Below are positions 1-64,000 of a stretch of DNA of 64,000 nt, one piece after another; position 1 is the stretch's first letter, and each line of letters begins with the position of its first letter. The stretch lies in assembly GCA_021732605.1 (NCBI GenBank), contig JAKFUS010000011.1, positions 4,226 through 68,225 on the forward strand, given 5' to 3'. Source of the DNA: Betaproteobacteria bacterium (GTDB lineage: Bacteria; Pseudomonadota; Gammaproteobacteria; Burkholderiales; SG8-41). Both the position numbers and the translations under genes were made by a program. Below the pieces are notes generated by a model. That model saw nothing but the letters and a program-made list of their open reading frames with translations, was not told where the DNA came from and ran no database searches.

Positions 1-1119
1 GCTGCGCCGCGATCGGCCTGGCCCATCAGTGTGGTCTGCGCAATGATGTTCCAGCGTGCCGGCGACTGCGTCAGCGCGTTTTCCAGCCATTGCTCCTGTG
101 TAGTGCCGAGCAGTGAGCGCCCCGGTTGCATGCGTTCCGGACATTCTAGGACATTGATCTGGTTGCCGCCGCCGCGCCCCTGGCGGGTGCACACCTGATA
201 GTCGCGGTACTGGCGCATGTCGAGCAGCTGGATGCGCGCGAGCTGGCCCATCGGGTGTGTGCCGTAAATTTTCATCTCCGGTCCGCCGCTGTAAGTGCCC
301 GGCGGCAGCGGCAGGTGTTCATACCAGGCTTGATAGGCTGCTGCACGGCGCAACAGAAACGCATCTACCGGATCCATGTCCTGCGAACGGTCGCGGGCGT
401 AATCGTTGTCGACCTCGTGGTCATCCCAGGTCACCAGCCACGGGCAGGCGGCGTGTGCGGCCTGCAGATTGGGATCGAGTTTGTACTGGGCGTAACGGTT
501 GCGGTAATCGGCCAGCGTATATGGCTCCGTGGTGTGGTGTTCTCGCACCTTGCCGCGGCCCCAGGAACCCTCGTAAATGTAGTCGCCGACATGCACCACA
601 AAATCCAGCGGCTGCTGCGCCATGTCGCGGTAGGCCGCGTAATGGCCGTGTTCATAGTGCTGGCAGGACGCAATCGCGAAGGCCAGCTTGCCGCGCGCAT
701 CATCGGCAGCCGGCGCGCTGCGTGTGCGGCCGGTGGCGCTGACCACATCACCGGCCATGAAGCGGTACCAGTACCAACGCGACGGTTCCAGCCCGCGCGC
801 CGACACATGCACGGCATGCGCGAACAGCGGCGTGGCAATAATTTCGCCGCGATCCACGATTTTGCTGAAGCGTGCATCCGCGGCAATTTCCCAGCGTACC
901 GGGACATTGGCGTCCGGCATGCCGCCGCCGTTCAGCGGATCGGGCGCGAGGCGCGTCCATAGCACCACCGAATCGGGTTGCGGATAACCAGAAGCAACAC
1001 CCAGCGAGAAAGGGTTCTGTGTAAAACGCGGCTGGGCGATGATGCGCTGTGACGGCAGGGCCAGTGCGGCGGAGAGTGCGGCGCTGCGGATGAGGAAACT
1101 GCGGCGGGTGTTGTGCATG
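1..1119 (-). CDS. phoD: Alkaline phosphatase D family (PhoD), partial; C-terminus lies off the left edge
   Basis: Own translation from ATG at 1119: MHNTRRSFLIRSAALSAALALP (twin-arginine signal), then VHVGDYIYE and WDDHEVDNDY metallophosphatase motifs. Absent from the ORF track because no stop falls inside the window. Confidence 0.8.
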
Positions 1120-1214
1120 GTGTGTGGAGCTTAACGCGGCAGCGTGACCGTGGGACTACAGCGAGTGTTGCACGACTGGATCCGGGTATTTTGGAGCGCC
1201 CACGGGAAATCCTG

Positions 1215-1247
1215 TAAATATTTGATTTTATTTATTATTTAATAAAG
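1215..1247 (+). repeat. AT-rich intergenic motif copy (a)
   Basis: taaatatttgattttatttattatttaataaag. Its reverse complement contains aATCAAatatTTA, which fits WATCAANNNNTTR. Confidence 0.6.
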
Positions 1248-1390
1248 AGTTCAGGAGGGTGGCCGGTTGCGAGGAACTGGCTATGATGCACGCTGATCCG
1301 GTGCAAAACGGCAACTAAAAATGGCACCTAAATTTGGCAACTAAAAATGTCAACTACTACACGTTGAGCGTAAGAACTTGAACAGCAACC

Positions 1391-2104
1391 ATGTGGATCG
1401 ATGACATACCTGCAGGTCGAGGTTGGACTTTCCTATGGGGTGGCAGAATCTTGTGCGGCTGCGGCGGGATTCGTGCTGTTGATGTGCGCTGCCCCGCCTG
1501 TGACGCTACGCCATATGACTGTTCGCCCCAAACTATCACGATGGACGATGGACGCACATTTGAGGTTGCCGCCACCTTTATGGGAGCGGAAGGTCGCTAC
1601 GAAGACTATCTTTATCTCCACATGATGGAGCACAAATGGACTCGCGCGACAGCGCCAGGCCATGAAATGCTCGCGGGCGTTTCAGAAAAAGCTTCCGTCG
1701 TTCTACTCTTCTGGACTTACTTTGAAACCCGGATAGAGAGGCTTCTGAGAATTGGCCTAAGAGGAGTTCCGGTCGCCTTGGCTGAAGATGCACTTGAGCG
1801 GTACTCTTCTATAGGAGCACGCTTGGACACACTTTATCGCGTTCTATTCGGAACAACTTATGAGAAGGACCTAAAGGATAGCGGGCACTTGGCGCTATGG
1901 TCACATCTAAAGCATGTTCAGAAGAGGCGCAATGAATTTATTCATGGTAACCCCAAGGCGATCGACGACACCTTGGTCAATGAGGTCGTTGCGGGGATGC
2001 GCCAAGAACACGAAGCGTGGATTGACGTCTTCAATAGGCGTATCCGTGCGTCGCGCGCCCAACAGCCGCTTGCAGGGGACGCGCCACAAGCGGCGCGCCC
2101 CTGA
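1391..2104 (+). CDS. Hypothetical protein with an N-terminal 4-Cys cluster (possible zinc ribbon) and a C-terminal helical region carrying an R-N-x3-H (HEPN-like) motif
   Basis: 237-aa ORF. Cys cluster is LCGCGG...RCPACD (C22, C24, C34, C37). KRRNEFIHG sits at aa 178-186 (R180 at nt 1928-1930, H185 at nt 1943-1945). GC looks lower than in the flanks. Confidence 0.55.
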   Translation: MWIDDIPAGRGWTFLWGGRILCGCGGIRAVDVRCPACDATPYDCSPQTITMDDGRTFEVAATFMGAEGRYEDYLYLHMMEHKWTRATAPGHEMLAGVSEKASVVLLFWTYFETRIERLLRIGLRGVPVALAEDALERYSSIGARLDTLYRVLFGTTYEKDLKDSGHLALWSHLKHVQKRRNEFIHGNPKAIDDTLVNEVVAGMRQEHEAWIDVFNRRIRASRAQQPLAGDAPQAARP

Positions 2105-2126
2105 ACCGGGACGTTAGCGCCCACAA

Positions 2127-2154
2127 TGCAAGGAATCGGAGCCCGGCGTAGAAT
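2127..2154 (+). promoter_or_regulatory. Candidate sigma70 promoter for the TA pair (TGCAAG, 16-nt spacer, TAGAAT)
   Basis: TAGAAT at 2149-2154 and a GGAGGG Shine-Dalgarno (SD) at 2167-2172 lie ahead of the ATG at 2180. The -35 is weak. Confidence 0.3.
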
Positions 2155-2179
2155 CAAACGATTTTTGGAGGGTGCTGCC

Positions 2180-2410
2180 ATGTCAACCACGCTCAAGGAA
2201 CTTGAACATCAGGCGCGTGCGCTATCGCCGGACGAACGCGCCCGGCTCGCGGATGTACTGCTGGAGTCGCTGCGGGATGCGCCGTTTGCTGAAATCGAGG
2301 CTGCCTGGAACTTGGAGATTGAGAAACGGGTCGCCGCATATGACCGTGGTGAACTGGAGACGTTTTCGGCAGAGAGCGTATTTGCCGAGGCCAGGCGCCT
2401 TGCCCGGTGA
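2180..2410 (+). CDS. Putative addiction-module antitoxin (small acidic/helical component)
   Basis: MSTTLKELEHQARALSPDERARLADVLLESL... is typical of short antitoxins paired with ParE/RelE toxins. An internal ATG with a good SD was chosen. The stop overlaps the next gene's start. Confidence 0.65.
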   Translation: MSTTLKELEHQARALSPDERARLADVLLESLRDAPFAEIEAAWNLEIEKRVAAYDRGELETFSAESVFAEARRLAR

Positions 2411-2709
2411 GGCGCGCGCGGTTTATCGCCGCAGCACGGCTCGAGTTTCTTGCCGAGATTGTTTACTACAATGAAGCGCAGTCGGGATTGGGTGAGCGTT
2501 TCACTGCCGCAGTAGAAGAAGCCGCGGCCCGCGCTGCCAGCTTTCCTCTGTCGGGCTTGCCATCGCTTGCAAAGACGCGGCGCATTATCGTCAAGGGTTT
2601 TCCGTTCGCGCTTTTCTATCGGCCGGAATCAGATGATATTGTGGTCTTCGCGGTTGCGCACCATGCGCGACAGCCCTTCTACTGGCAGTCGCGCGCAGGC
2701 GCTCGCTAA
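2407..2709 (+). CDS. Type II toxin, RelE/ParE family
   Basis: 100 aa. The pattern ...IVKGFPFALFYRPESDDIVVFAVAHHARQP is characteristic of ParE-like plasmid-stabilisation toxins. GTG start, 4-nt overlap with the antitoxin. Confidence 0.7.
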   Translation: MRRARFIAAARLEFLAEIVYYNEAQSGLGERFTAAVEEAAARAASFPLSGLPSLAKTRRIIVKGFPFALFYRPESDDIVVFAVAHHARQPFYWQSRAGAR

Positions 2710-2735
2710 TCACAGGCTGAACGGACAGACCGCAA

Positions 2736-3155
2736 GTGCTCGCTTCCTCAGCCCTGATCATCGCCAGCGCCGCAATCATCCTGCTGCTGGGCCTGGTGCA
2801 TCTGCTCTACACCTGCCGTGGTCGCAAGCTGCATCCCCGCGACGATGAACTCGAGGCCCGGATGAAGGAGGTCACGCCGGTGCTCACCCGCCAGACAACG
2901 ATGTGGAAAGCCTGGGTGGGGTTCAATGCCAGCCACAGTTTCGGCGCGATCCTGTTCGGCCTGGTTTATGGTTATCTCGCGCTGTTGCACAGTGCCTTCC
3001 TGTTGCAGTCACCATTCCTGCTCGGGTTAGGCTTGCTGCTGCTCGGCGGTTATGTGTTTCTCGGCTGGCGTTACTGGTTCAGCGTGCCGTTCCGCAGCAT
3101 CGTGGCGGCGGCTGTGTGTTATGCGGCTGCGCTGGTGCTGCTCTGGATTGGATGA
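2736..3155 (+). CDS. Small integral membrane protein (about 4 predicted TM helices)
   Basis: 139-aa hydrophobic ORF. Its stop overlaps the next start (ATGA at 3152-3155). Confidence 0.55.
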   Translation: MLASSALIIASAAIILLLGLVHLLYTCRGRKLHPRDDELEARMKEVTPVLTRQTTMWKAWVGFNASHSFGAILFGLVYGYLALLHSAFLLQSPFLLGLGLLLLGGYVFLGWRYWFSVPFRSIVAAAVCYAAALVLLWIG

Positions 3156-3601
3156 AAACGTCCATCGCTGAAAACATCCGCAGCGCGCGTATCCGCGCCG
3201 GCAAATCCCGTTCCGAAGCAGCGGCACATCTTGCGCTGAATCCGGCCTGGTATGACGATCTGGAGCAGCGCGACGGTGAACTGGCGGCAACGCTGACATT
3301 GTTTCAGGGTGTGGCGCTGGCGGAGTTGTTCGGCTTGCGTCTCGCGGAGCTGTTTGGTGAAACCGTACCCATAGGAGAACGTGTGGCTTTGCCGGATTTG
3401 CCGGAACGCATCCGCACGCATGTGGCTGCGGCCGGTATCTCAATGGAACTACTTGAGCAGCAACTGGGCTGGGAACTGGGGCCATTCCTCGAGGCTCCGG
3501 TGCAGCTGGCCACCGAATTGCCAATCGCTTTTTTCCAGACGCTGGCCGTTGCCCTGGGCTTGCACTGGCTATTGCTGGTGCCGGATGATGCAACCGGTTG
3601 A
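3152..3601 (+). CDS. XRE-family helix-turn-helix protein
   Basis: MKTSIAENIRSARIRAGKSRSEAAAHLALNPAWYDDLEQRDGEL...LAELFG has an XRE/Cro-like HTH layout. The start was taken at the internal ATG of track ORF 2903..3601. Confidence 0.6.
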   Translation: MKTSIAENIRSARIRAGKSRSEAAAHLALNPAWYDDLEQRDGELAATLTLFQGVALAELFGLRLAELFGETVPIGERVALPDLPERIRTHVAAAGISMELLEQQLGWELGPFLEAPVQLATELPIAFFQTLAVALGLHWLLLVPDDATG

Positions 3602-3629
3602 GTCTTTTGCCGATGCCGGAAAGGGCGGG

Positions 3630-4007
3630 ATGATGAGCAAGCCGGATAACAATATGTTGCCGTATGCCCTCTCTTTCATTGCCGGATTGGCAATCTGCCT
3701 GTTCATTACAGTGACGTCCGGACGCAAGGAGGCCTGGGATGCCCCCGCCTATTTCACCGTCGGCATTCCGATGATGTGTCTGGTGATTTTCGCCATCAGT
3801 TACTGGTTTCCGCAGCGTGCCTGGCGCTGGGCGCTGAGCATGGCGATCGGGCAATCCGTGGCGATGGTGATGGGGGGAGGGTCGGCGTCACTGTGGCCGC
3901 TGGCCATCATTGCGATGACGGTGGTGTCGGTGCCGCAGTTCATTGTGGCCATGGTCGCCAGCGGCATCGCGAAAAAAATGGCGCCCCCGGATGAGTCTGG
4001 ACCCTAG
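3630..4007 (+). CDS. Small integral membrane protein
   Basis: MMSKPDNNMLPYALSFIAGLAICLFITV... has four hydrophobic segments. The start was taken at the internal ATG of track ORF 3381..4007. Confidence 0.5.
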   Translation: MMSKPDNNMLPYALSFIAGLAICLFITVTSGRKEAWDAPAYFTVGIPMMCLVIFAISYWFPQRAWRWALSMAIGQSVAMVMGGGSASLWPLAIIAMTVVSVPQFIVAMVASGIAKKMAPPDESGP

Positions 4008-4471
4008 CGCGCCTTCTTCCCGTAGTCATCGATTTTTTCGCTCAACTCGGTCAGTTCTTCGCACGGCTTGGTGCAAAGCCTGGCCAGCGCTGCGCGCTGT
4101 TCTTCAGCCTTGGCGAGGTTGTTCTGCAGCAGGTAGAGCTCGCCGAGGTATTCGTGCGCGCCCAGGTGTTTGGGGTCCAGGGCCAACGCGCGGCCGTAAT
4201 GTTTCAGTGCCAGCTCGAAGTTGCCGCTGTTGCGCTGGGCATAACCCAGCAGGTTGTGGGTATCGGCGTTGTTGTTGTCGCGTTTCGCGGCGGCGTTGAG
4301 TGCGGCAATCGCGCGCGGCCAGTCTTTGGCGGCGACGGCAGCCTTGCCTGCGGCGTAATCGGGGTCGGCTTTGGTCGCGACGGGTTCGGTGCTTTCAGGG
4401 TACATCGCCGGAACGCCAGGGGCATGCAAAGTGGCGGTGGCGCAAAGCAGCAGGGACAGGATGCGGTGCAT
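4004..4471 (-). CDS. Secreted TPR-repeat protein
   Basis: Signal peptide MHRILSLLLCATATLHA, then TPR-like repeats (NLLGYAQRNSGNFELALKHYGRALALDP...). Start at an internal ATG. Confidence 0.65.
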   Translation of the reverse strand: MHRILSLLLCATATLHAPGVPAMYPESTEPVATKADPDYAAGKAAVAAKDWPRAIAALNAAAKRDNNNADTHNLLGYAQRNSGNFELALKHYGRALALDPKHLGAHEYLGELYLLQNNLAKAEEQRAALARLCTKPCEELTELSEKIDDYGKKAR

Positions 4472-4525
4472 GGCAGGCCTTTCTGGTAAACAGCTTCGGC
4501 GCCGGCCGGGGAGGCACCAGCCTGC

Positions 4526-5431
4526 GTGGGATACCATAAGACTGTGGCAAATCGATTAAACATCATCGGTCCCGGCCGTGTCGGGCGTACCTTGGGCGCC
4601 TTGTTGCAGCGTGCGGGCCTGTGCACGGTGCAGGATGTGCTGAGCGCGGAAATCGCCACTGCCGAGTCCGCCGCGGCCTTCATCGGTGCTGGTCGTGCGG
4701 TACGGGTGTTGCGCGATATGCATGCCGCAAACATCTGGCTGCTGACGCCGCCCGATGCGGCGATTGCATCCACCGCACTGGCGCTGGCGTCAGCAGGTCA
4801 AGTGCGCCGGGGCGATGTGGTGTTTCATTGCAGCGGGTCGCAAGCTTCCAGTCTCCTCGCGCCGCTGGCCGCAGCGGGCGCATGGATGGCCAGTGTGCAT
4901 CCGCTGAAGAGTTTTGCCGATCCGGATGCGGCGGTGCAAAGCTTCAAGGGCACGTATTGCGCGGTAGAGGGCGATGCTGCGGCGCTGGCGGTGTTGACGC
5001 CGCTGTTCGAATCACTCGGTGCGCAGTTGGCGGTGATCGATCCCGCCGGAAAAACGCTGTATCACGCCGCGAGTGTGCTGGTGTGCAACGACCTGACCGC
5101 CTTGATGGAGGCGGGATTGCGTACTTATGAGCAAGCCGGCATCGAACGGGCCACGGCGCAAAGCATGATGGAGCCGCTGGTGCGTGAGACGCTGGACAAT
5201 ATTTTCGCGCTGGGCACCACGCGCGCGCTGACCGGACCGGTGGCGCGCGGCGATGCCGATGTGCTGACGCGCCAGCTCGCGGCACTCGAAGCGCTGGATC
5301 CGCGCATTGCCGATGCTTATCGTGCACTGAACCGCATTGCGCTGGATTTGGCGCGGGCGCAGGGTGGGGCGTCGGCAGCGGCGTTGGATGCCGTCGATCA
5401 GACTTTAAAAAATAACCATAAAATCAGATAG
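4526..5431 (+). CDS. Rossmann-fold protein of the DUF2520 type (predicted NAD(P)-binding oxidoreductase-like)
   Basis: N-terminal NIIGPGRVGRTLG dinucleotide-binding motif. The C-terminal LTGPVARGD pattern is typical of DUF2520. Confidence 0.6.
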   Translation: MGYHKTVANRLNIIGPGRVGRTLGALLQRAGLCTVQDVLSAEIATAESAAAFIGAGRAVRVLRDMHAANIWLLTPPDAAIASTALALASAGQVRRGDVVFHCSGSQASSLLAPLAAAGAWMASVHPLKSFADPDAAVQSFKGTYCAVEGDAAALAVLTPLFESLGAQLAVIDPAGKTLYHAASVLVCNDLTALMEAGLRTYEQAGIERATAQSMMEPLVRETLDNIFALGTTRALTGPVARGDADVLTRQLAALEALDPRIADAYRALNRIALDLARAQGGASAAALDAVDQTLKNNHKIR

Positions 5432-5440
5432 TTATAATAT
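5406..5440 (-). repeat. AT-rich intergenic motif copy (b)
   Basis: Reverse complement reads ataactatctgattttatggttatttttt. Confidence 0.5.
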
Positions 5441-5497
5441 ATCTTCAGAGAGTGGGCGCAAGGCGGATGGCAATCCGTCGCTTGTTACAATCAAGCG

Positions 5498-6481
5498 ATG
5501 AACCAAGCCCTGATTGTTGCAACACCGGCCACTGACACGCTGGACACGATACGTACTCAAGTCTTGCGCGGCATCGCACTCAACCGCGAACCCGGTTATC
5601 ACTTCGCCGGCAATTTCCTCGACCTGTCATACGACCATGTGGGCACCGATTACACCGCGCTGTCGGTGGATGTCGCGCCGCATTGCGCGGAAGCCGACAG
5701 GCAACTCAATCTTTCCGGCTTTGCCATCCTCGCCGACCTGGTGATGGCCGCCGCGGTGCGCTCCGGTTTGCCGTCGCATACGCGGCTGGCCACGGTGACG
5801 ATGAATCTGCAATTCACCGGCGCGGCGCGCACTGGAAGACTTTCGGGCCGCGGCGCGATGCACGGTTTTGTGCAGGGCGCTGCCGGTCGCCAGGGCATCA
5901 GCACGCTGGCCATCAATGGGGATACCGGGCTGGTGTGCACGGGCACCGCCACCTTCATGATGCTGAAACCGCCGAAGGGCGTGGAGCTGCATCCGGTGCC
6001 GCACCGCCGCCGCGGCGAAAATCCGACGCCGGACATTCCCGGCGGCAAGCTGCGTCCCGACGAGAAAAAAGTGTTGGCCACGGCCGATGCTGCGATAGCC
6101 GATGTGCGCGCGCATGGCGGCTCGTTCATCCAGCGTTTCTGGGGCGTGCAGGCCAAGCATGTCGCGGGCACCGCCCAGTCGACTGTCAAAAATGGTCCGC
6201 ATATCGGTAATCGCGTTGGTCATGTGCAGGGCGGCATCCTGCTCGGGCTCGCCGCCGAGAACGCGCTTGCGGCGCTGACGCCGCACTGGTCGCTGACGGC
6301 GTTGTCGGCCTGGTACATCAGTCCCGGTGAGGGCCGCTCGCTGAAAATCAAATCCAAAGTCGTGCATCACGGCCGGCTGATCGCCGTGGTGCGCACCGAA
6401 GTCAGCTGCCGCGGCAAGGATGGACGTCCGCGCAAGGTCTTCGAGCTGATGACCACGCACGCCTGCAAGGCCGAATCATGA
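5498..6481 (+). CDS. Tandem hotdog-fold (PaaI-like) thioesterase
   Basis: 327 aa with two hotdog-like halves. The second half carries GHVQGGILLGLAAENA, which is typical of PaaI. Confidence 0.55.
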   Translation: MNQALIVATPATDTLDTIRTQVLRGIALNREPGYHFAGNFLDLSYDHVGTDYTALSVDVAPHCAEADRQLNLSGFAILADLVMAAAVRSGLPSHTRLATVTMNLQFTGAARTGRLSGRGAMHGFVQGAAGRQGISTLAINGDTGLVCTGTATFMMLKPPKGVELHPVPHRRRGENPTPDIPGGKLRPDEKKVLATADAAIADVRAHGGSFIQRFWGVQAKHVAGTAQSTVKNGPHIGNRVGHVQGGILLGLAAENALAALTPHWSLTALSAWYISPGEGRSLKIKSKVVHHGRLIAVVRTEVSCRGKDGRPRKVFELMTTHACKAES

Positions 6482-6508
6482 TGTCGTCGTATTCGTGCCA
6501 TCCTGCAT

Positions 6509-6547
6509 CCCTCACCCCCGACCCCTCTCCCGCGGGGAGAGGGGAGG
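6509..6547. repeat. GC-rich REP-like palindrome (family ccctcaccc..ctctcccNNgggagaggg)
   Basis: ccctcacccccgacccctctcccgcggggagaggggagg. Intergenic. Same family as the copies at 32836, 36444 and 59011. Confidence 0.8.
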
Positions 6548-6594
6548 CATCAGCAGAAAATGGCCAATGGCCATTTTCTGGATGTTGATCGGTC

Positions 6595-7698
6595 ATGGCG
6601 CTGCGCACGCTGTCGGGCAAACATGCGGATCCGCGCAAGGGGCGCGGTGCGGGGGTTAATCCCGAGGGCCGGTTCGAGCAGGTCGAGCGCGAGGCCTATG
6701 ATGACGGCTGGCAGGACGGTATCGAAGAAGAGCCGGTCGCATTAAAAACCGTGGTCACTGACGAATGCGCGAAATCAATCATCTCGCGCAATGATTCGCC
6801 GGACATTCCATTCACGCAGTCGATCAATCCCTACCAGGGTTGCGAACATGGATGTATCTATTGTTATGCGCGGCCCAGCCATGCCTACCGCAATCTGTCG
6901 CCGGGCATCGATTTCGAGACACGGATTTTTGCCAAGGTGAATGCGGCGGAATTGTTGCGCAAGGAGTTGTCGAAACCGGGTTACCAGTGCGCGCTGATCG
7001 CGCTGGGTGCCAACACCGATCCGTACCAGCCGGCGGAACGCAGCCGCGGCATCACCCGCGGCATCCTCGAAGTCTGCGCCGAATTCAATCAGCCGGTGGG
7101 CATCGTTACCAAGAATGCGCTGGTCGAGCGCGACATTGACATCCTCGCAGCGATGGCAAAAAAGGGACTGGCGGAGGTGTTTGTATCGGTGACCACGCTG
7201 GATCATGAACTGGCGCGGCGGATGGAGCCGCGCTGCACCGCGCCGGCGCGGCGCTTGCAGGCAGTGCGTGCATTGGCGGAGGCGAGCATCCCGGCGGGGG
7301 TGATGGTGGCGCCGATAGTGCCGTTCCTCAACGATCACGAAATCGAGGCCATCGTCGAGGCCGCGGCCGCACATGGCGCGCAACGCGCGGCCTATATCCT
7401 GATGCGCCTGCCGTACGAAGTGAAAACGCTGTTCCGCGACTGGCTGGAGCGGCATTACCCGTTGAAGGCGGCGCATGTGATGAGCCGGGTGCAGGCGATG
7501 CGCGGCGGGCGCGACAACGATCCGGAGTTCGGCAGTCGCATGCGCGGTGCTGGTGAGTTTGCGGATTTGTTAAAACAGCGCTTCAACGTCGCTTGCAAAA
7601 AAGCCGGGCTGAATCAGGCGCGGCGCGGTGAAGGTAGCCAGCGCGACACCACGCAATTCCGGGTACCGGGCGTGGCAAAACAGGGCAGCCTGTTTTGA
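6595..7698 (+). CDS. Radical SAM protein (PA0069-like family)
   Basis: N-terminal KGRGAGVNPEGRFE and a CEHGCIYCY Cx3Cx2C cluster. Confidence 0.75.
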   Translation: MALRTLSGKHADPRKGRGAGVNPEGRFEQVEREAYDDGWQDGIEEEPVALKTVVTDECAKSIISRNDSPDIPFTQSINPYQGCEHGCIYCYARPSHAYRNLSPGIDFETRIFAKVNAAELLRKELSKPGYQCALIALGANTDPYQPAERSRGITRGILEVCAEFNQPVGIVTKNALVERDIDILAAMAKKGLAEVFVSVTTLDHELARRMEPRCTAPARRLQAVRALAEASIPAGVMVAPIVPFLNDHEIEAIVEAAAAHGAQRAAYILMRLPYEVKTLFRDWLERHYPLKAAHVMSRVQAMRGGRDNDPEFGSRMRGAGEFADLLKQRFNVACKKAGLNQARRGEGSQRDTTQFRVPGVAKQGSLF

Positions 7699-7744
7699 AT
7701 CCAGAAAATGTCATTGAACAATCGTATTGTTCGCAATTTTAATC

Positions 7745-7975
7745 AGCTGGTGCCGCGCTTGCTCAAATGCTCGCCCAATGCGCGCATGACATAGGAGGTA
7801 TCCGTCGAGTCGTGCATCAACACGCCGCCGCGCGGATTGGACGCGGCCAACTCGAGATTGATGTTCTAGTTGACTTACTGCGCAAACGGATCTGCTTCTG
7901 CCCGCGGCATACCGATTGACTGAGCGCTGACCCTCGTTCCTTCCTGCCAATCACCTTGCTCTTGAGTTCGGCAAA
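7745..7975 (-). pseudogene. Degraded remnant, possibly of a polysaccharide-deacetylase-like gene
   Basis: Own translation gives only broken frames: DWQEGTRVSAQSIGMPRAEADPFAQ(stop), then NINLELAASNPRGGVLMHDSTDTSYVMRALGEHLSKRGTS(stop). GGVLMHD resembles the C-terminal ILLHD motif of NodB-type deacetylases. Confidence 0.3.
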
Positions 7976-7991
7976 CATTTGGGTTTCAAAA

Positions 7992-8741
7992 CTATTCTGT
8001 TTCCGGGGCTGAACGACGCAGGCTAGCGATCAGGCCGCGGCCATACAATCCACGGGTCAGCAAATGCCTGGCAACCATGAGCGTGATCAGTGCAATATCG
8101 CGGACCGGGCGAAAATGACTGGGACGGCCGGCAAGAGGATAAATTGCTGGAATCGGAACGGGCCGGCCGTGAATGTTGTGCCACCCGGCAAGAATCAATA
8201 TTTCGCTTTCAAGCACAAAGCCTGGTCGTTTTTCGATGAGCGGGAGTAATTTCTCCAACACGACGGCCGGATATACCCGGAAACCGGACTGGCTATCGTT
8301 GATCGGATAACCGGCAGCCCAGGCAATCCAGAAATTGGCAAAGCGATTGGCGAAATACCGTGCCGTTGGAATATTCTTTTTTTCGTGCAACCGGGAGCCG
8401 ATGACAAGAGAGGCCGGGTGTTGTCCCGATTCCGCCAGCAATAAGGGGATATCCCGCGGCCGGTGTTGTCCGTCGCCGTCGAGGGTAACCACCACTTCTG
8501 CGCCTAATGCAAGTGTCTTACGAAATCCGTCCGCAAGGCTGCGCGATTTACCCAGATTTTTTTCATGACGAATCAGGTGTACGGGCAGATCACGAAGTAA
8601 GTCCGCGGTGCCGTCAGTCGAGCCGTCGTCAACCACGACCACCAGCTCGATTTCAGCAAGTACGCCTGAAACAACCGCGCGTAAAGTCTGGGCTTCGTTG
8701 TAGGCGGGGATTACTGCCGCTACCCGGCGTTGACTGTTCAT
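7992..8741 (-). CDS. Family 2 glycosyltransferase
   Basis: VAAVIPAYNEAQTL...VVVDDGSTDGT...TLDGDGQH motifs. The internal ATG gives a 4-nt overlap with the upstream fabG-like gene. Confidence 0.75.
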   Translation of the reverse strand: MNSQRRVAAVIPAYNEAQTLRAVVSGVLAEIELVVVVDDGSTDGTADLLRDLPVHLIRHEKNLGKSRSLADGFRKTLALGAEVVVTLDGDGQHRPRDIPLLLAESGQHPASLVIGSRLHEKKNIPTARYFANRFANFWIAWAAGYPINDSQSGFRVYPAVVLEKLLPLIEKRPGFVLESEILILAGWHNIHGRPVPIPAIYPLAGRPSHFRPVRDIALITLMVARHLLTRGLYGRGLIASLRRSAPETE

Positions 8742-9463
8742 GCCATGCCGCCGTTGATGCCGATAATCTGTCCGGTGATGTAGGAGGCTTGCTTTGAGGC
8801 CAGGAAAACGACGAGCTCGGCAACGTCTTCCGGCTCGCCCATGCGTTTTGCTGGCACCATCTGCCCAATACTCTCCGGTGAAAACAGTTTTTCGGTTTGA
8901 ACGCTGCGAATGATTCCAGGGGCAATGCAATTGACAGTGATGCCGCGGCTGGCGACTTCAAGCGCCAACGAACGGCTTGCTGCATGAATGCCGGCCTTGG
9001 CCGCTGCATAGTTCGCCTGCCCGCGATTACCGATCACGCCTGACACCGAGGTAATACTGATAATCCGGCCCCAGCGGGTGCTCATCATCGGCATCAACAA
9101 GGGTTGTGTGACGTTGTAGAAACCGTTCAGGCAGGCATCAACCACGCGCCGCCACTGGCCCTGGGACATCCCGGCCATCGGTGCATCATCAAACAATCCT
9201 GCGTTATTGATCAATACCTGTATGGGGCCGGTTTCGAGAATTTCTCCGAGGCTGTGCCGGGTTGCGGGGGCATCGCCGACATCAAAACCACACAGCGCGA
9301 CATCAATCCCGTCGCCACGCAGTTCATCGGCCAAATGTTCGGTTTTTTCCCGGTGGGTGTGATAGTGCAGAATCAGATCCATGTCGCAAGTTGCCAGCTT
9401 GCGTGCAATTGCGTGGCCGATGGTGCCGCTGGCGCCGGTCACCAGTGCGCGGATCCGGCTCAT
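8738..9463 (-). CDS. 3-oxoacyl-ACP reductase (SDR, FabG-like), the cluster ketoreductase
   Basis: TGASGTIG Rossmann motif, a NNAG motif and a YAAAKAG catalytic motif. Confidence 0.8.
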   Translation of the reverse strand: MSRIRALVTGASGTIGHAIARKLATCDMDLILHYHTHREKTEHLADELRGDGIDVALCGFDVGDAPATRHSLGEILETGPIQVLINNAGLFDDAPMAGMSQGQWRRVVDACLNGFYNVTQPLLMPMMSTRWGRIISITSVSGVIGNRGQANYAAAKAGIHAASRSLALEVASRGITVNCIAPGIIRSVQTEKLFSPESIGQMVPAKRMGEPEDVAELVVFLASKQASYITGQIIGINGGMA

Positions 9464-9921
9464 TGTGCCCCCGGGACAAACGCCACTGCTGCCCGTCCCT
9501 GAGCAATCTTGACATCCTGATGTTGCAAGCTGAACGAATACAGCATGCCGTCCTGTTCGGCAGAGATCTCTTCAGCTTCAATCCGCAATGTTCCAGAACA
9601 TTCGTCCAGTGTATTGACCAGTAGCGCAAGGCCGCGGACTGATACCAGATAGCCATGCCTGCGGGAGCGGACCGTGCCTGCTGCATCGGCTTTCAGTGCG
9701 GCATGCACGGCAAAACACTGGGCGGCGAGCTCGACTGCGCAGACCGCCGGCAATCTGCCGTCGATCCGATAGGGGTTCCGTGCGAGCAGATGCGCCCGGC
9801 TTTCGCAGACGATGCGCTGCAAATCCCAGCAGCTTACGGTGTCGAGCAGGCAACTCTCTCCCTGATGCGGCACACGGGCCAGGATGGCTTCGCGATCAAG
9901 TATCTTTTGCGATTCAGGCAT
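9460..9921 (-). CDS. Hotdog-fold 3-hydroxyacyl-ACP dehydratase (APE-cluster type)
   Basis: 153 aa. ILARVPHQGESCLLDTV is typical of the dedicated dehydratases in these clusters. Overlaps both neighbours. Confidence 0.6.
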   Translation of the reverse strand: MPESQKILDREAILARVPHQGESCLLDTVSCWDLQRIVCESRAHLLARNPYRIDGRLPAVCAVELAAQCFAVHAALKADAAGTVRSRRHGYLVSVRGLALLVNTLDECSGTLRIEAEEISAEQDGMLYSFSLQHQDVKIAQGRAAVAFVPGAQ

Positions 9922-10696
9922 TCAGTGGCTCCAGCACGACCGAAAGTCCATCCAGATATGGCAACACGACACGCCGTGGCGTTTCCCGGGCTGACAGCCA
10001 GATCATACCCGGCGCGCAGGAATGGCCGTCGAAGTGCGTGGACAGGGCGGGCGGCAGACTTTCGCCCGGTTCATCGCTCAAGCCTAATTGCCAGCATGGC
10101 CCGGAACAACCAGGCGCAAGATAAAACGCGATGGCCAACGATTGTCGCACCAGCACTTGCTCCGCCAGCGGAAACGGATGGGGTGCATCATATGTCACCA
10201 GCAATACTGGAGTGTCGTTTTCTTTCATGGTCAGCACGGCTTCAACCAGGCCGGCGCTCAGGCCGTTAGGGCCGGCTCCCAGGCTGGTCGTCGCAGTTGG
10301 TCTGTGCAGACCTATGCTCCAGTAAGCTGCGGCGGCGTTGTGCACGGAATTGGTAAAACGTGTTGGCGAAACATCCGGGATCGTGGCCGCCAGCGCAGCG
10401 CATATCGCATGGGTGGTCGCACCATCGCCGCTGTTGGTGACAAACACGGCCTGCATGTCTGTCGGTGGAGTCGGGCAGGCTTCTTCCGCTGCAGCAAGAA
10501 CCAGGCAGGTCAGGTCGCTGGCTCGGCGCCGTTCTGCGGCATTCAATAACTTGCTGACGGCCCGCGGCAGCGTAGCCGGGCTGTAAAGCGCCGGATCGAC
10601 CAGCATTTCACACAATGCCTGACCATCAGCCATACCTGCGCCGGCTGCGCCGACGGCAAGCAGACTGAACGGTTGCGTGACTATTGTGCAGGGCAT
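9914..10696 (-). CDS. Ketosynthase-like protein with no obvious active-site motif (chain-length-factor-like partner)
   Basis: KS N-terminal-like sequence, but no CTSS-type active-site motif was recognised. Sits directly downstream of, and overlapping, the KS. Confidence 0.55.
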   Translation of the reverse strand: MPCTIVTQPFSLLAVGAAGAGMADGQALCEMLVDPALYSPATLPRAVSKLLNAAERRRASDLTCLVLAAAEEACPTPPTDMQAVFVTNSGDGATTHAICAALAATIPDVSPTRFTNSVHNAAAAYWSIGLHRPTATTSLGAGPNGLSAGLVEAVLTMKENDTPVLLVTYDAPHPFPLAEQVLVRQSLAIAFYLAPGCSGPCWQLGLSDEPGESLPPALSTHFDGHSCAPGMIWLSARETPRRVVLPYLDGLSVVLEPLNA

Positions 10697-11869
10697 CCGA
10701 ATATCAGAGAGCAATTGCTACCACCGAAACCAAAGGAATTGCTGAGCACATGGCGCAGTGGTTTGCTGCGATTTGTATCTATAAAATCGCAGCTGAATAA
10801 GGGATCAAATTCCCTGCTGTTGAGATTGGCCGGCAGCAGAGCCTGCTGTAGGCAAATCATGCTGATCACCGCCTCGGTAATGCCGGCGGCACCGAGAGTA
10901 TGCCCGGTCCAGCCCTTGGTCGAGCTGCAGGGAGTATTGTTGCCGAACAGGTTAAACACCGCGATTTCTTCTGCTCGATCATTATTAAGCGTGGCCGTTC
11001 CGTGCATGTTGATGTAGTCAATATCCCCGGGTTTCAGTGCGGCACGGGTCAATGCCTGACGCATGGCCGCCAGCGCGCCTGCGCCATCAGGCGCAGGTGT
11101 CGAGATGTGGTAGCCGTCACTGCTTTCCCCCCCAACCCAGCAGCGCCGGTCCCGTAAGGTTGCTGCGACTCAGTAGAGCAAATCCGGCCGCTTCCCCTAT
11201 CGATATGCCTTTGCGTCCAGCGGCAAAGGGCTGGCAGGGCGCGTCCGAGAGCAGTTCCAGTGAATTGAAGCCGTACATGGTCGTCAGACACAGGCTGTCC
11301 ACGCCGCCGACGATGACAGCATCGCAAAGATTTGACGTCAGCATGCGGGTTGCTGCTGCAAAAACCTTGGCACTGGAGGTGCAAGCCGTGGAGATTGTCC
11401 ATGCCGGACCACCGAGCCCGAGATAACTGCGGACAAAATCGCTGACGGCAAACAGGCTGTGGCGGTAACGAAAGTTCACCTCGGGTGGCAAACCGGCATC
11501 CGGACTGCTGCGGGCGCGAAACCCCAATTCTGTTTCCAGAACAGCCGATGTGCTGGAACCGATCAGACAACCGATCCGTTCTGCGCCATAACGTTGACGT
11601 GCATCTGCAACGTGACGTAAAAATTCATCCTGTTCGAGGCCGAGGCGGGCCAGACGATGGTTGCGGCAATCGTATTTTGCCCAGGCCTCAGGGAGGGCCT
11701 CTTGTTCCAAGGCATTCACGCGCCCGATCCAAGTATTCAGGCCGCGGGCTGGCGCAAAATCATTGGCACGCAGACCGCTGACCTGTTTGCGCAATGATTC
11801 GCCGATGGTTTGGGTGCCAACCCCGGCTGCGCTGGTCAACGTATATGCGTCAATGGCAATAGGTTGCAA
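10681..11869 (-). pseudogene. Beta-ketoacyl-ACP synthase (FabB/F-like) split by a +1 frameshift in a C7 (G7 on the coding strand) homopolymer
   Basis: The N-terminal ORF 11117..11869 carries the active-site TACTSS and ends LLGWGGKQ(stop). The C-terminal ORF 10681..11064 carries INMHGTAT and FGFGGSN. Removing one G at 11127-11133 gives LLGWGESSDGYHISTPAPDGAGALAAMRQAL. Confidence 0.8.
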
Positions 11870-11896
11870 AGTCAGTAAGCCGTTGAAAATAAAAAA

Positions 11897-11924
11897 ATTC
11901 TAGCATGGGAGTGCCCCGTTGGAA
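11897..11924 (-). promoter_or_regulatory. Candidate promoter for the KS-CLF-DH-KR-GT sub-operon (TTCCAA, 16-nt spacer, TAGAAT)
   Basis: Read on the minus strand just upstream of the TTG start at 11869. It lies in junction DNA next to the TctC fragment. Confidence 0.25.
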
Positions 11925-12187
11925 TTGATCAACATTGGCGCGGCGACAGTGCCGCCGGCGCGGTTGTCCACCACCTGCTGCCCCCAGTGCTCGGCTATTT
12001 TCAGCGCGACGGTGCGCGCCATGATGTCGGTACCGCTGCCTGCGGAGAAAGGAACGACCATGCGCAGCGGCTTGGCCGGGAAATTCAGCGCGAGGGCGGG
12101 CAAGCCTGAAAGGCAAAGGCTTGTGATGAGCGAGGCCTTGCAAAATATGATGTACATCGCGGTTTTGTTGTTCATGATGCCCCCCAA
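11900..12187 (-). pseudogene. N-terminal fragment of a Bug/TctC-family periplasmic receptor gene
   Basis: Signal peptide followed by FPAKPLRMVVPFSAGSGTDIMARTVALKIAEHWGQQVVDNRAGG matches the first ~80 aa of TctC-type proteins. It then diverges and stops at 95 aa, where full-length members are about 320 aa. Confidence 0.65.
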
Positions 12188-12348
12188 GATTTAGTTGCAT
12201 TTTGATTGAGTAAAAGATTTCGACCTCAGTAACTTTTTTGTGAGACGAGTAGCCCGTAAGTTGCTTGCCCTGAAGGTAGTCCTCTGGGTGGGATTACGGG
12301 TAACATGGCTCCGCATTTCACTTCGCTCCATGCGGGCTACGCTTGCTG

Positions 12349-12876
12349 TTATTGGCGAAAAATAGTGGAGGCGTAATCGGCCAGTGGTTTGGGGAGTAAA
12401 TGCTCAGGACGATCGCCCCCTAAGGTTGCCCAACCGCTTTTCCCTCCAATGACTGCGCTATCGATAATCTCACCTGTATCTATGCGTATCAAAGAAACTT
12501 TAATAGAAGCTACGTCAGGTTTTCCTGACCACTCTGTCGCTCGATCTTCCCAGTGCAAAATCTGTGAATATAGGAGATAAGTAAATTTCCCATCTTTTGC
12601 TGACTGTTGCGCTGCTTCTAAGGTTTCAGTTTTTACCGCTACGATGATCTTGTTCAGATAGGGAGCAAAAGCGGCGGCGATGGCCTGTGCTGTTAGGGCG
12701 CCTGAGCTTGAGTAAATGGTCTGACCATAGCGACCATCTGTGGGAACGGCGACATATGCTGACGCATCTTTGGACAAGCTGAACGTTGAGCCGGGGGCGC
12801 GCATCAGTTGATGGGTATCGGCGCATCCAAGTAAAAGAAAAGTTGTAAAAAAAGCTAAAGCCAGATTTCTTTTCAT
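12349..12876 (-). CDS. Lipoprotein of unknown function
   Basis: Lipobox LLLGC. 175 aa. It occupies the slot directly after the MMPL exporter, where APE-type clusters usually encode a lipoprotein. GC is lower than in its neighbours. Confidence 0.55.
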   Translation of the reverse strand: MKRNLALAFFTTFLLLGCADTHQLMRAPGSTFSLSKDASAYVAVPTDGRYGQTIYSSSGALTAQAIAAAFAPYLNKIIVAVKTETLEAAQQSAKDGKFTYLLYSQILHWEDRATEWSGKPDVASIKVSLIRIDTGEIIDSAVIGGKSGWATLGGDRPEHLLPKPLADYASTIFRQ

Positions 12877-12937
12877 TTGGGAGCGTCCCGTTGGCAGTTG
12901 AAGGTTAGAGTGGGTGGCAGAAATTATTATGCGGCCT

Positions 12938-15298
12938 CTAGCATGCTAGGGGCAATGGCGGCGTCCGGATTTTCGGGGTCAGCCATGCCGAAAATAAAAA
13001 CGAGAATGCTGTGCCACAGAAAGAGGTTATGCCAATGCTGTGCAGGACCGGAGTGCTGGATACGGCAAGTGCGCCAAAGCCGATCAGTGTCGAAACAAGG
13101 CAAATCAGAAGGGAAAACAGCACCCGGTTTTCGCCGACATGATCGGCCGCCGCCCTGTTGAAAAACAAAGCGTAATTGATGCCGACGCCGAGTACCAGCA
13201 GCAGGGCCACCAGATGGAAAAGATTGAGGCGTTCACTGCACAGGTGCAGGACCGCGACCGTGCACAGCATGCCCAGCAATGAGGGTAGAACCACCCGCAA
13301 GGTTGCTCCGATGCGGCGCAAATGCGCGAACAGCAATACCATGATGAGGAGCATGCCTATTCCGGAATACAGCAGTATCTGCTGCCGATAGCTGACAACC
13401 AGCCCCCCGATTTCCTGCTTGAGATCAATCAACAAGGCGGGTGCCAGCCTGTTTGCGCGCTCGGATAAGGCTTTGCTGTCGGTCACGCCCTTAAGCGTTA
13501 TCAATGCCACAGTACTATTGGTTTGGGTAAACAGCAGGCTTTCCACGCGCAACCGCCAGGCCTTGTCGGGAATATCACGGATGCTTATCGGTGACAGCAG
13601 CCGGGCCTGGGCGATTTCCACAAGGAGCGGCGCCAAGGCATCGGGACGGAACCCGGCGGCCTGCGCTGCACCGGGTAGATCCTGTCGCAGCTGATCGGGG
13701 TCAGGCAGTGCCGCAAGTCTTGCCTGTTGTGTTGCATGGCTGGGCAGATAGTCCGCAGCCATGGTGTACCCGGTCAGCAACTTTTCCCGCACCAAAGTAT
13801 CGAGCGCAGGCCGCAAGGCTTCGCTGCCGCGCAGGGCCTGTTCCAGATCCGGCGCAGGGACGGCAATCACGAAACGCACATCGGGTGCCCCCAGCTCCCC
13901 GCGTAATCGCTGATCGCGCATTTTCATTTCGGCGGGCAAGGGATTGAGTGACCCGAGGTCGTCTTCCCAGGAAAATCCGCCAACTGCAAGAATCAGCAGC
14001 GCAAGCAGGGCCGCGACACCGGTCAGCCAGAGCCGTGGCTGCAGCATCTTTCCCAGCCATCTTGGCGGCACCCATGACGCCGAGGCAGTGTGACGCTGGC
14101 GTGGAGCCAGCGCCGGAACGACCCAGCGATTGACCAGCCCGGCAACAGCAATACCGATCACCGCAAGCAATCCGAGTTGTGCCAGCCCTGCAATTCCGGA
14201 AAAAAGCATGGCAAGGTTGCCGACCAGGGTCGTCAGTACCGCCAGCCGCAAAGTGGGCCAGATATCACGGGCGGCTACCGCAAGCGGAAGCCCCGGACTG
14301 GTCTGCAGCAGCAGGTAACTCGGATAATCAATCGTTTCAGCAAGCAGGATGATGGCAAAGGCCAGGGTGATGCCGTGCATCGTGCCGTAGTACCAGGAGA
14401 CCAGCACCACGGCAGCCAGAATGCCGCTGACGGCCGGTATGAAGACCAGGATCATCTGCGCCAAATTGCGATAAACCCAGGCCAGCAGAGCAACGATCAG
14501 CCCTGCGGCAACGATCGTGAAAATCAGGCTCTCATGCTCAATCAGGTTGCGGCTCTCGACTGCGTAGATCGCCGGTCCAGCCAGGATCATGCGCATTTCC
14601 GGCGAAGCTACCGTCGCAAAAACCTGTTCAATTTCATGTTTAACGGCGCTTTGCATTTCGACGGTTGGTGCGGCTTCGCGTATCTCGAGCAGCAGCAATG
14701 CCCTGGCGCCGCTGCCATCGAACCACACGCCATTGCGCATAGCAGGGCCCTGCTGTAAGTCCATGCCCTCAAGGATCCCTGCCAATTCTCCGGTCGGATC
14801 TTGCGCCATCAGCGGTCTGAACAGATCGCCCGACGGCGTACCCAGACGTTCACGTGAAACGTTCAACGCCTGCCGTAAACCTTCGGGCGTGAAACGTTCA
14901 GTGGTTACCGTGGCGCTGAGCAGGTATCGATGGGTAAACAGCCAATTGCGGTCTTGCGTTCGGCGTTCGAATGCACCGTTGGCAATCAGGCCGAACGTAT
15001 GGCTCTCGGCCAGCTTGTCTGCCAGTGCATCGCTGGCTGAGGCCAGAGATCCGGGAGACGCATTTTCCAGCGATACCATGATCGTGCGCGCAGCCGGCCC
15101 ATGCTGCAATTGCCCGATCAGCAGGTCTTGCCGCGGAGTCGCTGCCCTGGGCAAAAAAGCACTCATGTCCGTGGCCACCCTGGTATGGGTGAGCAACATG
15201 TAAAAAGCGACTCCAAGAAATCCCAGCCAGACCGCTATTGCGATCCAATGCTGTTTGCGGCTTAGGGTAGAACCTGCGGAGGAGGGCGGCATGTCCAA
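12938..15298 (-). CDS. MMPL/RND-like exporter (predicted lipid exporter)
   Basis: 786 aa with two blocks of about 6 TM helices separated by large soluble loops. Typical of the exporter in APE-type clusters. Confidence 0.75.
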   Translation of the reverse strand: MDMPPSSAGSTLSRKQHWIAIAVWLGFLGVAFYMLLTHTRVATDMSAFLPRAATPRQDLLIGQLQHGPAARTIMVSLENASPGSLASASDALADKLAESHTFGLIANGAFERRTQDRNWLFTHRYLLSATVTTERFTPEGLRQALNVSRERLGTPSGDLFRPLMAQDPTGELAGILEGMDLQQGPAMRNGVWFDGSGARALLLLEIREAAPTVEMQSAVKHEIEQVFATVASPEMRMILAGPAIYAVESRNLIEHESLIFTIVAAGLIVALLAWVYRNLAQMILVFIPAVSGILAAVVLVSWYYGTMHGITLAFAIILLAETIDYPSYLLLQTSPGLPLAVAARDIWPTLRLAVLTTLVGNLAMLFSGIAGLAQLGLLAVIGIAVAGLVNRWVVPALAPRQRHTASASWVPPRWLGKMLQPRLWLTGVAALLALLILAVGGFSWEDDLGSLNPLPAEMKMRDQRLRGELGAPDVRFVIAVPAPDLEQALRGSEALRPALDTLVREKLLTGYTMAADYLPSHATQQARLAALPDPDQLRQDLPGAAQAAGFRPDALAPLLVEIAQARLLSPISIRDIPDKAWRLRVESLLFTQTNSTVALITLKGVTDSKALSERANRLAPALLIDLKQEIGGLVVSYRQQILLYSGIGMLLIMVLLFAHLRRIGATLRVVLPSLLGMLCTVAVLHLCSERLNLFHLVALLLVLGVGINYALFFNRAAADHVGENRVLFSLLICLVSTLIGFGALAVSSTPVLHSIGITSFCGTAFSFLFSAWLTPKIRTPPLPLAC

Positions 15299-15307
15299 AG
15301 CGGACAG

Positions 15308-15907
15308 TTAATGCCTGACGGCGTCAATCGTCATGGTCGTCCGGTCGTCGGATGCTTCCAGGATATCGACCTGCCGAAGTTCATCCTGCACACCGGAGAT
15401 ACGGATCAGCCGGATGCGGGAAACTAGATCCGGAGTGACTGGCAACATCTCAAGGCTCCACTTGGCACGTGTGCCGGCAAGCCGCAGCTGATAGTGGCGT
15501 CGCAACGATTCTTCATCACCGGCGAGGGTGGCCCGTATGCTTTCAATCAATGCACCGAGCGCAGGTTGATCCCTGATCTGGAACTGGCGTTGCCGGCCAT
15601 TGGATTCTATGGCGATTTTCCCGTTTTCATAGGTAAAGCGCTCCTGCCTGGGTGCCATCGTCATGCGTTCGACATAACCCGGCCGGCGGTAGCGCAATGT
15701 ACCGCTGCTGACCAGGGGCTCCGTGAGCAGTGCGAGGATTTTTTTTTCGCTAAACGCCGATTCGCGGGTTTCAACCTGCGCCAGGATTTGCATCAGCTGG
15801 GGAATTTCAAAGGCAGCTGTTTGCGCCGCGGCAGGTAAGGCAACACTGCTGATCATCAGCCACAGCCAGACGAAGCAGCGGTAGTCAGTTGCGGGTAGCG
15901 GCTGCAT
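15308..15907 (-). CDS. LolA-like outer-membrane lipoprotein carrier protein
   Basis: Signal peptide plus a body about 180 aa long. SGTLRYRRPGYVERMT resembles the LolA fold family. Position is conserved next to the MMPL exporter. Confidence 0.55.
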   Translation of the reverse strand: MQPLPATDYRCFVWLWLMISSVALPAAAQTAAFEIPQLMQILAQVETRESAFSEKKILALLTEPLVSSGTLRYRRPGYVERMTMAPRQERFTYENGKIAIESNGRQRQFQIRDQPALGALIESIRATLAGDEESLRRHYQLRLAGTRAKWSLEMLPVTPDLVSRIRLIRISGVQDELRQVDILEASDDRTTMTIDAVRH

Positions 15908-16790
15908 CGTGCCAGAAGTCAAAAAAATTGTACCAGTTGTAGGGTGCGCGCCGGCACTGCACTTCCAGTCGCGCTGCGTATCGGGACAGCAGGGATTTTA
16001 CTATGGTGTCCCGGGGGCAGCCGGCAAACTCATGGACACCGGACAGGGTCTCAAAGCGCACCACATAACGTCCGTGGTCCACGTACAGACCCGAGAACAT
16101 CACTACCGGTTTTCCGGTGATGGCTGCCAGCAGCATCGGCCCCGTAGGAAACAGGGCTGGTGCTCCGAAGAACGGCATTGCAACGCTTTTTTCCTGGCGG
16201 TAAGCCCGGTCACCCAGCATGGCGACCAACGCACCTTCCTCTAGCGCCTTGTGTGCCTGCAGAAAGGTGTCCGGCCGACCCAGGGGGATCAGCGACTCAC
16301 GCCATTCAGGGTTACGATCATAGAGCACGGACAGCATGGCTGGCGATTGCTCAATTTGCATGAGGATTTTTAACGGAGCTCCAAGATCCAGACCGCAACT
16401 TCGCACGGCGTCACTGTTGCCGAGGTGGGAGCCGATCAGTAGACATCCCTCGCCAGAACCAACAATCGCCTGCAGTGCATCCGCGCCTTCGATTTCAACG
16501 TGCAGGTTCCGGGTCTCGCCGGCTGCAAAATAAAGCCGATCCAGCAGACATACTGCAAAAGTGCGGAAATGCCGCCAGACCTCCATCCGCGATGGTTGCC
16601 GCTCCAACACTTTAGCCAAAAAAACAGCTGAACTACGCCTCGCCTCAGGCGCAAACAAGTAGAAATACAAACTGATAGGCCACATCAGCCAAATGGTGAG
16701 GGATCGCCCCGCAAATAGCCCGATCGCGCTGATCATTCGCAGTGCCATTATCCCCCCACGCTGGCGCTGCCCGTGCCAACTAGATTTCAT
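15885..16790 (-). CDS. LpxL/HtrB-like lysophospholipid/lipid A acyltransferase
   Basis: N-terminal TM helix, a GSHLGNSD (HX4D-type) motif, and a C-terminal YNWYNFFDFW tail. ATGA overlap with the upstream dehydratase. Confidence 0.65.
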   Translation of the reverse strand: MKSSWHGQRQRGGIMALRMISAIGLFAGRSLTIWLMWPISLYFYLFAPEARRSSAVFLAKVLERQPSRMEVWRHFRTFAVCLLDRLYFAAGETRNLHVEIEGADALQAIVGSGEGCLLIGSHLGNSDAVRSCGLDLGAPLKILMQIEQSPAMLSVLYDRNPEWRESLIPLGRPDTFLQAHKALEEGALVAMLGDRAYRQEKSVAMPFFGAPALFPTGPMLLAAITGKPVVMFSGLYVDHGRYVVRFETLSGVHEFAGCPRDTIVKSLLSRYAARLEVQCRRAPYNWYNFFDFWHDAAATRN

Positions 16791-17095
16791 GGACTGACAG
16801 CCCTCCACTCGAAAGTGCCGCTGGCGACTAACTCACTGTCTGTTTGTACGCGGAACGAGGCTTGCGTGCCGGAGTCACTTTCAATCGTAATTCTGCAGGT
16901 CTGACCTGGTTTTAATGGGTGGAAGAATTTGACGCGAGGCCAGCTGTGAGTAATCACCGGGGTCTGTGCAAAATCGGCAGCCAACTGCTCGCACCAAGCC
17001 ATCAGAATTACGCCAGGCACGATCGGATCATCCGGGAAGTGACCAAGTAATACCGGATGGCTGTCTGGCATTATAAATTCACGAGTGACAATCAT
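16787..17095 (-). CDS. FabZ-like hotdog dehydratase (small)
   Basis: HPVLLGHFPDDPIVPGVILM matches the FabA/FabZ active-site region. 102 aa. Confidence 0.65.
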   Translation of the reverse strand: MIVTREFIMPDSHPVLLGHFPDDPIVPGVILMAWCEQLAADFAQTPVITHSWPRVKFFHPLKPGQTCRITIESDSGTQASFRVQTDSELVASGTFEWRAVSP

Positions 17096-18432
17096 GACTT
17101 CAGCCGCCGGTCAATCAGGTCGAGTAGTGCCTCACGTGGTAGCTTACCGTTGTTGTTGCGGGGTAATTGATTCACCAACAGCACCGGTCGCGGTAAAAAA
17201 ACTGGATCAAAGTGTTGAGCAAGCGCATATCGGATGTCGTTTGCATCCAGATCCGCATCTGCAACCACAAGTGCAACTAGCCGACCGCCTTCTTCCGGTT
17301 GCACCAGTACGGCTTCGCGGATTCCCGGCAGGCTGCAGAGCACGGCATTCATCTCCGGAAGCATGGCTCGTTTTCCGCCAATTTTTATTATGTCATTCCT
17401 CCGCCCGATCAATTCAAAGCGGTTCACGCCATCCAATCGCAAACGGTCATGTAAATTTTGTTGCGGCATGCCAGAGCGACCAAAGACTGCCGTGTGATCT
17501 CCGGAAACAGACAGGCTGAGATCATCAGCTAGTTGCCAGATCGAGTTAAGTGCGGTACGACGCAAACCGACCATGCCAATTTCTGTGCTGCCGTAGATTT
17601 CCCATACGGGAGCGTCCCAGAGTTTCTCTAGGGCAACGGCAGTCGTTTTGGGTAGTGGCATGGTCGAGGAAATAATCCCCGCAGGCTTAGATTCAATGCT
17701 ATCGATTTTTGTTTCAACATAGGAGGCGGCATGCAGCGGTGTCACCATCAACCATGTAGGAGGTTGGGAGCGATTTATCGCATTCAGCATGTCCGCAGGT
17801 AGCAACGGTCTTTCCGGATGAATGATACTGCCCCACTGCAAAGGCAGCATCACGGTTGTTTCTAAGCCGAACATGTGCTGTGGTGCAACTGCTCCTAATA
17901 CAGTGCCGGTATGCGGCATTTCCCAGCCAAGCATGTTGCCAAGAGTCAGTGCTCCGCTTACTAGGCTGCCCCAATGCTTAACCAACGGCTCAGGTTTGCC
18001 GGTGGATCCAGAAGTGTAAAGAATGGCTGCAATCTGATCGGCAGCGATGTCCGGTAACCCGACGTTTGCTGGGATTGCAGTTGCACTGTATCCAACGCGC
18101 GTGCATATCAGCCCTTCGTACTGATGTTCTGGTGCTTCCTGATCAATCAGGGCATAAATGGTGCTGCTGTCAGTCGCTGCCTGTAGTATGGCTTTTGTTG
18201 TTCGATCGGCAGGAAGAACCGTAATTAGTCCGCGAGTTAGCGCTGCTATCCATCCCATTACGAAAGAGGCGCGGTCCTCACACAGGTTTAATATCGCGCC
18301 GCTGTTCGGCAGAAGGTGGGATAAAGTTAATGCATGCGCTACAAAAAGTCGGTATGAAACCCAATTGCCATGCCAGCATGTGATCGGCGTTTCAGGCAGG
18401 TAACCCCTTGAAAGCGGTAGAGTTTCAGCCAT
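17092..18432 (-). CDS. AMP-dependent ligase / adenylating enzyme (probable starter-unit loader)
   Basis: LYTSGSTGKPE, EIYGSTE and GRRNDIIKIGGKR core adenylation motifs. Start reset to the ATG that overlaps the upstream stop (TAATG). Confidence 0.75.
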   Translation of the reverse strand: MAETLPLSRGYLPETPITCWHGNWVSYRLFVAHALTLSHLLPNSGAILNLCEDRASFVMGWIAALTRGLITVLPADRTTKAILQAATDSSTIYALIDQEAPEHQYEGLICTRVGYSATAIPANVGLPDIAADQIAAILYTSGSTGKPEPLVKHWGSLVSGALTLGNMLGWEMPHTGTVLGAVAPQHMFGLETTVMLPLQWGSIIHPERPLLPADMLNAINRSQPPTWLMVTPLHAASYVETKIDSIESKPAGIISSTMPLPKTTAVALEKLWDAPVWEIYGSTEIGMVGLRRTALNSIWQLADDLSLSVSGDHTAVFGRSGMPQQNLHDRLRLDGVNRFELIGRRNDIIKIGGKRAMLPEMNAVLCSLPGIREAVLVQPEEGGRLVALVVADADLDANDIRYALAQHFDPVFLPRPVLLVNQLPRNNNGKLPREALLDLIDRRLKS

Positions 18433-18866
18433 TACAAGGGTGGGTATTCCATACACCGGCGGTAAATGTGGAAAAGACCACCATGCTGTCGGATAAGTTG
18501 GAGCAGTGTCCAAGGTGACACGAAAGTGTGTCCCAAAAATCTCCTTTGTCTCCAGGCAAATTCCAGCAGGAAAAACAAGCTAACGGCGATTGAATCCACG
18601 AGTAGAGCGGCGAGTTCCCAACCTTGTGGCCATGTTATGAACAAGTGTTTGATGCCCAAAAGGATTGGAAATATGCCCCAGATCATGGTTAATCTTCGCG
18701 TATACATTGCCAGTTCAGTCGGCAATGTTCCACCTGCTTCTATGGTGGCTATAGCGGTAATCAGGGGAGTCTTGTCTCGGCGCAGAGTGCTAAGAAAGAC
18801 GAAGGATATGCTGGCATTGACGGCCAGCGGCAGCAGTTGAATCCAAGGGCTGGTCAGGCTCACCAT
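18432..18866 (-). CDS. Small integral membrane protein
   Basis: 144 aa with 4 hydrophobic segments. Sits between the ACP and the AMP-ligase. Confidence 0.5.
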   Translation of the reverse strand: MVSLTSPWIQLLPLAVNASISFVFLSTLRRDKTPLITAIATIEAGGTLPTELAMYTRRLTMIWGIFPILLGIKHLFITWPQGWELAALLVDSIAVSLFFLLEFAWRQRRFLGHTFVSPWTLLQLIRQHGGLFHIYRRCMEYPPL

Positions 18867-18930
18867 TTAGCTGCAATTGGTTTTGGGGTTAAAAATTTTT
18901 CAGTATCCTGCTGCAACCTGCCAATCCAGT

Positions 18931-19194
18931 TTATTTCGTTCGATGCTGGGCGATATGATTTGCTAGAGACGTTAGATTGGAAAATATTATTTTATTATTA
19001 TCGCCATCGGAGCGTAACTGAAAACCATAGCGCTTAGAAATAGCGAGAGAAAGTTCAAGAATATCGATTGAATCAAGTCCGATGCCGTCCTCGCCGAACA
19101 ATGACATTTTTGGATCAATCATATTCGCCGACTGTTCCAAATTAAGTATTGAAACTACAAGCTCTGAAAGTTCTGCAACGATATCGTTAGGCAT
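18931..19194 (-). CDS. Acyl carrier protein
   Basis: 87 aa. GLDSIDILEL holds the phosphopantetheine-attachment Ser motif. Confidence 0.8.
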   Translation of the reverse strand: MPNDIVAELSELVVSILNLEQSANMIDPKMSLFGEDGIGLDSIDILELSLAISKRYGFQLRSDGDNNKIIFSNLTSLANHIAQHRTK

Positions 19195-19203
19195 CTTGAT
19201 CTC

Positions 19204-19237
19204 AAAAAATAAAAAACGGAGCTAAATAGCCCCGTTT
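19204..19237 (-). terminator. Rho-independent terminator after the lipoprotein gene
   Basis: Minus strand reads aacggggctatttagctccgtt followed by ttttttatttttt. Confidence 0.6.
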
Positions 19238-19245
19238 AATTAAAA

Positions 19246-19629
19246 TCACATTGTTCGCAGTTGAACGTCGATGGCTTTTTGCAGATTTTGAACCCATCCC
19301 GTGTAATTTTTATGGATGCTTGTCCCAGTGTAGTCCAGATTCACACTGTCCTTGTAAGTGATGCTGTACTGTGTTGCGCTGTAAGGTATGTCCACTACGG
19401 CCTTGTGGGCGCGCAACGATAAGGTGCCAATTAGCGCATCTGGCCCATTGTCCGTGATTTGCCATCCGAGGGTGCTTCCGGCGCGCACTATGGCCGTGCG
19501 AACGTCCGCCTTGGAAATGTTCGCTTTATTGGAAGACACTGCAACGCTATCCACATTGTAGATTGTTGCTGTGCGGCAAGCTCCTAGAAAAATAGCAAGC
19601 AATGCGATCAGACCAAATTTTAATTTCAT
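19246..19629 (-). CDS. Lipoprotein of unknown function
   Basis: Lipobox FLGAC. 127 aa. Low GC. Confidence 0.55.
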   Translation of the reverse strand: MKLKFGLIALLAIFLGACRTATIYNVDSVAVSSNKANISKADVRTAIVRAGSTLGWQITDNGPDALIGTLSLRAHKAVVDIPYSATQYSITYKDSVNLDYTGTSIHKNYTGWVQNLQKAIDVQLRTM

Positions 19630-19830
19630 AAGCCCCCCAAGGTAATTGTTTGAGATTTAACTTATTTTTCTCGTTTATCAAGAAAACAAGGCCGATAGTA
19701 AACGAGGTGCGAACCTAGCAACATTCTTAATGTAAACGGAATAATGTGCAAGAAGAACTTTGGCGTCTCGACGATCCTTCGTAAGCCATATAACAGCCAA
19801 TGCGGTTTGTCTCCTGGATTGCAAAAAGAG

Positions 19831-20592
19831 TTAGTTCGCGCCATCAATTTTATGAGTGATCCAACCATCACTTGGTTTGACTGCCACAAGATTCATCAAT
19901 GTTTCCACTCGATTGCCTTGAGAAGGTATTTTCTTGATACGCAGCTTGCTCAACAAGCCAAGGTCTGTGCGGCTCCACCAAAGGTAAGGAAATGAAATGC
20001 GCCCCGGCTCAACTTGGAATCCAGCATTTCGAATGAGGGTGAGGTACTCATCAGCGCTTTTTTGAGCATCCATCGGGTGGCGAAACAGCAATTTGATAAT
20101 CCATGAATGAATGTATTCGCGCATCGACTCAGCAAACAAAAGCAGGCCGCCGGGCTTAATTACTCGGTAAAATTCCTCGATTGCGAGTTCATGCTCAACC
20201 AAGTGATGGAAAGTCTGGTGGCAAAACAAAATGTCAACGCTATTGTCTGGCAAACCAATGGCAGTGCAGTTCTCTAAACGTAAATCGACCTGAACTCCAT
20301 CACTTTGAGCCTGAATTCGTGATTTTTCGAGCATCTGAGGCATTACGTCAATGCCTATCAAGACTCGTGGGTTAAAGGCATGCTTTAGTAGTCGAAATGA
20401 TTTTCCTTGACCGCAACCAACATCAAGTACCACATCAGCATTGGTTAGACGTGATTTTCCAATTAAGTTAAGCAAATTCTCGACCGCAACTTCAAGCACA
20501 AATTTGACCCAGGTCTCGCTACCAAGAAACCAAATGCCAAATCGCGTTTCAGGAACAAATTCGAACTGGGTTAATTTTTTTTCATTGTCCAT
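19831..20592 (-). CDS. Class I SAM-dependent methyltransferase
   Basis: VLDVGCGQGKS motif I and IKPGGLLLF post-motif. 253 aa. Confidence 0.75.
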   Translation of the reverse strand: MDNEKKLTQFEFVPETRFGIWFLGSETWVKFVLEVAVENLLNLIGKSRLTNADVVLDVGCGQGKSFRLLKHAFNPRVLIGIDVMPQMLEKSRIQAQSDGVQVDLRLENCTAIGLPDNSVDILFCHQTFHHLVEHELAIEEFYRVIKPGGLLLFAESMREYIHSWIIKLLFRHPMDAQKSADEYLTLIRNAGFQVEPGRISFPYLWWSRTDLGLLSKLRIKKIPSQGNRVETLMNLVAVKPSDGWITHKIDGAN

Positions 20593-20597
20593 GGCTA

Positions 20598-20909
20598 TTA
20601 AAGGCGATTAAGGAGTTCCTTCTTCTTCGCCTCAAATTCCTCTTTAGTTCTGATTCCGCGGTCGTGAAGGCCTTTAATTCGCTCCGGGTTTTTTAGTGCG
20701 TCGTCTTTACTATGGCCAGATGTCGCAGGAGATAACGTTGTCGCTAGAAACCCGTGAGCAATTTGAAAGGCTTGTTTTTCGGACATATTATAAAGAATTC
20801 GCTCTTTGGAGCCCTCTGGTTGGAGCGTGGAAAAGTACATCCAGCAACCGGTCAGCAGCGTAGGCAGAATAAACAGCACTGCTAATATGGTCACGTGGCC
20901 TGCCTTCAA
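20598..20909 (-). CDS. Small lipoprotein with a C-terminal SHOCT-like domain
   Basis: Lipobox LLTGC. The C-terminus IKGLHDRGIRTKEEFEAKKKELLNRL resembles the SHOCT short C-terminal domain. Confidence 0.5.
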   Translation of the reverse strand: MKAGHVTILAVLFILPTLLTGCWMYFSTLQPEGSKERILYNMSEKQAFQIAHGFLATTLSPATSGHSKDDALKNPERIKGLHDRGIRTKEEFEAKKKELLNRL

Positions 20910-20923
20910 GAATTAGCTGGGGG

Positions 20924-21175
20924 TTGATGTGGAAGGGGGCGATTCTGTTAAAACTATACCTGCATGAAGCCATTGTGTTGTCGTTGGGCGGAGTATTGGC
21001 CATCATCGGCTACTCTTGCGTCGATGCTTTTGCCAACCTGACGACCGTTGCGGGCTTCGGCCTGCTGGCGTTTTCCAGCGTGCCGATACTGCAGGCAATG
21101 GGCGTGACTGTGGCGCCGGGGGTGGTCCTCGCGCTGATTTATGCGGCAATTTTTGCCAGGCAATCCGATGCCTAG
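20924..21175 (+). pseudogene. C-terminal fragment of a second MMPL-type exporter gene
   Basis: TTVAGFGLLAFSSVPILQAMGVTVAPGVVLALIYAAIF parallels the C-terminus of the intact exporter (STLIGFGALAVSSTPVLHSIGITSFCGTAFSFLF). Only 83 aa remain, and the fragment abuts the low-GC block. Confidence 0.45.
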
Positions 21176-21989
21176 CTGGCAACCGACGTTTTTGATCCGC
21201 CTGTCGATTGCGCTGCATCTGTCGGCCTTGATGCTGATTGCCGTAGAGCCGGGACAGTGGCGCTGGGCGCTGGGGATCATCATCGCCAATCATATTGTGC
21301 TGACGCTGGCCGGGTTGTGGCCGCGCTGCAACTGGCTGGGCTCCAACTGGACGCAGTTGCCGGCCGCAGCCATCGCCAGAAATGAAGTGGCGATGACCAT
21401 CGACGATGGTCCCGACCCCCTTGTTACGCCGCAGGTGCTGGATATCCTGGAGCGCCATGCGGTTCACGCCACTTTTTTCTGTATTGGCGACAAAGCGGAG
21501 CGTTACCCGGAGTTGTGCCGGGAAATTGTGCGTCGTGGGCATGCCCTGGAAAATCACAGCCAGCATCATCGCCACAGCTTTGCATTCCTCGGTTACTCCG
21601 GTTTCATGCGTGAATTGCAGGCTGCGCAGGACACCTTGGCTTTGATTACCGGCCAGCGCCCGGTTTTTTTTCGCGCGCCGGCCGGCCTGCGCAATCCGCT
21701 GCTGGATCCGGTGCTGCATCGCTTGGGATTACAACTGGCGAGCTGGTCGATACGGGGTTTCGATACCCGCATCGGCGATGCTGAACGTGTCAAAAGCAGA
21801 CTGTTGCGCGGCCTGCGACCCGGCGCTATTTTGTTGTTGCACGACGGCAATGCTGCGCGTACTGCCGCAGGCATCCCTGTTATTCTTGAAGTGCTTCCTG
21901 CTGTTCTGGCGGCCGCCGCGGCAGCGAAACTGAATTTTGTCACCCTGCGTCAGGCCAGCGGTGATTGCAAATCACGGGGGACGACATGA
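21168..21989 (+). CDS. Polysaccharide deacetylase (NodB homology domain) family protein
   Basis: MTIDDGPDP...ATFFCIG...GHALENHSQHH...FRAPAGL...LLLHDG motifs, with an N-terminal TM segment. Confidence 0.75.
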   Translation: MPSWQPTFLIRLSIALHLSALMLIAVEPGQWRWALGIIIANHIVLTLAGLWPRCNWLGSNWTQLPAAAIARNEVAMTIDDGPDPLVTPQVLDILERHAVHATFFCIGDKAERYPELCREIVRRGHALENHSQHHRHSFAFLGYSGFMRELQAAQDTLALITGQRPVFFRAPAGLRNPLLDPVLHRLGLQLASWSIRGFDTRIGDAERVKSRLLRGLRPGAILLLHDGNAARTAAGIPVILEVLPAVLAAAAAAKLNFVTLRQASGDCKSRGTT

Positions 21990-22939
21990 AATCGGAAGTG
22001 CTGTTGTATGTGGACGAAGCACTGGGCAGCTACGGCTTTCCCGACGGCCATCCCTGGGGGCCGGACCGGCAGAATGCGTTCTGGGCGGAGGCCGCCAAAC
22101 AGAAACTCGACAAGTCGGCGCTGATCTGTGGCTCGCGCGCGGCGAGTACTGCGGAGATTGAGCGTTTCCACGGCGAGGACCATGTGCTGCGTGTGCAGCA
22201 GTTGTCGGATCGCGGTTATGGCGCCATTGATGCCGGTGATACCCCCGCGTTCCCCGGGGTTTATGAAGCCTCGGCGCATGTCGTCGGCGCCGCCCTCGAC
22301 GGCCTGCAGCGCATCATCGCCGGTGATGCGCTGCGCAGCTTCCAGCCCATCGGCGGTCTGCATCACGCCTCACGCGACCATGCTGCCGGATTCTGCGTGT
22401 TCAACGATTGCGGCGTGGTTATCGATACGCTGCGTGCCCAGTACGGCATCCAGCGCGTCGCCTATGTCGATATCGATGTGCATCACGGCGACGGCTTGTA
22501 CTACCCGTACGAATCCGATCCCGATCTGATTTATGCCGACATCCATGAAGACGGGCGTTTTCTGTATCCGGGCACTGGTGCCGACAGCGAGCGCGGCAAG
22601 GGCGGTGGCGCGGGATTAAAACTCAACATCCCCATGCAGCCGGGTTCTACAGATATGCAATTCATGAAGGCCTGGGAACGCGTTGAAGACCACCTGCGCC
22701 AGCACAAACCCGAATTCATCGTGTTCCAGGCCGGCGCCGACAGCATTGCCGGTGACCCGCTGGCACACCTGCAGTACACACCCAAAGCGCATGCACATGC
22801 GGCGCAGCGCCTGTGTGTGCTGGCAAACGAACTGTGCGGTGGCCGCATCATGGGTTTCGGTGGCGGCGGTTACAACCGCAACAACCTCGCGCTGGGCTGG
22901 TGTGGCGTGTTGAATGCATTCATTCGTGGCTCGGAGTAG
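21986..22939 (+). CDS. Histone deacetylase-family amidohydrolase (AcuC/AphA-like)
   Basis: GGLHHASRDHAAGFCVFND and DIDVHHGDG zinc-binding motifs. ATGA overlap with the upstream deacetylase. Confidence 0.8.
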   Translation: MKSEVLLYVDEALGSYGFPDGHPWGPDRQNAFWAEAAKQKLDKSALICGSRAASTAEIERFHGEDHVLRVQQLSDRGYGAIDAGDTPAFPGVYEASAHVVGAALDGLQRIIAGDALRSFQPIGGLHHASRDHAAGFCVFNDCGVVIDTLRAQYGIQRVAYVDIDVHHGDGLYYPYESDPDLIYADIHEDGRFLYPGTGADSERGKGGGAGLKLNIPMQPGSTDMQFMKAWERVEDHLRQHKPEFIVFQAGADSIAGDPLAHLQYTPKAHAHAAQRLCVLANELCGGRIMGFGGGGYNRNNLALGWCGVLNAFIRGSE

Positions 22940-22949
22940 GGATGTTTAA

Positions 22950-23106
22950 AAAGTCAACAGCAAAGTCAACAGCAAAGTCAACAGCAGCCACAGAGGTCAC
23001 AGAGGCCACAGAGAAGAGCAAAACCAATCCGGGTTTTTGAAAAATGACTTTTGATATTCATGTTTTTGACCTTGATTTCCTCTGTGTTCTCTGTGACCTC
23101 TGTGGC
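22950..23106. repeat. Composite intergenic repeat: 12-bp tandem x3, 9-bp tandem x3, and 18-bp inverted-repeat arms 84 bp apart
   Basis: aaagtcaacagc x3 (22950-22985). ycacagagr x3 (22988-23014; the third copy ends in a). gccacagaggtcacagag (22987-23004) is the reverse complement of ctctgtgacctctgtggc (23089-23106). Confidence 0.85.
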
Positions 23107-23131
23107 TAAAAGTTTTTGACCTGAATCTCAC

Positions 23132-24163
23132 ATGAAAACCATCAAACTCAGCGTCCTCGACCAGTCACCCGTGATCAGCGGGCACTCGCCGCAGCAGGCG
23201 ATACAGCAAACCCTGCGCCTGGCGCAGGCGGCGGAAGAACTCGGTTACCACCGTTACTGGTGCGCCGAACATCATTCGATCATGGCGCTCGCCGATCCCT
23301 GCCCGGAAATCCTGGTGACGCGGTTGGCCGCGGCGACGAAGACCATCCGCGTCGGCACCGACGGCGTGCTGCTGCCGTACTACAGCCCGCTGAAAGTGGC
23401 AGAGCAGTTCCGCATGCTCGAGGCCTTGTTCCCGGGGCGCATTGATCTCGGCATCGGCCGCGCGCCCGGCGGTGACCAGGCGACCGCGACGGCAATGGGG
23501 CAGGGTCGTTACCCCTCGGCCGATGATTTTCCGGAGCAGGTGCAGTATCTGGCGGCTTATCTCGATGATGATCTGCCCGACGGTCATCCGTTTCGCCAGG
23601 TCAGGGCGCAGCCCGCGGGGGACACCAGCCCGCAGATCTGGCTGCTGGGTTCTTCGGATTACAGCGGGGCGCTGGCAGCACAACTCGGCCTGCGCTTTGC
23701 GTTCGCGCATTTCATCAGTGCGCGCGGCGGTGATGTGGTGATGCGCGATTACAAAAAACGTTACCAGCCGTCACCGCGTGAACCGCAGCCGCAGGCGCTG
23801 GTGTGTGTGTTCGTGATCTGTGCCGACACGCAGGCGCAGGCGGAGCGGCTGGCGCAAAGCGTCGATTTGCGCCGGCTGAATATGGATTACGGCGTCAATG
23901 CGCCGGTGCCGACGCTGGAAGAGGCTGAGCGTTATCCGTACACCGATGCGGACCGCCAGCGCATTGCACAGCATCACCGGCGGCGCGTCGTGCTCGGCAC
24001 GCCGGACGTCGTCAAACAGCGGCTGCTGGAAATCCAGGCGGAATTTGAAGCCGATGAACTGATGGTGATCACCATTACCGGTGATTACGACTCGCGCTTG
24101 CGCTCGTATGAACTGCTGGCCGGGGTTTTTGCGCTGGAGCGTCCGGCGGCAACGGCAGCGTAA
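23132..24163 (+). CDS. Luciferase-like (LLM class) flavin-dependent oxidoreductase
   Basis: MKTIKLSVLDQSPV...LGYHRYWCAEHHS has the typical LLM N-terminus. 343 aa. Confidence 0.75.
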   Translation: MKTIKLSVLDQSPVISGHSPQQAIQQTLRLAQAAEELGYHRYWCAEHHSIMALADPCPEILVTRLAAATKTIRVGTDGVLLPYYSPLKVAEQFRMLEALFPGRIDLGIGRAPGGDQATATAMGQGRYPSADDFPEQVQYLAAYLDDDLPDGHPFRQVRAQPAGDTSPQIWLLGSSDYSGALAAQLGLRFAFAHFISARGGDVVMRDYKKRYQPSPREPQPQALVCVFVICADTQAQAERLAQSVDLRRLNMDYGVNAPVPTLEEAERYPYTDADRQRIAQHHRRRVVLGTPDVVKQRLLEIQAEFEADELMVITITGDYDSRLRSYELLAGVFALERPAATAA

Positions 24164-24206
24164 CGGCGGGCAGGAAGCCAGCGCATGATCCGCCTTGCAA
24201 AACGGG

Positions 24207-24243
24207 AAAAATAATTTAATAAAATCAAATACTTAAATAATTT
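24207..24243 (-). repeat. AT-rich intergenic motif copy (c)
   Basis: Reverse complement reads ttaagtatttgattttattaaattattttt. The plus strand contains aATCAAatacTTA. Confidence 0.6.
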
Positions 24244-24272
24244 ATGGCAGGGGCATTACGGATTTTTAATAG

Positions 24273-24797
24273 ACCGATGGCAAAAGCGGCCGTGCTTCGA
24301 GGCTGCAGCCGGGTGGCGAAATCACGCCGAGCCGGGCCGTGGTGCAAAGCACCGGTTACGGCTACCGGCTCAAGGCGGGTGCGTTGAAAAGGGAGTTTGC
24401 AATGGGCGGTCATTTGCAGCACCTGGCACTGCGCTTCACACAGGCCTTGATCACGCAGATGGCGCAAACCGCCGTATGCAACCGGCACCATACGGTCGAC
24501 CAGCAATTGTGCCGTTGGCTATTGATGAGCATGGACCGCTTGCCGGGCAATGAACTGATCATGACTCAGGAGTTGATTGCAAACATGCTCGGTGTGCGCC
24601 GGGAGGGTGTCACCGAGGCGGCCGGCAAGTTGCAGGTGGCCGGGTTGATTCATTACAGCCGTGGCAAAATCACCGTGCTCGATCGTCCAAAGCTGGAAAA
24701 ACGCGTATGCGAGTGTTACGCCGTGGTGAAAAAAGAGTTCGATCGCCTGCTGCCGGATCATCTCCAGCGCAAGGCAATCACGGCCGTCCGCGGGTAG
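24273..24797 (+). pseudogene. Crp/Fnr-family regulator lacking its N-terminal cNMP-binding domain (5'-truncated)
   Basis: The open frame starts right after a TAG at 24270. GGEITPSRAVVQSTGYGYRLKAG is the end of the beta-roll, followed by the dimerisation helix and the HTH (MTQELIANMLGVRREGVTEAAGKL). About 80-100 aa of the sensor domain are missing. An AT-rich junction lies upstream. Confidence 0.6.
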
Positions 24798-24902
24798 TGT
24801 CCCAACGCGGGAAAACAGGGGCGCAGGTTTTGCCAATGCGGGCATGAGGCGGTCCGGGCGCGCGACCACCTTGGCCATTGATGATTGCGCGCTTCAGTCT
24901 GA

Positions 24903-27900
24903 ATGGTATTCATGACCACCCGAAAAAAGACCGCCCCTAAAAAAACCGCTGCTAAATCACCCATGGCGAAGCCCGCTGCCATGCCCATCGGGGCACCGGA
25001 GCCGGTTGTGCCGTCCGACGCAGGCTTCCCCATCGTCGGCATTGGCGCCTCGGCGGGTGGCCTTGCCGCTTTCGAAGCGTTTTTTTCTGCAATCCCTAAC
25101 AGCAGTGGCAGTGGCAGTGGCAGTGGCAGTGGCAGTGGCAGTGGCATGGCTTTTGTCATTGTGCAGCATCTCTCCCCTGACCATAAAAGCATACTCACCG
25201 AACTGATCGCCCGTTACACCCGGATGCAGGTGTTCGAAGTCGAAGACGGGATGGTGGTCCGGTCCGATTGCGTCTACATCATCCCGCCCAACCACGACAT
25301 GGCCTTCCTCAACGGCGCATTGCAGTTGCTGGAGCCGACTGCGCCCCGCGGCCAGCGTTTGCCCATCGACTTTTTTTTCCGTTCGCTGGCGCAGGATCGG
25401 CACGCACGGGCGATTGGCATCGTGCTTTCCGGCACCGGCAGCGACGGCACCCAGGGCGTACGCGCAATCAAGGGTGAGGGCGGCATGGTGATGGTACAGG
25501 ACTTCGAATCCACCCAATACGACGGCATGCCGCGCAGCGCGGTGGCCACCGGCATGGTGGATTTTGTGCTGCCGCCGGCAGAAATGCCGGCACAACTGAT
25601 CGCCTATGCCCGCCATGCGTTTGGCAAGACCAAAGAAACATTCTCTTCAAACAGCCTCAAGGTTGATGAGGCATTGAAAAAAATCTTTGTGTTGTTACGG
25701 GCGCAGACCGGGCACGACTTTTCCCAATACAAGCAGAACACCATCAATCGCCGCATCGAGCGGCGTATGGCCGTCCATCAGATCGAGCTGGTCGACGACT
25801 ACATCCTTTATCTTCGCAAGACACCGTCCGAGGTGGGGGAATTATTCCGCGATCTGCTGATCGGCGTCACCAATTTCTTCCGCGATCCGGAAGCCTTCAA
25901 GGCGCTGGAGGATGAGGGTATCGTCCGTCTGTTGTCAAACAAGCCCGCGGGCAGCACGGTACGGGTTTGGGTGCCCGGATGCTCCACCGGCGAGGAGGCC
26001 TATTCCATCGCGATTCTGCTGCAGGAACGGATGGACGCGCTGAAGACCAGCCTCAAGTTGACGGTGTTCGCGACCGACATCGACAGCCGCGCCATCGAGC
26101 ATGCCCGTGCCGGCATCTACCCCGCCAGTGTCGCCGCCGATATTTCGACTGAACGGCTGAAACGTTATTTCACCGAAGAACCCGGCGGTGGTTTTTTCCG
26201 TATCAACAAACTGATCCGCGACATGCTGGTTTTTTCCGAGCAGGACGTGATCAAGGACCCGCCATTTTCCCGGCTTGATCTGATCAGTTGCCGCAATCTG
26301 CTGATTTACATGGGGCCGGAGCTGCACAAGAAGCTGCTGCCGCTGTTCCACTATGCGCTGAATCCCGGTGGGATCCTGTTTCTGGGTTCTTCCGAGTCGA
26401 CCGGTGACCATCTCGACCTCTTCGCCACACTTAATCGCACGGCAAAGCTGTATCAGCGCAAGGATGAAGGGGTTCCGCATCGTCTGTCCCTGACCCGCTT
26501 TCTTCCGCCGGTAACGGGCATTGGGCGCAAGCCCGGGAAACCCTTGGCTGAAACCAGTGCGCAGTTGCGCGAACTGACCGAGCGGACTTTGCTGCAGCAA
26601 TATGCAGTGGGGGGCGCACTGGTCAATGATCGCGGCGATATTCTCTACCTGCATGGGCGCACCGGTCAGTATCTGGAGCCGGCGGCGGGTGAGGCCGGAT
26701 TGAACATTCTGAAAATGTCACGTCAGGGATTGCGCCCGGTAATGGCCACGTTATTACACAAAGCCACGACAAAAAAGGAGCTGGTGTCTCATGCGGGTGC
26801 CCGTGTCAAGACCAATGGCGATTTCTCCAGCGTGGATGTCAAAGTCTGGCCGGTCCTTTCGGATATGACCGAGCAGCCGCTGTTTCTCGTTGTGCTCCAA
26901 CCTTCATTGAAAGCCCCTGCAAGCGGGAAAACAGCCGGCGGCGCGACAACGCGTACCGAGAACAAAGCGGACGCCAGAAAAATCAATGTACAGGTGGCGG
27001 CACTGCAGCAGGAATTGCGCGACAAGGAGGAGTATCTCCAGTCCAGCACCGAGGAACTGGAAACCACCAACGAGGAGCTGAAGTCCGCGAACGAGGAAAT
27101 GCAGTCGATCAACGAGGAGATGCAATCCACCAATGAGGAGCTGGAAACCTCAAGGGAAGAACTGCAATCGGTCAATGAGGAGCTGGCCACCGTCAACGCC
27201 GAATTGCAGGGCAAGGTGACTGATCTCTCACAGACCAACAACGACATGAACAATCTGCTCGCCGGCACCGGCGTGGGCACGATTTTCGTCGATCATCAGT
27301 TGTGCATCCAGCGCTTCACCCCCGCCATCACGCTGGTGATCAATCTCATCGCGACCGATATCGGGCGGCCGGTCGGGCACATTGTCTCCAACCTGATGGA
27401 TTACAACCGGCTGGTGGAGGACGTGCAGCGGGTGCTCGATACCTTAGTCCCCAGCGAGATCGAGGTGCAAACCAAGCTGGGCAAGTGGTTTGTGTTGCGC
27501 ATACGCCCTTACCGCACGCTGGAAAATGTGATCGAGGGCGCGGTGATCACCTTTTTCGATATCACCGAAATGAAAAAGGCGCGTGATGAGTTGGAGGAGG
27601 CACAGTCCCTGCGCCGCCTTGCGGCCATCATGACCGATTCGCGCGATGCCATCCTGGTGCAGGATCTGGAGGGAAAAATCCTCGCCTGGAATCCCGGCGC
27701 AACCCGCTTGTATGGCTGGACTGAGGCAGAGGCGCTGGCGATGAACATCCGTCAACTGATTCCGCAGACCGGGCAGGAGGAAGCGCTGGCTTTGATCCGG
27801 CAACTGGCCCGCGCCGAAATTCTGCAGCCCTATCAAATGGATCGGATCACCAAGGATGGCCGGACCGTGCACGTGGCGCTGACTGCCACCGCGCTGGTCG

Positions 27901-27953
27901 ATGCGTCCGGGGTCGTGTACGCCGTTGCGACTACGGAGAGGGTGACTGTTTGA
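24903..27953 (+). CDS. CheB methylesterase / CheR methyltransferase fusion protein with coiled coil and PAS domains
   Basis: IVGIGASAGGLAAFEAFF (CheB-like), VWVPGCSTGEEAYSIA (CheR SAM site), NEEL/NEEM heptad coiled coil, then PAS-like segments. 1016 aa. Confidence 0.8.
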   Translation: MVFMTTRKKTAPKKTAAKSPMAKPAAMPIGAPEPVVPSDAGFPIVGIGASAGGLAAFEAFFSAIPNSSGSGSGSGSGSGSGMAFVIVQHLSPDHKSILTELIARYTRMQVFEVEDGMVVRSDCVYIIPPNHDMAFLNGALQLLEPTAPRGQRLPIDFFFRSLAQDRHARAIGIVLSGTGSDGTQGVRAIKGEGGMVMVQDFESTQYDGMPRSAVATGMVDFVLPPAEMPAQLIAYARHAFGKTKETFSSNSLKVDEALKKIFVLLRAQTGHDFSQYKQNTINRRIERRMAVHQIELVDDYILYLRKTPSEVGELFRDLLIGVTNFFRDPEAFKALEDEGIVRLLSNKPAGSTVRVWVPGCSTGEEAYSIAILLQERMDALKTSLKLTVFATDIDSRAIEHARAGIYPASVAADISTERLKRYFTEEPGGGFFRINKLIRDMLVFSEQDVIKDPPFSRLDLISCRNLLIYMGPELHKKLLPLFHYALNPGGILFLGSSESTGDHLDLFATLNRTAKLYQRKDEGVPHRLSLTRFLPPVTGIGRKPGKPLAETSAQLRELTERTLLQQYAVGGALVNDRGDILYLHGRTGQYLEPAAGEAGLNILKMSRQGLRPVMATLLHKATTKKELVSHAGARVKTNGDFSSVDVKVWPVLSDMTEQPLFLVVLQPSLKAPASGKTAGGATTRTENKADARKINVQVAALQQELRDKEEYLQSSTEELETTNEELKSANEEMQSINEEMQSTNEELETSREELQSVNEELATVNAELQGKVTDLSQTNNDMNNLLAGTGVGTIFVDHQLCIQRFTPAITLVINLIATDIGRPVGHIVSNLMDYNRLVEDVQRVLDTLVPSEIEVQTKLGKWFVLRIRPYRTLENVIEGAVITFFDITEMKKARDELEEAQSLRRLAAIMTDSRDAILVQDLEGKILAWNPGATRLYGWTEAEALAMNIRQLIPQTGQEEALALIRQLARAEILQPYQMDRITKDGRTVHVALTATALVDASGVVYAVATTERVTV
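25104..25145 (+). repeat. In-frame hexanucleotide microsatellite (AGTGGC)x7 encoding (Ser-Gly)7
   Basis: Seven perfect units counted, lying just before MAFVIVQHLSPD in the CheB-like domain. Confidence 0.95.
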
Positions 27954-30124
27954 AGCCGGGGCCGAATGGCGGGAGCGGAGCAGTGAACGACCCGGTGGAG
28001 TTATTGCGCAAGCGGGCGGAAAAGATTGCCCACGAACGCAAAAACAGCGAAATCGCAGACCTGAGCACGCTCCCGTCTGCCGCCGCGCAACGCCTGCTTC
28101 ACGATCTGCAGGTGCATCAGATCGAGCTGGAATTGCAGAACGATGAACTGCGACAGGCGCAGGACTTGCTGGAAGCCTCCCGGGCACGCTACTTCGACCT
28201 CTATAACCTGGCGCCGGTGGGTTATTTCACGCTGGACGAGGGCGGATTCATACTCGAATCAAATCTCACCGGTGCGACCTTACTGGGCGTTGCGCGTGGC
28301 GCACTGGTCATGCAACCGCTTAGCCGCTTCGTTGTGGCCGAGGATACGGACACTTACTACCTGCAGCAGAGGAAGCTCTTCAGGACAGGCGAGCCAGCAG
28401 GGTTCGAGCTGCGCTTGTCGAGAAACGGCAGCGCACCCTTCACGGCGTGGATAGAGGCCACCATTGCGGTGGATGCCGACGGTAATCGGGTCTGCCGCAT
28501 AGTGGTAAGCGACATTTCCGAACGCAAGTTGATCCAGGAAAAACTGCGCCAAAGTCAGAGCCTGCTGCAGACCGCGGGCATGATCGCGCACGTGGGCGGC
28601 TGGGCCATCCAGTTGCCGAACAACGAGCTGACCTGGTCGAACGAGATCTGCATGATTCTCGATTATCCCGTTGGCAGTGTCCCGCCATTGGCCGAAGCAT
28701 TGCAGCTGTATCCCCCGGAATCGCAGGAAATCATTGCTGCGGCGTTAAATGCCTGCGCCCGCGACGGTACACCCTTCGATTGCGAACTGGAGATTTTCAC
28801 CGCCAAGCGCCGCAGGCTGAATGTTCGCGCCATCGGCCAGGCGGTGTTGGGCGATCACAGCAATATCACCGGAATCGAAGGGGCGTTTCAGGATATCACC
28901 GCGCGCAAAAAAGCCGAGCAGGCGCACGCATCGCTGGAGTCGCAATTGCGCGAATCACAGAAAATGGAGGCGATCGGTACCCTGGCCGGAGGCATCGCCC
29001 ATGACTTCAACAATATTCTCGGTGCCATCCTCGGCAACGTCGAACTGGCGCGCCAGGATGCCGCTGCGAACTGGCAGGCGCTGGTGAGCCTCGATGAAAT
29101 CCAGAAGGCCGGACATCGCGCCCGCGATCTGGTGCAGCAGATTCTCTCGTTCAGCCGGCGCCAGCCCACCTCGCGCCGGCCGCTGGTGTTGGCCCCGGTG
29201 GTGGAGGAATCCGTGCGTTTGTTGCGCGCAGCCTTGCATGGCCGGATACGCATCGATTGCCAATGCGCAGACGATACGCCGGCGATCATGGCCGACCCGA
29301 CGCAGGTGCAGCAGGTGCTGCTGAATCTGGGGGCCAACGCTGCGCATGCGATGGCGGGTGCAGCGGGGAGTATTGACATTGTGGTGGAGGGCATCATCCT
29401 TGACGCGACTGCGACTGCGACTGCGACTGCGACTGCGACACGGCACGAACTCAATCTGCGGCCCGGCCGCTATGCGCGCATCGTGGTCAGCGATGCGGGT
29501 CACGGCATGGACGAGGCCACGCAACGCCGGATATTCGAACCGTTTTTCACCACCAAGCCCCTGGGCAAGGGCACAGGATTGGGTTTGTCGGTGGTGCACG
29601 GCATCATGCAGGCCCACGATGGCGCGATCATCGTGTACAGCAAGCCCGGCCAGGGCAGCCGGTTCGAGCTGTATTTTCCGCGTGTGGGCGAAACGGTGGC
29701 TCCGCTTGCCGCGAGCGCAGACGCGGCTGCGGCCGGCGAGGGCCGCGGCCGGCATATCCTCTACATCGACGACGACGAAGCACAGGTGTATCTGATCAAG
29801 CGCATGCTGGAGCGCTGGGGGTACCGCGTCAGCGCCTACCTTGAGCAACGCGAAGCGCTGGGGGCGCTGCTCGCCGGCACTATCCCGTTCGATCTCGTGC
29901 TGACTGATTTCAACATGCCCGGCCTGTCCGGACTGGAAGTCGCGCGGGCGGTTCGCGATGCGCATGCGGATTTGCCGGTGATCGTGGTTTCGGGTTACAT
30001 CACCGACGCATTGCGGGCACAGGCGACTGCGGTGGGGGTGAGCGAGCTGATTTCCAAAACGCAGCTGGTCGAGGAGCTCCGCGACGCCTTGCAGCGTCTG
30101 GTGCTGAAGTCGTCGCACACATGA
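27950..30124 (+). CDS. PAS-domain hybrid sensor histidine kinase with a C-terminal receiver domain
   Basis: HisKA H-box GGIAHDFNNIL, HATPase N and G boxes (LNLGANAAHA, DAGHGMD, GTGLGLS), and a receiver (ILYIDDDE...LTDFNMPG). The TTG start overlaps the upstream TGA (TTGA). Confidence 0.8.
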   Translation: MKPGPNGGSGAVNDPVELLRKRAEKIAHERKNSEIADLSTLPSAAAQRLLHDLQVHQIELELQNDELRQAQDLLEASRARYFDLYNLAPVGYFTLDEGGFILESNLTGATLLGVARGALVMQPLSRFVVAEDTDTYYLQQRKLFRTGEPAGFELRLSRNGSAPFTAWIEATIAVDADGNRVCRIVVSDISERKLIQEKLRQSQSLLQTAGMIAHVGGWAIQLPNNELTWSNEICMILDYPVGSVPPLAEALQLYPPESQEIIAAALNACARDGTPFDCELEIFTAKRRRLNVRAIGQAVLGDHSNITGIEGAFQDITARKKAEQAHASLESQLRESQKMEAIGTLAGGIAHDFNNILGAILGNVELARQDAAANWQALVSLDEIQKAGHRARDLVQQILSFSRRQPTSRRPLVLAPVVEESVRLLRAALHGRIRIDCQCADDTPAIMADPTQVQQVLLNLGANAAHAMAGAAGSIDIVVEGIILDATATATATATATRHELNLRPGRYARIVVSDAGHGMDEATQRRIFEPFFTTKPLGKGTGLGLSVVHGIMQAHDGAIIVYSKPGQGSRFELYFPRVGETVAPLAASADAAAAGEGRGRHILYIDDDEAQVYLIKRMLERWGYRVSAYLEQREALGALLAGTIPFDLVLTDFNMPGLSGLEVARAVRDAHADLPVIVVSGYITDALRAQATAVGVSELISKTQLVEELRDALQRLVLKSSHT
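29405..29440 (+). repeat. In-frame hexanucleotide microsatellite (GCGACT)x5 plus GCGACA, encoding (Ala-Thr)6
   Basis: Counted directly. Located in the HATPase domain between the N box and the G1 box. Confidence 0.95.
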
Positions 30125-30214
30125 AGCGATTAAACGGGCTTTGTCATCCGTGGTGTGCGGGCGAACGTTAATGGTGTCATCAGACAAGCCGGGTTGTTTC
30201 CCTCGGTGATACTG

Positions 30215-30244
30215 TATAAGTAATTGTTTTTATTGAATAAATTG
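30215..30244 (+). repeat. AT-rich intergenic motif copy (d)
   Basis: tataagtaattgtttttattgaataaattg. Confidence 0.65.
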
Positions 30245-30255
30245 AGGAGAATCAA

Positions 30256-30642
30256 ATGAAACAACTGATCGCTGCGATGATTTGTGCGCTGTTTGCGCTG
30301 ACCTCTGCCCACGCCCAGGACAAGGCGGAAGCCAAAAAGGCCGCACCGGCTGCCGAGAAAAAAGCTGCCCCTGCTGCTGAAAAAGCCAAAAAAGCCCCCA
30401 GCGAAGCGCAGAAAAAACAGCAAGAGCGCATGAAGGATTGCAACGCCAAGGCTGAAGGCAAGTCCGGCGATGACCGCAAGAAATACATGAGCTCGTGCCT
30501 GAAAGGCGAAGCGCCGGGCAAAAAAGAGCCGAGTGCTGCACAGAAGAAGCAGCAGGATCGCATGAAGGACTGCAGCGTCAAGGCCGAAGGCAAGTCGGGC
30601 GACGACCGCAAGAAGTTCATGAGCACCTGTCTGAAAAGCTGA
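30256..30642 (+). CDS. psiF: PsiF-repeat protein (phosphate-starvation-inducible PsiF family), secreted
   Basis: Signal peptide followed by two copies of QKKQQxRMKDCxxKAEGKSGDDRKKxMSxCLK. Confidence 0.7.
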   Translation: MKQLIAAMICALFALTSAHAQDKAEAKKAAPAAEKKAAPAAEKAKKAPSEAQKKQQERMKDCNAKAEGKSGDDRKKYMSSCLKGEAPGKKEPSAAQKKQQDRMKDCSVKAEGKSGDDRKKFMSTCLKS

Positions 30643-30714
30643 GTTGAGCAACTGAAATTTCCTCGTGAGACGTCGCCGCATGGCGACGCATCACGGCGAT
30701 TTTTCCCTGCAGGT

Positions 30715-30755
30715 AAAAAGGGCATACTGGAAACGGTATGCCCTTTTTCTTTTGC
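30715..30755 (+). terminator. Rho-independent terminator after psiF
   Basis: aaaaagggcatac-tggaaacg-gtatgccc followed by tttttctttt. Confidence 0.7.
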
Positions 30756-30800
30756 GCCGCAGCCTTGTATCGCCATGCCGTCGCCGCTTTGCGCACCGGC

Positions 30801-31529
30801 ATGGTCTGCATGCTTTGCGCGGGTCCGGGAGTGGGTATGAATGCCTTCGCCGCTGACAGTGTTGATGTGCGCCGCGCGCGGATGGTCGATGCGGTGGCGC
30901 AGATGGCGCGCGACACGGCGCGCGAAACCGGGCGCGGCACGCTTGATGCGCGGGTGATGGCTGCCCTGGGCAAGGTGGAGCGCCATCGCTTCATGCCGCC
31001 CGCGCAGTTTGCCTATGCCTACGAAAACCGGGCGTTGCCGATCGGCCATGAACAAACGATTTCGCAGCCGTCCATCGTGGCACTGATGACGGATCTGCTG
31101 AATATCAAACCCGGCGACAAGGTGCTGGAGATCGGCACCGGTCTCGGTTATCAGGCGGCGGTGCTCGCCGAACTGGCGCAGGCGGTTTACACCATTGAAA
31201 TTGTCGAAGCGCTGGGCCGTGCTGCGGCAGGTGTGCTGGCCGCCGCGGGCTACTGGAATGTCCATCCGCGCATCGGCGACGGGTACCTGGGCTGGCCGGA
31301 GGAGGCGCCATTCGACGCCATCATGGTGACTGCCGCGGCGCCCCATGTGCCGCAGCCGCTGCTCGACCAGTTGAAGGCCGGCGGGCGGCTGGTGATTCCG
31401 CTGGGCGAACGCGGCGCGCAGTCCTTGCATGTGGTCGAGAAAGACGCGCGCGGCGGCGTGACCCAGCGCAAAGTGATCGACGTGCGTTTTGTGCCGTTTA
31501 CCGGGGACGCCGTACGCCGCAAACCATGA
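30801..31529 (+). CDS. pcm: Protein-L-isoaspartate O-methyltransferase
   Basis: TISQPSIVALMTDLL and VLEIGTGLGYQAAVLA motifs. The track ORF start at 30738 lies inside the psiF terminator, so a later ATG (30801, 30810 or 30837) is more likely. Confidence 0.75.
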   Translation: MVCMLCAGPGVGMNAFAADSVDVRRARMVDAVAQMARDTARETGRGTLDARVMAALGKVERHRFMPPAQFAYAYENRALPIGHEQTISQPSIVALMTDLLNIKPGDKVLEIGTGLGYQAAVLAELAQAVYTIEIVEALGRAAAGVLAAAGYWNVHPRIGDGYLGWPEEAPFDAIMVTAAAPHVPQPLLDQLKAGGRLVIPLGERGAQSLHVVEKDARGGVTQRKVIDVRFVPFTGDAVRRKP

Positions 31530-31807
31530 CCACCGCGGCGCTAACACGTGGCCGCTTTGCAGGATGTGAAATATCAGTGATTGTTATGGCTGTGAACAAT
31601 ATTCCGCGGCGCAACATAACGCGACACCCGGCACCAAAATAAAGCGACTTGGTTAGCTGTCGCACCGATTGATGGCGCAGTCATGCGGTTTTATCCCATG
31701 TTTAACGGCTTCCAGCCCCTGCACGCACATGGCACGGGGGTTGCTCAGTAAAGCGGCGTAAACCATCGGTAGCACGGGATAGTGAGCAAAGCTGGAGGAG
31801 AAACGCG

Positions 31808-32776
31808 ATGACATGGGCACACAGGATTGATGAGCTGGCCGCGGGTCAGCCGCTGTCGGAGAGCGAGGCCGAGAGCCTGTTTGCCGCGGTGTTTGACCGC
31901 GGCGTTCCCGATCTTGAACTGGGCGGGTTGCTGGCGCTGCTGGAGCAGCGACAGATGTCGCAGCAGGAACTGGTCGGCGTACTGGCCGCATTGTCGACGC
32001 GGGTGTTCCAGATGACGGCGCCGGACACGCAGTGGCGGCCGGTATTGATGCCGAGCTACGGTGCGTTGCGCGAGCAGCCCAATCTGCTGCCCTTGCTGGC
32101 GATCAGCCTGCAACGCCTGGGCATCCCCGTGCTGGCGCACGGCATGCTGAGCGGTGAAAACGGCGTGGCATCAGCGTATATCTTCCGTGAGTTGGGCATC
32201 ATGCCCTGTGCCAGCCTCGCGCAGGCGCAGCAGGAACTGCAGACCGGGCACCTTGCCTTTGTGCCGACCGGCGCACTGGCTCCGGCGCTGGCCGACCTGC
32301 TGGCGCTGCGCGTGCGTCTGGGTGGTGGGGCGCTGGCCCGTGTACTGGCGCGGCTGGCCGATCCCTTCGGCGGCGGCGCGCTGCAGTTGATTCCGGCAGA
32401 GCACGCTCAGGAACGCGCGGTGCTGCAGGCTCTGCTCTGCGACGTGGAAAAAAGTGCGCTGTTGTTCGAGACCCGCGATGGCGATCCGGTAGTCGACGCA
32501 CAATGCCGGCCGGGCATTGAGCTGGTGCGGGACGGCGTGGTGCGTTTGTTGTTCGATGCCGAAGTCACACCGCGCTGCGCGCATCCCTTGCCCGCGGCGC
32601 ATGACCTGAAAGGCACTGCGCACTGGATCAGCGGCGTGCTTGAGGGCCGCATTCCGATGCCGGTGCCGATTGCCAACCAGTTTGCGTGCTGCCTCTACGG
32701 CACGGGCTATGCGCAGGATCTGAATCAGGCCAAGGCGATTGCCGCGGTCGAAACCGGCAGCCTCGCCGCAGCCTAG
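31808..32776 (+). CDS. TrpD2/YbiB-like protein (anthranilate phosphoribosyltransferase-like fold)
   Basis: N-terminal helical glycosyltransferase-3 domain pattern (LSESEAESLFAAVFDRGVPDLELGGLLALL). 322 aa. Confidence 0.55.
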   Translation: MTWAHRIDELAAGQPLSESEAESLFAAVFDRGVPDLELGGLLALLEQRQMSQQELVGVLAALSTRVFQMTAPDTQWRPVLMPSYGALREQPNLLPLLAISLQRLGIPVLAHGMLSGENGVASAYIFRELGIMPCASLAQAQQELQTGHLAFVPTGALAPALADLLALRVRLGGGALARVLARLADPFGGGALQLIPAEHAQERAVLQALLCDVEKSALLFETRDGDPVVDAQCRPGIELVRDGVVRLLFDAEVTPRCAHPLPAAHDLKGTAHWISGVLEGRIPMPVPIANQFACCLYGTGYAQDLNQAKAIAAVETGSLAAA

Positions 32777-32835
32777 GCTTGTTATGAACCTTAAGTGTGA
32801 TATTAAAAATCATGGCATTAGGAACACCCATCTTT

Positions 32836-32912
32836 CCCTCACCCCTGCCCCTCTCCCGGTGGGAGAGGGGGTTGTAGCCCTTCTCCCACCGGGAGAAGGG
32901 TTGGGATGAGGG
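32836..32912. repeat. Two REP-like palindromes in head-to-head orientation
   Basis: ccctcacccctgcccctctcccggtgggagaggggg, then cccttctcccaccgggagaagggttgggatgaggg (an inverted copy). Confidence 0.8.
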
Positions 32913-33117
32913 AGTGTCTTTAACGCGCACGCTAACTTCATAACAGGCCCTGGTCACACTCGCGCTGTATTTTTTGCAGTTGCGCGGCAGTTTTCGTCTT
33001 TTTCCATATCGGCACCGTGGTTTTCACCGGCGGCCGCCCGGGGCGCTGTGCTAAACTGCGCGCAGCTTTTGCGGTTGAATCATTCGATAACAATTCCGAA
33101 CTAAAAGGAGTGCACTC

Positions 33118-33699
33118 ATGGGAGCGATATTCCAATCTCTGGGCCGGACCGTACTGGCCGGCTTTGTCATCCTCGTTGTGATCATCATTGCAACGGGTGG
33201 CGAGGCGGCGCGCGCCGGCGATCAAATCTGGTGGGCGTTCGTGATGCGCTGGCTGCATGTGATGTCGGGCGTCATGTGGATCGGCCTGTTGTGGTATTTC
33301 AACTTTGTGCAGATTCCGTCGATGCCGAAAATCCCGGATGAGCAGAAACCTGCGATTGGCAAGGTCATTGCGCCGACTGCATTGTTCTGGTTTCGCTGGG
33401 CGGCTCTGGCGACTTTGATCACCGGCGCGATCGTTGCCGGCAAGTATCTGGGTTCCGCTTTGATGCTGTCCCAGGGCTATGTCACGATCGGCATAGGCAT
33501 GTGGCTGGGCATCATTATGGCGTTCAATGTGTGGTTCATCATCTGGCCGAATCAGAAGAAGGCTCTGGGCATTGTGCAAGTCGAAGCCGAGGCCAAAGCC
33601 AAGGCCGCGCGAGTGGCGATGATCACTTCCCGCATCAACACCATGCTGTCGATTCCCATGCTGTTCTGCATGGTTGGGCAGAAATACAATATCTTGTAA
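33118..33699 (+). CDS. Integral membrane protein resembling the N-terminal membrane domain of urate hydroxylase PuuD
   Basis: WLHVMSGVMWIGLLWYFNFVQIP pattern with about 5 TM helices. Confidence 0.45.
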   Translation: MGAIFQSLGRTVLAGFVILVVIIIATGGEAARAGDQIWWAFVMRWLHVMSGVMWIGLLWYFNFVQIPSMPKIPDEQKPAIGKVIAPTALFWFRWAALATLITGAIVAGKYLGSALMLSQGYVTIGIGMWLGIIMAFNVWFIIWPNQKKALGIVQVEAEAKAKAARVAMITSRINTMLSIPMLFCMVGQKYNIL

Positions 33700-33730
33700 G
33701 ACGTTTAGCGCCTCAAACTTAGCGCCTCAG

Positions 33731-33765
33731 AACAAACGCCCGGCATTGCCGGGCGTTTTTGTTGG
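33731..33765. terminator. Bidirectional rho-independent terminator
   Basis: aacaaacgcccgg-cattg-ccgggcgtttttgtt sits between convergent genes. Confidence 0.8.
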
Positions 33766-33781
33766 TGCTTGATATTCAGAT

Positions 33782-34219
33782 TCAGCGCGGTGGCGGTGCC
33801 TTTTCCAACCCTTCGATTTTCATACCGGGTTTGATGCCGCGTTTGCGAAACCAGCCGAGATTCATTTCCAGCGCGTAACGCGCAGGGCTGGTTGCGCTGT
33901 GCGAATCTCGGGTATGCGGCTGCATGTCTTCGATGTTGATGATGGTGCCGGCCTCGTCAATGAAGGCCACCGACAGCGGGACGTAAGTGTTCATCATCCA
34001 CATGCCGTGGTAGGCGACGTTCTGGAACACGAACAGCATGCCGCGGTTCTCCGGCAGCATGCGCCGGTGCATGAGGCCCTGCATGCGGTCGGCATCATTG
34101 CTGGCGACTTCAGCGGTCAGCGCGTGTTTATGAATTTTCAGTTCGACCTGGGGCATTGCGGCCTGCGTAACGGCCGGCATCAGGCACAGCGCAAAGATCA
34201 ACGGCAGCAGGCGTTTCAT
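33782..34219 (-). CDS. DUF192-family secreted protein
   Basis: Signal peptide, then RMQGLMHRRMLPENRGMLFVF...YALEMNLGWF. Confidence 0.65.
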   Translation of the reverse strand: MKRLLPLIFALCLMPAVTQAAMPQVELKIHKHALTAEVASNDADRMQGLMHRRMLPENRGMLFVFQNVAYHGMWMMNTYVPLSVAFIDEAGTIINIEDMQPHTRDSHSATSPARYALEMNLGWFRKRGIKPGMKIEGLEKAPPPR

Positions 34220-34602
34220 GCCGGGGCTCCGGGAACAGTTTCTGCCACCCAGCCGGCGATGGCATCGCGCAGGCCGGGCACGTCACCGATGGCGGGCAGC
34301 AATTGGATGGTCAGCGCCGGCTGCTGCCTGCGGATATCGTCGAGCAGTATCGGCACATCTTTTTTAAGGTGCCCGCCCTGCGCCATGAACAGCGGCGCGA
34401 TGTGGATGGTCACGTGTCCCGCGGCAGCCAGTTCGCCGATGGCATCGGCCAGCGACGGGGTTTGCAGTTCGAGGAACGCGAGTTTCACTGTCAGGTCTTT
34501 GCGGTCGGCAGCGACGCGGGCGGCGATGGCGCGGAAGGGTTCGGCCCATTCCGGGTCGCGCGCGCCGTGGGCGAACAGCACCAAGCCTGCAGATTGCGCC
34601 AT
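34216..34602 (-). CDS. CbiX/SirB-like (sirohydrochlorin chelatase-like) protein
   Basis: LVLFAHGARDPEWAEPF...IAPLFMAQGGHLKKDVP. Start reset to the ATG adjacent to the dut stop. Confidence 0.6.
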   Translation of the reverse strand: MAQSAGLVLFAHGARDPEWAEPFRAIAARVAADRKDLTVKLAFLELQTPSLADAIGELAAAGHVTIHIAPLFMAQGGHLKKDVPILLDDIRRQQPALTIQLLPAIGDVPGLRDAIAGWVAETVPGAPA

Positions 34603-34603
34603 G

Positions 34604-35053
34604 TCAGCCCTTGCCTGTGCTGCCGAAACCGCCGGCGCCGCGGTCGGATGCGGTGAAATCATCGACGATGTTGAATTCAACTTTCACGACGGGTACGACC
34701 ACCAGTTGCGCCAGGCGTTCCAGCGGGTTGATGGTGAACGCGATGTTGCCGCGGTTCCAGGTTGATACAAACAGCTGGCCCTGGTAATCCGAGTCGATCA
34801 GGCCGACCAGGTTGCCGAGCACGATGCCGTGTTTGTGGCCGAGGCCGGAGCGCGGCAGGATGATGGCCGCGAGACCGGGATCGGCAATGTGGATGGCCAT
34901 GCCGGCGGGGATCAGTTCGGTCTGGCCGGGTTGCAGCGTCAGCGGCGCATCGAGGCAGGCGCGCAGGTCGAGGCCGGCAGAGCCGGGCGTTGCATATTGC
35001 GGTAACTGGTCGCGCAGTCGCGTGTCGAGGATTTTGACGTCTATGGATTTCAT
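34604..35053 (-). CDS. dut: dUTP diphosphatase
   Basis: [24 protein letters not shown] and IDSDYQG motifs. Confidence 0.9.
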
Positions 35054-35083
35054 GGCGGCAGTGAACGGAAATCCGTCCTTGTG

Positions 35084-36304
35084 TTACCGGGATTTACGGG
35101 CTTTGGCTCCGCAAAGCGCAGCGATGTGTTCAATGATCTGCCGTGCAACCACGGTTTTCGCTGCGCGCGGCAGGCGGTGGGTGCCTGCATCGTCGAGCAT
35201 TGACACTTCGTTGTCGTCAGCACCGATCGCGGATTGTGCGAGATTGGCGATCAGCAGCTTTACTTTTTTGCGACGGCGTTTTTCGTCGGCATAGGCATCG
35301 AGGTTGCGGCTTTCCGCGGCGAAGCCGACGCAGAACGGCGGCTTGGGCCGTGACGCGACCCAGGCGAGGATGTCGGGGTTGGGCACGAAGTCCAGCGTCA
35401 GTCCCTTGTCGCCATTTTTCTTGATCTTGTGTTTGCGCGGTGCGCTGACGCGGAAATCGGCGACTGCGGCGACGCCGATGAAAATGTCGGCTTTGGCCGT
35501 GTGTTTTTTTACCGCATCGAACATTTCTGCGGCAGTCTGCACGCGTTCCATGCTGGCTCCGACCGGCGCGGCAAGGCTGACCGGCCCGGATACCAGCGTG
35601 ACTTCAGCGCCGGCAGCAATCGCCGCGCGCGCCAGTGCATAACCCATTTTTCCCGAGCTGCGATTGGTGATGCCGCGCACCGCGTCGATCGGTTCGAAGG
35701 TCGGCCCCGCGGTCATCAGCACGCGTTTGCCGGACAGTGTTTTTGGTTCGAGGAAAGCGCTGATCGCTTCGGCGAGTTCGTCGGCTTCGAGCATGCGGCC
35801 CATGCCGGTTTCGCCGCAGGCCTGGTCGCCGCTGTCGGGGCCGAGCACGATGACGCCGTCGCGCTTCAACTGTGCGACATTGCGTTGGGTCGCCGGGTGT
35901 TCCCACATCTGGCGGTTCATCGCTGGTGCGACGATCAGCGGGCAGTCGCGGGCGAGACACAGCGTCGACAGCAGATCGTCAGCGAGGCCCAGTGCGGCCT
36001 TCGCGAGGAAATCGGCCGTCGCCGGCGCAACGACGATGGCCTGTTTGTCGCGCGACAGTTCGATATGCGGCATGCCGTTGGCGATGCGCCCGTCCCACAT
36101 GTCGGTGTACACCGGATGGCCGGACAGGGCCTGCAGCGTGGCTGGCGTGATGAAACCGCAGGCCGCTTTGGTCATCACCACTTGTACATCGATACCGTGG
36201 TCGCCCAGGCGGCGTACGAGTTCGGCGGCCTTGTACGCAGCGACGCCGCCGGTGAGGCCGAGCAGAACCTTTTTAGGTTCGTTTTTGCTTTCAATATCAG
36301 GCAC
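35084..36304 (-). CDS. coaBC: Bifunctional phosphopantothenoylcysteine decarboxylase / synthetase
   Basis: KKVLLGLTGGVAAYKAAELVRRL through to the C-terminal CoaB half. A GTG at 36304 with an upstream GGAAAG was chosen as start. The longer track ORF reads through a REP element. Confidence 0.8.
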   Translation of the reverse strand: MPDIESKNEPKKVLLGLTGGVAAYKAAELVRRLGDHGIDVQVVMTKAACGFITPATLQALSGHPVYTDMWDGRIANGMPHIELSRDKQAIVVAPATADFLAKAALGLADDLLSTLCLARDCPLIVAPAMNRQMWEHPATQRNVAQLKRDGVIVLGPDSGDQACGETGMGRMLEADELAEAISAFLEPKTLSGKRVLMTAGPTFEPIDAVRGITNRSSGKMGYALARAAIAAGAEVTLVSGPVSLAAPVGASMERVQTAAEMFDAVKKHTAKADIFIGVAAVADFRVSAPRKHKIKKNGDKGLTLDFVPNPDILAWVASRPKPPFCVGFAAESRNLDAYADEKRRRKKVKLLIANLAQSAIGADDNEVSMLDDAGTHRLPRAAKTVVARQIIEHIAALCGAKARKSR

Positions 36305-36443
36305 GTAGCGCTTTCCGCCGCAAAGGATGGCCAGTGTAACTGCAAACTCAGGGAAGGGTAAACCAGAGGACCGGTAAACCAAGGGCCGGCCAGCGCGTTC
36401 TTTAACTGGGCGCTTTGCAGTGGAAGTTGCAAGAGCGCTCAAT

Positions 36444-36479
36444 CCCTCACCCCAGCCCTCTCCCGGAGGGAGAGGGTGA
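36444..36479. repeat. REP-like palindrome
   Basis: ccctcaccccagccctctcccggagggagagggtga. It shares its left flank gctcaat with the copy at 59011. Confidence 0.8.
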
Positions 36480-36539
36480 ATAAGGCCCTGGTTCACTGAT
36501 GTGAATCAGGGGGCAGTGTTCCGACCCGGAGAACCCGAT

Positions 36540-37214
36540 ATGGCAATCACCGACTGGCCGCTGGACGACCGCCCCCGCGAGAAGCTGCTGGCCAAGGGGC
36601 CGCAGAGCCTGTCGGATGCCGAACTGGTGGCGATATTCCTGCGCACCGGCATTAAAGGTAAAAGCGCAGTGGATTTGGCGCGCGATCAATTAACCCGCTT
36701 TGGTTCGTTATCGGCGCTGGCCGGTGCAGCCAACGAATCTTTCTGCGCCGAGCCGGGTCTGGGCCCGGCCAAATACGCACAGCTGCAGGCGGCGCTGGAG
36801 ATCGCAAGGCGCACGCTGCGCGAAAAACTCGATGCCGGCGCAGCGTTGTCGGCCCCGGGCGCGGTGCGCGACTACCTGCGGCTGATGCTGCACGGCCGGC
36901 CGCATGAGGTGTTTGTCGTGGTGTTCCTCGATGCCCAGCACCGGGTGACAGCCTGCGAAGAACTGTTTCGCGGCACGCTGACCCAGACCAGCGTGTATCC
37001 GCGCGAAGTGGTCAAACGCGCGCTGCATTACAACGCGGCGGCGGTGATATTTGCGCATAACCATCCCTCCGGCGTTGCCGAGCCCAGCCGCGCCGATGAG
37101 GCGCTGACGGTGGCGCTGAAACAGGCGCTGGCGCTGGTGGATGTGCGTGTGCTTGATCATTTTGTCGTCGCGGGCGACGGGGCGCTGTCGTTTGCCGAGC
37201 GCGGATTAATGTAA
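36540..37214 (+). CDS. radC: RadC-family (JAB/MPN domain) protein
   Basis: [17 protein letters not shown]...AHNHPSG motif. Confidence 0.85.
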
Positions 37215-37245
37215 GTATTTGTTTTTATTGAAATAATTGTTTTAC
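37207..37245 (+). repeat. AT-rich intergenic motif copy (e)
   Basis: taatgtaagtatttgtttttattgaaataattgtttta. Confidence 0.65.
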
Positions 37246-37274
37246 AGGCCCATGCCTCCTGTTGCCGGTATAGG

Positions 37275-37304
37275 TTGAGGCGGGCAGGTGTTCCAGTGTA
37301 TGAT
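37275..37304 (+). promoter_or_regulatory. Candidate rpmB-rpmG promoter (TTGAGG, 18-nt spacer, TATGAT)
   Basis: Read directly from the sequence, about 30 nt upstream of the rpmB ATG. Confidence 0.35.
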
Positions 37305-37335
37305 CCGGCCTTTTCTGAATTTGCGGAGCACTGCC

Positions 37336-37572
37336 ATGCCTCGGGTCTGCGACGTCACCGGCAAAAAACCGATGACCGGGAACAATGTTTCCCATGCCAA
37401 CAACAAGACAAAACGCCGTTTTCTGCCCAACCTGCACAAGCGCCGGTTCTGGGTGGAGGGCGAAAACCGCTGGGTTAACCTGCGCGTGTCGAACGCCGGT
37501 CTGCGTACCATCGACCGCAAAGGTATTGAAGTCGTGCTCGCCGATCTGCGCGAGCAGGGCATGAACATCTAA
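37336..37572 (+). CDS. rpmB: 50S ribosomal protein L28
   Basis: [33 protein letters not shown]. Confidence 0.9.
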
Positions 37573-37673
37573 GGTAATAGAGACAAGGGGGCTTTGCCCC
37601 CTTATATCCCCCATTTCAGAGAAATTGCTGATTAACTGAAACAGTCAATCAGCACTTCCCTAAGGACACGATC

Positions 37674-37829
37674 ATGCGTGAAAAAATCAAACTCGAATCG
37701 ACGGCCGGTACCGGCCACTTCTACACGACCACCAAGAACAAGCGCACGATGACCGAGAAGATGGAGATCAAGAAGTTCGATCCCGTCGCGCGCAAGCATG
37801 TGGCCTACAAGGAAGCGAAGATCAAGTAA
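37674..37829 (+). CDS. rpmG: 50S ribosomal protein L33
   Basis: Own translation: [51 protein letters not shown] (51 aa, below the ORF-track cutoff). Confidence 0.9.
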
Positions 37830-37847
37830 TCGCTGCGCAAGCGGCAA

Positions 37848-37878
37848 TAAAAAACCCGCCTCATGGCGGGTTTTTTAT
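37848..37878. terminator. Bidirectional rho-independent terminator
   Basis: aaaaaacccgcc-tcat-ggcgggtttttt. Confidence 0.85.
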
Positions 37879-37894
37879 TGGTGTGGTTCTTTTA

Positions 37895-39055
37895 TCAGGC
37901 GTAAGAGCGAAGTCTGCGCGAGAACTGCTCCAGCGCTTCGATGCCGCTGCTCTCGGCGCGATGGCACCAGTCTTCGAGCTGCTTCACCAACTGTTCCTTG
38001 GACGCCGTGGAGCGCTGCCACAGCTGCGCCAGATCATCGCGCATGGTGTAGACGGTGGTCAGCACGGTGCTTTGTTTGATGGTCGCTTCGCGCTGCTCCA
38101 GTTCGGCGGCGGGCAGTGCAGCTTTGTCGATGTGCAGCCAGCGTTTCAGTTTGCCGGTATCGACATCGACGGCTTTGCCTTTGAGTGATTGCAGTTCCTG
38201 GGCGCAGGTGGCGCGCAGCGAAGCGGCGTATTTCGACACCACTTCATAACGATGGGTCACCACCGCCTGCAGCGTGGCGAGGTCGCAGCTGGTTTTGGAT
38301 CTGTCGAGGATCAGCTTGGGCGCAATTTTCTTGACGCGGGCCAGGCCGAACGTCTCAAGGATGCGGATATACAGCCAGCCGATGTCGAATTCATACCAGC
38401 GGTTCGACAATTTTGCCGAGGTCGCATAGGCGTGATGGTTGTTGTGCAGTTCCTCACCGCCGACCAGGATGCCCCAGGGCACGATGTTCCTGCTGGCGTC
38501 CTCAGGCTGGAAGTTGCGGTAGCCCCAGAAGTGGCCGATGCCGTTGATGACGCCGGCGGCCAGGAACGGAATCCACAGCATCTGCACGGCAAAGATGGTG
38601 ATGCCGATCGGCCCGAGCAGGATCACGTTGGTGATCAGCATGATGGCGATGCCATAACGGTCGTGACTGTAGACGTTGCGCTCCAGCCAGTCGTCGGGCG
38701 TGCCGTAGCCGTAACGCTCCAGCGTGTCCTTGTTGCGGCCTTCCTGGCGATAGAGTTCGGCACCCTGCATCAGCACCTTGCGGATGCCGAAAATTTGCGG
38801 GCTGTGCGGATCATCGACTGTTTCGCACTTGGCGTGATGTTTGCGGTGAATGGCCGTCCAGTGTTTGGTCAGCATGCCGGTGGTCAGCCACAGCCAGAAG
38901 CGGAAGAAATGCGAGACGATCGGGTGCAGATCGAGCGCACGGTGTGCCGAGTGGCGGTGCAGATAAATCGTGACCGCGGCAATCGTGATATGGGTGATGA
39001 CCAGCGCGTAAACCACGTAGCCCCACCACGGTAAATCCAGAATCCCTGTATACAT
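37895..39055 (-). CDS. Membrane fatty-acid (delta-9 type) desaturase with a C-terminal extension
   Basis: His boxes HRHSAH, HRKHH and HNNHH. N-terminal TM helices. Confidence 0.75.
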   Translation of the reverse strand: MYTGILDLPWWGYVVYALVITHITIAAVTIYLHRHSAHRALDLHPIVSHFFRFWLWLTTGMLTKHWTAIHRKHHAKCETVDDPHSPQIFGIRKVLMQGAELYRQEGRNKDTLERYGYGTPDDWLERNVYSHDRYGIAIMLITNVILLGPIGITIFAVQMLWIPFLAAGVINGIGHFWGYRNFQPEDASRNIVPWGILVGGEELHNNHHAYATSAKLSNRWYEFDIGWLYIRILETFGLARVKKIAPKLILDRSKTSCDLATLQAVVTHRYEVVSKYAASLRATCAQELQSLKGKAVDVDTGKLKRWLHIDKAALPAAELEQREATIKQSTVLTTVYTMRDDLAQLWQRSTASKEQLVKQLEDWCHRAESSGIEALEQFSRRLRSYA

Positions 39056-39168
39056 TCAAAGGCTCGCTGTTATGGGTACAACCTTAATATCAGGGCGAGT
39101 GTACTGAAGAACAATAGCGGGGGATACCCTGTGGCCCGAAATATACCGGTAACTATCGGGCCATTAAT

Positions 39169-39205
39169 TTCAAGTAACTGTTTTTATTGAATAATTACTG
39201 TTTTT
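39169..39205 (+). repeat. AT-rich intergenic motif copy (f)
   Basis: ttcaagtaactgtttttattgaataattactgttttt. Confidence 0.65.
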
Positions 39206-40502
39206 CGGCGGGGTGTTGCGTAGTTTTGGTTTCGCCAAGCAACCGCACCTCACGCTGCGGAAAGGGAATCTCGATGCCGTGTTCGCGGAAGGCGTGCCAG
39301 ATCCCGGCATACAGCTCCGAGCGCAGGCGGGCGACGCCCTTTTCGGGGTCGTCGACCCAGACACCCAGTTCGAGGTTGATGCCGCTGTCGGCAAAACCGG
39401 TGATCAGCGCGTCCGGTGCCGGATCCTGCTGCGCCCGCGGGTTGCTTTTTGCGACCTTGACCATGATTTCGCGAGCGGTGTCGAGGTCGGTCGCGTAGGC
39501 CACCTGCATCTTCAGCGTGATTTGCACCTTGCGGTCGCTGAAGGAGTGGTTCAGTACCGTGGAGGTGATGATGCTCTCGTTGGGAATCAGCGCTTCGAGG
39601 CCGCCGACGCCGCGCACCACGACATAACGCGCCGTCATCTGGGTCAGTGTGCCGGTATGCTCGCCGATGGTGACCACGTCACCGATACTCACCGAGCGAT
39701 CCATCAGGATGATGAAGCCGCTGATGTAGTTGGCGGCGATTTTCTGCAGGCCGAAGCCGATGCCGACGCCAAGCATGCCGCCGAACACCGACAGCACCGT
39801 CAAATCGATGCCCACTGCCGGCAGCGCGATCAGGAAAGCCGCCAGCAGCAGCACAACCTGGATCAGCTTGGCGAACATCACGCGCAGGTTGGTCTGCAGG
39901 CTGGTGGCGTTCATCAGGCGCGATTCGGCGAGGCGTCCCAGCCACAGCGCGATCAGCAGCGTGGCGATGATCGACAGCGTGCCCTGCAGCACCAGCAACA
40001 GCGAAAATTTCTGTTTGCCGACGGCGAAATCGACGTCCTGCATGGCGTCACGGACGAACGGCCACAGGCCCGTCAGATAGACGGCGACGCCGATCCAGGC
40101 CAGCCAGCTGATCCAGCGCTCCGATGCGCGCAGCCAGGGGCTGGGTGCAAAGGTGTGGCGCATCACGTAGATGGAAATGCGGATCAATGCCATTGCCAGC
40201 AGCAGTGCGGCGGCGACATTGAGCAGGTGGGTGCTTTGCCAGTAACGCAGCACCGACTTGGCAATCAGCACCAGCACCAGCGTCGACAGCGGGAACAGCA
40301 GCCGCTGCATGCTGCCGATGCCCAGTGCCTGCGTGGCGTCGGTCGGCACGTGACCGAACACCCGCCGGTTGTAGAGTCGCGACAATAACCAGCCGATGGC
40401 GACACAGGCCGTGAGCACACCCACCTGCCACAAAACCTTTACGTTTTGCAGGTCGCCCCAGAGGTCCAGGAGCAGAGCTTGAAATTCAGCGGATGCGGAC
40501 AT
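39195..40502 (-). CDS. Mechanosensitive ion channel (MscS family)
   Basis: Multiple N-terminal TM helices. ISGFIILMDRSVSIGDVV is typical of the MscS core. Confidence 0.75.
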   Translation of the reverse strand: MSASAEFQALLLDLWGDLQNVKVLWQVGVLTACVAIGWLLSRLYNRRVFGHVPTDATQALGIGSMQRLLFPLSTLVLVLIAKSVLRYWQSTHLLNVAAALLLAMALIRISIYVMRHTFAPSPWLRASERWISWLAWIGVAVYLTGLWPFVRDAMQDVDFAVGKQKFSLLLVLQGTLSIIATLLIALWLGRLAESRLMNATSLQTNLRVMFAKLIQVVLLLAAFLIALPAVGIDLTVLSVFGGMLGVGIGFGLQKIAANYISGFIILMDRSVSIGDVVTIGEHTGTLTQMTARYVVVRGVGGLEALIPNESIITSTVLNHSFSDRKVQITLKMQVAYATDLDTAREIMVKVAKSNPRAQQDPAPDALITGFADSGINLELGVWVDDPEKGVARLRSELYAGIWHAFREHGIEIPFPQREVRLLGETKTTQHPAEKQ

Positions 40503-40574
40503 GGGGGTTAGGTCAGGGATGGGCGGGAAATTTTAGCATCGTGTGCTGTATGCCGGATTCAGGCTGCTGTGCGT

Positions 40575-41870
40575 TCACGTCGTGCGTTCCATCACCGCAG
40601 CAAAAAAACCATCGGTGTTGTGGATTTGAGTCCACAACTGGAGTTGCTCCCCGGTTTCGAGGTTGATGTCCTGGCGGCGCAGCAGTTCGCCGCAATCGAG
40701 CGCTTTGAATTCCGGATGGGCGTCGAGGAAGGTGCGGATGATGTCCTGGTTTTCTGCGGCGAGCAGGCTGCAGGTCGCATAGACCAGCCGCCCGCCAGGT
40801 TTGACCAGGCGCGCCGCGGCATTGAGGATCGACGTCTGTTTGACCATCAGTTCCGCGACGGATTGCGGCGACTGGCGGTATTTCAGGTCGGGGTTGCGGC
40901 GCAGCGTGCCGAGCCCGCTGCACGGGGCATCGACCAGCACGCGGTCGATTTTGCCGGCGAGGCGTTTGACCTTGGTGTCGTTCTCGTGCGCGATCACCAG
41001 CGGGTGCAGATTGGACAGGCCCGAGCGTTTCAGCCGCGGTTTCAGGTTGTCGAGCCGTTTTTGCGAAACATCGAAGGCATAAAGCCGGCCCTGCGAATGC
41101 ATCAGCGCGCCCAGCATCAGCGTCTTGCCACCGGCGCCGGCGCAGAAGTCGACCACCAGATCCGTGCGCCGCGGCGCCAGCAGGTAACCCAGCACCTGGC
41201 TGCCTTCGTCCTGGACTTCGATGGCGCCGCTGGTGAACAGCGGGTGGCGGTTGATCGATGGTTTGCCCTTGACGCGGATGCCGATCGGCGAAAAAGGCAT
41301 CGCCACCGCTTCGATGCCGCTGGCATTGAGTCCGGCGAGCACGGTGTCGCGATTGCTGCGGATGGTATTGACCCGCAGATCCAGCGGCGCCGGATCCTGC
41401 AGCGCGCGGCCGAGTTTTCGGATGAAATCGTCATCGTGCTGCAGCAGCAAGCGCTCGACGATCCATTGCGGCAGATCGGCCTCGACGTTGAGCGGCAGCG
41501 CACTCGCTTGTGAACGTGTGGCATTGAGCCACTGGATTTCGTCGGACTTGCACAGCGGAGTCAGTTCGCGGCTGCTGAAACCGGCGATGCGCGCCAGCCA
41601 CAGCAACACCAGCTGCCGCGGCGTGGCTTGCGGCGCCACATGGTCAAACAATTCTTTCCGCCGCAGTACGCCGAACACGGCTTCGGCGACAAAGCCGCGA
41701 TCCTGCTGGCCGAGGACATGGCGTTCACGGAAATAACGGCCGAGCACGGCGTCGGCCGGATAAGTGAAGGTCAGCACCCGCGACAGCGCGGTTGTGGCGT
41801 CGGCGAGGCGCAGCGCGTTGGGGACGCGTGCGGGGGATTCGGGAATGGCGGTTTTGAGTGCAGTTTTCAT
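40575..41870 (-). CDS. rsmB: RsmB/NOP-family SAM-dependent RNA m5C methyltransferase
   Basis: DFCAGAGGKT SAM motif, and DAPCSG and YATCS catalytic Cys motifs. Confidence 0.75.
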   Translation of the reverse strand: MKTALKTAIPESPARVPNALRLADATTALSRVLTFTYPADAVLGRYFRERHVLGQQDRGFVAEAVFGVLRRKELFDHVAPQATPRQLVLLWLARIAGFSSRELTPLCKSDEIQWLNATRSQASALPLNVEADLPQWIVERLLLQHDDDFIRKLGRALQDPAPLDLRVNTIRSNRDTVLAGLNASGIEAVAMPFSPIGIRVKGKPSINRHPLFTSGAIEVQDEGSQVLGYLLAPRRTDLVVDFCAGAGGKTLMLGALMHSQGRLYAFDVSQKRLDNLKPRLKRSGLSNLHPLVIAHENDTKVKRLAGKIDRVLVDAPCSGLGTLRRNPDLKYRQSPQSVAELMVKQTSILNAAARLVKPGGRLVYATCSLLAAENQDIIRTFLDAHPEFKALDCGELLRRQDINLETGEQLQLWTQIHNTDGFFAAVMERTT

Positions 41871-42889
41871 TGCTCGCTGATTTGTATCGCGTTGACCAGC
41901 TGTTCGCCTGACAGCTCGCCGTCGCGGTTATAAAAACGGATGCGGATCGGCAGATTGCGGTATTCCGTTGCCAGCCACACGGCCAGGCTTTCACGCCCCG
42001 TTTCGCGCACCTGGATCACCGGCACCGCGCGCAGCCGGCCCAGCGGCGTGTCTATGGTTTCTGCGGGCAACACATCGAAACCGGTGGTTTCCAGTTGCCG
42101 GCCGCGGGTGAACGGCAGCGTGATGCGCCCGGGTGCGGGCGGCACCAGCGCGAGCTGGTACATGAAGCTGATCACGTCCTGGCTGCCCGGGGGCAAGACT
42201 ACCGTGTCCTGTTGCGGCATGCGGCCCAAACGTACCTGGCCTTCTTTCCAGTTGAACACCGCCAGTGATTCCTCGCTGCGGCTGCCGCGCTTGACGCTGG
42301 CGACGAATCGCTCCGGCCGCAGCCCCTGGTCGGATACCGTACCTTTGCTCAGGTAGTGATAACGGGTTGGCCGGAATACTTCGATCAGGCCGGTACTCTC
42401 CGATTGGCTGCCGAGCGTGTACTGCGTGCCGTCAAATTCCCAGGTCTGCACTGTGCGGCCGACAGGGGCATCGTTCATGGTCAATGAATAAGTAATGCGG
42501 CCCTTGCGCGGGAAACTGGGCAGCGGCGGCGCTTCCGCTGTCTGGAACACCGTGGGTGCTGCGCTGGCGACGACCACGGGCTCCGCTGCGGGCGCTGCCG
42601 GTTCTGCAGCAGGTTCTGCAGCAGGTACGGGGTTCGGCATGGCGGGGATTACGGCTTCAGCTTGCGGTGCCGTGCGTGGTGCAGCGGCAATACGTTGTGG
42701 TTTTGCTTGCGCTTCGATGGCGCGCGCGGCTGCCGGCAGTGGTGTCAGCGGCTGCAATCGCGCACTCAGCGGCGGCAGTTCCGGCACGGGATCCGGCAGC
42801 GTCAGCCAGGAACCGGCGAGCAATGCAGCATGTGCGGCCACGGACAGTGCCGCGGCAGCGAGCAAGCGCATCGCGGGTCCGCGCTTCAC
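41867..42889 (-). CDS. DUF3108-family protein with an N-terminal Ala/Pro-rich linker
   Basis: Signal/TM segment, AEPAAEPAAPAAEP repeats, then a DUF3108-like beta-rich body. Confidence 0.5.
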   Translation of the reverse strand: MKRGPAMRLLAAAALSVAAHAALLAGSWLTLPDPVPELPPLSARLQPLTPLPAAARAIEAQAKPQRIAAAPRTAPQAEAVIPAMPNPVPAAEPAAEPAAPAAEPVVVASAAPTVFQTAEAPPLPSFPRKGRITYSLTMNDAPVGRTVQTWEFDGTQYTLGSQSESTGLIEVFRPTRYHYLSKGTVSDQGLRPERFVASVKRGSRSEESLAVFNWKEGQVRLGRMPQQDTVVLPPGSQDVISFMYQLALVPPAPGRITLPFTRGRQLETTGFDVLPAETIDTPLGRLRAVPVIQVRETGRESLAVWLATEYRNLPIRIRFYNRDGELSGEQLVNAIQISEQ

Positions 42890-43596
42890 CGGATTTCCAG
42901 TCGGGAGATGACCTGCTCGTAACGCTTGCCGTCGTCTTCGACGATGCGCATTTTGACCGGCATCATCCGGTGTTCGCGTGCCAGCCAGATTTCAGTCGCG
43001 GTTTCGCTGGCGCTGTGCTGTTTCACCAGATGGATCACCGCCAGGCGACCCAGCGGTGTGTCGATGGTGGTGTCGGGGCCGATCGCGTAGCGGTACTGGT
43101 CGAGTTTGCGGCCATTGGTCATTGCGAATGCCAGGTCCTTGAGCTTTTCCGGAGGCAGGAACAGGAACTGGTACATCACTGACAGCCGGTCCTGCGCGCC
43201 GGGAGACAACGTCGCGGTTTCGCTGCGGCCGTCGTGCGCCATCGTCAGCGTGCCCGCGGTCCAGTCGAATTCCGCGTGCACGCGCCGCGCATCCCCGGTG
43301 CCGCGCGTGCCGTCAAAGAGTTTCGGACGCAGGCCGCCGCTGCCGACCTCGCCGTTGCTGGTGACACGTCCCGGGCGGCGCTGAATCAGCGCGAACAGGC
43401 CGATGGCCTGGGTTTCGCTGACGGCCTGATAGGCGCCGTTGCGGATCTCAAAAGTTTCCTGCATGACCGCGATCGCTGTGCCGTTCATCGACAAATCGTA
43501 TTGCGCCTGCACCGCCTGCGGCGGGGTGACAGCGGCCAAAGCCGAGTGCAGCAACGCACCGGCAAGCAGCAGCGAGACGATGAATTGTTTAAACAT
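42886..43596 (-). CDS. DUF3108-family protein (paralogue of the downstream gene)
   Basis: Signal peptide MFKQFIVSLLLAGALL. Its body is similar in pattern to 41867..42889 (the TPLGRL..V motif occurs in both). Confidence 0.5.
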   Translation of the reverse strand: MFKQFIVSLLLAGALLHSALAAVTPPQAVQAQYDLSMNGTAIAVMQETFEIRNGAYQAVSETQAIGLFALIQRRPGRVTSNGEVGSGGLRPKLFDGTRGTGDARRVHAEFDWTAGTLTMAHDGRSETATLSPGAQDRLSVMYQFLFLPPEKLKDLAFAMTNGRKLDQYRYAIGPDTTIDTPLGRLAVIHLVKQHSASETATEIWLAREHRMMPVKMRIVEDDGKRYEQVISRLEIR

Positions 43597-44230
43597 CAAG
43601 TGCGGGAGAGAGCAGTGCATGCTTGGCGGGATGTGCGCCGCTGATGTTGACCTGGCCGTCCGCCGTCAGCGTGACACGGTCTTCGCACAGCCAGCGCAGG
43701 GCCTGCGGATAAATGCGGTGCTCCTCGGCGAGCACCCGTTTTGAGAGTGTGCCTTCATCGTCGCCGGGCAGCACGGGCACGGCGGCCTGGATGATGATCG
43801 GGCCGTGGTCGAGTTGCGGTGTGACGAAATGCACCGTGCAGCCATGCACGCGCACACCTGCATCCAGCGCCTGGCGGTGGGTGTGCAGTCCCGTAAACGC
43901 CGGCAGCAGCGAAGGGTGGATGTTGATCAGGCGGCCGCGATAACGGTTGACGAAGTCCGCAGTGAGTACGCGCATGAAACCCGCCAGCACCACGAAGTCA
44001 GGCTTGGCGGTGTCGATGGTCAGTGCCAGCGCAGCATCGAAATCCGCGCGTTGTGTGTAATCGCGATGATTGACAACAGCAGTGGCTATACCGTGGCGCG
44101 CCGCGGTGTCCAGGCCTTTGGCAGCAGGATCATTGCTGATGACCGCGCAGATCTGTGCCGGCAGCCCTGCGGCGAGCAGGGCTTCCATGTTACTGCCGCG
44201 CCCGGAAATCAGTATTGCGATGCGTTTCAG
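43589..44230 (-). CDS. purN: Phosphoribosylglycinamide formyltransferase
   Basis: The NIHPSLLP motif is present. The conserved N-terminus LKRIAILISGRGSN is encoded upstream of the first ATG (44188) with no ATG, GTG or TTG available, so a CTG start is proposed. Confidence 0.8.
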   Translation of the reverse strand: MKRIAILISGRGSNMEALLAAGLPAQICAVISNDPAAKGLDTAARHGIATAVVNHRDYTQRADFDAALALTIDTAKPDFVVLAGFMRVLTADFVNRYRGRLINIHPSLLPAFTGLHTHRQALDAGVRVHGCTVHFVTPQLDHGPIIIQAAVPVLPGDDEGTLSKRVLAEEHRIYPQALRWLCEDRVTLTADGQVNISGAHPAKHALLSPALDV

Positions 44231-44274
44231 GGCCAGTCCTTTTCTCTTTTTCTTTCTGGTTTTTTACACTACTT

Positions 44275-45333
44275 CTACACTACAACCGTCTGTGCTTCAT
44301 TGCCGCGGCGCCGGCGTACGCTGCCGATGCGCCATACCCGCTCACCGGCGCGCTTGAGTAATGCCTGCGCGCGGGCCGCGTCCTTATCAGCCACCACCAC
44401 CACCATGCCGATGCCGCAGTTGAACACGCGGTGCATCTCGTCATCGGCGACATTGCCCTGCTGCTGCAACCAGCGGAACAGCGGCGGCAACGGCCAGGCA
44501 TTACGGCTGATTTCTGCGGTCAGCTTGTCGCCGAGCACCCGCGGCACGTTGTCCAGCAGTCCGCCGCCGGTGATGTGTGCCATTCCTTTGACCGGCAATT
44601 GCTTCATCAGTTTCAGCAGCGGTTTCACATAAATACGCGTCGGCGCCAGGATCAGATCCTTTAACGCGCGACCGCCGACTTTTGCCGACAGTTTGACGCC
44701 GCGCTGCGCGATGATTTTGCGGATCAGCGAATAACCGTTGGAATGCGCGCCGTTGCTGCCGAGGCCGAGGATCACGTCGCCGGGACGGATGCTGCGGCCA
44801 TTGATGATGCGTTTTTTCTCGACCACGCCGACGGCGAAGCCGGCAAGATCATATTCGCCCGGCGGGTACATGCCGGGCATTTCCGCAGTTTCGCCGCCGA
44901 TCAGCGCGCAGCCGGCCATTGTGCAGCCGGCGGCGATGCCCTTGACCACATCGGCAGCAGAATCGACATCGAGCTTACCGCAGGCGTAGTAATCGAGAAA
45001 AAACAGCGGCTCGGCGCCCAGCGTCAGGATGTCATTGACGCTCATCGCGACCAAGTCGATGCCGATGGTGTCATGGCGTTGCCATTCAAACGCCAGTTTG
45101 AGCTTGGTGCCGACGCCGTCGGTGCCCGATACCAGCACCGGTTCACGATAACCGCGCGGCACGGCGAACAGCGCACCGAAACCGCCGATGCCGGCCATCA
45201 CGCCCGGACGCATCGTGCGTTTGGCATGCGGTTTGATACGGTCGACGAGGGCGTCGCCGGCATCGATGTCGACACCGGCATCGCGATAGGTCAGCGATTT
45301 TCGTGACGGGCTTGAGGGGCTTTTGCGTTTCAA
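44275..45333 (-). CDS. purM: Phosphoribosylformylglycinamidine cyclo-ligase (AIR synthetase)
   Basis: [13 protein letters not shown]...[11 protein letters not shown]... Confidence 0.9.
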
Positions 45334-45467
45334 GGCAGTCCTTGCGGTTTGCGGTGGCCGCCAGTGGCGGCCTGCTAAGATAGAGGGCCGTTAAAGCGGG
45401 GTTCGTTAAAGCGTTCGTTCAATACGTCTTCAGCAACATCCATCAGCCGATGCGAATTTTATCTTAA

Positions 45468-46526
45468 ATGGATACCCTTGATCGCAATCCGCGGCACCTC
45501 TGGCAATGGCTGGCGGCGGCGGCATTTGCCGTTGCAGCCGTGTATCTGCTCAGTCCGATACTGACGCCGTTTCTGCTCGCCGCGATCCTCGCCTACATCT
45601 GCAATCCCCTGGTCGCCAGCATGACCCGCCGCCGGGTGCCGCGTGTGCTGGCGGCATTGCTGGTGCTGTCGTTGCTGATAACGCTATTCGTTGTGCTGCT
45701 GCTGGTGCTGCTGCCGCTGCTGATCCGCCAGATCCGGGCGATCGCCGAGCAGGCGCCGGCGCATATTGACTGGTTTCGTACCGCAGTGGCACCGCGGCTG
45801 GAGCAGATGCTCGGCGTACAACTCGAGACCACCATGGTGCGTGACTGGATCGCAGGACACGTGGAGGAAATTCGCGATTTTGCGCTGAAATTGCTGCCGT
45901 CGCTGAAGACCGGCGGACTGGCCGTCATCGGTTTTCTCGTCGGTCTTGTGCTGTTGCCCTTGGTGCTGTTTTATTTCCTGCGCGACTGGGATCTCATCGT
46001 GGCCGGCATCGACCGTCTGGTGCCGCGACGCATGCACGACCGGATGAGCATGATTGCCCGCGAAATCGACGATGTGCTCGGCCAGTTTTTGCGCGGACAG
46101 TTGCTGGTGATGTTGTGCATGAGTGTGTTCTATACCCTCGGCCTGTGGGCCGCCGGTCTGGATTACGCGCTGTCGGTGGGCGTGATTGCCGGGCTGGTGA
46201 CCTTTGTGCCGTACCTGGGTGTCATTATCGGCTTGGTGCTGGCGACGCTGACCGGACTGTTGCAGTTCCAGGATCCGGCACAGCTGCTGTGGGTATGGGC
46301 GGTGTTCGTCGTGGCCAACGTGGTGGAGGGCTACCTGCTGGTGCCGTGGCTGGTCGGCGACCGCATCGGTCTGCATCCGGTGGTGGTGATTTTCGCGCTG
46401 TTGGCCTTCGGCACCCTGTTCGGTTTCTTCGGCGTGCTGCTGGCGCTGCCGGTCAGTGCTGCGCTGCTGGTGTGGGGGCGTTACCTGCGGCGTGATTACC
46501 TGGCGAGCAGCATGTACCGCGAATGA
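45468..46526 (+). CDS. AI-2E family transporter (PerM-like permease)
   Basis: 352 aa with 7-8 TM helices. Typical C-terminal GLLGVLLALP-type motif (FGFFGVLLALPV). Confidence 0.7.
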   Translation: MDTLDRNPRHLWQWLAAAAFAVAAVYLLSPILTPFLLAAILAYICNPLVASMTRRRVPRVLAALLVLSLLITLFVVLLLVLLPLLIRQIRAIAEQAPAHIDWFRTAVAPRLEQMLGVQLETTMVRDWIAGHVEEIRDFALKLLPSLKTGGLAVIGFLVGLVLLPLVLFYFLRDWDLIVAGIDRLVPRRMHDRMSMIAREIDDVLGQFLRGQLLVMLCMSVFYTLGLWAAGLDYALSVGVIAGLVTFVPYLGVIIGLVLATLTGLLQFQDPAQLLWVWAVFVVANVVEGYLLVPWLVGDRIGLHPVVVIFALLAFGTLFGFFGVLLALPVSAALLVWGRYLRRDYLASSMYRE

Positions 46527-46555
46527 GATGCGGGGAATGAAATTCGGGGAATGAA

Positions 46556-47242
46556 ATGCGGGCAATGAAGCAGCTCGCGCTGGGACTCGCGTCGCCACCG
46601 GCGCCGACGCTGGACAATTTTGTGATCGGTGAAAATGCGGAAGTCGTGACCGCACTGCGTGCGCTGGCGCAAGGCGACGATCGCGAGCGCTTCATTTATC
46701 TGTGGGGCGGCAGCGGCAGCGGGCGTACGCATTTGTTGCGCGCGGTGATGCAGGCCTTGCACGGGTCCGGCAGGACGGTGAGTTTGCATGCCGCCCCGGC
46801 AATGCTCGGCACGGGGAGCGCGGATGATGCAGTCGGTGTTGATGACGTGCAGCGCCTGGATGCCCCGGCGCAAATTGAATTATTCAATATATTCAATGAG
46901 TTAAAGGATGGCTCCGGCGTACTCGTGGCGACCGGGGATGTGCCCCCGGCGCGGCTCCCGCTGCGGCCCGACCTGCAGACGCGCCTGGCCTGGGGCCTGG
47001 TGTATGAGGTGCGCGGGCTGCGCGAAGACGATCGCCGTGCCGCGCTGCACGACTATGCCGCCGCCCGCGGCTTTGTTCTGCCGGCTGCGGTGGCTGACTA
47101 CCTGCTTGCACGGGCGCCGCGCGACCTGAGTTCGCTGCGCGCGATGGTCGATACGCTGGACCGGCTGTCGCTCGAGCAGAAACGCGGCATCACCGTGCCG
47201 CTGGCGCGCGAGCTGCTGCAGGCCGTGCCGCCTAAAAACTGA
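46556..47242 (+). CDS. hda: DnaA regulatory inactivator Hda
   Basis: QLALGLASPPAPTLDNFV... and the Walker A-like WGGSGSGRTHLL. Confidence 0.8.
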   Translation: MRAMKQLALGLASPPAPTLDNFVIGENAEVVTALRALAQGDDRERFIYLWGGSGSGRTHLLRAVMQALHGSGRTVSLHAAPAMLGTGSADDAVGVDDVQRLDAPAQIELFNIFNELKDGSGVLVATGDVPPARLPLRPDLQTRLAWGLVYEVRGLREDDRRAALHDYAAARGFVLPAAVADYLLARAPRDLSSLRAMVDTLDRLSLEQKRGITVPLARELLQAVPPKN

Positions 47243-47267
47243 AATCACGACTCAGCTGAACAAAAAC

Positions 47268-47309
47268 GACAACGATAACGAAGACGAAGACGAAGACGAA
47301 ACGGAACAG
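47268..47309. repeat. Intergenic hexamer-periodic tract (gacaac gataac gaagac x3 gaaacg gaacag)
   Basis: Counted directly. Three perfect gaagac units at 47280-47297. Confidence 0.9.
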
Positions 47310-47313
47310 CGGA

Positions 47314-47970
47314 ATGATTCTGGCATTGTTTGACCTCGACAACACGCTGCTCGCCGGCGACAGCGATTTTGAATGGGCGCAGTTCCTGATCGACCGCGGT
47401 GTGCTCGATCGCGCCACTTACGAAGCGCGCAACCAGGCGTTCTACGACCAGTACAAGGCGGGCACACTCGACATCCACGAGTTCCTCGATTTCCAGTTGA
47501 AGCCGCTGTCGCAGTATCCGCGTACGGTGCTCGATGCCTGGCATGCCGAGTACATGAAACAACGCATCCTGCCGATGATCCGCGATTCGGCGCGGGCACT
47601 GGTCGACAAGCATCGCGACGAGGTGCGCGTGATCATCACTGCGACCAACAGTTTTGTTACGGCGCCGATTGCGCGCGCCTTCGGCATCGAACACCTGATT
47701 GCCACCGAACCCGAGGTGCGCGACGGTGTGTTCACCGGCGGCGTCAGCGGCACGCCGTGTTTTCGCGAGGGCAAGGTCGAGCGCCTGGAGGCGTGGCTGG
47801 CCGAACGTGGGGAAAATATAAAAAGTGTTTTAAAATCAACATTTTACAGTGACTCGCATAACGACCTGCCGCTGTTGGAGCAAGTCGGGCATCCAGTGGC
47901 GGTGGATCCCGACGCCGCATTGCGCGCGCATGCCGCCGCGCGCGGCTGGCCGATCATCAGTCTGAGCTGA
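47314..47970 (+). CDS. HAD-IB family hydrolase (SerB-like phosphatase)
   Basis: LALFDLDNTLL motif I and a C-terminal SDSHNDLPLL motif. Confidence 0.75.
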   Translation: MILALFDLDNTLLAGDSDFEWAQFLIDRGVLDRATYEARNQAFYDQYKAGTLDIHEFLDFQLKPLSQYPRTVLDAWHAEYMKQRILPMIRDSARALVDKHRDEVRVIITATNSFVTAPIARAFGIEHLIATEPEVRDGVFTGGVSGTPCFREGKVERLEAWLAERGENIKSVLKSTFYSDSHNDLPLLEQVGHPVAVDPDAALRAHAAARGWPIISLS

Positions 47971-48099
47971 GCAGTTTGCTGTGAGCGACCGCTGCCGGCC
48001 CCATAGTGCCGCGATGACCGCCATGTATAATCGCGCCGTTTTCCTCTGCTGCGGCGCGTGGATTCGATCCCCCCTGAATGCGCTGAACGATATTTCCGC

Positions 48100-49446
48100 A
48101 TGATCACCAAGTTGCTCGGCCGCGTGTTTTCGGGCCGCATGTTCAAATCGGCCAAACCGCGAATCATCGCGGTGTCTGAACACGGCATCACGCGTGACCG
48201 CATCGGCAGCTGTGCGCTGCGCACCTGTGATGCGCTGCAGGAAGCGGGTTACGCCGCGTTTGTTGTCGGCGGCGCGGTGCGCGACCTGATTCTCGGCCGC
48301 GATCCCAAGGATTTTGACGTGGCCACCAACGCCACACCCGAGGAAGTGCGCGGCCTTTTCCGGCGTTCGCGGGTGATCGGCCGGCGTTTCAAAATTGTCC
48401 ACGTGCTGTGCGGCCGCGACATGGTCGAGGTATCGACCTTCCGCGGGCCCGCGGTCGATGCCGGTGCCGGTACGCAGGTTGAAGACGAACACGGCCGCCT
48501 GTTGCGCGACAACGTCTGGGGCGACCAGGCCCAAGACGCGACTCGACGCGATTTCACCATCAATGCGCTGTTCTACGACCCGGCACGCGAACAGATCTGG
48601 GATTACCACGGTGGTGTGGCCGATCTCAAACGTAAAAGGCTGCGCATGATCGGCGAGCCGGCGCAGCGTTATCGCGAGGATCCGGTGCGCATGCTGCGCG
48701 CGGTGCGTTTCGCCGCATCCTGCGGCCTCGAAATTGACGGCGCTACGCGCAAACCGATCAAGGCGCAGGCCACTTTGCTCGCCAATGTGCCGGCGGCGCG
48801 GCTGTTCGACGAAATGCTCAAGCTGCTGCTTTCGGGGCATGCCGCTGAATGCGTGAAACGACTGCGCCGCGAAGGTTTGCACCACGGCATGCTGCCGCTG
48901 CTCGACGTGATTCTTGAGCAGCCGCTGGGCGAGCGATTCGTGATGCTGGCGTTGAAAAACACCGATGCGCGCGTCCTGGCCGGCAAACCGATTTCTCCGG
49001 CCTTCCTGTTTGCCGCGCTGACCTGGCACGAAGTGCTGGCGGCGTGGAAAAAAATCGAAGCCCGCGGCGTGCCGCCGGTGCCGGCCTTGTATGAGGCGAT
49101 GGACCAGGTCATTACCACGCAGACCGAACAACTCGCGATCCCGCGCCGGTTTACTTCGGACATGAAGGATTTGTGGGCGTTGCAGCCGCGCTTCGAACAG
49201 CGCGCCGGCCAGCGTCCGTTCCGCCTGCTCGAACACCCGCGGTTTCGCGCCGCTTATGATTTTCTGCTGTTGCGCTGTGAAAGTGGCGAACTGGACAAGG
49301 CCATCGGTGACTGGTGGACCCATTTCCAGGATGCCGATACCGAGACCCGCGAGTCCATGCTGGTGGCGGATACCGGGCCGGCGAAAAAGCGCCGCAAGCG
49401 CCGCAAGCGCAAGTCCGGCGCTGCCCCGGCTCCTGCCGCGGACTGA
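48100..49446 (+). CDS. pcnB: Poly(A) polymerase I
   Basis: AFVVGGAVRDLILGRDPKDFDVAT and RDFTINAL motifs, with a basic C-terminal tail. The start is uncertain (GTG 48058 or ATG 48100). Confidence 0.85.
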   Translation: MITKLLGRVFSGRMFKSAKPRIIAVSEHGITRDRIGSCALRTCDALQEAGYAAFVVGGAVRDLILGRDPKDFDVATNATPEEVRGLFRRSRVIGRRFKIVHVLCGRDMVEVSTFRGPAVDAGAGTQVEDEHGRLLRDNVWGDQAQDATRRDFTINALFYDPAREQIWDYHGGVADLKRKRLRMIGEPAQRYREDPVRMLRAVRFAASCGLEIDGATRKPIKAQATLLANVPAARLFDEMLKLLLSGHAAECVKRLRREGLHHGMLPLLDVILEQPLGERFVMLALKNTDARVLAGKPISPAFLFAALTWHEVLAAWKKIEARGVPPVPALYEAMDQVITTQTEQLAIPRRFTSDMKDLWALQPRFEQRAGQRPFRLLEHPRFRAAYDFLLLRCESGELDKAIGDWWTHFQDADTETRESMLVADTGPAKKRRKRRKRKSGAAPAPAAD

Positions 49447-49451
49447 CGCGG

Positions 49452-49955
49452 GTGGCGGCGCAAACGCATACCGCCTGCGTCGCGCTGGGCGCGAACATTG
49501 GCGAGCCGCTGCGACAGATTGAAGCCGCATTTGCTGCGCTGGCGGCCTTGCCCGGCACCAGGCTCATCGCTCGTTCTTCACTGTACCGCAGCGCGCCGGT
49601 CGGTTATGCCGACCAGCCGGATTTCATTAACGCAGTGGCCATGATCGAAACCGTGCTGGCGCCGCATGCACTGCTCAATGCGCTGCTGGAGCTCGAGCGT
49701 GCACATGGCCGTGTCCGCGAATTCCCCAATGCCCCACGTACGCTGGACCTCGACATCGTGCTCTACGGTGACATGGTGTTGCAGGAGCCGGGGCTGACGA
49801 TTCCGCATGCGCGCATGCTGGAGCGCGCTTTTGTGATGGTGCCGCTGGCGGAAATCGCGCCGGACACCGTGGTGCCGGGGCAGGGCCGGGTGTGTGATCT
49901 TGCGGCAAAGGTAGATGCTGCCAGCGTCTCGCAATTACAGAAAATCCTGGCATGA
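49452..49955 (+). CDS. folK: 2-amino-4-hydroxy-6-hydroxymethyldihydropteridine diphosphokinase
   Basis: ACVALGANIG...YRSAPVGYADQPDFINAV...RTLDLDIVLYG. GTG start just after the pcnB stop. Confidence 0.85.
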   Translation: MAAQTHTACVALGANIGEPLRQIEAAFAALAALPGTRLIARSSLYRSAPVGYADQPDFINAVAMIETVLAPHALLNALLELERAHGRVREFPNAPRTLDLDIVLYGDMVLQEPGLTIPHARMLERAFVMVPLAEIAPDTVVPGQGRVCDLAAKVDAASVSQLQKILA

Positions 49956-49983
49956 CTCTCGCTGCCAAATGGGGACGTGCGGC

Positions 49984-50628
49984 ATGAATCTAGCCGCGAA
50001 GTATCGGTATATTGTGGTCGAAGGTCCGATCGGTTCAGGGAAAACCACGCTGGCACGACGCCTGGCGACGCATCTTGGCGCAGCGCCGTTGTTTGAAGAC
50101 CCGGACGCCAATCCTTTCCTGCCCGGTTTTTACCGGGATCCCACGCGCCATGCGCTGCCGGCGCAACTGTTCTTTTTGTTCCAGCGTCTGAATCAGGTCA
50201 GGGATATTGTGCAGTCCGATCTGTTTCGCAGTGTCACCGTCGCTGATTTCATGCTGGAAAAAGATCCGTTGTTTGCGCAGCTGACGCTGAACGACCACGA
50301 GCTTGCCTTGTACCGGCAGATCTACGACCATCTCAAACCGCAGGCGCCGCAGCCGGACCTGGTGGTGTATTTGCAGGCGGGTGCGGAAACGCTGGTGGAG
50401 CGGGTGCGCCGGCGCGCCGCTGCTTATGAAAAAACCATACCCGACGAATACCTGGTGCGACTGGCCGATGCCTACGCGCGTTTTTTCCATCATTACACTG
50501 CAGCACCACTGCTGATCGTGAATTCCGAAAATCTGAACTTCGTTGATTCGGCGGCGGATTTTGATTTATTGTTGCAGCGGGTCAACGCCATGCGCGGTCC
50601 GCGCGAGTTTTTCAGCCTCGGAAGTTAG
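49984..50628 (+). CDS. Deoxynucleoside kinase family protein
   Basis: IVVEGPIGSGKTTLARRL P-loop. 214 aa. Confidence 0.7.
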   Translation: MNLAAKYRYIVVEGPIGSGKTTLARRLATHLGAAPLFEDPDANPFLPGFYRDPTRHALPAQLFFLFQRLNQVRDIVQSDLFRSVTVADFMLEKDPLFAQLTLNDHELALYRQIYDHLKPQAPQPDLVVYLQAGAETLVERVRRRAAAYEKTIPDEYLVRLADAYARFFHHYTAAPLLIVNSENLNFVDSAADFDLLLQRVNAMRGPREFFSLGS

Positions 50629-50641
50629 CCAGGAGAGCGAC

Positions 50642-51436
50642 ATGCGTATTACGCTGAGCACGCTGCACAAGATGATGCGGGACGGCCAGAAGATCACCAT
50701 GCTGACCTGTTACGACGCCAGTTTCGCGACGCTGCTGGACGGCGCCGGACTCGATACGCTGCTGATCGGCGATTCGTTGGGCAATGTGCTGCAGGGCCAT
50801 GAATCGACGCTGCCGGTGTCGCTGCGCGACATCGTGTATCACACGCAATGCGTGGCGCGTGGCGCCAAAACTGCCTTCATCATCGGCGACATGCCCTTCG
50901 GCACTTTTCAGGTCAGTCCGCAGGATGCTTTCCGCAATGCTGCCGAAATCATGGCGGCCGGCGCGCACATGGTGAAAATCGAGGGCGGGCGGCCGATGCT
51001 GGAAACGATTTCGTTCCTGACCGAGCGCGGCATCCCGGTCTGCGGCCACCTCGGGTTGACGCCGCAGTCGGTGCACCAGCTCGGCGGTTATCGCGTGCAG
51101 GGCAAGGCCGAGGATGATGCGCAGCGCATGCTTGATGATGCACGCATCCTCGAACAGGCGGGCGCCGGCATGATCGTGCTGGAAGCGATACCTGCAGCCC
51201 TGGCCAGTCAGATCACCACGGCGGCGAAAGTGCCGACGATCGGTATCGGTGCGGGCATCGACTGTCATGGCCAGGTGCTGGTGTTGCATGACATGCTCGA
51301 TGTTTATCCCGGCAAAAAGGCCAAATTCGTCAAAAATTACATGAAGGCCGCGGCGGGCTCGATCCAGGATGCCGTGGCGCTGTACGTGAAGGAAGTACGC
51401 GAGGGCCGCTTTCCCGGCAAGGAACATTCTTTTTAG
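50642..51436 (+). CDS. panB: 3-methyl-2-oxobutanoate hydroxymethyltransferase
   Basis: KITMLTCYDASFA...LLIGDSLGNV...VKIEGG. Confidence 0.9.
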   Translation: MRITLSTLHKMMRDGQKITMLTCYDASFATLLDGAGLDTLLIGDSLGNVLQGHESTLPVSLRDIVYHTQCVARGAKTAFIIGDMPFGTFQVSPQDAFRNAAEIMAAGAHMVKIEGGRPMLETISFLTERGIPVCGHLGLTPQSVHQLGGYRVQGKAEDDAQRMLDDARILEQAGAGMIVLEAIPAALASQITTAAKVPTIGIGAGIDCHGQVLVLHDMLDVYPGKKAKFVKNYMKAAAGSIQDAVALYVKEVREGRFPGKEHSF

Positions 51437-51452
51437 GATGGAGGAGTGGTGT

Positions 51453-51578
51453 TTGAGGAGTGAGGATTGAGGGATGAGGAGTGGAGGGTGACGCGTTATT
51501 TTTTTGCGCCACACTCGCCAGCATCAACCTTCCATCTACAATACGCATCCCCTTAGCCACTCAATCCTCACTCCTCAA
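51453..51578. repeat. Intergenic inverted repeat: 19-bp perfect arms 88 bp apart, with reiterated gaggagtg in the left arm region
   Basis: ttgaggagtgaggattgag (51453-51471) is the reverse complement of ctcaatcctcactcctcaa (51560-51578). Confidence 0.85.
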
Positions 51579-51591
51579 TCCTGTCTAAATA

Positions 51592-52431
51592 ATGGACGTC
51601 ATACATTCAGTTTCCGAATTGAGGGAACGCCTGCGCCGCGAGCCGGACAACGTGTTCGTGCCGACCATGGGCAATCTGCACGAAGGCCATATCGAGCTGA
51701 TGCGCATCGCCAAGCCGCGTGCGGCATGCACGGTGGTCAGCATTTTCGTCAACCGCCTGCAGTTCGGGCCGCGCGAGGATTTTGACCGTTACCCGCGCAC
51801 TCTCGAGGCCGATTGCGAACGCTTGCGCAATGCCGGAGTTGATGTGGTGTTTGTGCCGGACGAAAAAGAAATTTATCCCGAAAAGCAGACCTACGTGGTC
51901 GAGCCTTCGGATCTGCAGCACATTCTCGACGGCGGCGCCCGCCCTGGCCACTTCCGCGGCGTATCCACAGTGGTGCTGAAACTGTTCAACATGGTGTCGC
52001 CGCATGCCGCGATTTTCGGCAAGAAGGATTACCAGCAGTGCCTTGTGCTGACCAATATGGTGCGCCAGTTCGCGCTGCCGATCGAAATCATCCTGGCGGA
52101 AACCGTGCGCGCTGAGGATGGGCTGGCGCTGTCCTCGCGAAATGCCTACCTGAGTCCGGCCGAGCGTCAGGAGGCGCCGCGGCTCTATCGAGTGCTGCGC
52201 AATGCACGCGGCGAAATCGCGATGGGTGCGCGTGACTATCAGCGTGTCGAGCTGGCGGCGATGTCCGAACTCGCGCGCCATGGCTGGAAGCCGGATTATG
52301 TGGCGGTGCGCCGTTGTACGGATCTTCAGCCCCCGGGCAATGGTGAGACTGAGTTGGTGGTGCTGGCTGCCGCGCGACTGGGCAAGACACGCCTGATCGA
52401 CAATGTCGAGGTGAAGCGGCCTGTAGCGTGA
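51592..52431 (+). CDS. panC: Pantoate-beta-alanine ligase
   Basis: [15 protein letters not shown] and FGKKDYQQ motifs. Confidence 0.9.
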
Positions 52432-52462
52432 AGAAGATGTTGCTGAGCAGATTCAGCGTTGT

Positions 52463-52576
52463 TGAAATTTGCAGAAACTGAATGATGGTGCCGGAAGCCG
52501 GCCCCTCAATGCACTCAACAAACGCGAGATTTTAGCTACGCTGAAATTTACAGAAACTAAATGATGGTGCCGGAAC
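52463..52576 (-). repeat. Two degenerate direct copies of the tRNA-Leu 3' end plus its downstream flank
   Basis: Copy 1 at 52463-52501 is tgaaatttgcagaaactgaatgatggtgccggaagccgg. Copy 2 at 52542-52576 is tgaaatttacagaaactaaatgatggtgccggaac. The genuine junction at 52639-52680 is tgaaatctgcggaaactgaaggtggtgccggaagccggaatc. Confidence 0.85.
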
Positions 52577-52660
52577 TCGTCACAGCACCCCCTTGAGGGG
52601 TGTCCGGGAACCGGCTTCCGCGTAATAAATCACGCAGATGAAATCTGCGGAAACTGAAGG

Positions 52661-52745
52661 TGGTGCCGGAAGCCGGAATCGAACCGGCACGCCTTGCGGC
52701 GCGGGATTTTGAGTCCCGTGCGTCTACCAATTCCGCCATCCCGGC
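52661..52745 (-). tRNA. tRNA-Leu (anticodon CAA), CCA encoded
   Basis: Hand-folded from GCCGGGATGGCGGAATTGGTAGACGCACGGGACTCAAAATCCCGCGCCGCAAGGCGTGCCGGTTCGATTCCGGCTTCCGGCACCA. It has a 7-bp acceptor stem, a CT-CAA-AA anticodon loop, a long variable arm and a GGTTCGATTCC T-loop. Confidence 0.9.
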
Positions 52746-52806
52746 ATGGGGCGGCGATTATCCCTTAAATCTGCGGAGCGGGGCAACCTGCAGCTGACAA
52801 GACAAG

Positions 52807-55001
<2,195 letters not shown>

Positions 55002-55090
55002 ATTAGGTTAAAATACAACGCTTTGAGTGAGCCTGACTTAGTGACCCAAACTCGAGTCAGGGTTCTCTTCCACCGCAACGGAGGTTTATC

Positions 55091-55417
55091 TTGTTAATCA
55101 GTCCCGCATGGGCGCAGGCATCCGCCCCCGCCGCAGGTGGCGGCATCGAAAGCATGCTGCTCATCGTCGCGATGTTCGGTGTGATGTATTTCCTGATGAT
55201 CCGCCCGCAGATGAAGCGCGCGAAAGAGCACAAAACCATGGTCGAAAGTCTGCAGAAGGGCGATGAAGTGATCACCGCCGGCGGCATCCTCGGTCGTATT
55301 AGCAAGGTCGATGATCAATACGTCACCGTGGCGATTGCTGCAGGTGTTGAAATCCAGGCGCAGCGGGCGGCGATCCAGACCGTGCTGCCCAAGGGCACCA
55401 TCAAAACCATCCAGTAA
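55091..55417 (+). CDS. yajC: Preprotein translocase subunit YajC
   Basis: FLMIRPQMKRAKEHKTMVESLQKGDEVITAGGILGRI. TTG start. Confidence 0.85.
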   Translation: MLISPAWAQASAPAAGGGIESMLLIVAMFGVMYFLMIRPQMKRAKEHKTMVESLQKGDEVITAGGILGRISKVDDQYVTVAIAAGVEIQAQRAAIQTVLPKGTIKTIQ

Positions 55418-55533
55418 ACGAGTGCTCGGTGAACGGGTGAGCAAGCAAGTTCACCGGTGCGCTGTTGCCCATTCACCCGTCAACTCGTTCTGCTTCGCTC
55501 CAAGTGTTCCCTTGACCTTTTTACGACCTTAAA

Positions 55534-57363
55534 ATGAATCGTTATCCCCTCTGGAAATATCTTCTGATTGTTGCTGCCGTGGCAATCGGGCTGCTTTATA
55601 CCCTGCCTAATTTTTACGGCGAAGTGCCCGCGGTGCAGGTGTCGCCGCTGCGCAGCAACCTGAAGGCCGATGCCGCGCTGATGGCGCGTGTCGAAGCAAC
55701 CGTGAAAAAAGCTGAGCTGGCGGTCCAGGGCATCGCGCTGGATGCCACCAGTGTCAAGGTGCGGCTTTCCAGTACCGAAGACCAGCTGAAGGCCAAGGAT
55801 GCCCTGCAGGCTGCCCTGGGCGAGGACTATGTGGTGGCCCTGAACCTGCTGTCGCGCAGCCCACAGTGGCTGACGTCGATCGGCGCACTGCCGATGTATC
55901 TGGGCTTGGATCTGCGCGGCGGTGTGCATTTCCTGATGCAGGTCGACATGAAGGCGGCGCTGACCAAAAAGGTCGAGACCTATACCAACGACATTCGCGG
56001 CATGCTGCGTGAGCAGCGCATCCAGTACTCGGGCATCGCGCGCGAAGGCCAGGCCGTGGCTGTGCGATTCCGCGAAGCGGCGTTGCGCGACAAGGCGCTG
56101 GCGCGCATTACCAAGGACATGCCCGACCTCGAACTGAAGACGGCCGACGATGCCGGGGAATACCGGATCACCGGCACATTGAAGGTCGAGGCGCAGCGCC
56201 GCACCCAGGAATTTGCGCTGCAGCAGAACATCAACACCCTCCGCAACCGCATCAACGAACTGGGTGTCGCCGAGCCGATAATCCAGCAGCAGGGCGCCGA
56301 CCGCGTGGTCGTGCAATTGCCCGGCGTGCAGGATACCGCCAAGGCCAAGGACATCCTCGGCCGCACCGCGACGCTGGAAGTGCGCATGGTCGATGAGGAA
56401 CGCATGGATCCGGGCTCGCTCGAGCAGGCCAAGGCCGGCCAGCCCCCGTTCGGCACCGAACTTTATTACGAACGCAACGGCCAGGCAGTGCTGGTGAAAA
56501 AGCAGGTGGTGCTCACCGGCGAGCGCATCAACGACGCCCAGCCCGGCTTTGACGGGCAGACCGGCGAGCCGGCGGTGCATATCAATCTCGACGGCGCCGG
56601 GGCGCGGATATTCCAGCAGGTCACCCGCGAGAGCATCGGCAAACGCATGGCGATCCTGCTGTTCGAGCGCGGCAAGGGCGAGGTGGTCACCGCGCCGGTG
56701 ATCCGCAGCGAAATTGGCGGCGGCCGGGTGCAGATCAGCGGGCGTATGACGACACAGGAAGCCAATGACGTGTCGCTGCTGCTGCGCGCAGGCGCCTTGG
56801 CGGCACCGATGGATATCGTCGAGGAGCGCACGGTCGGGCCGTCGCTGGGGGCTGACAACATTAAGATCGGTTTCAATTCCACGCTGTACGGTTTTGCCGC
56901 GATCGCTGTGTTCATGATCGGTTATTACGCCATGGTCGGTTTCTTTTCCGTGGTGGCGCTGGCGGCCAACGTGCTGTTCCTGGTGGCACTGCTGTCGATG
57001 TTGCAGGCGACACTGACCTTGCCGGGCATGGCTGGCATCGCGCTGACCCTCGGCATGGCAATCGACGCCAACGTGCTGATCAACGAACGCATCCGCGAGG
57101 AATTGCGCAACGGCAATACCCCGCATGCAGCCATATTCGCAGGGTATGACCGCGCCTGGGGCACGATTCTGGATTCCAACGTCACCACGCTGATTGCGGG
57201 CTTTGCGCTGTTTGCCTTCGGCTCCGGCGCAGTCAAAGGGTTCGCCGTCGTGCTGTGCCTCGGCATCCTGACCTCGATTTTCAGTGCGGTGGTGGTATCA
57301 CGCGGCTTGATGAATCTCTATTACGGCGGTCAGCGCAAGCTGGATCGCATCAGTATCGGCTAA
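55534..57363 (+). CDS. secD: Protein translocase subunit SecD
   Basis: MNRYPLWKYLLI...LGLDLRGGVHF..., with 6 TM helices at the C-terminus. Confidence 0.9.
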   Translation: MNRYPLWKYLLIVAAVAIGLLYTLPNFYGEVPAVQVSPLRSNLKADAALMARVEATVKKAELAVQGIALDATSVKVRLSSTEDQLKAKDALQAALGEDYVVALNLLSRSPQWLTSIGALPMYLGLDLRGGVHFLMQVDMKAALTKKVETYTNDIRGMLREQRIQYSGIAREGQAVAVRFREAALRDKALARITKDMPDLELKTADDAGEYRITGTLKVEAQRRTQEFALQQNINTLRNRINELGVAEPIIQQQGADRVVVQLPGVQDTAKAKDILGRTATLEVRMVDEERMDPGSLEQAKAGQPPFGTELYYERNGQAVLVKKQVVLTGERINDAQPGFDGQTGEPAVHINLDGAGARIFQQVTRESIGKRMAILLFERGKGEVVTAPVIRSEIGGGRVQISGRMTTQEANDVSLLLRAGALAAPMDIVEERTVGPSLGADNIKIGFNSTLYGFAAIAVFMIGYYAMVGFFSVVALAANVLFLVALLSMLQATLTLPGMAGIALTLGMAIDANVLINERIREELRNGNTPHAAIFAGYDRAWGTILDSNVTTLIAGFALFAFGSGAVKGFAVVLCLGILTSIFSAVVVSRGLMNLYYGGQRKLDRISIG

Positions 57364-57378
57364 CCGGCGACCAAGACC

Positions 57379-58326
57379 ATGGAATTTTTCAGAATCAAGA
57401 AAGACATCCCGTTCATGCGCCATGCGCGCATGTTCAACATTATTTCGCTGGTCACTTTTTTGATCGCCGTCGGTTCGTTGGCGATCCAAGGCCTGAACTT
57501 CGGTGTCGACTTCACCGGCGGCACGGTGATGGAGGTTGCCTACAAGCAGCCGCCGCAACTCGATGACGTACGGGCCTCGGTGGCCAAGCTCGGCTTTGCC
57601 GAGGCTTCGGTGCAGAATTTCGGCACGGCCCGTGACGTGCTGATCCGTTTGCCTGTCAAGGAAGGCCTGACCAGCGCCAAACTCTCCGAACAGGTGCTGG
57701 CAGAGTTGCGCAAGCAGCAGGCGGATGTCGAAATACGCCGGGTCGAGTTCGTCGGGCCGCAGGTCGGCAAGGAGTTGTTCGAGAGCGGGGCGCTGGCGCT
57801 GCTGTTTGTATGTATCGGCATCGTCGCTTACCTCGCGATGCGCTTTGAGTGGAAATTCGGCCTCGCGGCGATCATCGCCAACCTGCATGACGTGATCATC
57901 ATCGTCGGCGTGTTCTCGATTTTTCGCTGGGAATTTTCGTTGCCGGTTCTGGCTGCGGTGCTGGCGATTCTCGGTTATTCAGTCAACGAGTCGGTGGTCG
58001 TGTTCGACCGGGTGCGCGAATGTTTCCGCAGCCGGCAATATCGCAATGCCTCGGTACCGGAGGTTCTGGATGCCGCGATCACCCAGACCATGTCGCGCAC
58101 CATTATTACTCACGGTTCGACGCAGATGATGGTGCTGGCGATGCTGTTGTTCGGCGGCGAAACGCTGTTTCATTTCGCGCTGGCACTGACCATCGGTATC
58201 TGTTTCGGCATTTACTCCTCGGTACTGGTGGCAAGTCCGATCGTGATGTACCTCGGCGTGTCGCGCAACGATCTGGTCAAGCCCGAAACCGTGGCCAAGC
58301 CCGGTGAGGACGGGGCTGTAGTCTAA
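57379..58326 (+). CDS. secF: Protein translocase subunit SecF
   Basis: [16 protein letters not shown]...[14 protein letters not shown]. Confidence 0.9.
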
Positions 58327-58330
58327 AACA

Positions 58331-58975
58331 GTGGAACTACTCGCGCCGCTGATAGACCTGATCGTCCACCTCGACGACCACCTGCAGGCGCTGGTGGTCA
58401 ATTACGGAGCCTGGGTCTATCTGATCCTGTTCCTGATTGTGTTCTGCGAGACCGGGCTGGTGGTGACGCCGTTCCTGCCCGGCGACTCGCTGCTGTTCGT
58501 CGCCGGGGCGATTGCTGCTGCCGGCGGCATGAACATCCACCTGCTGGTGCTGCTGCTGTTCATCGCTGCGGTGCTGGGTGATGCGGTCAATTACAGCGTC
58601 GGCCATTACCTCGGACCGCGGGTGTTCAAATCCAAAGAATCGCGCTGGTTGAATCCGCGCCACCTCGAACGCGCCCATGAGTTTTATGAACGCCACGGCG
58701 GCAAGACCATCATCATCGCCCGCTTCGTGCCCATCGTCCGCACCTACGCGCCGTTTGTCGCCGGAGCGGCGAGCATGCCTTACCCGCGGTTCGCGCTGTA
58801 TAACGTGACCGGCGCAGCACTTTGGGTGACGTCGCTGGGCTACGCGGGTTACTTTTTTGGCAACATCCCGATGATCAAAAACAACCTGACGCTGGTGATC
58901 CTCGCCATCATTTTCCTGTCGATCCTGCCCGGCGTTGTGGAATACCTGCGCCACCGCAGATCCCGCGACTCTTGA
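58331..58975 (+). CDS. DedA/VTT-domain family membrane protein
   Basis: [19 protein letters not shown] and [19 protein letters not shown] motifs. GTG start. Confidence 0.75.
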
Positions 58976-59010
58976 GCGTCTCACAATGAAGAGCAGTCTG
59001 TGTGCTCAAT

Positions 59011-59047
59011 CCCTCACCCCGACCCTCTCCCGGAGGGAGAGGGTGAG
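59011..59047. repeat. REP-like palindrome
   Basis: ccctcaccccgaccctctcccggagggagagggtgag. Confidence 0.8.
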
Positions 59048-59089
59048 AATGGCGCGAAATCGCTGATGCGATTTCGCGATTAGCCGGAA

Positions 59090-59623
59090 ATGAACCTCTA
59101 CCTGCGCCTGCTCTGGCTGCTGTGGCGATTGCGCAGCCTGCAGCGGCGCGGCCTGTTCGAGGAATCCCGCATCGCATTTTGCGTGTGGCCCACCGACTGC
59201 GACCTCAATCTGCACATGAACAACGGGCGTTACCTGACGTTCATGGATCTCGGCCGCGTACACCTGACCGCGCAATCGGGGTTGCTGCGCGAAGCGCTGC
59301 GCCGGCGCTGGATGCCGGTACTGGCTGCGGCGGAAATCACCTACATCCGTTCGCTGAAACCGTTTCAGCGCTTTGACCTGGTGACGCGCCTGCTGACCTG
59401 GGACGAGAAATACATATACCTGGAGCAGGCGTTCGACTGCGACGGCAAGTTGTGCGCGCAGGCTTATGTGAAGGGGGTGTTCCTGCACAAAGGCGCACGT
59501 GTGCCGAACGCGGAGGTGCTGCAGGCGATCGGTTACAGAGATGCGCCGCCGCCGATGTCAGAGGCCTTGCGGCAATGGGCTGCACTCACAGCTAGCAAGC
59601 GCGCAGAGAAAAATAACCAATAA
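59090..59623 (+). CDS. Hotdog-fold thioesterase family protein (4HBT-like)
   Basis: FCVWPTDCDLNLHMNNGRYLTFMDLGR pattern. 177 aa. Confidence 0.6.
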   Translation: MNLYLRLLWLLWRLRSLQRRGLFEESRIAFCVWPTDCDLNLHMNNGRYLTFMDLGRVHLTAQSGLLREALRRRWMPVLAAAEITYIRSLKPFQRFDLVTRLLTWDEKYIYLEQAFDCDGKLCAQAYVKGVFLHKGARVPNAEVLQAIGYRDAPPPMSEALRQWAALTASKRAEKNNQ

Positions 59624-59641
59624 AAACAAATACTTATGAAG
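59609..59641 (-). repeat. AT-rich intergenic motif copy (g)
   Basis: Reverse complement reads cttcataagtatttgtttttattggttattttt. Confidence 0.65.
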
Positions 59642-59664
59642 AATTTCCCGGCAGGGCCGCCGGG

Positions 59665-61092
<1,428 letters not shown>

Positions 61093-61137
61093 TTATCATG
61101 TAGCCTTCACCTCGCCGTCGGGTCCGATTCATCGTGT

Positions 61138-62094
61138 ATGCTTTCCGTCACCGATAACAAAAACGGCCGCACCACTGACGCGGCTGCAAACCCGATGCCG
61201 ACTCAGCGCACCCCGCGCGACTGGACGCTGTTACTGGCGCTGGTTGCGATGTGGGGTTCCTCCTTCATGTTCAATCGCATCGCGGTGGCCTCGCTGCCGC
61301 CGCTGAGCGTGGTCGCCGGGCGCGTCGGCGTGGCGGCGTTCGTGCTGATCAGCATTGTCTACCTGATGGGCAAACGCCTGCCGCCGCCGGGGAAGGCGTG
61401 GTGGCCGTATGCGGTGATTGCGATCATCGGCAATGCAGTGCCGTTTTATCTGATCACCTGGGGGCAGCAGGTGGTCGAGAGCGCACTGGCCGGCATCCTG
61501 ATGGCGATGATGCCGCTGGCGACGATTGCACTCGCGCATTTTCTGATCGCCGGCGAACACCTGACGCGGCAGCGCGCGACCGGTTTCGCGATCGGCTTCC
61601 TTGGCATCGTGCTGCTGATGGGGCCTGCTGCGCTGGCTGGAGTCGGGGGTGATGCGCTGCGCATCGTGTCGCAGTTCGCTGTCCTCGGCGGTGCGCTGTG
61701 TTACGCGCTGCAAAGCGTGCTGACACGGCTGATCATCAAGGGCGATGTCCTGGTGTCCGCGGCAACGACGCTGCTGATTGCCGCGGTCGTCGTGGTACCG
61801 GTGGCGTTGTGGCTGGACCAGCCGTGGACGCTGGCGCCGACGGGATCATCCCTTGCTGCGGTGGTCTGGCTGGGCGTCGGGCCGACGGCCATTGCCACCA
61901 TTCTGTATTTCATGCTGATCCGTTCCGCCGGCCCGTCCTTCATGTCACTGGTGAATTACCTCAGCCCCGGCGTCGCAGTACTGCTCGGCTTGCTGGTGCT
62001 GGGCGAGACGCCACAGGTCAGCGCCTATTTTGGTCTCGCGCTGATCTTCGCCGGCCTTGCGTACAGTCAGTCGCGTGCGGCGCGCGCACCCTGA
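61138..62094 (+). CDS. DMT-superfamily (EamA-like) transporter
   Basis: 10 TM helices in a two-EamA-repeat layout. The start is uncertain (61138 or 61195). Confidence 0.7.
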   Translation: MLSVTDNKNGRTTDAAANPMPTQRTPRDWTLLLALVAMWGSSFMFNRIAVASLPPLSVVAGRVGVAAFVLISIVYLMGKRLPPPGKAWWPYAVIAIIGNAVPFYLITWGQQVVESALAGILMAMMPLATIALAHFLIAGEHLTRQRATGFAIGFLGIVLLMGPAALAGVGGDALRIVSQFAVLGGALCYALQSVLTRLIIKGDVLVSAATTLLIAAVVVVPVALWLDQPWTLAPTGSSLAAVVWLGVGPTAIATILYFMLIRSAGPSFMSLVNYLSPGVAVLLGLLVLGETPQVSAYFGLALIFAGLAYSQSRAARAP

Positions 62095-62154
62095 CGTATC
62101 CGAGCCACGTACCCGAACCCATCCCTTGCAATTACCGGGCCGCCCCCCATATCG

Positions 62155-62190
62155 TTTATAAGCTATTGTTTTTATTGGGAAAGTATCAAA
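62155..62190 (+). repeat. AT-rich intergenic motif copy (h)
   Basis: tttataagctattgtttttattgggaaagtatc. Confidence 0.6.
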
Positions 62191-62245
62191 TAAGTTATTA
62201 AATTTCCCGATAAGAATCAATGACTTATCACGAAAGGAAGGCGTC

Positions 62246-62479
62246 ATGCGCATCGTCTACAACAGTGAGCAGTACTACGTCGCCGAGTATCCCGGCCAGG
62301 ATGGCCTGGAACTGGTGGACAAGCGCAGCTCGCGCGGCACTTATTTTCAAGGCGATGTCGCGAAAAACTTCGTCGAGGCGATGAATAACGCGGTTGGCGA
62401 AGATGCCTCCATCGAACGTATCGACGAGTTCCTCGACAGCTTCGCAGTGCTTCTCAATTCGCCGGTGGTCTACCACTGA
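62246..62479 (+). CDS. Small conserved protein (DUF3567-like)
   Basis: MRIVYNSEQYYVAEYPGQDGLELVDKRS... 77 aa. Confidence 0.5.
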   Translation: MRIVYNSEQYYVAEYPGQDGLELVDKRSSRGTYFQGDVAKNFVEAMNNAVGEDASIERIDEFLDSFAVLLNSPVVYH

Positions 62480-62505
62480 ACCTGCGGCGGTAGCGCAGGC
62501 GGGGG

Positions 62506-63246
62506 TTATTCCAGTCGCGACCAGCCCGGCTCGTCGCGATCAAGCAGGCGTTTCAGTGCAATGAAGTGCAGCCGTGCCTGCGTGTCGTCAGTCATCTGCG
62601 CCGCGGTGATGCGCGCAATGGCTTCCGGCACCAGCTTCAGCGGTTTGCCGGTGCCCATGCCCAGCACCTGCAGCATGCAGGCGCGTTCCAGGTAATAGAG
62701 GTCGTCAAAGGCAACGTCGACCGCCGGCCCGGTGACGATGATGCCGTGGTTGGCGAGGAACAGCACATCGGCGTTTTTCAGTCCGGCAACAATGCGCGCG
62801 CCTTCCGCGGCGTCCAGCGCCAGACCGTTGTAATTCTCGTCATACGCGGTACGGCCGTAAAATTTCAGTGCCACCTGGCTGGCGGGTTCAACGCGGCCGC
62901 CGTGCACCACCGTCAATGACGTGGCATAGGGCATATGCGTGTGCAGCACACACCGGGCATCGGGTTTGCTGCGGTGTGCAGCGCCGTGGATGAAAAATGC
63001 CGTCGGCTCCACTTCATGTTTGCCTGCGACCTTGCGTCCCTGCGCATCGACTGTGACCAGGTCAGCCGGTGTTACTTCCGACCAGTGCAGTCCCTGTGGA
63101 TTGATCAGGAAATGTCCCGTGCGGCCCGGCACTTCAGCGCTGAAGTGATTGCAGATGCCCTCACCCAGCCCCATTCGGGACGCGCTGCGCAGGGCACAGG
63201 CGAGGTCGATGCGCGCCTGCTGTTCAGGACTTGGAGGTTTTAACAT
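62506..63246 (-). CDS. Class II aldolase/adducin-domain protein
   Basis: VLHTHMPYATSL and FLANHGIIVTG motifs. Confidence 0.75.
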   Translation of the reverse strand: MLKPPSPEQQARIDLACALRSASRMGLGEGICNHFSAEVPGRTGHFLINPQGLHWSEVTPADLVTVDAQGRKVAGKHEVEPTAFFIHGAAHRSKPDARCVLHTHMPYATSLTVVHGGRVEPASQVALKFYGRTAYDENYNGLALDAAEGARIVAGLKNADVLFLANHGIIVTGPAVDVAFDDLYYLERACMLQVLGMGTGKPLKLVPEAIARITAAQMTDDTQARLHFIALKRLLDRDEPGWSRLE

Positions 63247-63249
63247 CGC

Positions 63250-64000
63250 TCAGTCGATGCTGATGTTGCCGGCCTTGGCGATCTTGGTCCACTTCGCGAT
63301 CTCGGCTTTGAGGAACGTTGAGAATTCCTCGGGCGTGTTGGCCGAGACCAGCGCACCACGTTTGATCATCTGCTCGCGCATCGCCGGCGCCTTCAACTCG
63401 TTGACCAGAATGGTGTTGAGCCTGCGAATGATGTCGGGAGGGGTGCCGGCTGGTGCACCGACGCCCTGCCACGAACCGCCGTCGAATCCTTTGACGCCGC
63501 CTTCCTCCACCGTTGGCAAATCAGGCATCGGCGGAAACCGCTGCAGCGTCGATATGGCAATCGCGCGCAGCCGGTTGGCCTCGACCTGCGGCAGCACGCT
63601 GATCGCGGTGTTGAACGCCAGCTGCACCTGACCGGAAATCTGGTCGACCACGGCCGGAGCCTGCCCCTTGTACGGGATGTGGACCATTTTTGCGCCCGTC
63701 ATGAATTTGAACATTTCCATCAGCATGTGCGGACTGCTGCCATTTCCGGTCGAAGCGTACGACAGTGAATCCGGGCGGGCTTTCGCGATGGCCAGCAGTT
63801 CCTTGACGTTTTTCACCGGCAGGGTGGGGTGCACGGTGAGCAGGCTGGGCAGACTGGCCATCAGCGTGACCGTCGCCAGATCCTTGACCGGGTCGTAGGA
63901 CATTTTTTTGTAGATCGCCGGTGAGACGCCCTGCGCCGCAGTGATCATGCACAGTGTGTAACCGTCGGCTAGTGCGCGCGCACAGAGTTCGGCTCCAATG
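63250..64000 (-). CDS. Bug/TctC-family tripartite tricarboxylate transporter substrate-binding protein, partial (N-terminus beyond the right edge)
   Basis: PYKGQAPAVVDQISGQVQLAF...FSTFLKAEIAKWTKIAKAGNI is a typical Bug C-terminus. The frame stays open to position 64000. Confidence 0.75.
   Translation of the reverse strand, partial: IGAELCARALADGYTLCMITAAQGVSPAIYKKMSYDPVKDLATVTLMASLPSLLTVHPTLPVKNVKELLAIAKARPDSLSYASTGNGSSPHMLMEMFKFMTGAKMVHIPYKGQAPAVVDQISGQVQLAFNTAISVLPQVEANRLRAIAISTLQRFPPMPDLPTVEEGGVKGFDGGSWQGVGAPAGTPPDIIRRLNTILVNELKAPAMREQMIKRGALVSANTPEEFSTFLKAEIAKWTKIAKAGNISID

Follow-up and report, generated by a model that had tools for sequence, protein, structure and literature searches.

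In the window (the whole stretch of 64,000 nt that was analysed), an aryl-polyene (APE)-like cluster occupies positions 7992–20592, with all of its genes on the minus strand. The gene for its ketosynthase (KS) is split between two reading frames at a run of seven Gs, and the genes and features around this run are as follows.

7992–8741, minus: GT2 glycosyltransferase in an ApeJ-like position, overlapping the ketoreductase gene by 4 nt
8738–9463, minus: ketoreductase (KR) of the SDR type, ApeQ-like, overlapping the dehydratase gene by 4 nt
9460–9921, minus: ApeP-like dehydratase (DH), overlapping the chain-length-factor gene by 8 nt; the Pfam match of the window protein is weak (E 0.0089)
9914–10714, minus: half-size, ApeC-like chain-length-factor (CLF) partner (PF13723 at 4.9e-30; PDB chains 7F28_A and 6QSP_B)
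10681–11130, minus: remaining, C-terminal portion of the KS, lying in the next frame (aa 247–395 of the repaired protein), with His289 and His323; the mechanical ORF from ATG 11064 has 127 aa
11117–11869, minus: N-terminal fragment of the KS, 250 aa, TTG start, holding the active-site Cys163 and ending ...GWGGKQ at TGA 11119–11117
11127–11133, minus: G7 tract (C7 on the plus strand) in the codons TGG (11134–11132) GGG GGA, one G above the TGG GGG GAA (Trp-Gly-Glu) of the closest intact orthologues
11899–12945, minus: 1038-nt insertion between the MMPL and KS genes, with the 9-nt direct repeat CATGCTAGA at 12945–12937 and 11907–11899
11900–12175: within the insertion, a 91-aa ORF, an N-terminal fragment of a periplasmic binding protein of the TctC/Bug type (PDB 5OEI, E 1e-8 in a PDB sequence search)
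12349–12876: within the insertion, a DUF4823 gene
12938–20592, minus: upstream part of the cluster, all ORFs intact, made up of the nine genes below
12938–15298, minus: MMPL exporter
15308–15922, minus: LolA-like protein
15885–16808, minus: lipid A-type acyltransferase
16787–17095, minus: ApeI-like DH
17092–18513, minus: AMP-ligase
18432–18866, minus: membrane protein
18931–19194, minus: acyl carrier protein (ACP; PRK09184)
19246–19629, minus: lipoprotein
19831–20592, minus: methyltransferase

The interrupted ketosynthase and its cluster

The CCCCCCC at 11127–11133 on the plus strand is GGGGGGG on the coding (minus) strand, where the sequence reads CTG CTG GGT TGG GGG GGA AAG CAG TGA. Translation terminates three codons past the run, at the premature TGA (11119–11117). 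The first-pass annotation had placed a +1 base in this run, and the reading of the coding strand confirms it. With G7 the KS is out of frame and with G6 it is in frame. Removal of one G fuses ORF 11117–11869 with ORF 10681–11064 into a protein that reads ...LLGWGESSDGYHISTPAPDGAGALAAMRQAL... and has exactly 395 aa, where about 395 had been predicted, and the conserved KS motif that was said to be restored is indeed back in this repaired protein. In a tblastn search with the repaired protein, aa 1–247 aligned in frame -1 (11869–11129) and aa 247–395 in frame -2 (11130–10684). The G7 run also creates a possible G-quadruplex motif. An Rfam scan of the window returned one tRNA only, with no match near the G7 site.

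The repaired KS matched NCBIfam NF006618 (PRK09185) with 500.3 bits against a cut-off of 407, over positions 3–391 of 394, and contained both KS Pfam domains. It has the Cys-His-His catalytic residues of elongating ketosynthases in TAC163TS, H289GTAT and GH323TLGA, with Cys163 upstream of the frameshift and His289 and His323 downstream. Its best PDB matches were the ApeO chains 6QSP_A and 7F28_B, which come from the Xenorhabdus and Acinetobacter ApeO–ApeC complexes, where the ApeO–ApeC heterodimer makes the fully elongated polyene (PMC8358021). Judged by these matches, the interrupted gene is an ApeO-type ketosynthase. About 8000 KS homologues are on record and nearly all of the best 120 are 390–400 aa long. 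A separate observation is a 584-aa homologue (P0010; ENA, 2472-nt contig) that is approximately 190 aa longer than all others and may be a fusion or a read-through product.

The core APE set in the window is complete, with ACP, AMP-ligase, ApeI and ApeP dehydratases, KR, LolA-like and MMPL export proteins, acyltransferase and glycosyltransferase, and the relatives have the same gene order. The ApeP-like match of the DH is recorded for the identical gene call on a contig in the Logan assemblies. The CLF gene overlaps the KS gene by 34 nt if TTG 10714 is its start; the NCBI annotation has a shorter CLF. A tblastn search with the repaired protein found no second KS in the 64-kb window. ApeR, the second, FabB-like KS, is accordingly absent from the 64 kb, and one ACP ORF only was found, in place of tandem ACPs. 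The APE clusters of E. coli, Xenorhabdus and Acinetobacter have ApeR and tandem ACPs, and the window cluster differs from them in having neither. Because some APE clusters, such as that for xanthomonadin, have a single ACP (PMC8253772), these absences point to a reduced variant of the aryl-polyene type (one KS, one CLF, one ACP) rather than to exclusion, so that the window cluster would still fall within the APE class, its product being a prediction only. The ApeO-type KS is the sole condensing enzyme of this APE-like type II PKS/lipid cluster, which belongs to a population of uncultured proteobacteria, probably of the beta group. The KS family, the ApeC-like CLF and the accessory genes resemble those of the characterised ApeO–ApeC systems (Xenorhabdus doucetiae, 6QSP; Acinetobacter baumannii, 7F28; the E. 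coli CFT073 cluster). Unlike in those systems, the KS in the window is interrupted and a 1-kb foreign insertion lies between the MMPL and KS genes.

The G tract in related populations

Comparison with orthologues, as suggested in the first-pass annotation, spoke for the extra G on the one hand and against its idea of a length switch on the other. The closest intact relatives, L101 (94% aa identity; SRR12053441) and L102 (ERZ27280265), read TGG GGG GAA, which is G6, and G6 is also found in L002, L003 and L012, which belong to one more distant MAG lineage. In all remaining orthologues the Gly codon is GGA, GGC or GGT and the run is G4 or shorter. The state in the window is best read as G6 plus one G, the extra base falling in the codons for Trp-Gly-Glu within the conserved motif GWGESSDGYH. 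The tract itself appears to result from the synonymous codons that a few lineages happen to use, and not from selection to keep a contingency tract. G5, G6, G8 and G9 versions of the window haplotype were looked for and none was present in the protein collection; the Logan assemblies agree on G7.

Comparison of the window with L101 along the cluster gave one further feature.

9966–11133: recombination tract relative to the related population L101

Between 11126 and 9966 the window and L101 differ at 14 of 1161 nt (98.8% identity), and the first 332 nt from the run (11132–10801) are 100% identical. As a comparison, identity to L101 is 87.0% in the flank at 11907–11134 and 84.2% in the flank at 9965–8038. 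The dS between the two is 0.527 upstream of the run and 0.019 downstream. Differences from L101 occur every few bases up to 11135, which is the third position of a Gly codon and lies 2 nt before the run. With differences this dense upstream, the breakpoint has to be no more than about 20 nt from 11135, in an interval that includes the run. The G7 run is the exact 5' end of this 1.16-kb stretch of 98.8–100% identity, which appears to have been exchanged with a related population. The other edge of the tract, at about 9966, is seamless.

A second lesion was found at the same tract in L004 (JGI 3300056966, Ga0499959_0084278, protein P0012), where a 68-nt out-of-frame deletion in the KS begins inside the same G run.

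L004 840–870, window-equivalent 11131–11061: the L004 deletion, with its joint between TTGG and GCGTC at 1–3 nt of G

L004 is 94.6% identical to the intact L102 over 427 nt up to the run and 83.7% identical directly after the deletion. In total, two lesions and two switches of relatedness coincide with one G tract. Two observations here go beyond the first-pass annotation, namely that the run is a recombination-tract boundary and that a related population has a second lesion in the same run.

The whole cluster is a patchwork of segments related to different populations, and breakpoints are therefore common in it. By our rough estimate, the probability that chance alone places a breakpoint at the run is 1–3% in the window, and about 0.3% when the two cases are taken together, which is unlikely but possible. 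Elsewhere in the cluster, identity between the window and L101 was approximately 95% at 14900–16300 and 58–76% at 16700–19100, and identity to L102 was 91–99% in the GT2/KR region (8100–9100). The 5' part of the cluster is poor in G+C (44–52% at 17000–21000, against a window mean of 59%).

We also used these relatives to ask how old the lesion is. The dN/dS of the repaired KS relative to its relatives was 0.07–0.14 (about 0.1), with 15–16 synonymous and 7 non-synonymous branch-specific changes on each of the window and L101 branches, and the other genes of the cluster are all full length. A dN/dS of about 0.1 together with intact neighbouring genes suggests that the KS was under purifying selection until very recently and that its inactivation is recent. 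This lends support to the recent inactivating mutation that the first-pass annotation had offered as one of its options. Between the window and L004, dN/dS was 0.07–0.08, from which the two lesions appear to be independent and recent. We considered an old pseudogene shared with L004 and rejected it on the same values.

Alternative readings of the extra G

Exact copies of the 250-aa and 127-aa KS fragments occur in the public protein collection, from the NCBI record (75,184-nt contig) and from Logan. In Logan, contig SRR10388209_34353 (5303 nt; 2 samples reported) matches window 7038–12340 at 100% identity, G7 included. Logan contigs of the runs SRR10388208 and SRR10388209 cover window 12313–18876 with no homopolymer differences, T9 included. 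One of these two contigs is identical to the window and the other, L103, has two G>T substitutions.

Some details of these contigs are recorded here as observations. The substitutions in L103 (Logan SRR10388209_8396) lie at window-equivalent 15670 and 12538 and distinguish it both from the window and from the other run; one of them turns GAA into TAA in the LolA-like gene. The two changes may represent a low-frequency variant, or else damage of oxidative or sequencing origin. Where two Logan contigs meet to cover the cluster, they share just 28 nt (12313–12340), in intergenic sequence after the DUF4823 gene that contains the inverted repeat CCGCAT...ATGCGG; here a repeat or a structural variant may have made the assembly graph branch.

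As a check for other frameshifts in the window, each long homopolymer was compared with the ORFs; a crude gene map based on GC3 was too noisy for this. Results from this comparison showed that the other long homopolymers (A/T of at least 7, C/G of at least 6), T9 and three T8 included, lie in intact ORFs or between genes in 28 of 28 cases. One gene of 1016 aa contains A7, T7, T8, A7 and G6 and stays intact, and the housekeeping genes secD, tgt, pcnB, purB, coaBC and rsmB are also intact. The C7/G7 occurs once, and no other C/G run of at least 7 is present in the 64 kb. Dinucleotide-preserving shuffles lead to an expectation of 7.9 ± 3.3 such runs, so with one observed they are depleted in the window, and the sole one is the one that breaks a gene. 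The best match to the window among GTDB species representatives is 78% identical. At 24903–30124 (plus strand), the 1016-aa protein is a CheB-CheR-PAS fusion, and the gene after it encodes a hybrid PAS histidine kinase/response regulator of 724 aa; several A7, T7 and T8 runs leave both of them intact.

These data bear on two readings in which no cell carries the lesion as assembled. The first-pass annotation had listed a sequencing or assembly error, with the organism truly G6 and its KS intact, and several facts make such an error worth weighing: homopolymers are error-prone, the source is a metagenome-assembled contig, the two G>T changes in L103 mean that these assemblies are not error-free, and SRR10388208 and SRR10388209 are consecutive accessions, probably from one study. 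However, Logan uses a separate de Bruijn pipeline that works directly on SRA reads, and since the same G7 was obtained there, the assembler is not its source; an assembler artefact is unlikely, as is a systematic read error. The identity of the independent contig over all 5303 nt in 2 samples, the agreement of two runs over the adjacent 6.5 kb, the 28 homopolymers that break no ORF and the failure to find an intact G6 form of the haplotype among 15 billion proteins all disfavour this option, and we regard it as unlikely. A chimeric contig, in which two co-occurring strains were joined at the run so that the mosaic and the frameshift exist in no single cell, is very improbable. Assemblies of mixed-strain metagenomes can switch haplotype in conserved stretches, and the run does adjoin the most conserved KS motif, but chimeric joins in de Bruijn assemblies are seamless and add no base. 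A de Bruijn assembler cannot create k-mers that are missing from the reads, which also counts against an assembly error, and the reads must contain k-mers with the window-specific T at 11135, the G7 and the downstream block. The Logan contig is also unbroken across both block boundaries, as would not be expected if another haplotype were abundant in that sample, and the L101 haplotype has itself been recovered in several assemblies. We rejected a chimeric join because it cannot add a base and because the Logan contig is continuous at the block edges.

Two further readings accept the extra G and let the gene be used at least part of the time. The first-pass annotation had raised slipped-strand phase variation, a reversible on/off switch of the pigment pathway with the sampled population mostly 'off'. 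Short C/G tracts switch genes in Bordetella, Neisseria and Campylobacter, and phase variation typically affects traits such as surface pigments and lipids. The run in the window is a simple-sequence tract inside an ORF whose length sets the frame, slippage can lengthen or shorten G7 by one unit, a return to G6 would give back the intact gene, and two related populations have lesions at the same tract. As at known contingency loci (the poly-G/C tracts of Neisseria, Campylobacter and Haemophilus and the bvgS C tract of Bordetella), a one-base change in a G/C run within an ORF silences the protein and is in principle reversible. Unlike those loci, the window tract is short (seven units do not exceed what is usual for functional G/C contingency tracts), is not conserved, shows a single length throughout the available data and derives from a G6 that synonymous codon choice had created. 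In most orthologues the run is an interrupted G4, G6 being confined to three lineages, no G5, G6, G8 or G9 form of the haplotype is on record, the second lesion is a 68-nt deletion and irreversible, and G/C runs are depleted in this genome, not enriched. The lack of conservation of the tract among orthologues argues that no switch has evolved, and together with the missing length variants it leaves the proposed switch unsupported; we consider it decidedly unlikely. Recoding, by a +1 ribosomal frameshift (tRNA-Gly slipping from one GGG onto another that overlaps it, ahead of the rare GGA) or by transcriptional slippage, could keep the KS functional. A +1 slip on G GGG GGA gives exactly the ancestral WGESSD, GGA is the rarest Gly codon in the window genes (54/541), and low-level +1 re-pairing at this site is conceivable. 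The case resembles +1 frameshifting of the prfB type in that a +1 shift is needed for the full-length protein and GGG-to-GGG re-pairing is formally possible. It differs in that no orthologue has the shift, the intact orthologues all being single-frame, and in that the window site is without the stimulatory layout of prfB (an A-site stop beside the slip codon and a Shine-Dalgarno sequence 3 nt upstream). Unstimulated slippage is normally well below a few percent. Programmed +1 frameshifting was rejected because the shift is not conserved and stimulatory signals are absent, and we think it extremely improbable that recoding of any of these kinds keeps the enzyme functional.

Origin and consequences of the insertion

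The reading that we prefer is that of a genuine, recent and ordinary loss-of-function insertion of one G (G6 to G7) in the ApeO-type KS, which we consider probable. At its core are a real mutation, a dead gene and no evolved switch, and on this core we are reasonably confident. Only its position at the recombination boundary, which it has in common with the independent lesion of L004, sets it apart from other such mutations.

How the G was inserted is a more delicate matter. The position of the insertion at the 5' end of the exchanged segment makes an origin linked to recombination the most likely one. We suggest, with about even confidence, that the G was added by recombination, or in repair tied to it, with an out-of-register joint in the G tract that was formed at microhomology or in a manner like homology-facilitated illegitimate recombination (HFIR). 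The joint would have formed out of register in the G run during recombination between alleles that are about 15% diverged; by an alternative route, repair synthesis would have started at the fragile G tract. The L004 joint would have formed at a microhomology of 1–3 nt. The microhomology present at the joints is the 6–7-nt G run in the window and 1–3 nt of G in L004. The order of events could also have been the reverse, with a pre-existing indel that set the end of the tract, for example via mismatch repair of the heteroduplex.

In HFIR, which is described from transformable bacteria, one end is anchored by homology and the other joins at a microhomology of 3–10 bp (PMC6382021). The present case resembles HFIR in Acinetobacter baylyi, Streptococcus pneumoniae and Pseudomonas stutzeri in that the lesion marks an abrupt change of relatedness, with one tract end passing seamlessly into homologous sequence and the other placed at a short G-rich microhomology with a net change of +1 or -68 nt. 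It differs in that it comes from metagenomic natural populations and not from experiments, and in that diverged alleles of the same gene appear to have been exchanged, with no foreign DNA. More tentatively, and with somewhat less conviction than doubt, we propose that the G tract of the Trp-Gly-Glu codons is a natural hot spot where tracts exchanged between diverged, co-existing populations end in imprecise joints (out of register or at microhomology), creating loss-of-function alleles. On this view the +1 G of the window and the -68 nt of L004 would both be HFIR-like scars in environmental populations, and homopolymer indels would mark where exchanged tracts end.

The stop after G7 would split the Cys163 half of the KS from the half with His289 and His323. 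Because these halves are separated and the sole KS is lost, the pathway should be off. In E. coli, most mutants in core genes of the cluster are unpigmented (PMC8253772). The first-pass annotation had described the genes downstream of the KS as translationally coupled, and start-to-stop overlaps were found all along this part of the cluster (34 nt if TTG 10714 is used, then 8, 4 and 4 nt). Since these genes overlap, polar effects, via lost translational coupling or via Rho-dependent polarity, may lower their expression.

For annotation, the KS is to be recorded as a frameshifted pseudogene in an otherwise complete APE-like cluster, and counts of producers of the cluster's compound should leave this MAG out. 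For genome mining in general, one homopolymer indel can silence a whole cluster that seems intact. If the reads confirm the pattern, homopolymer indels in mosaic genes would be possible footprints of imprecise recombination joints, beyond replication slippage, and the idea that indels mark breakpoints can be tested across metagenomes.

The 1038-nt insertion upstream of the KS is common to the window and L004, and in L101, L102, L093, L001, L002 and L005 the MMPL gene runs directly into the KS gene. This insertion looks like an illegitimate, microhomology-mediated event. The 91-aa ORF in it had no Pfam or NCBIfam match. Outside the cluster, a 386-aa ORF at 37895–39055 (minus strand) combines a fatty-acid desaturase domain (aa 10–212) with a fragment of an ISL3-family transposase (aa 265–385); probably a desaturase was truncated here and joined to what remains of an IS.

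Follow-up and report, generated by a model that had tools for sequence, protein, structure and literature searches.

A probable fossil array of tRNA-Leu(CAA) 3′ ends at a betaproteobacterial integration hotspot, with a 27-nt hairpin insert

The panC-tRNA-Leu interval and its repeated units

The window analyzed here is a 64,000-nucleotide stretch of DNA from a member of the Betaproteobacteria. It carries a single tRNA gene, an intact tRNA-Leu(CAA) with an encoded CCA end at 52661..52745 on the minus strand (ARAGORN; Rfam tRNA, 57.8 bits). The gene lies between panC (ORF at 51592-52431, plus strand) and queA (52807-53850, plus strand) and is transcribed toward panC. A consensus scan placed a sigma-70-like promoter, TTGCCC-18-GATAAT, at 52757..52786 on the minus strand, 11 nt upstream of the mature tRNA 5′ end. 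The order of genes across 46556-58326 (hda, a HAD hydrolase gene, pcnB, folK, a deoxynucleoside kinase gene, panB, panC, tRNA-Leu, queA, tgt, yajC, secD, secF) is kept in close relatives, and the variable part is the panC-tRNA interval only. Searching the region with Rfam 15, we found no match besides the tRNA.

Downstream of the tRNA lie two extra direct copies of a unit that joins the last 11-16 nt of the tRNA to a flank of ~22 nt. A preliminary description of the locus had reported this triplication, and our analysis confirmed it. A repeat search recovered the flank as three in-register copies of 20 nt at 90% identity (52463-52482, 52542-52561, and 52639-52658). The genuine tRNA 3′ end at 52661-52676, TGGTGCCGGAAGCCGG on the plus strand, is repeat copy A and the attB core; copy B (52565-52580) agrees with it at 13 of 16 positions, the first 11 being identical, and copy C (52486-52501) at all 16. 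Start-to-start spacings are 79 and 96-97 nt, and the distances given earlier, 97 and 176 bp from the genuine junction, were right. Copies B and C have 45 nt in common at 84% identity. Both were recovered when the window was scanned with a 23-nt unit pattern allowing up to 3 mismatches, whereas 100 shuffles of the window averaged 0.00 matches. Copy A differs from this pattern by a 1-nt indel at the junction.

The copies were said to have no cargo between them, and indeed the only ORFs overlapping the repeat interval encode 22-60 aa, none of them plausible. Hence, the 96- and 79-nt intervals hold remnants and not an island. Since the same architecture is found in independent assemblies of relatives, we can rule out an assembly artefact.

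The inner unit, alpha, spans 96 nt (52565..52660, minus strand) and consists of a flank, a hairpin, a T-arm remnant, a 27-nt insert, and an acceptor 3′ strand with CCA. Its flank, F_A (52639..52660, minus strand; sense CCTTCAGTTTCCGCAGATTTCA; delimited by repeat search and alignment), directly follows the genuine tRNA end and contains the 5′ arm of the trailer hairpin. That hairpin, CGCAGAT-TTC-ATCTGCG followed by TGATTTATTA, lies at 52623..52649 on the minus strand and has a 7-bp stem; the terminator scan that found it flagged two sites against 0.7 expected, about the chance rate. Folds of the alpha units of relatives retain the hairpin, and neither the scan nor direct reading found an intact one in copies B and C. 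It is probably the terminator or a processing hairpin of tRNA-Leu itself.

Next in alpha is the T-arm remnant of a displaced tRNA 3′ end, identified by direct reading at 52603..52619 on the minus strand (sense GGAAGCCGGTTCCCGGA; the real T-arm is GCCGGTTCGATTCCGGC). It has a counterpart in relatives. The preliminary description had noticed a degenerate T-arm here, which holds for this remnant; it had not recognized the 27-nt hairpin insert within the same DNA. This insert, X′ (52576..52602, minus strand; sense CACCCCTCAAGGGGGTGCTGTGACGAG), adjoins the T-stem remnant exactly on one side and the acceptor 3′ strand of alpha on the other. The acceptor strand with its CCA reads TTCCGGCACCA, and the junction reads X′, TCCCGGCACCA, CCTTCA.... 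The copy B core within alpha occupies 52565-52575, 11 nt identical to the tRNA end.

The outer unit, beta, spans 79 nt (52486..52564, minus strand) and lacks X′. It comprises the flank F_B (52542-52564), a spacer that is T-rich and holds a decayed hairpin, and the copy C core (52486-52501), which matches the tRNA end over all 16 nt (GGCCGGCTTCCGGCACCA). Beyond it, the outermost flank F_C (52463-52485) and a tail run up to the panC stop codon (together 52432..52485, minus strand); F_C is the oldest displaced flank. Within the window alpha and beta are 59% identical overall, with unit ends (core plus flank) 84-90% alike. Each unit folds into a flank hairpin and a larger hairpin ending in ACCA, with z of -2.0 to -3.4, and the whole trailer has z = -3.35.

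The same tRNA in related genomes

Relatives were found by QueA, among 80 GTDB species representatives and then by a protein search that gave a graded series, and their contigs were fetched (cited here as L numbers). The best GTDB representative had 72% QueA identity. None of the 80 shares the unit, and they proved useful only for L026 and L038, described below. The window PanC has no exact match on record.

Among close relatives the number of downstream units is 0, 1, or 2, and a separate 93-nt insert upstream of the tRNA is present or absent. The window has alpha and beta and lacks the upstream insert. L081-85 and L122 (QueA 95%) have the insert and no unit; their panC ends 23 nt from the tRNA. 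At 93% identity L110 has a beta-type flank directly after the tRNA and L120 and L121 have no unit, all three without the insert. L088 and L093 (90%) carry one alpha unit. L089, with the same QueA protein as L088, carries two tandem alpha units of 96 and 108 nt, while in L087, L090-92, and L094, again with that protein, an integrase gene lies directly downstream of the tRNA; the upstream insert is present throughout this group. L095 and L096 (89%) have one alpha unit, other distal genes, and no insert, and L106 has the insert and a beta unit that bears X′. In L111, L112, and L116 (80-83%) neither units nor insert are found. The genes distal to the array vary among relatives and include panC, PNPOx, and a histidine kinase gene, among others. 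The architecture is thus restricted to a narrow clade, in which its distribution is patchy. Identical units at identical spacing in distant, element-free relatives, which the preliminary description had named as a sign of another origin, were not seen: relatives at or below 83% QueA identity had no units.

The units themselves are old. Window alpha is 81-91% identical to the alpha units of L088, L089, and L095, and window beta is 83% identical to the L110 flank and 76% to the X′-bearing unit of L106. With alpha-alpha identities of 81-91% across genomes against 59% between alpha and beta, we conclude that the two are old paralogues kept or lost by lineage. These values do not agree with a recent amplification of the att site, amplification being one of the earlier suggestions. 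Set against L110, window alpha stands out as a discrete 96-nt insert delimited by the 11-nt core.

One population, defined by an identical QueA (P0006), carries three alleles at this position: units alpha_a and alpha_b in tandem (L089, the two being 91% alike), a 5,824-bp island with alpha_b (L087 and L108), and a single a/b hybrid unit (L088 and L093). The hybrid combines the flank-proximal part of L089 unit a with the X′ part of L089 unit b. Had an integrase acted at the cores, one complete unit would have been lost cleanly. The crossover here lies inside the units, hence it reflects homologous unequal recombination. This difference between L088 and L089 is the sole copy-number change observed directly, and it is homologous, not site specific. 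At the contig ends upstream of dNK-panB-panC, L089:1-104 and L108:4470-4722 also hold a tandem repeat with a period of ~35 nt, seen as staggered BLAST hits.

The island allele is whole once L087 and L108, both from the 88.5-kb contig ENA NODE_521, are merged. Its order is PNPOx, alpha_b, attR (TGGTGC-GGGAGCCAGAA), the 5,824-bp island, and the tRNA, so the island occupies exactly the position of unit a. The attR repeats the tRNA end over 19 nt, with 1 nt deleted. The island ends hold six copies of (G/A)ATACCCCC, which, judged by sequence, look like arm-type integrase sites; the arms of the L087 island resemble the flank F weakly (~12 of 16 nt). The L087 integrase is of the P4 type, with Arm-DNA-bind_3 and Phage_int_M domains, and stops at 256 aa at the start of the catalytic domain. 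This truncation catches island decay in progress. The rest of the island (L087:1-5736 and L108) encodes proteins of 552 and 346 aa without a Pfam match and a cpYpsA-domain protein; together these may be a small defence-type cargo.

Methylophilus sp. Leaf416 (L038, 2500-9935) has a second element at its queA-adjacent tRNA-Leu(CAA). It is ~7.3 kb long, encodes an intact 403-aa P4-type integrase (40% identical to that of L087) and a Mob_Pre relaxase, and has a 31-nt repeat of the tRNA end (87%) 7.26 kb away. It is integrative and probably mobilisable. Taken together, the two elements mark this tRNA as a real, recurrent attB; they bear out the earlier reading of this tRNA 3′ end as an attB of tyrosine integrases, and the comparison of related genomes suggested beforehand did reveal islands there. 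At the window locus itself (47-58 kb) there is no integrase. An attP composed of the T-arm remnant, X′, core, and flank was found neither in IMG/VR nor in the JGI metagenome matches, and the earlier idea that the unit might be a phage or plasmid attP drew 0 matches in the IMG/VR scan.

A comparable arrangement occurs in an unrelated gammaproteobacterium, an Ectothiorhodospiraceae MAG (L026, 4364-4647), where panC, tRNA-Leu(CAA), two extra tRNA 3′ ends, and pgi follow one another without cargo. The extra copies are 22 nt at 91% and 14 nt exact, at spacings of 118 and 81 nt, and a hairpin, CAGTTTTG-TTCCAGA-CAAAACTG, precedes one of them. This is an independent case of a similar cargo-less scar array, and what is repeated there is the tRNA end alone.

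The 27-nt insert X′

The X′ hairpin, CACCCCTCAAGGGGGTGCTG(N4)GAG, is 27 nt long. It occurs once in the window, and nhmmer found no copy outside tRNA sites in ~1.5 Mb of fetched loci; among the loci of relatives it lies solely beside tRNA-Leu(CAA). Several of these relatives have it in the 93-nt insert between promoter and tRNA (L081:5848-5940, L088:3776-3868, and L106:7027-7119), which is absent from the window at 52745/52746. The components of that insert, in order, are a second copy of the acceptor 5′ strand (GCCGGGA), the sense-oriented X, a pseudo version of the tRNA-Leu 5′ half (TGGCGGAATAGGTCGTCGCATGGGACTT...) that covers the D-arm and some of the anticodon arm, and a tail resembling F. 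Counted by eye, the pseudo half is ~70% identical to the real one over 37 nt. The upstream X is the reverse complement of X′, so inverted repeats of ~35 nt flank the tRNA. Presence of the insert does not track QueA relatedness: it is found at 95% and 90% and is missing at 93% and 89%. The mirror placement might be explained by targeting of GCCGGGA, available on both acceptor-stem strands, or by a template switch across the acceptor-stem palindrome; with the latter, X′ would have been copied from the downstream remnant.

We then looked beyond the clade. In JGI metagenome contigs, the scan found the 20-nt X core in 13 stretches, namely three tRNA-Leu loci of the clade and 10 contigs of other organisms with GC contents of 38-62%. 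Most of the 10 contain the same 27-31 nt, (C)ACTCTTTTCAG-CACCCCCTTGAGGGGTG-T(AA), in differing genomic contexts. In some, X lies within larger palindromic elements that are themselves small, a ~75-nt block in four contigs and a ~60-nt shell with inverted ends in two. The block, starting TTAGTRCCTTAC with X inside, is found at L098:4150-4300, L102:180-500, L104:1-60, and L107:600-900, among flanking genes that differ. L102 and L107 have ~270 nt in common, a long inverted repeat included, and in L098 the inverted ends TTAGTGCCTT...AAGGCACTTA are ~120 nt apart. From their sequences, these X-bearing blocks look like small non-autonomous repeat elements. Rfam gave no match over X in 12 metagenomic loci. 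On the L105 contig, radC and an XRE-family gene flank an isolated group II intron fragment (D1-D4; RF02005, 79 bits; 1300-1463, minus strand), which is ~90 nt from a copy of X; the contig carries no intron-encoded protein, and the fragment is unrelated to X. IMG/VR scans for the unit, X, and the X tail returned 0 matches, BLAST searches of plasmids and phages (PLSDB, INPHARED) with flanked X and with the ~258-nt L107 element found no match, and the X sequence string retrieved 0 papers in a literature search.

A coding gene supplied filled and empty alleles. At L109:3352-3385 X′ lies in frame in galU, and a search with the L109 GalU returned close homologues of 288 and 279 aa, one of them named Ca. 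Thioglobus. Their alignment shows a clean 9-aa indel, TPQGG(A/T)EKS, and X′ translates as TPQGGAEKS. The galU alleles of these Ca. Thioglobus-like bacteria are filled (L109, ACAAA|CACCCCTCAAGGGGGTGCTGAAAAGAG|TGATGG), empty (L117), or doubled to 54 nt (L118). Comparing filled with empty, we found neither a target duplication nor terminal inverted repeats around X′. The insert is present in 43 of 120 close GalU homologues, as a single 9-aa insert in 41 and doubled to 18 aa in two, and its distribution on a neighbor-joining tree is patchy, requiring at least 21 state changes. Its sequence drifts (e.g., TLQDGTEES), which indicates that it decays after arrival.

Several known classes were considered for X′ and rejected. 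The galU alleles, with neither terminal inverted repeats nor target-site duplication, speak against a MITE. A dispersed repeat of the REP/RAYT type fits poorly with one copy in the window, none elsewhere in the loci, and hosts of 38-62% GC. By spacing or sequence, compared with consensus features, X does not fit a sigma-54 promoter, a preQ1 riboswitch, a CRISPR repeat, a Tn3-type inverted repeat, or an IS200/IS605 end. The hairpin resembles a pair of the (G/A)ATACCCCC arm-type sites, with just 6-7 nt in common, a weak lead. In the tRNA remnants TCCCGG occurs on both sides of X′, as a 6-nt target duplication would, but this is probably a repeat internal to the tRNA, and galU has no duplication. 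Finally, 18 nt of the X′ tail, GGGGGTGCTGAAAAGAGT, recur exactly beside nhaR in E. coli (L119:1501-1531), in 4164 of 5426 genomes. The match lies in coding sequence of a fimbrial operon, is not an insert, and is probably coincidental.

X′ thus lands in intergenic DNA, in small palindromic elements, in frame in galU, and, in the tRNA-Leu remnants, precisely at the acceptor stem's base. We tentatively suggest that CACCCCTCAAGGGGGTGCTGAAAAGAG is an undescribed, very small insertion that spreads, or is repeatedly generated, across distant bacteria without terminal repeats, target duplication, or a linked transposase. This is a possibility, at rather less than even odds.

Small palindromic mobile inserts are known from Rickettsia, where palindromic elements sit in coding genes, and from yeast mitochondria, as GC clusters. 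Like such inserts, among them bacterial MITEs (PMC10969869, PMC2229807), X′ is a short hairpin found both between genes and in frame, occurs as filled and empty alleles, and degenerates once inserted. It differs in its 27-nt length, in lacking terminal inverted repeats and a target-site duplication in galU, in occurring once per 64-kb window, in having the same sequence in hosts of 38-62% GC, and in having no transposase.

Origin of the array

We favor, at a probability of about 0.6, the reading that an integration hotspot has left a fossil array in the panC-tRNA interval and that homologous recombination has since reshaped it. In this betaproteobacterial lineage, the tRNA-Leu(CAA) beside queA is an attB of P4-type tyrosine-integrase elements. 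With every integration a new tRNA 3′ end and a new terminator-bearing flank would arrive, and the old ones would be displaced outward. Elements would then decay by deletion rather than by precise excision, so that the att arms alone survive, and the window would retain two such remnants, the 96-nt alpha and the 79-nt beta, with the cargo gone. These are old, orthologous to the units of other genomes and kept or lost lineage by lineage, and their present reshaping would be RecA-type unequal crossover between units, not the work of an integrase. The first flank hairpin would probably still be the tRNA terminator, the outer copies would most likely be inert, and one remnant has additionally received X′. 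Established by the sequences are the repeats, their counterparts across genomes, the islands at this tRNA, the hybrid allele, and the discreteness of X′; a beginning of the units as att arms of elements, and their present lack of function, are inferred.

The preliminary description had proposed serial integration and excision instead. Precise excision restores attB and leaves no scar, and therefore cannot make an array. In an integration the tRNA is made whole again by the 3′ end and flank that the element carries, and the old ones are displaced, the principle on which Islander works (PMC4383910). The displaced fragments here begin at the T-stem, and the T-stem region is a usual crossover sublocation, with attP there in 1836 of 3919 Islander islands (PMC4383910). 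In tycheposons, partial tRNAs pile up from successive integrations and degenerated elements (bioRxiv 10.1101/2020.12.28.424599).

The source of alpha and beta is itself inferred, as no element was found with an attP matching the unit arms. On our reading of the sequences, alpha and beta also appear to have in common one derived deletion in the T-loop region, which duplication of a decayed unit fits at least as well as two independent integrations. For both reasons a duplicative origin remains a serious rival, in which slippage or unequal crossover of the segment from T-arm to terminator, followed by decay, made the array and the islands are coincidental. The units are homologous along their whole length (flank, T-arm remnant, and core), the L088 hybrid demonstrates unequal crossover at work here, and neither integrase nor cargo lies between the window copies. 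Plain tandem duplication is countered by repeat boundaries at the tRNA 3′ end and T-stem, the place of att fragments, and by the integrase island that takes the position of a unit in one population. Nor does it sit easily with alpha and beta spacers that are essentially unrelated (59% overall), with distal genes that differ in every lineage, or with the similar array in the unrelated genome L026, which repeats just the tRNA end. We regard it as a less likely origin, albeit the strongest of the alternatives.

The units might instead be kept for function, as hairpin-plus-CCA modules acting as terminators, processing signals, or ACCA minihelix decoys; in a variant, the inverted X and X′ copies of relatives could form a leader-trailer stalk for RNase III. 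The conservation of units at 81-91% between genomes whose QueA differ by 10% could hint at constraint, the first flank scores terminator-like, and the z values of the unit and trailer folds point the same way. So do the X′ hairpin, near-invariant between units while adjacent bases vary, and the ~34-nt inverted repeats on either side of the tRNA in L088, L089, and L106. Yet L081-85 and L122, at 95% QueA identity, and L120 and L121, at 93%, have no downstream unit, which makes a functional RNA role less likely. Neither the window nor L095 nor L110 has the upstream copy; decay has affected the hairpins of both copy B and copy C; more distant relatives lack everything; and within the coding gene galU the same X′ does no harm and decays. 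A retained function is, on balance, improbable.

We give slightly less credence still to live miniature elements, in which the 96- and 79-nt units, att-flanked and without an integrase of their own, would be moved by an integrase in trans. Direct repeats of the 11-nt core bound each unit, alpha distinguishes the window from L110 as one discrete block, and P4-type integrases act at tRNA-Leu(CAA) in the clade. The copy-number change that could be resolved is nevertheless a hybrid: the crossover took place within the units, and no unit was lost cleanly at its cores. The cores differ in length, copy B having 11 nt and copy C 16 nt; the window locus has no integrase nearby, and that of the related island is truncated. 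A circle of ~100 bp would also be a poor recombination substrate, to judge from the stiffness of DNA. Mobile att-flanked units without integrases do exist: the CIMEs of Streptococcus thermophilus, which accrete with ICESt1-type elements, have lost the integrase by internal deletion and stand in tandem at one site. Known CIMEs are kilobases long and mobilisable, unlike the window units of ~100 nt, whose mobility is doubtful.

The fossil array, which we prefer, resembles two described systems. Like the displaced tRNA fragments mapped by Islander (PMC4383910), it consists of direct repeats of a tRNA 3′ end downstream of an intact, regenerated tRNA, its fragments start near the T-stem, and the P4-type islands of relatives (L087/L108 and L038) are bounded likewise. 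It differs in that only 96 and 79 nt of non-coding DNA separate the window fragments and in that the downstream flank is repeated along with the tRNA part. Islander would reject the window candidates, which have no integrase and are too short. The likeness to the tycheposons of Prochlorococcus (bioRxiv 10.1101/2020.12.28.424599) is in dynamics: there newcomers push older elements outward, and fragmented integrases and scattered partial tRNAs record older events, as the L087 island beside an older unit would. The host is different, the integrases here are of the P4 type, and decay is nearly complete, with the att arms left.

As a scar array the locus is ordinary; the 27-nt X′ is its more interesting part. 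The array shows what a tRNA hotspot looks like after islands erode to stubs of ~100 nt that homologous recombination then shuffles. It should be useful for mapping islands by tRNA fragments, as filters that demand an integrase miss such relics. If an identical 27-mer truly enters both a 62%-GC betaproteobacterium and a 38%-GC Ca. Thioglobus, then some agent or mechanism must write X′, and the exact spot that X′ takes in tRNA remnants, on the boundary of the acceptor stem, would hint at how this happens.
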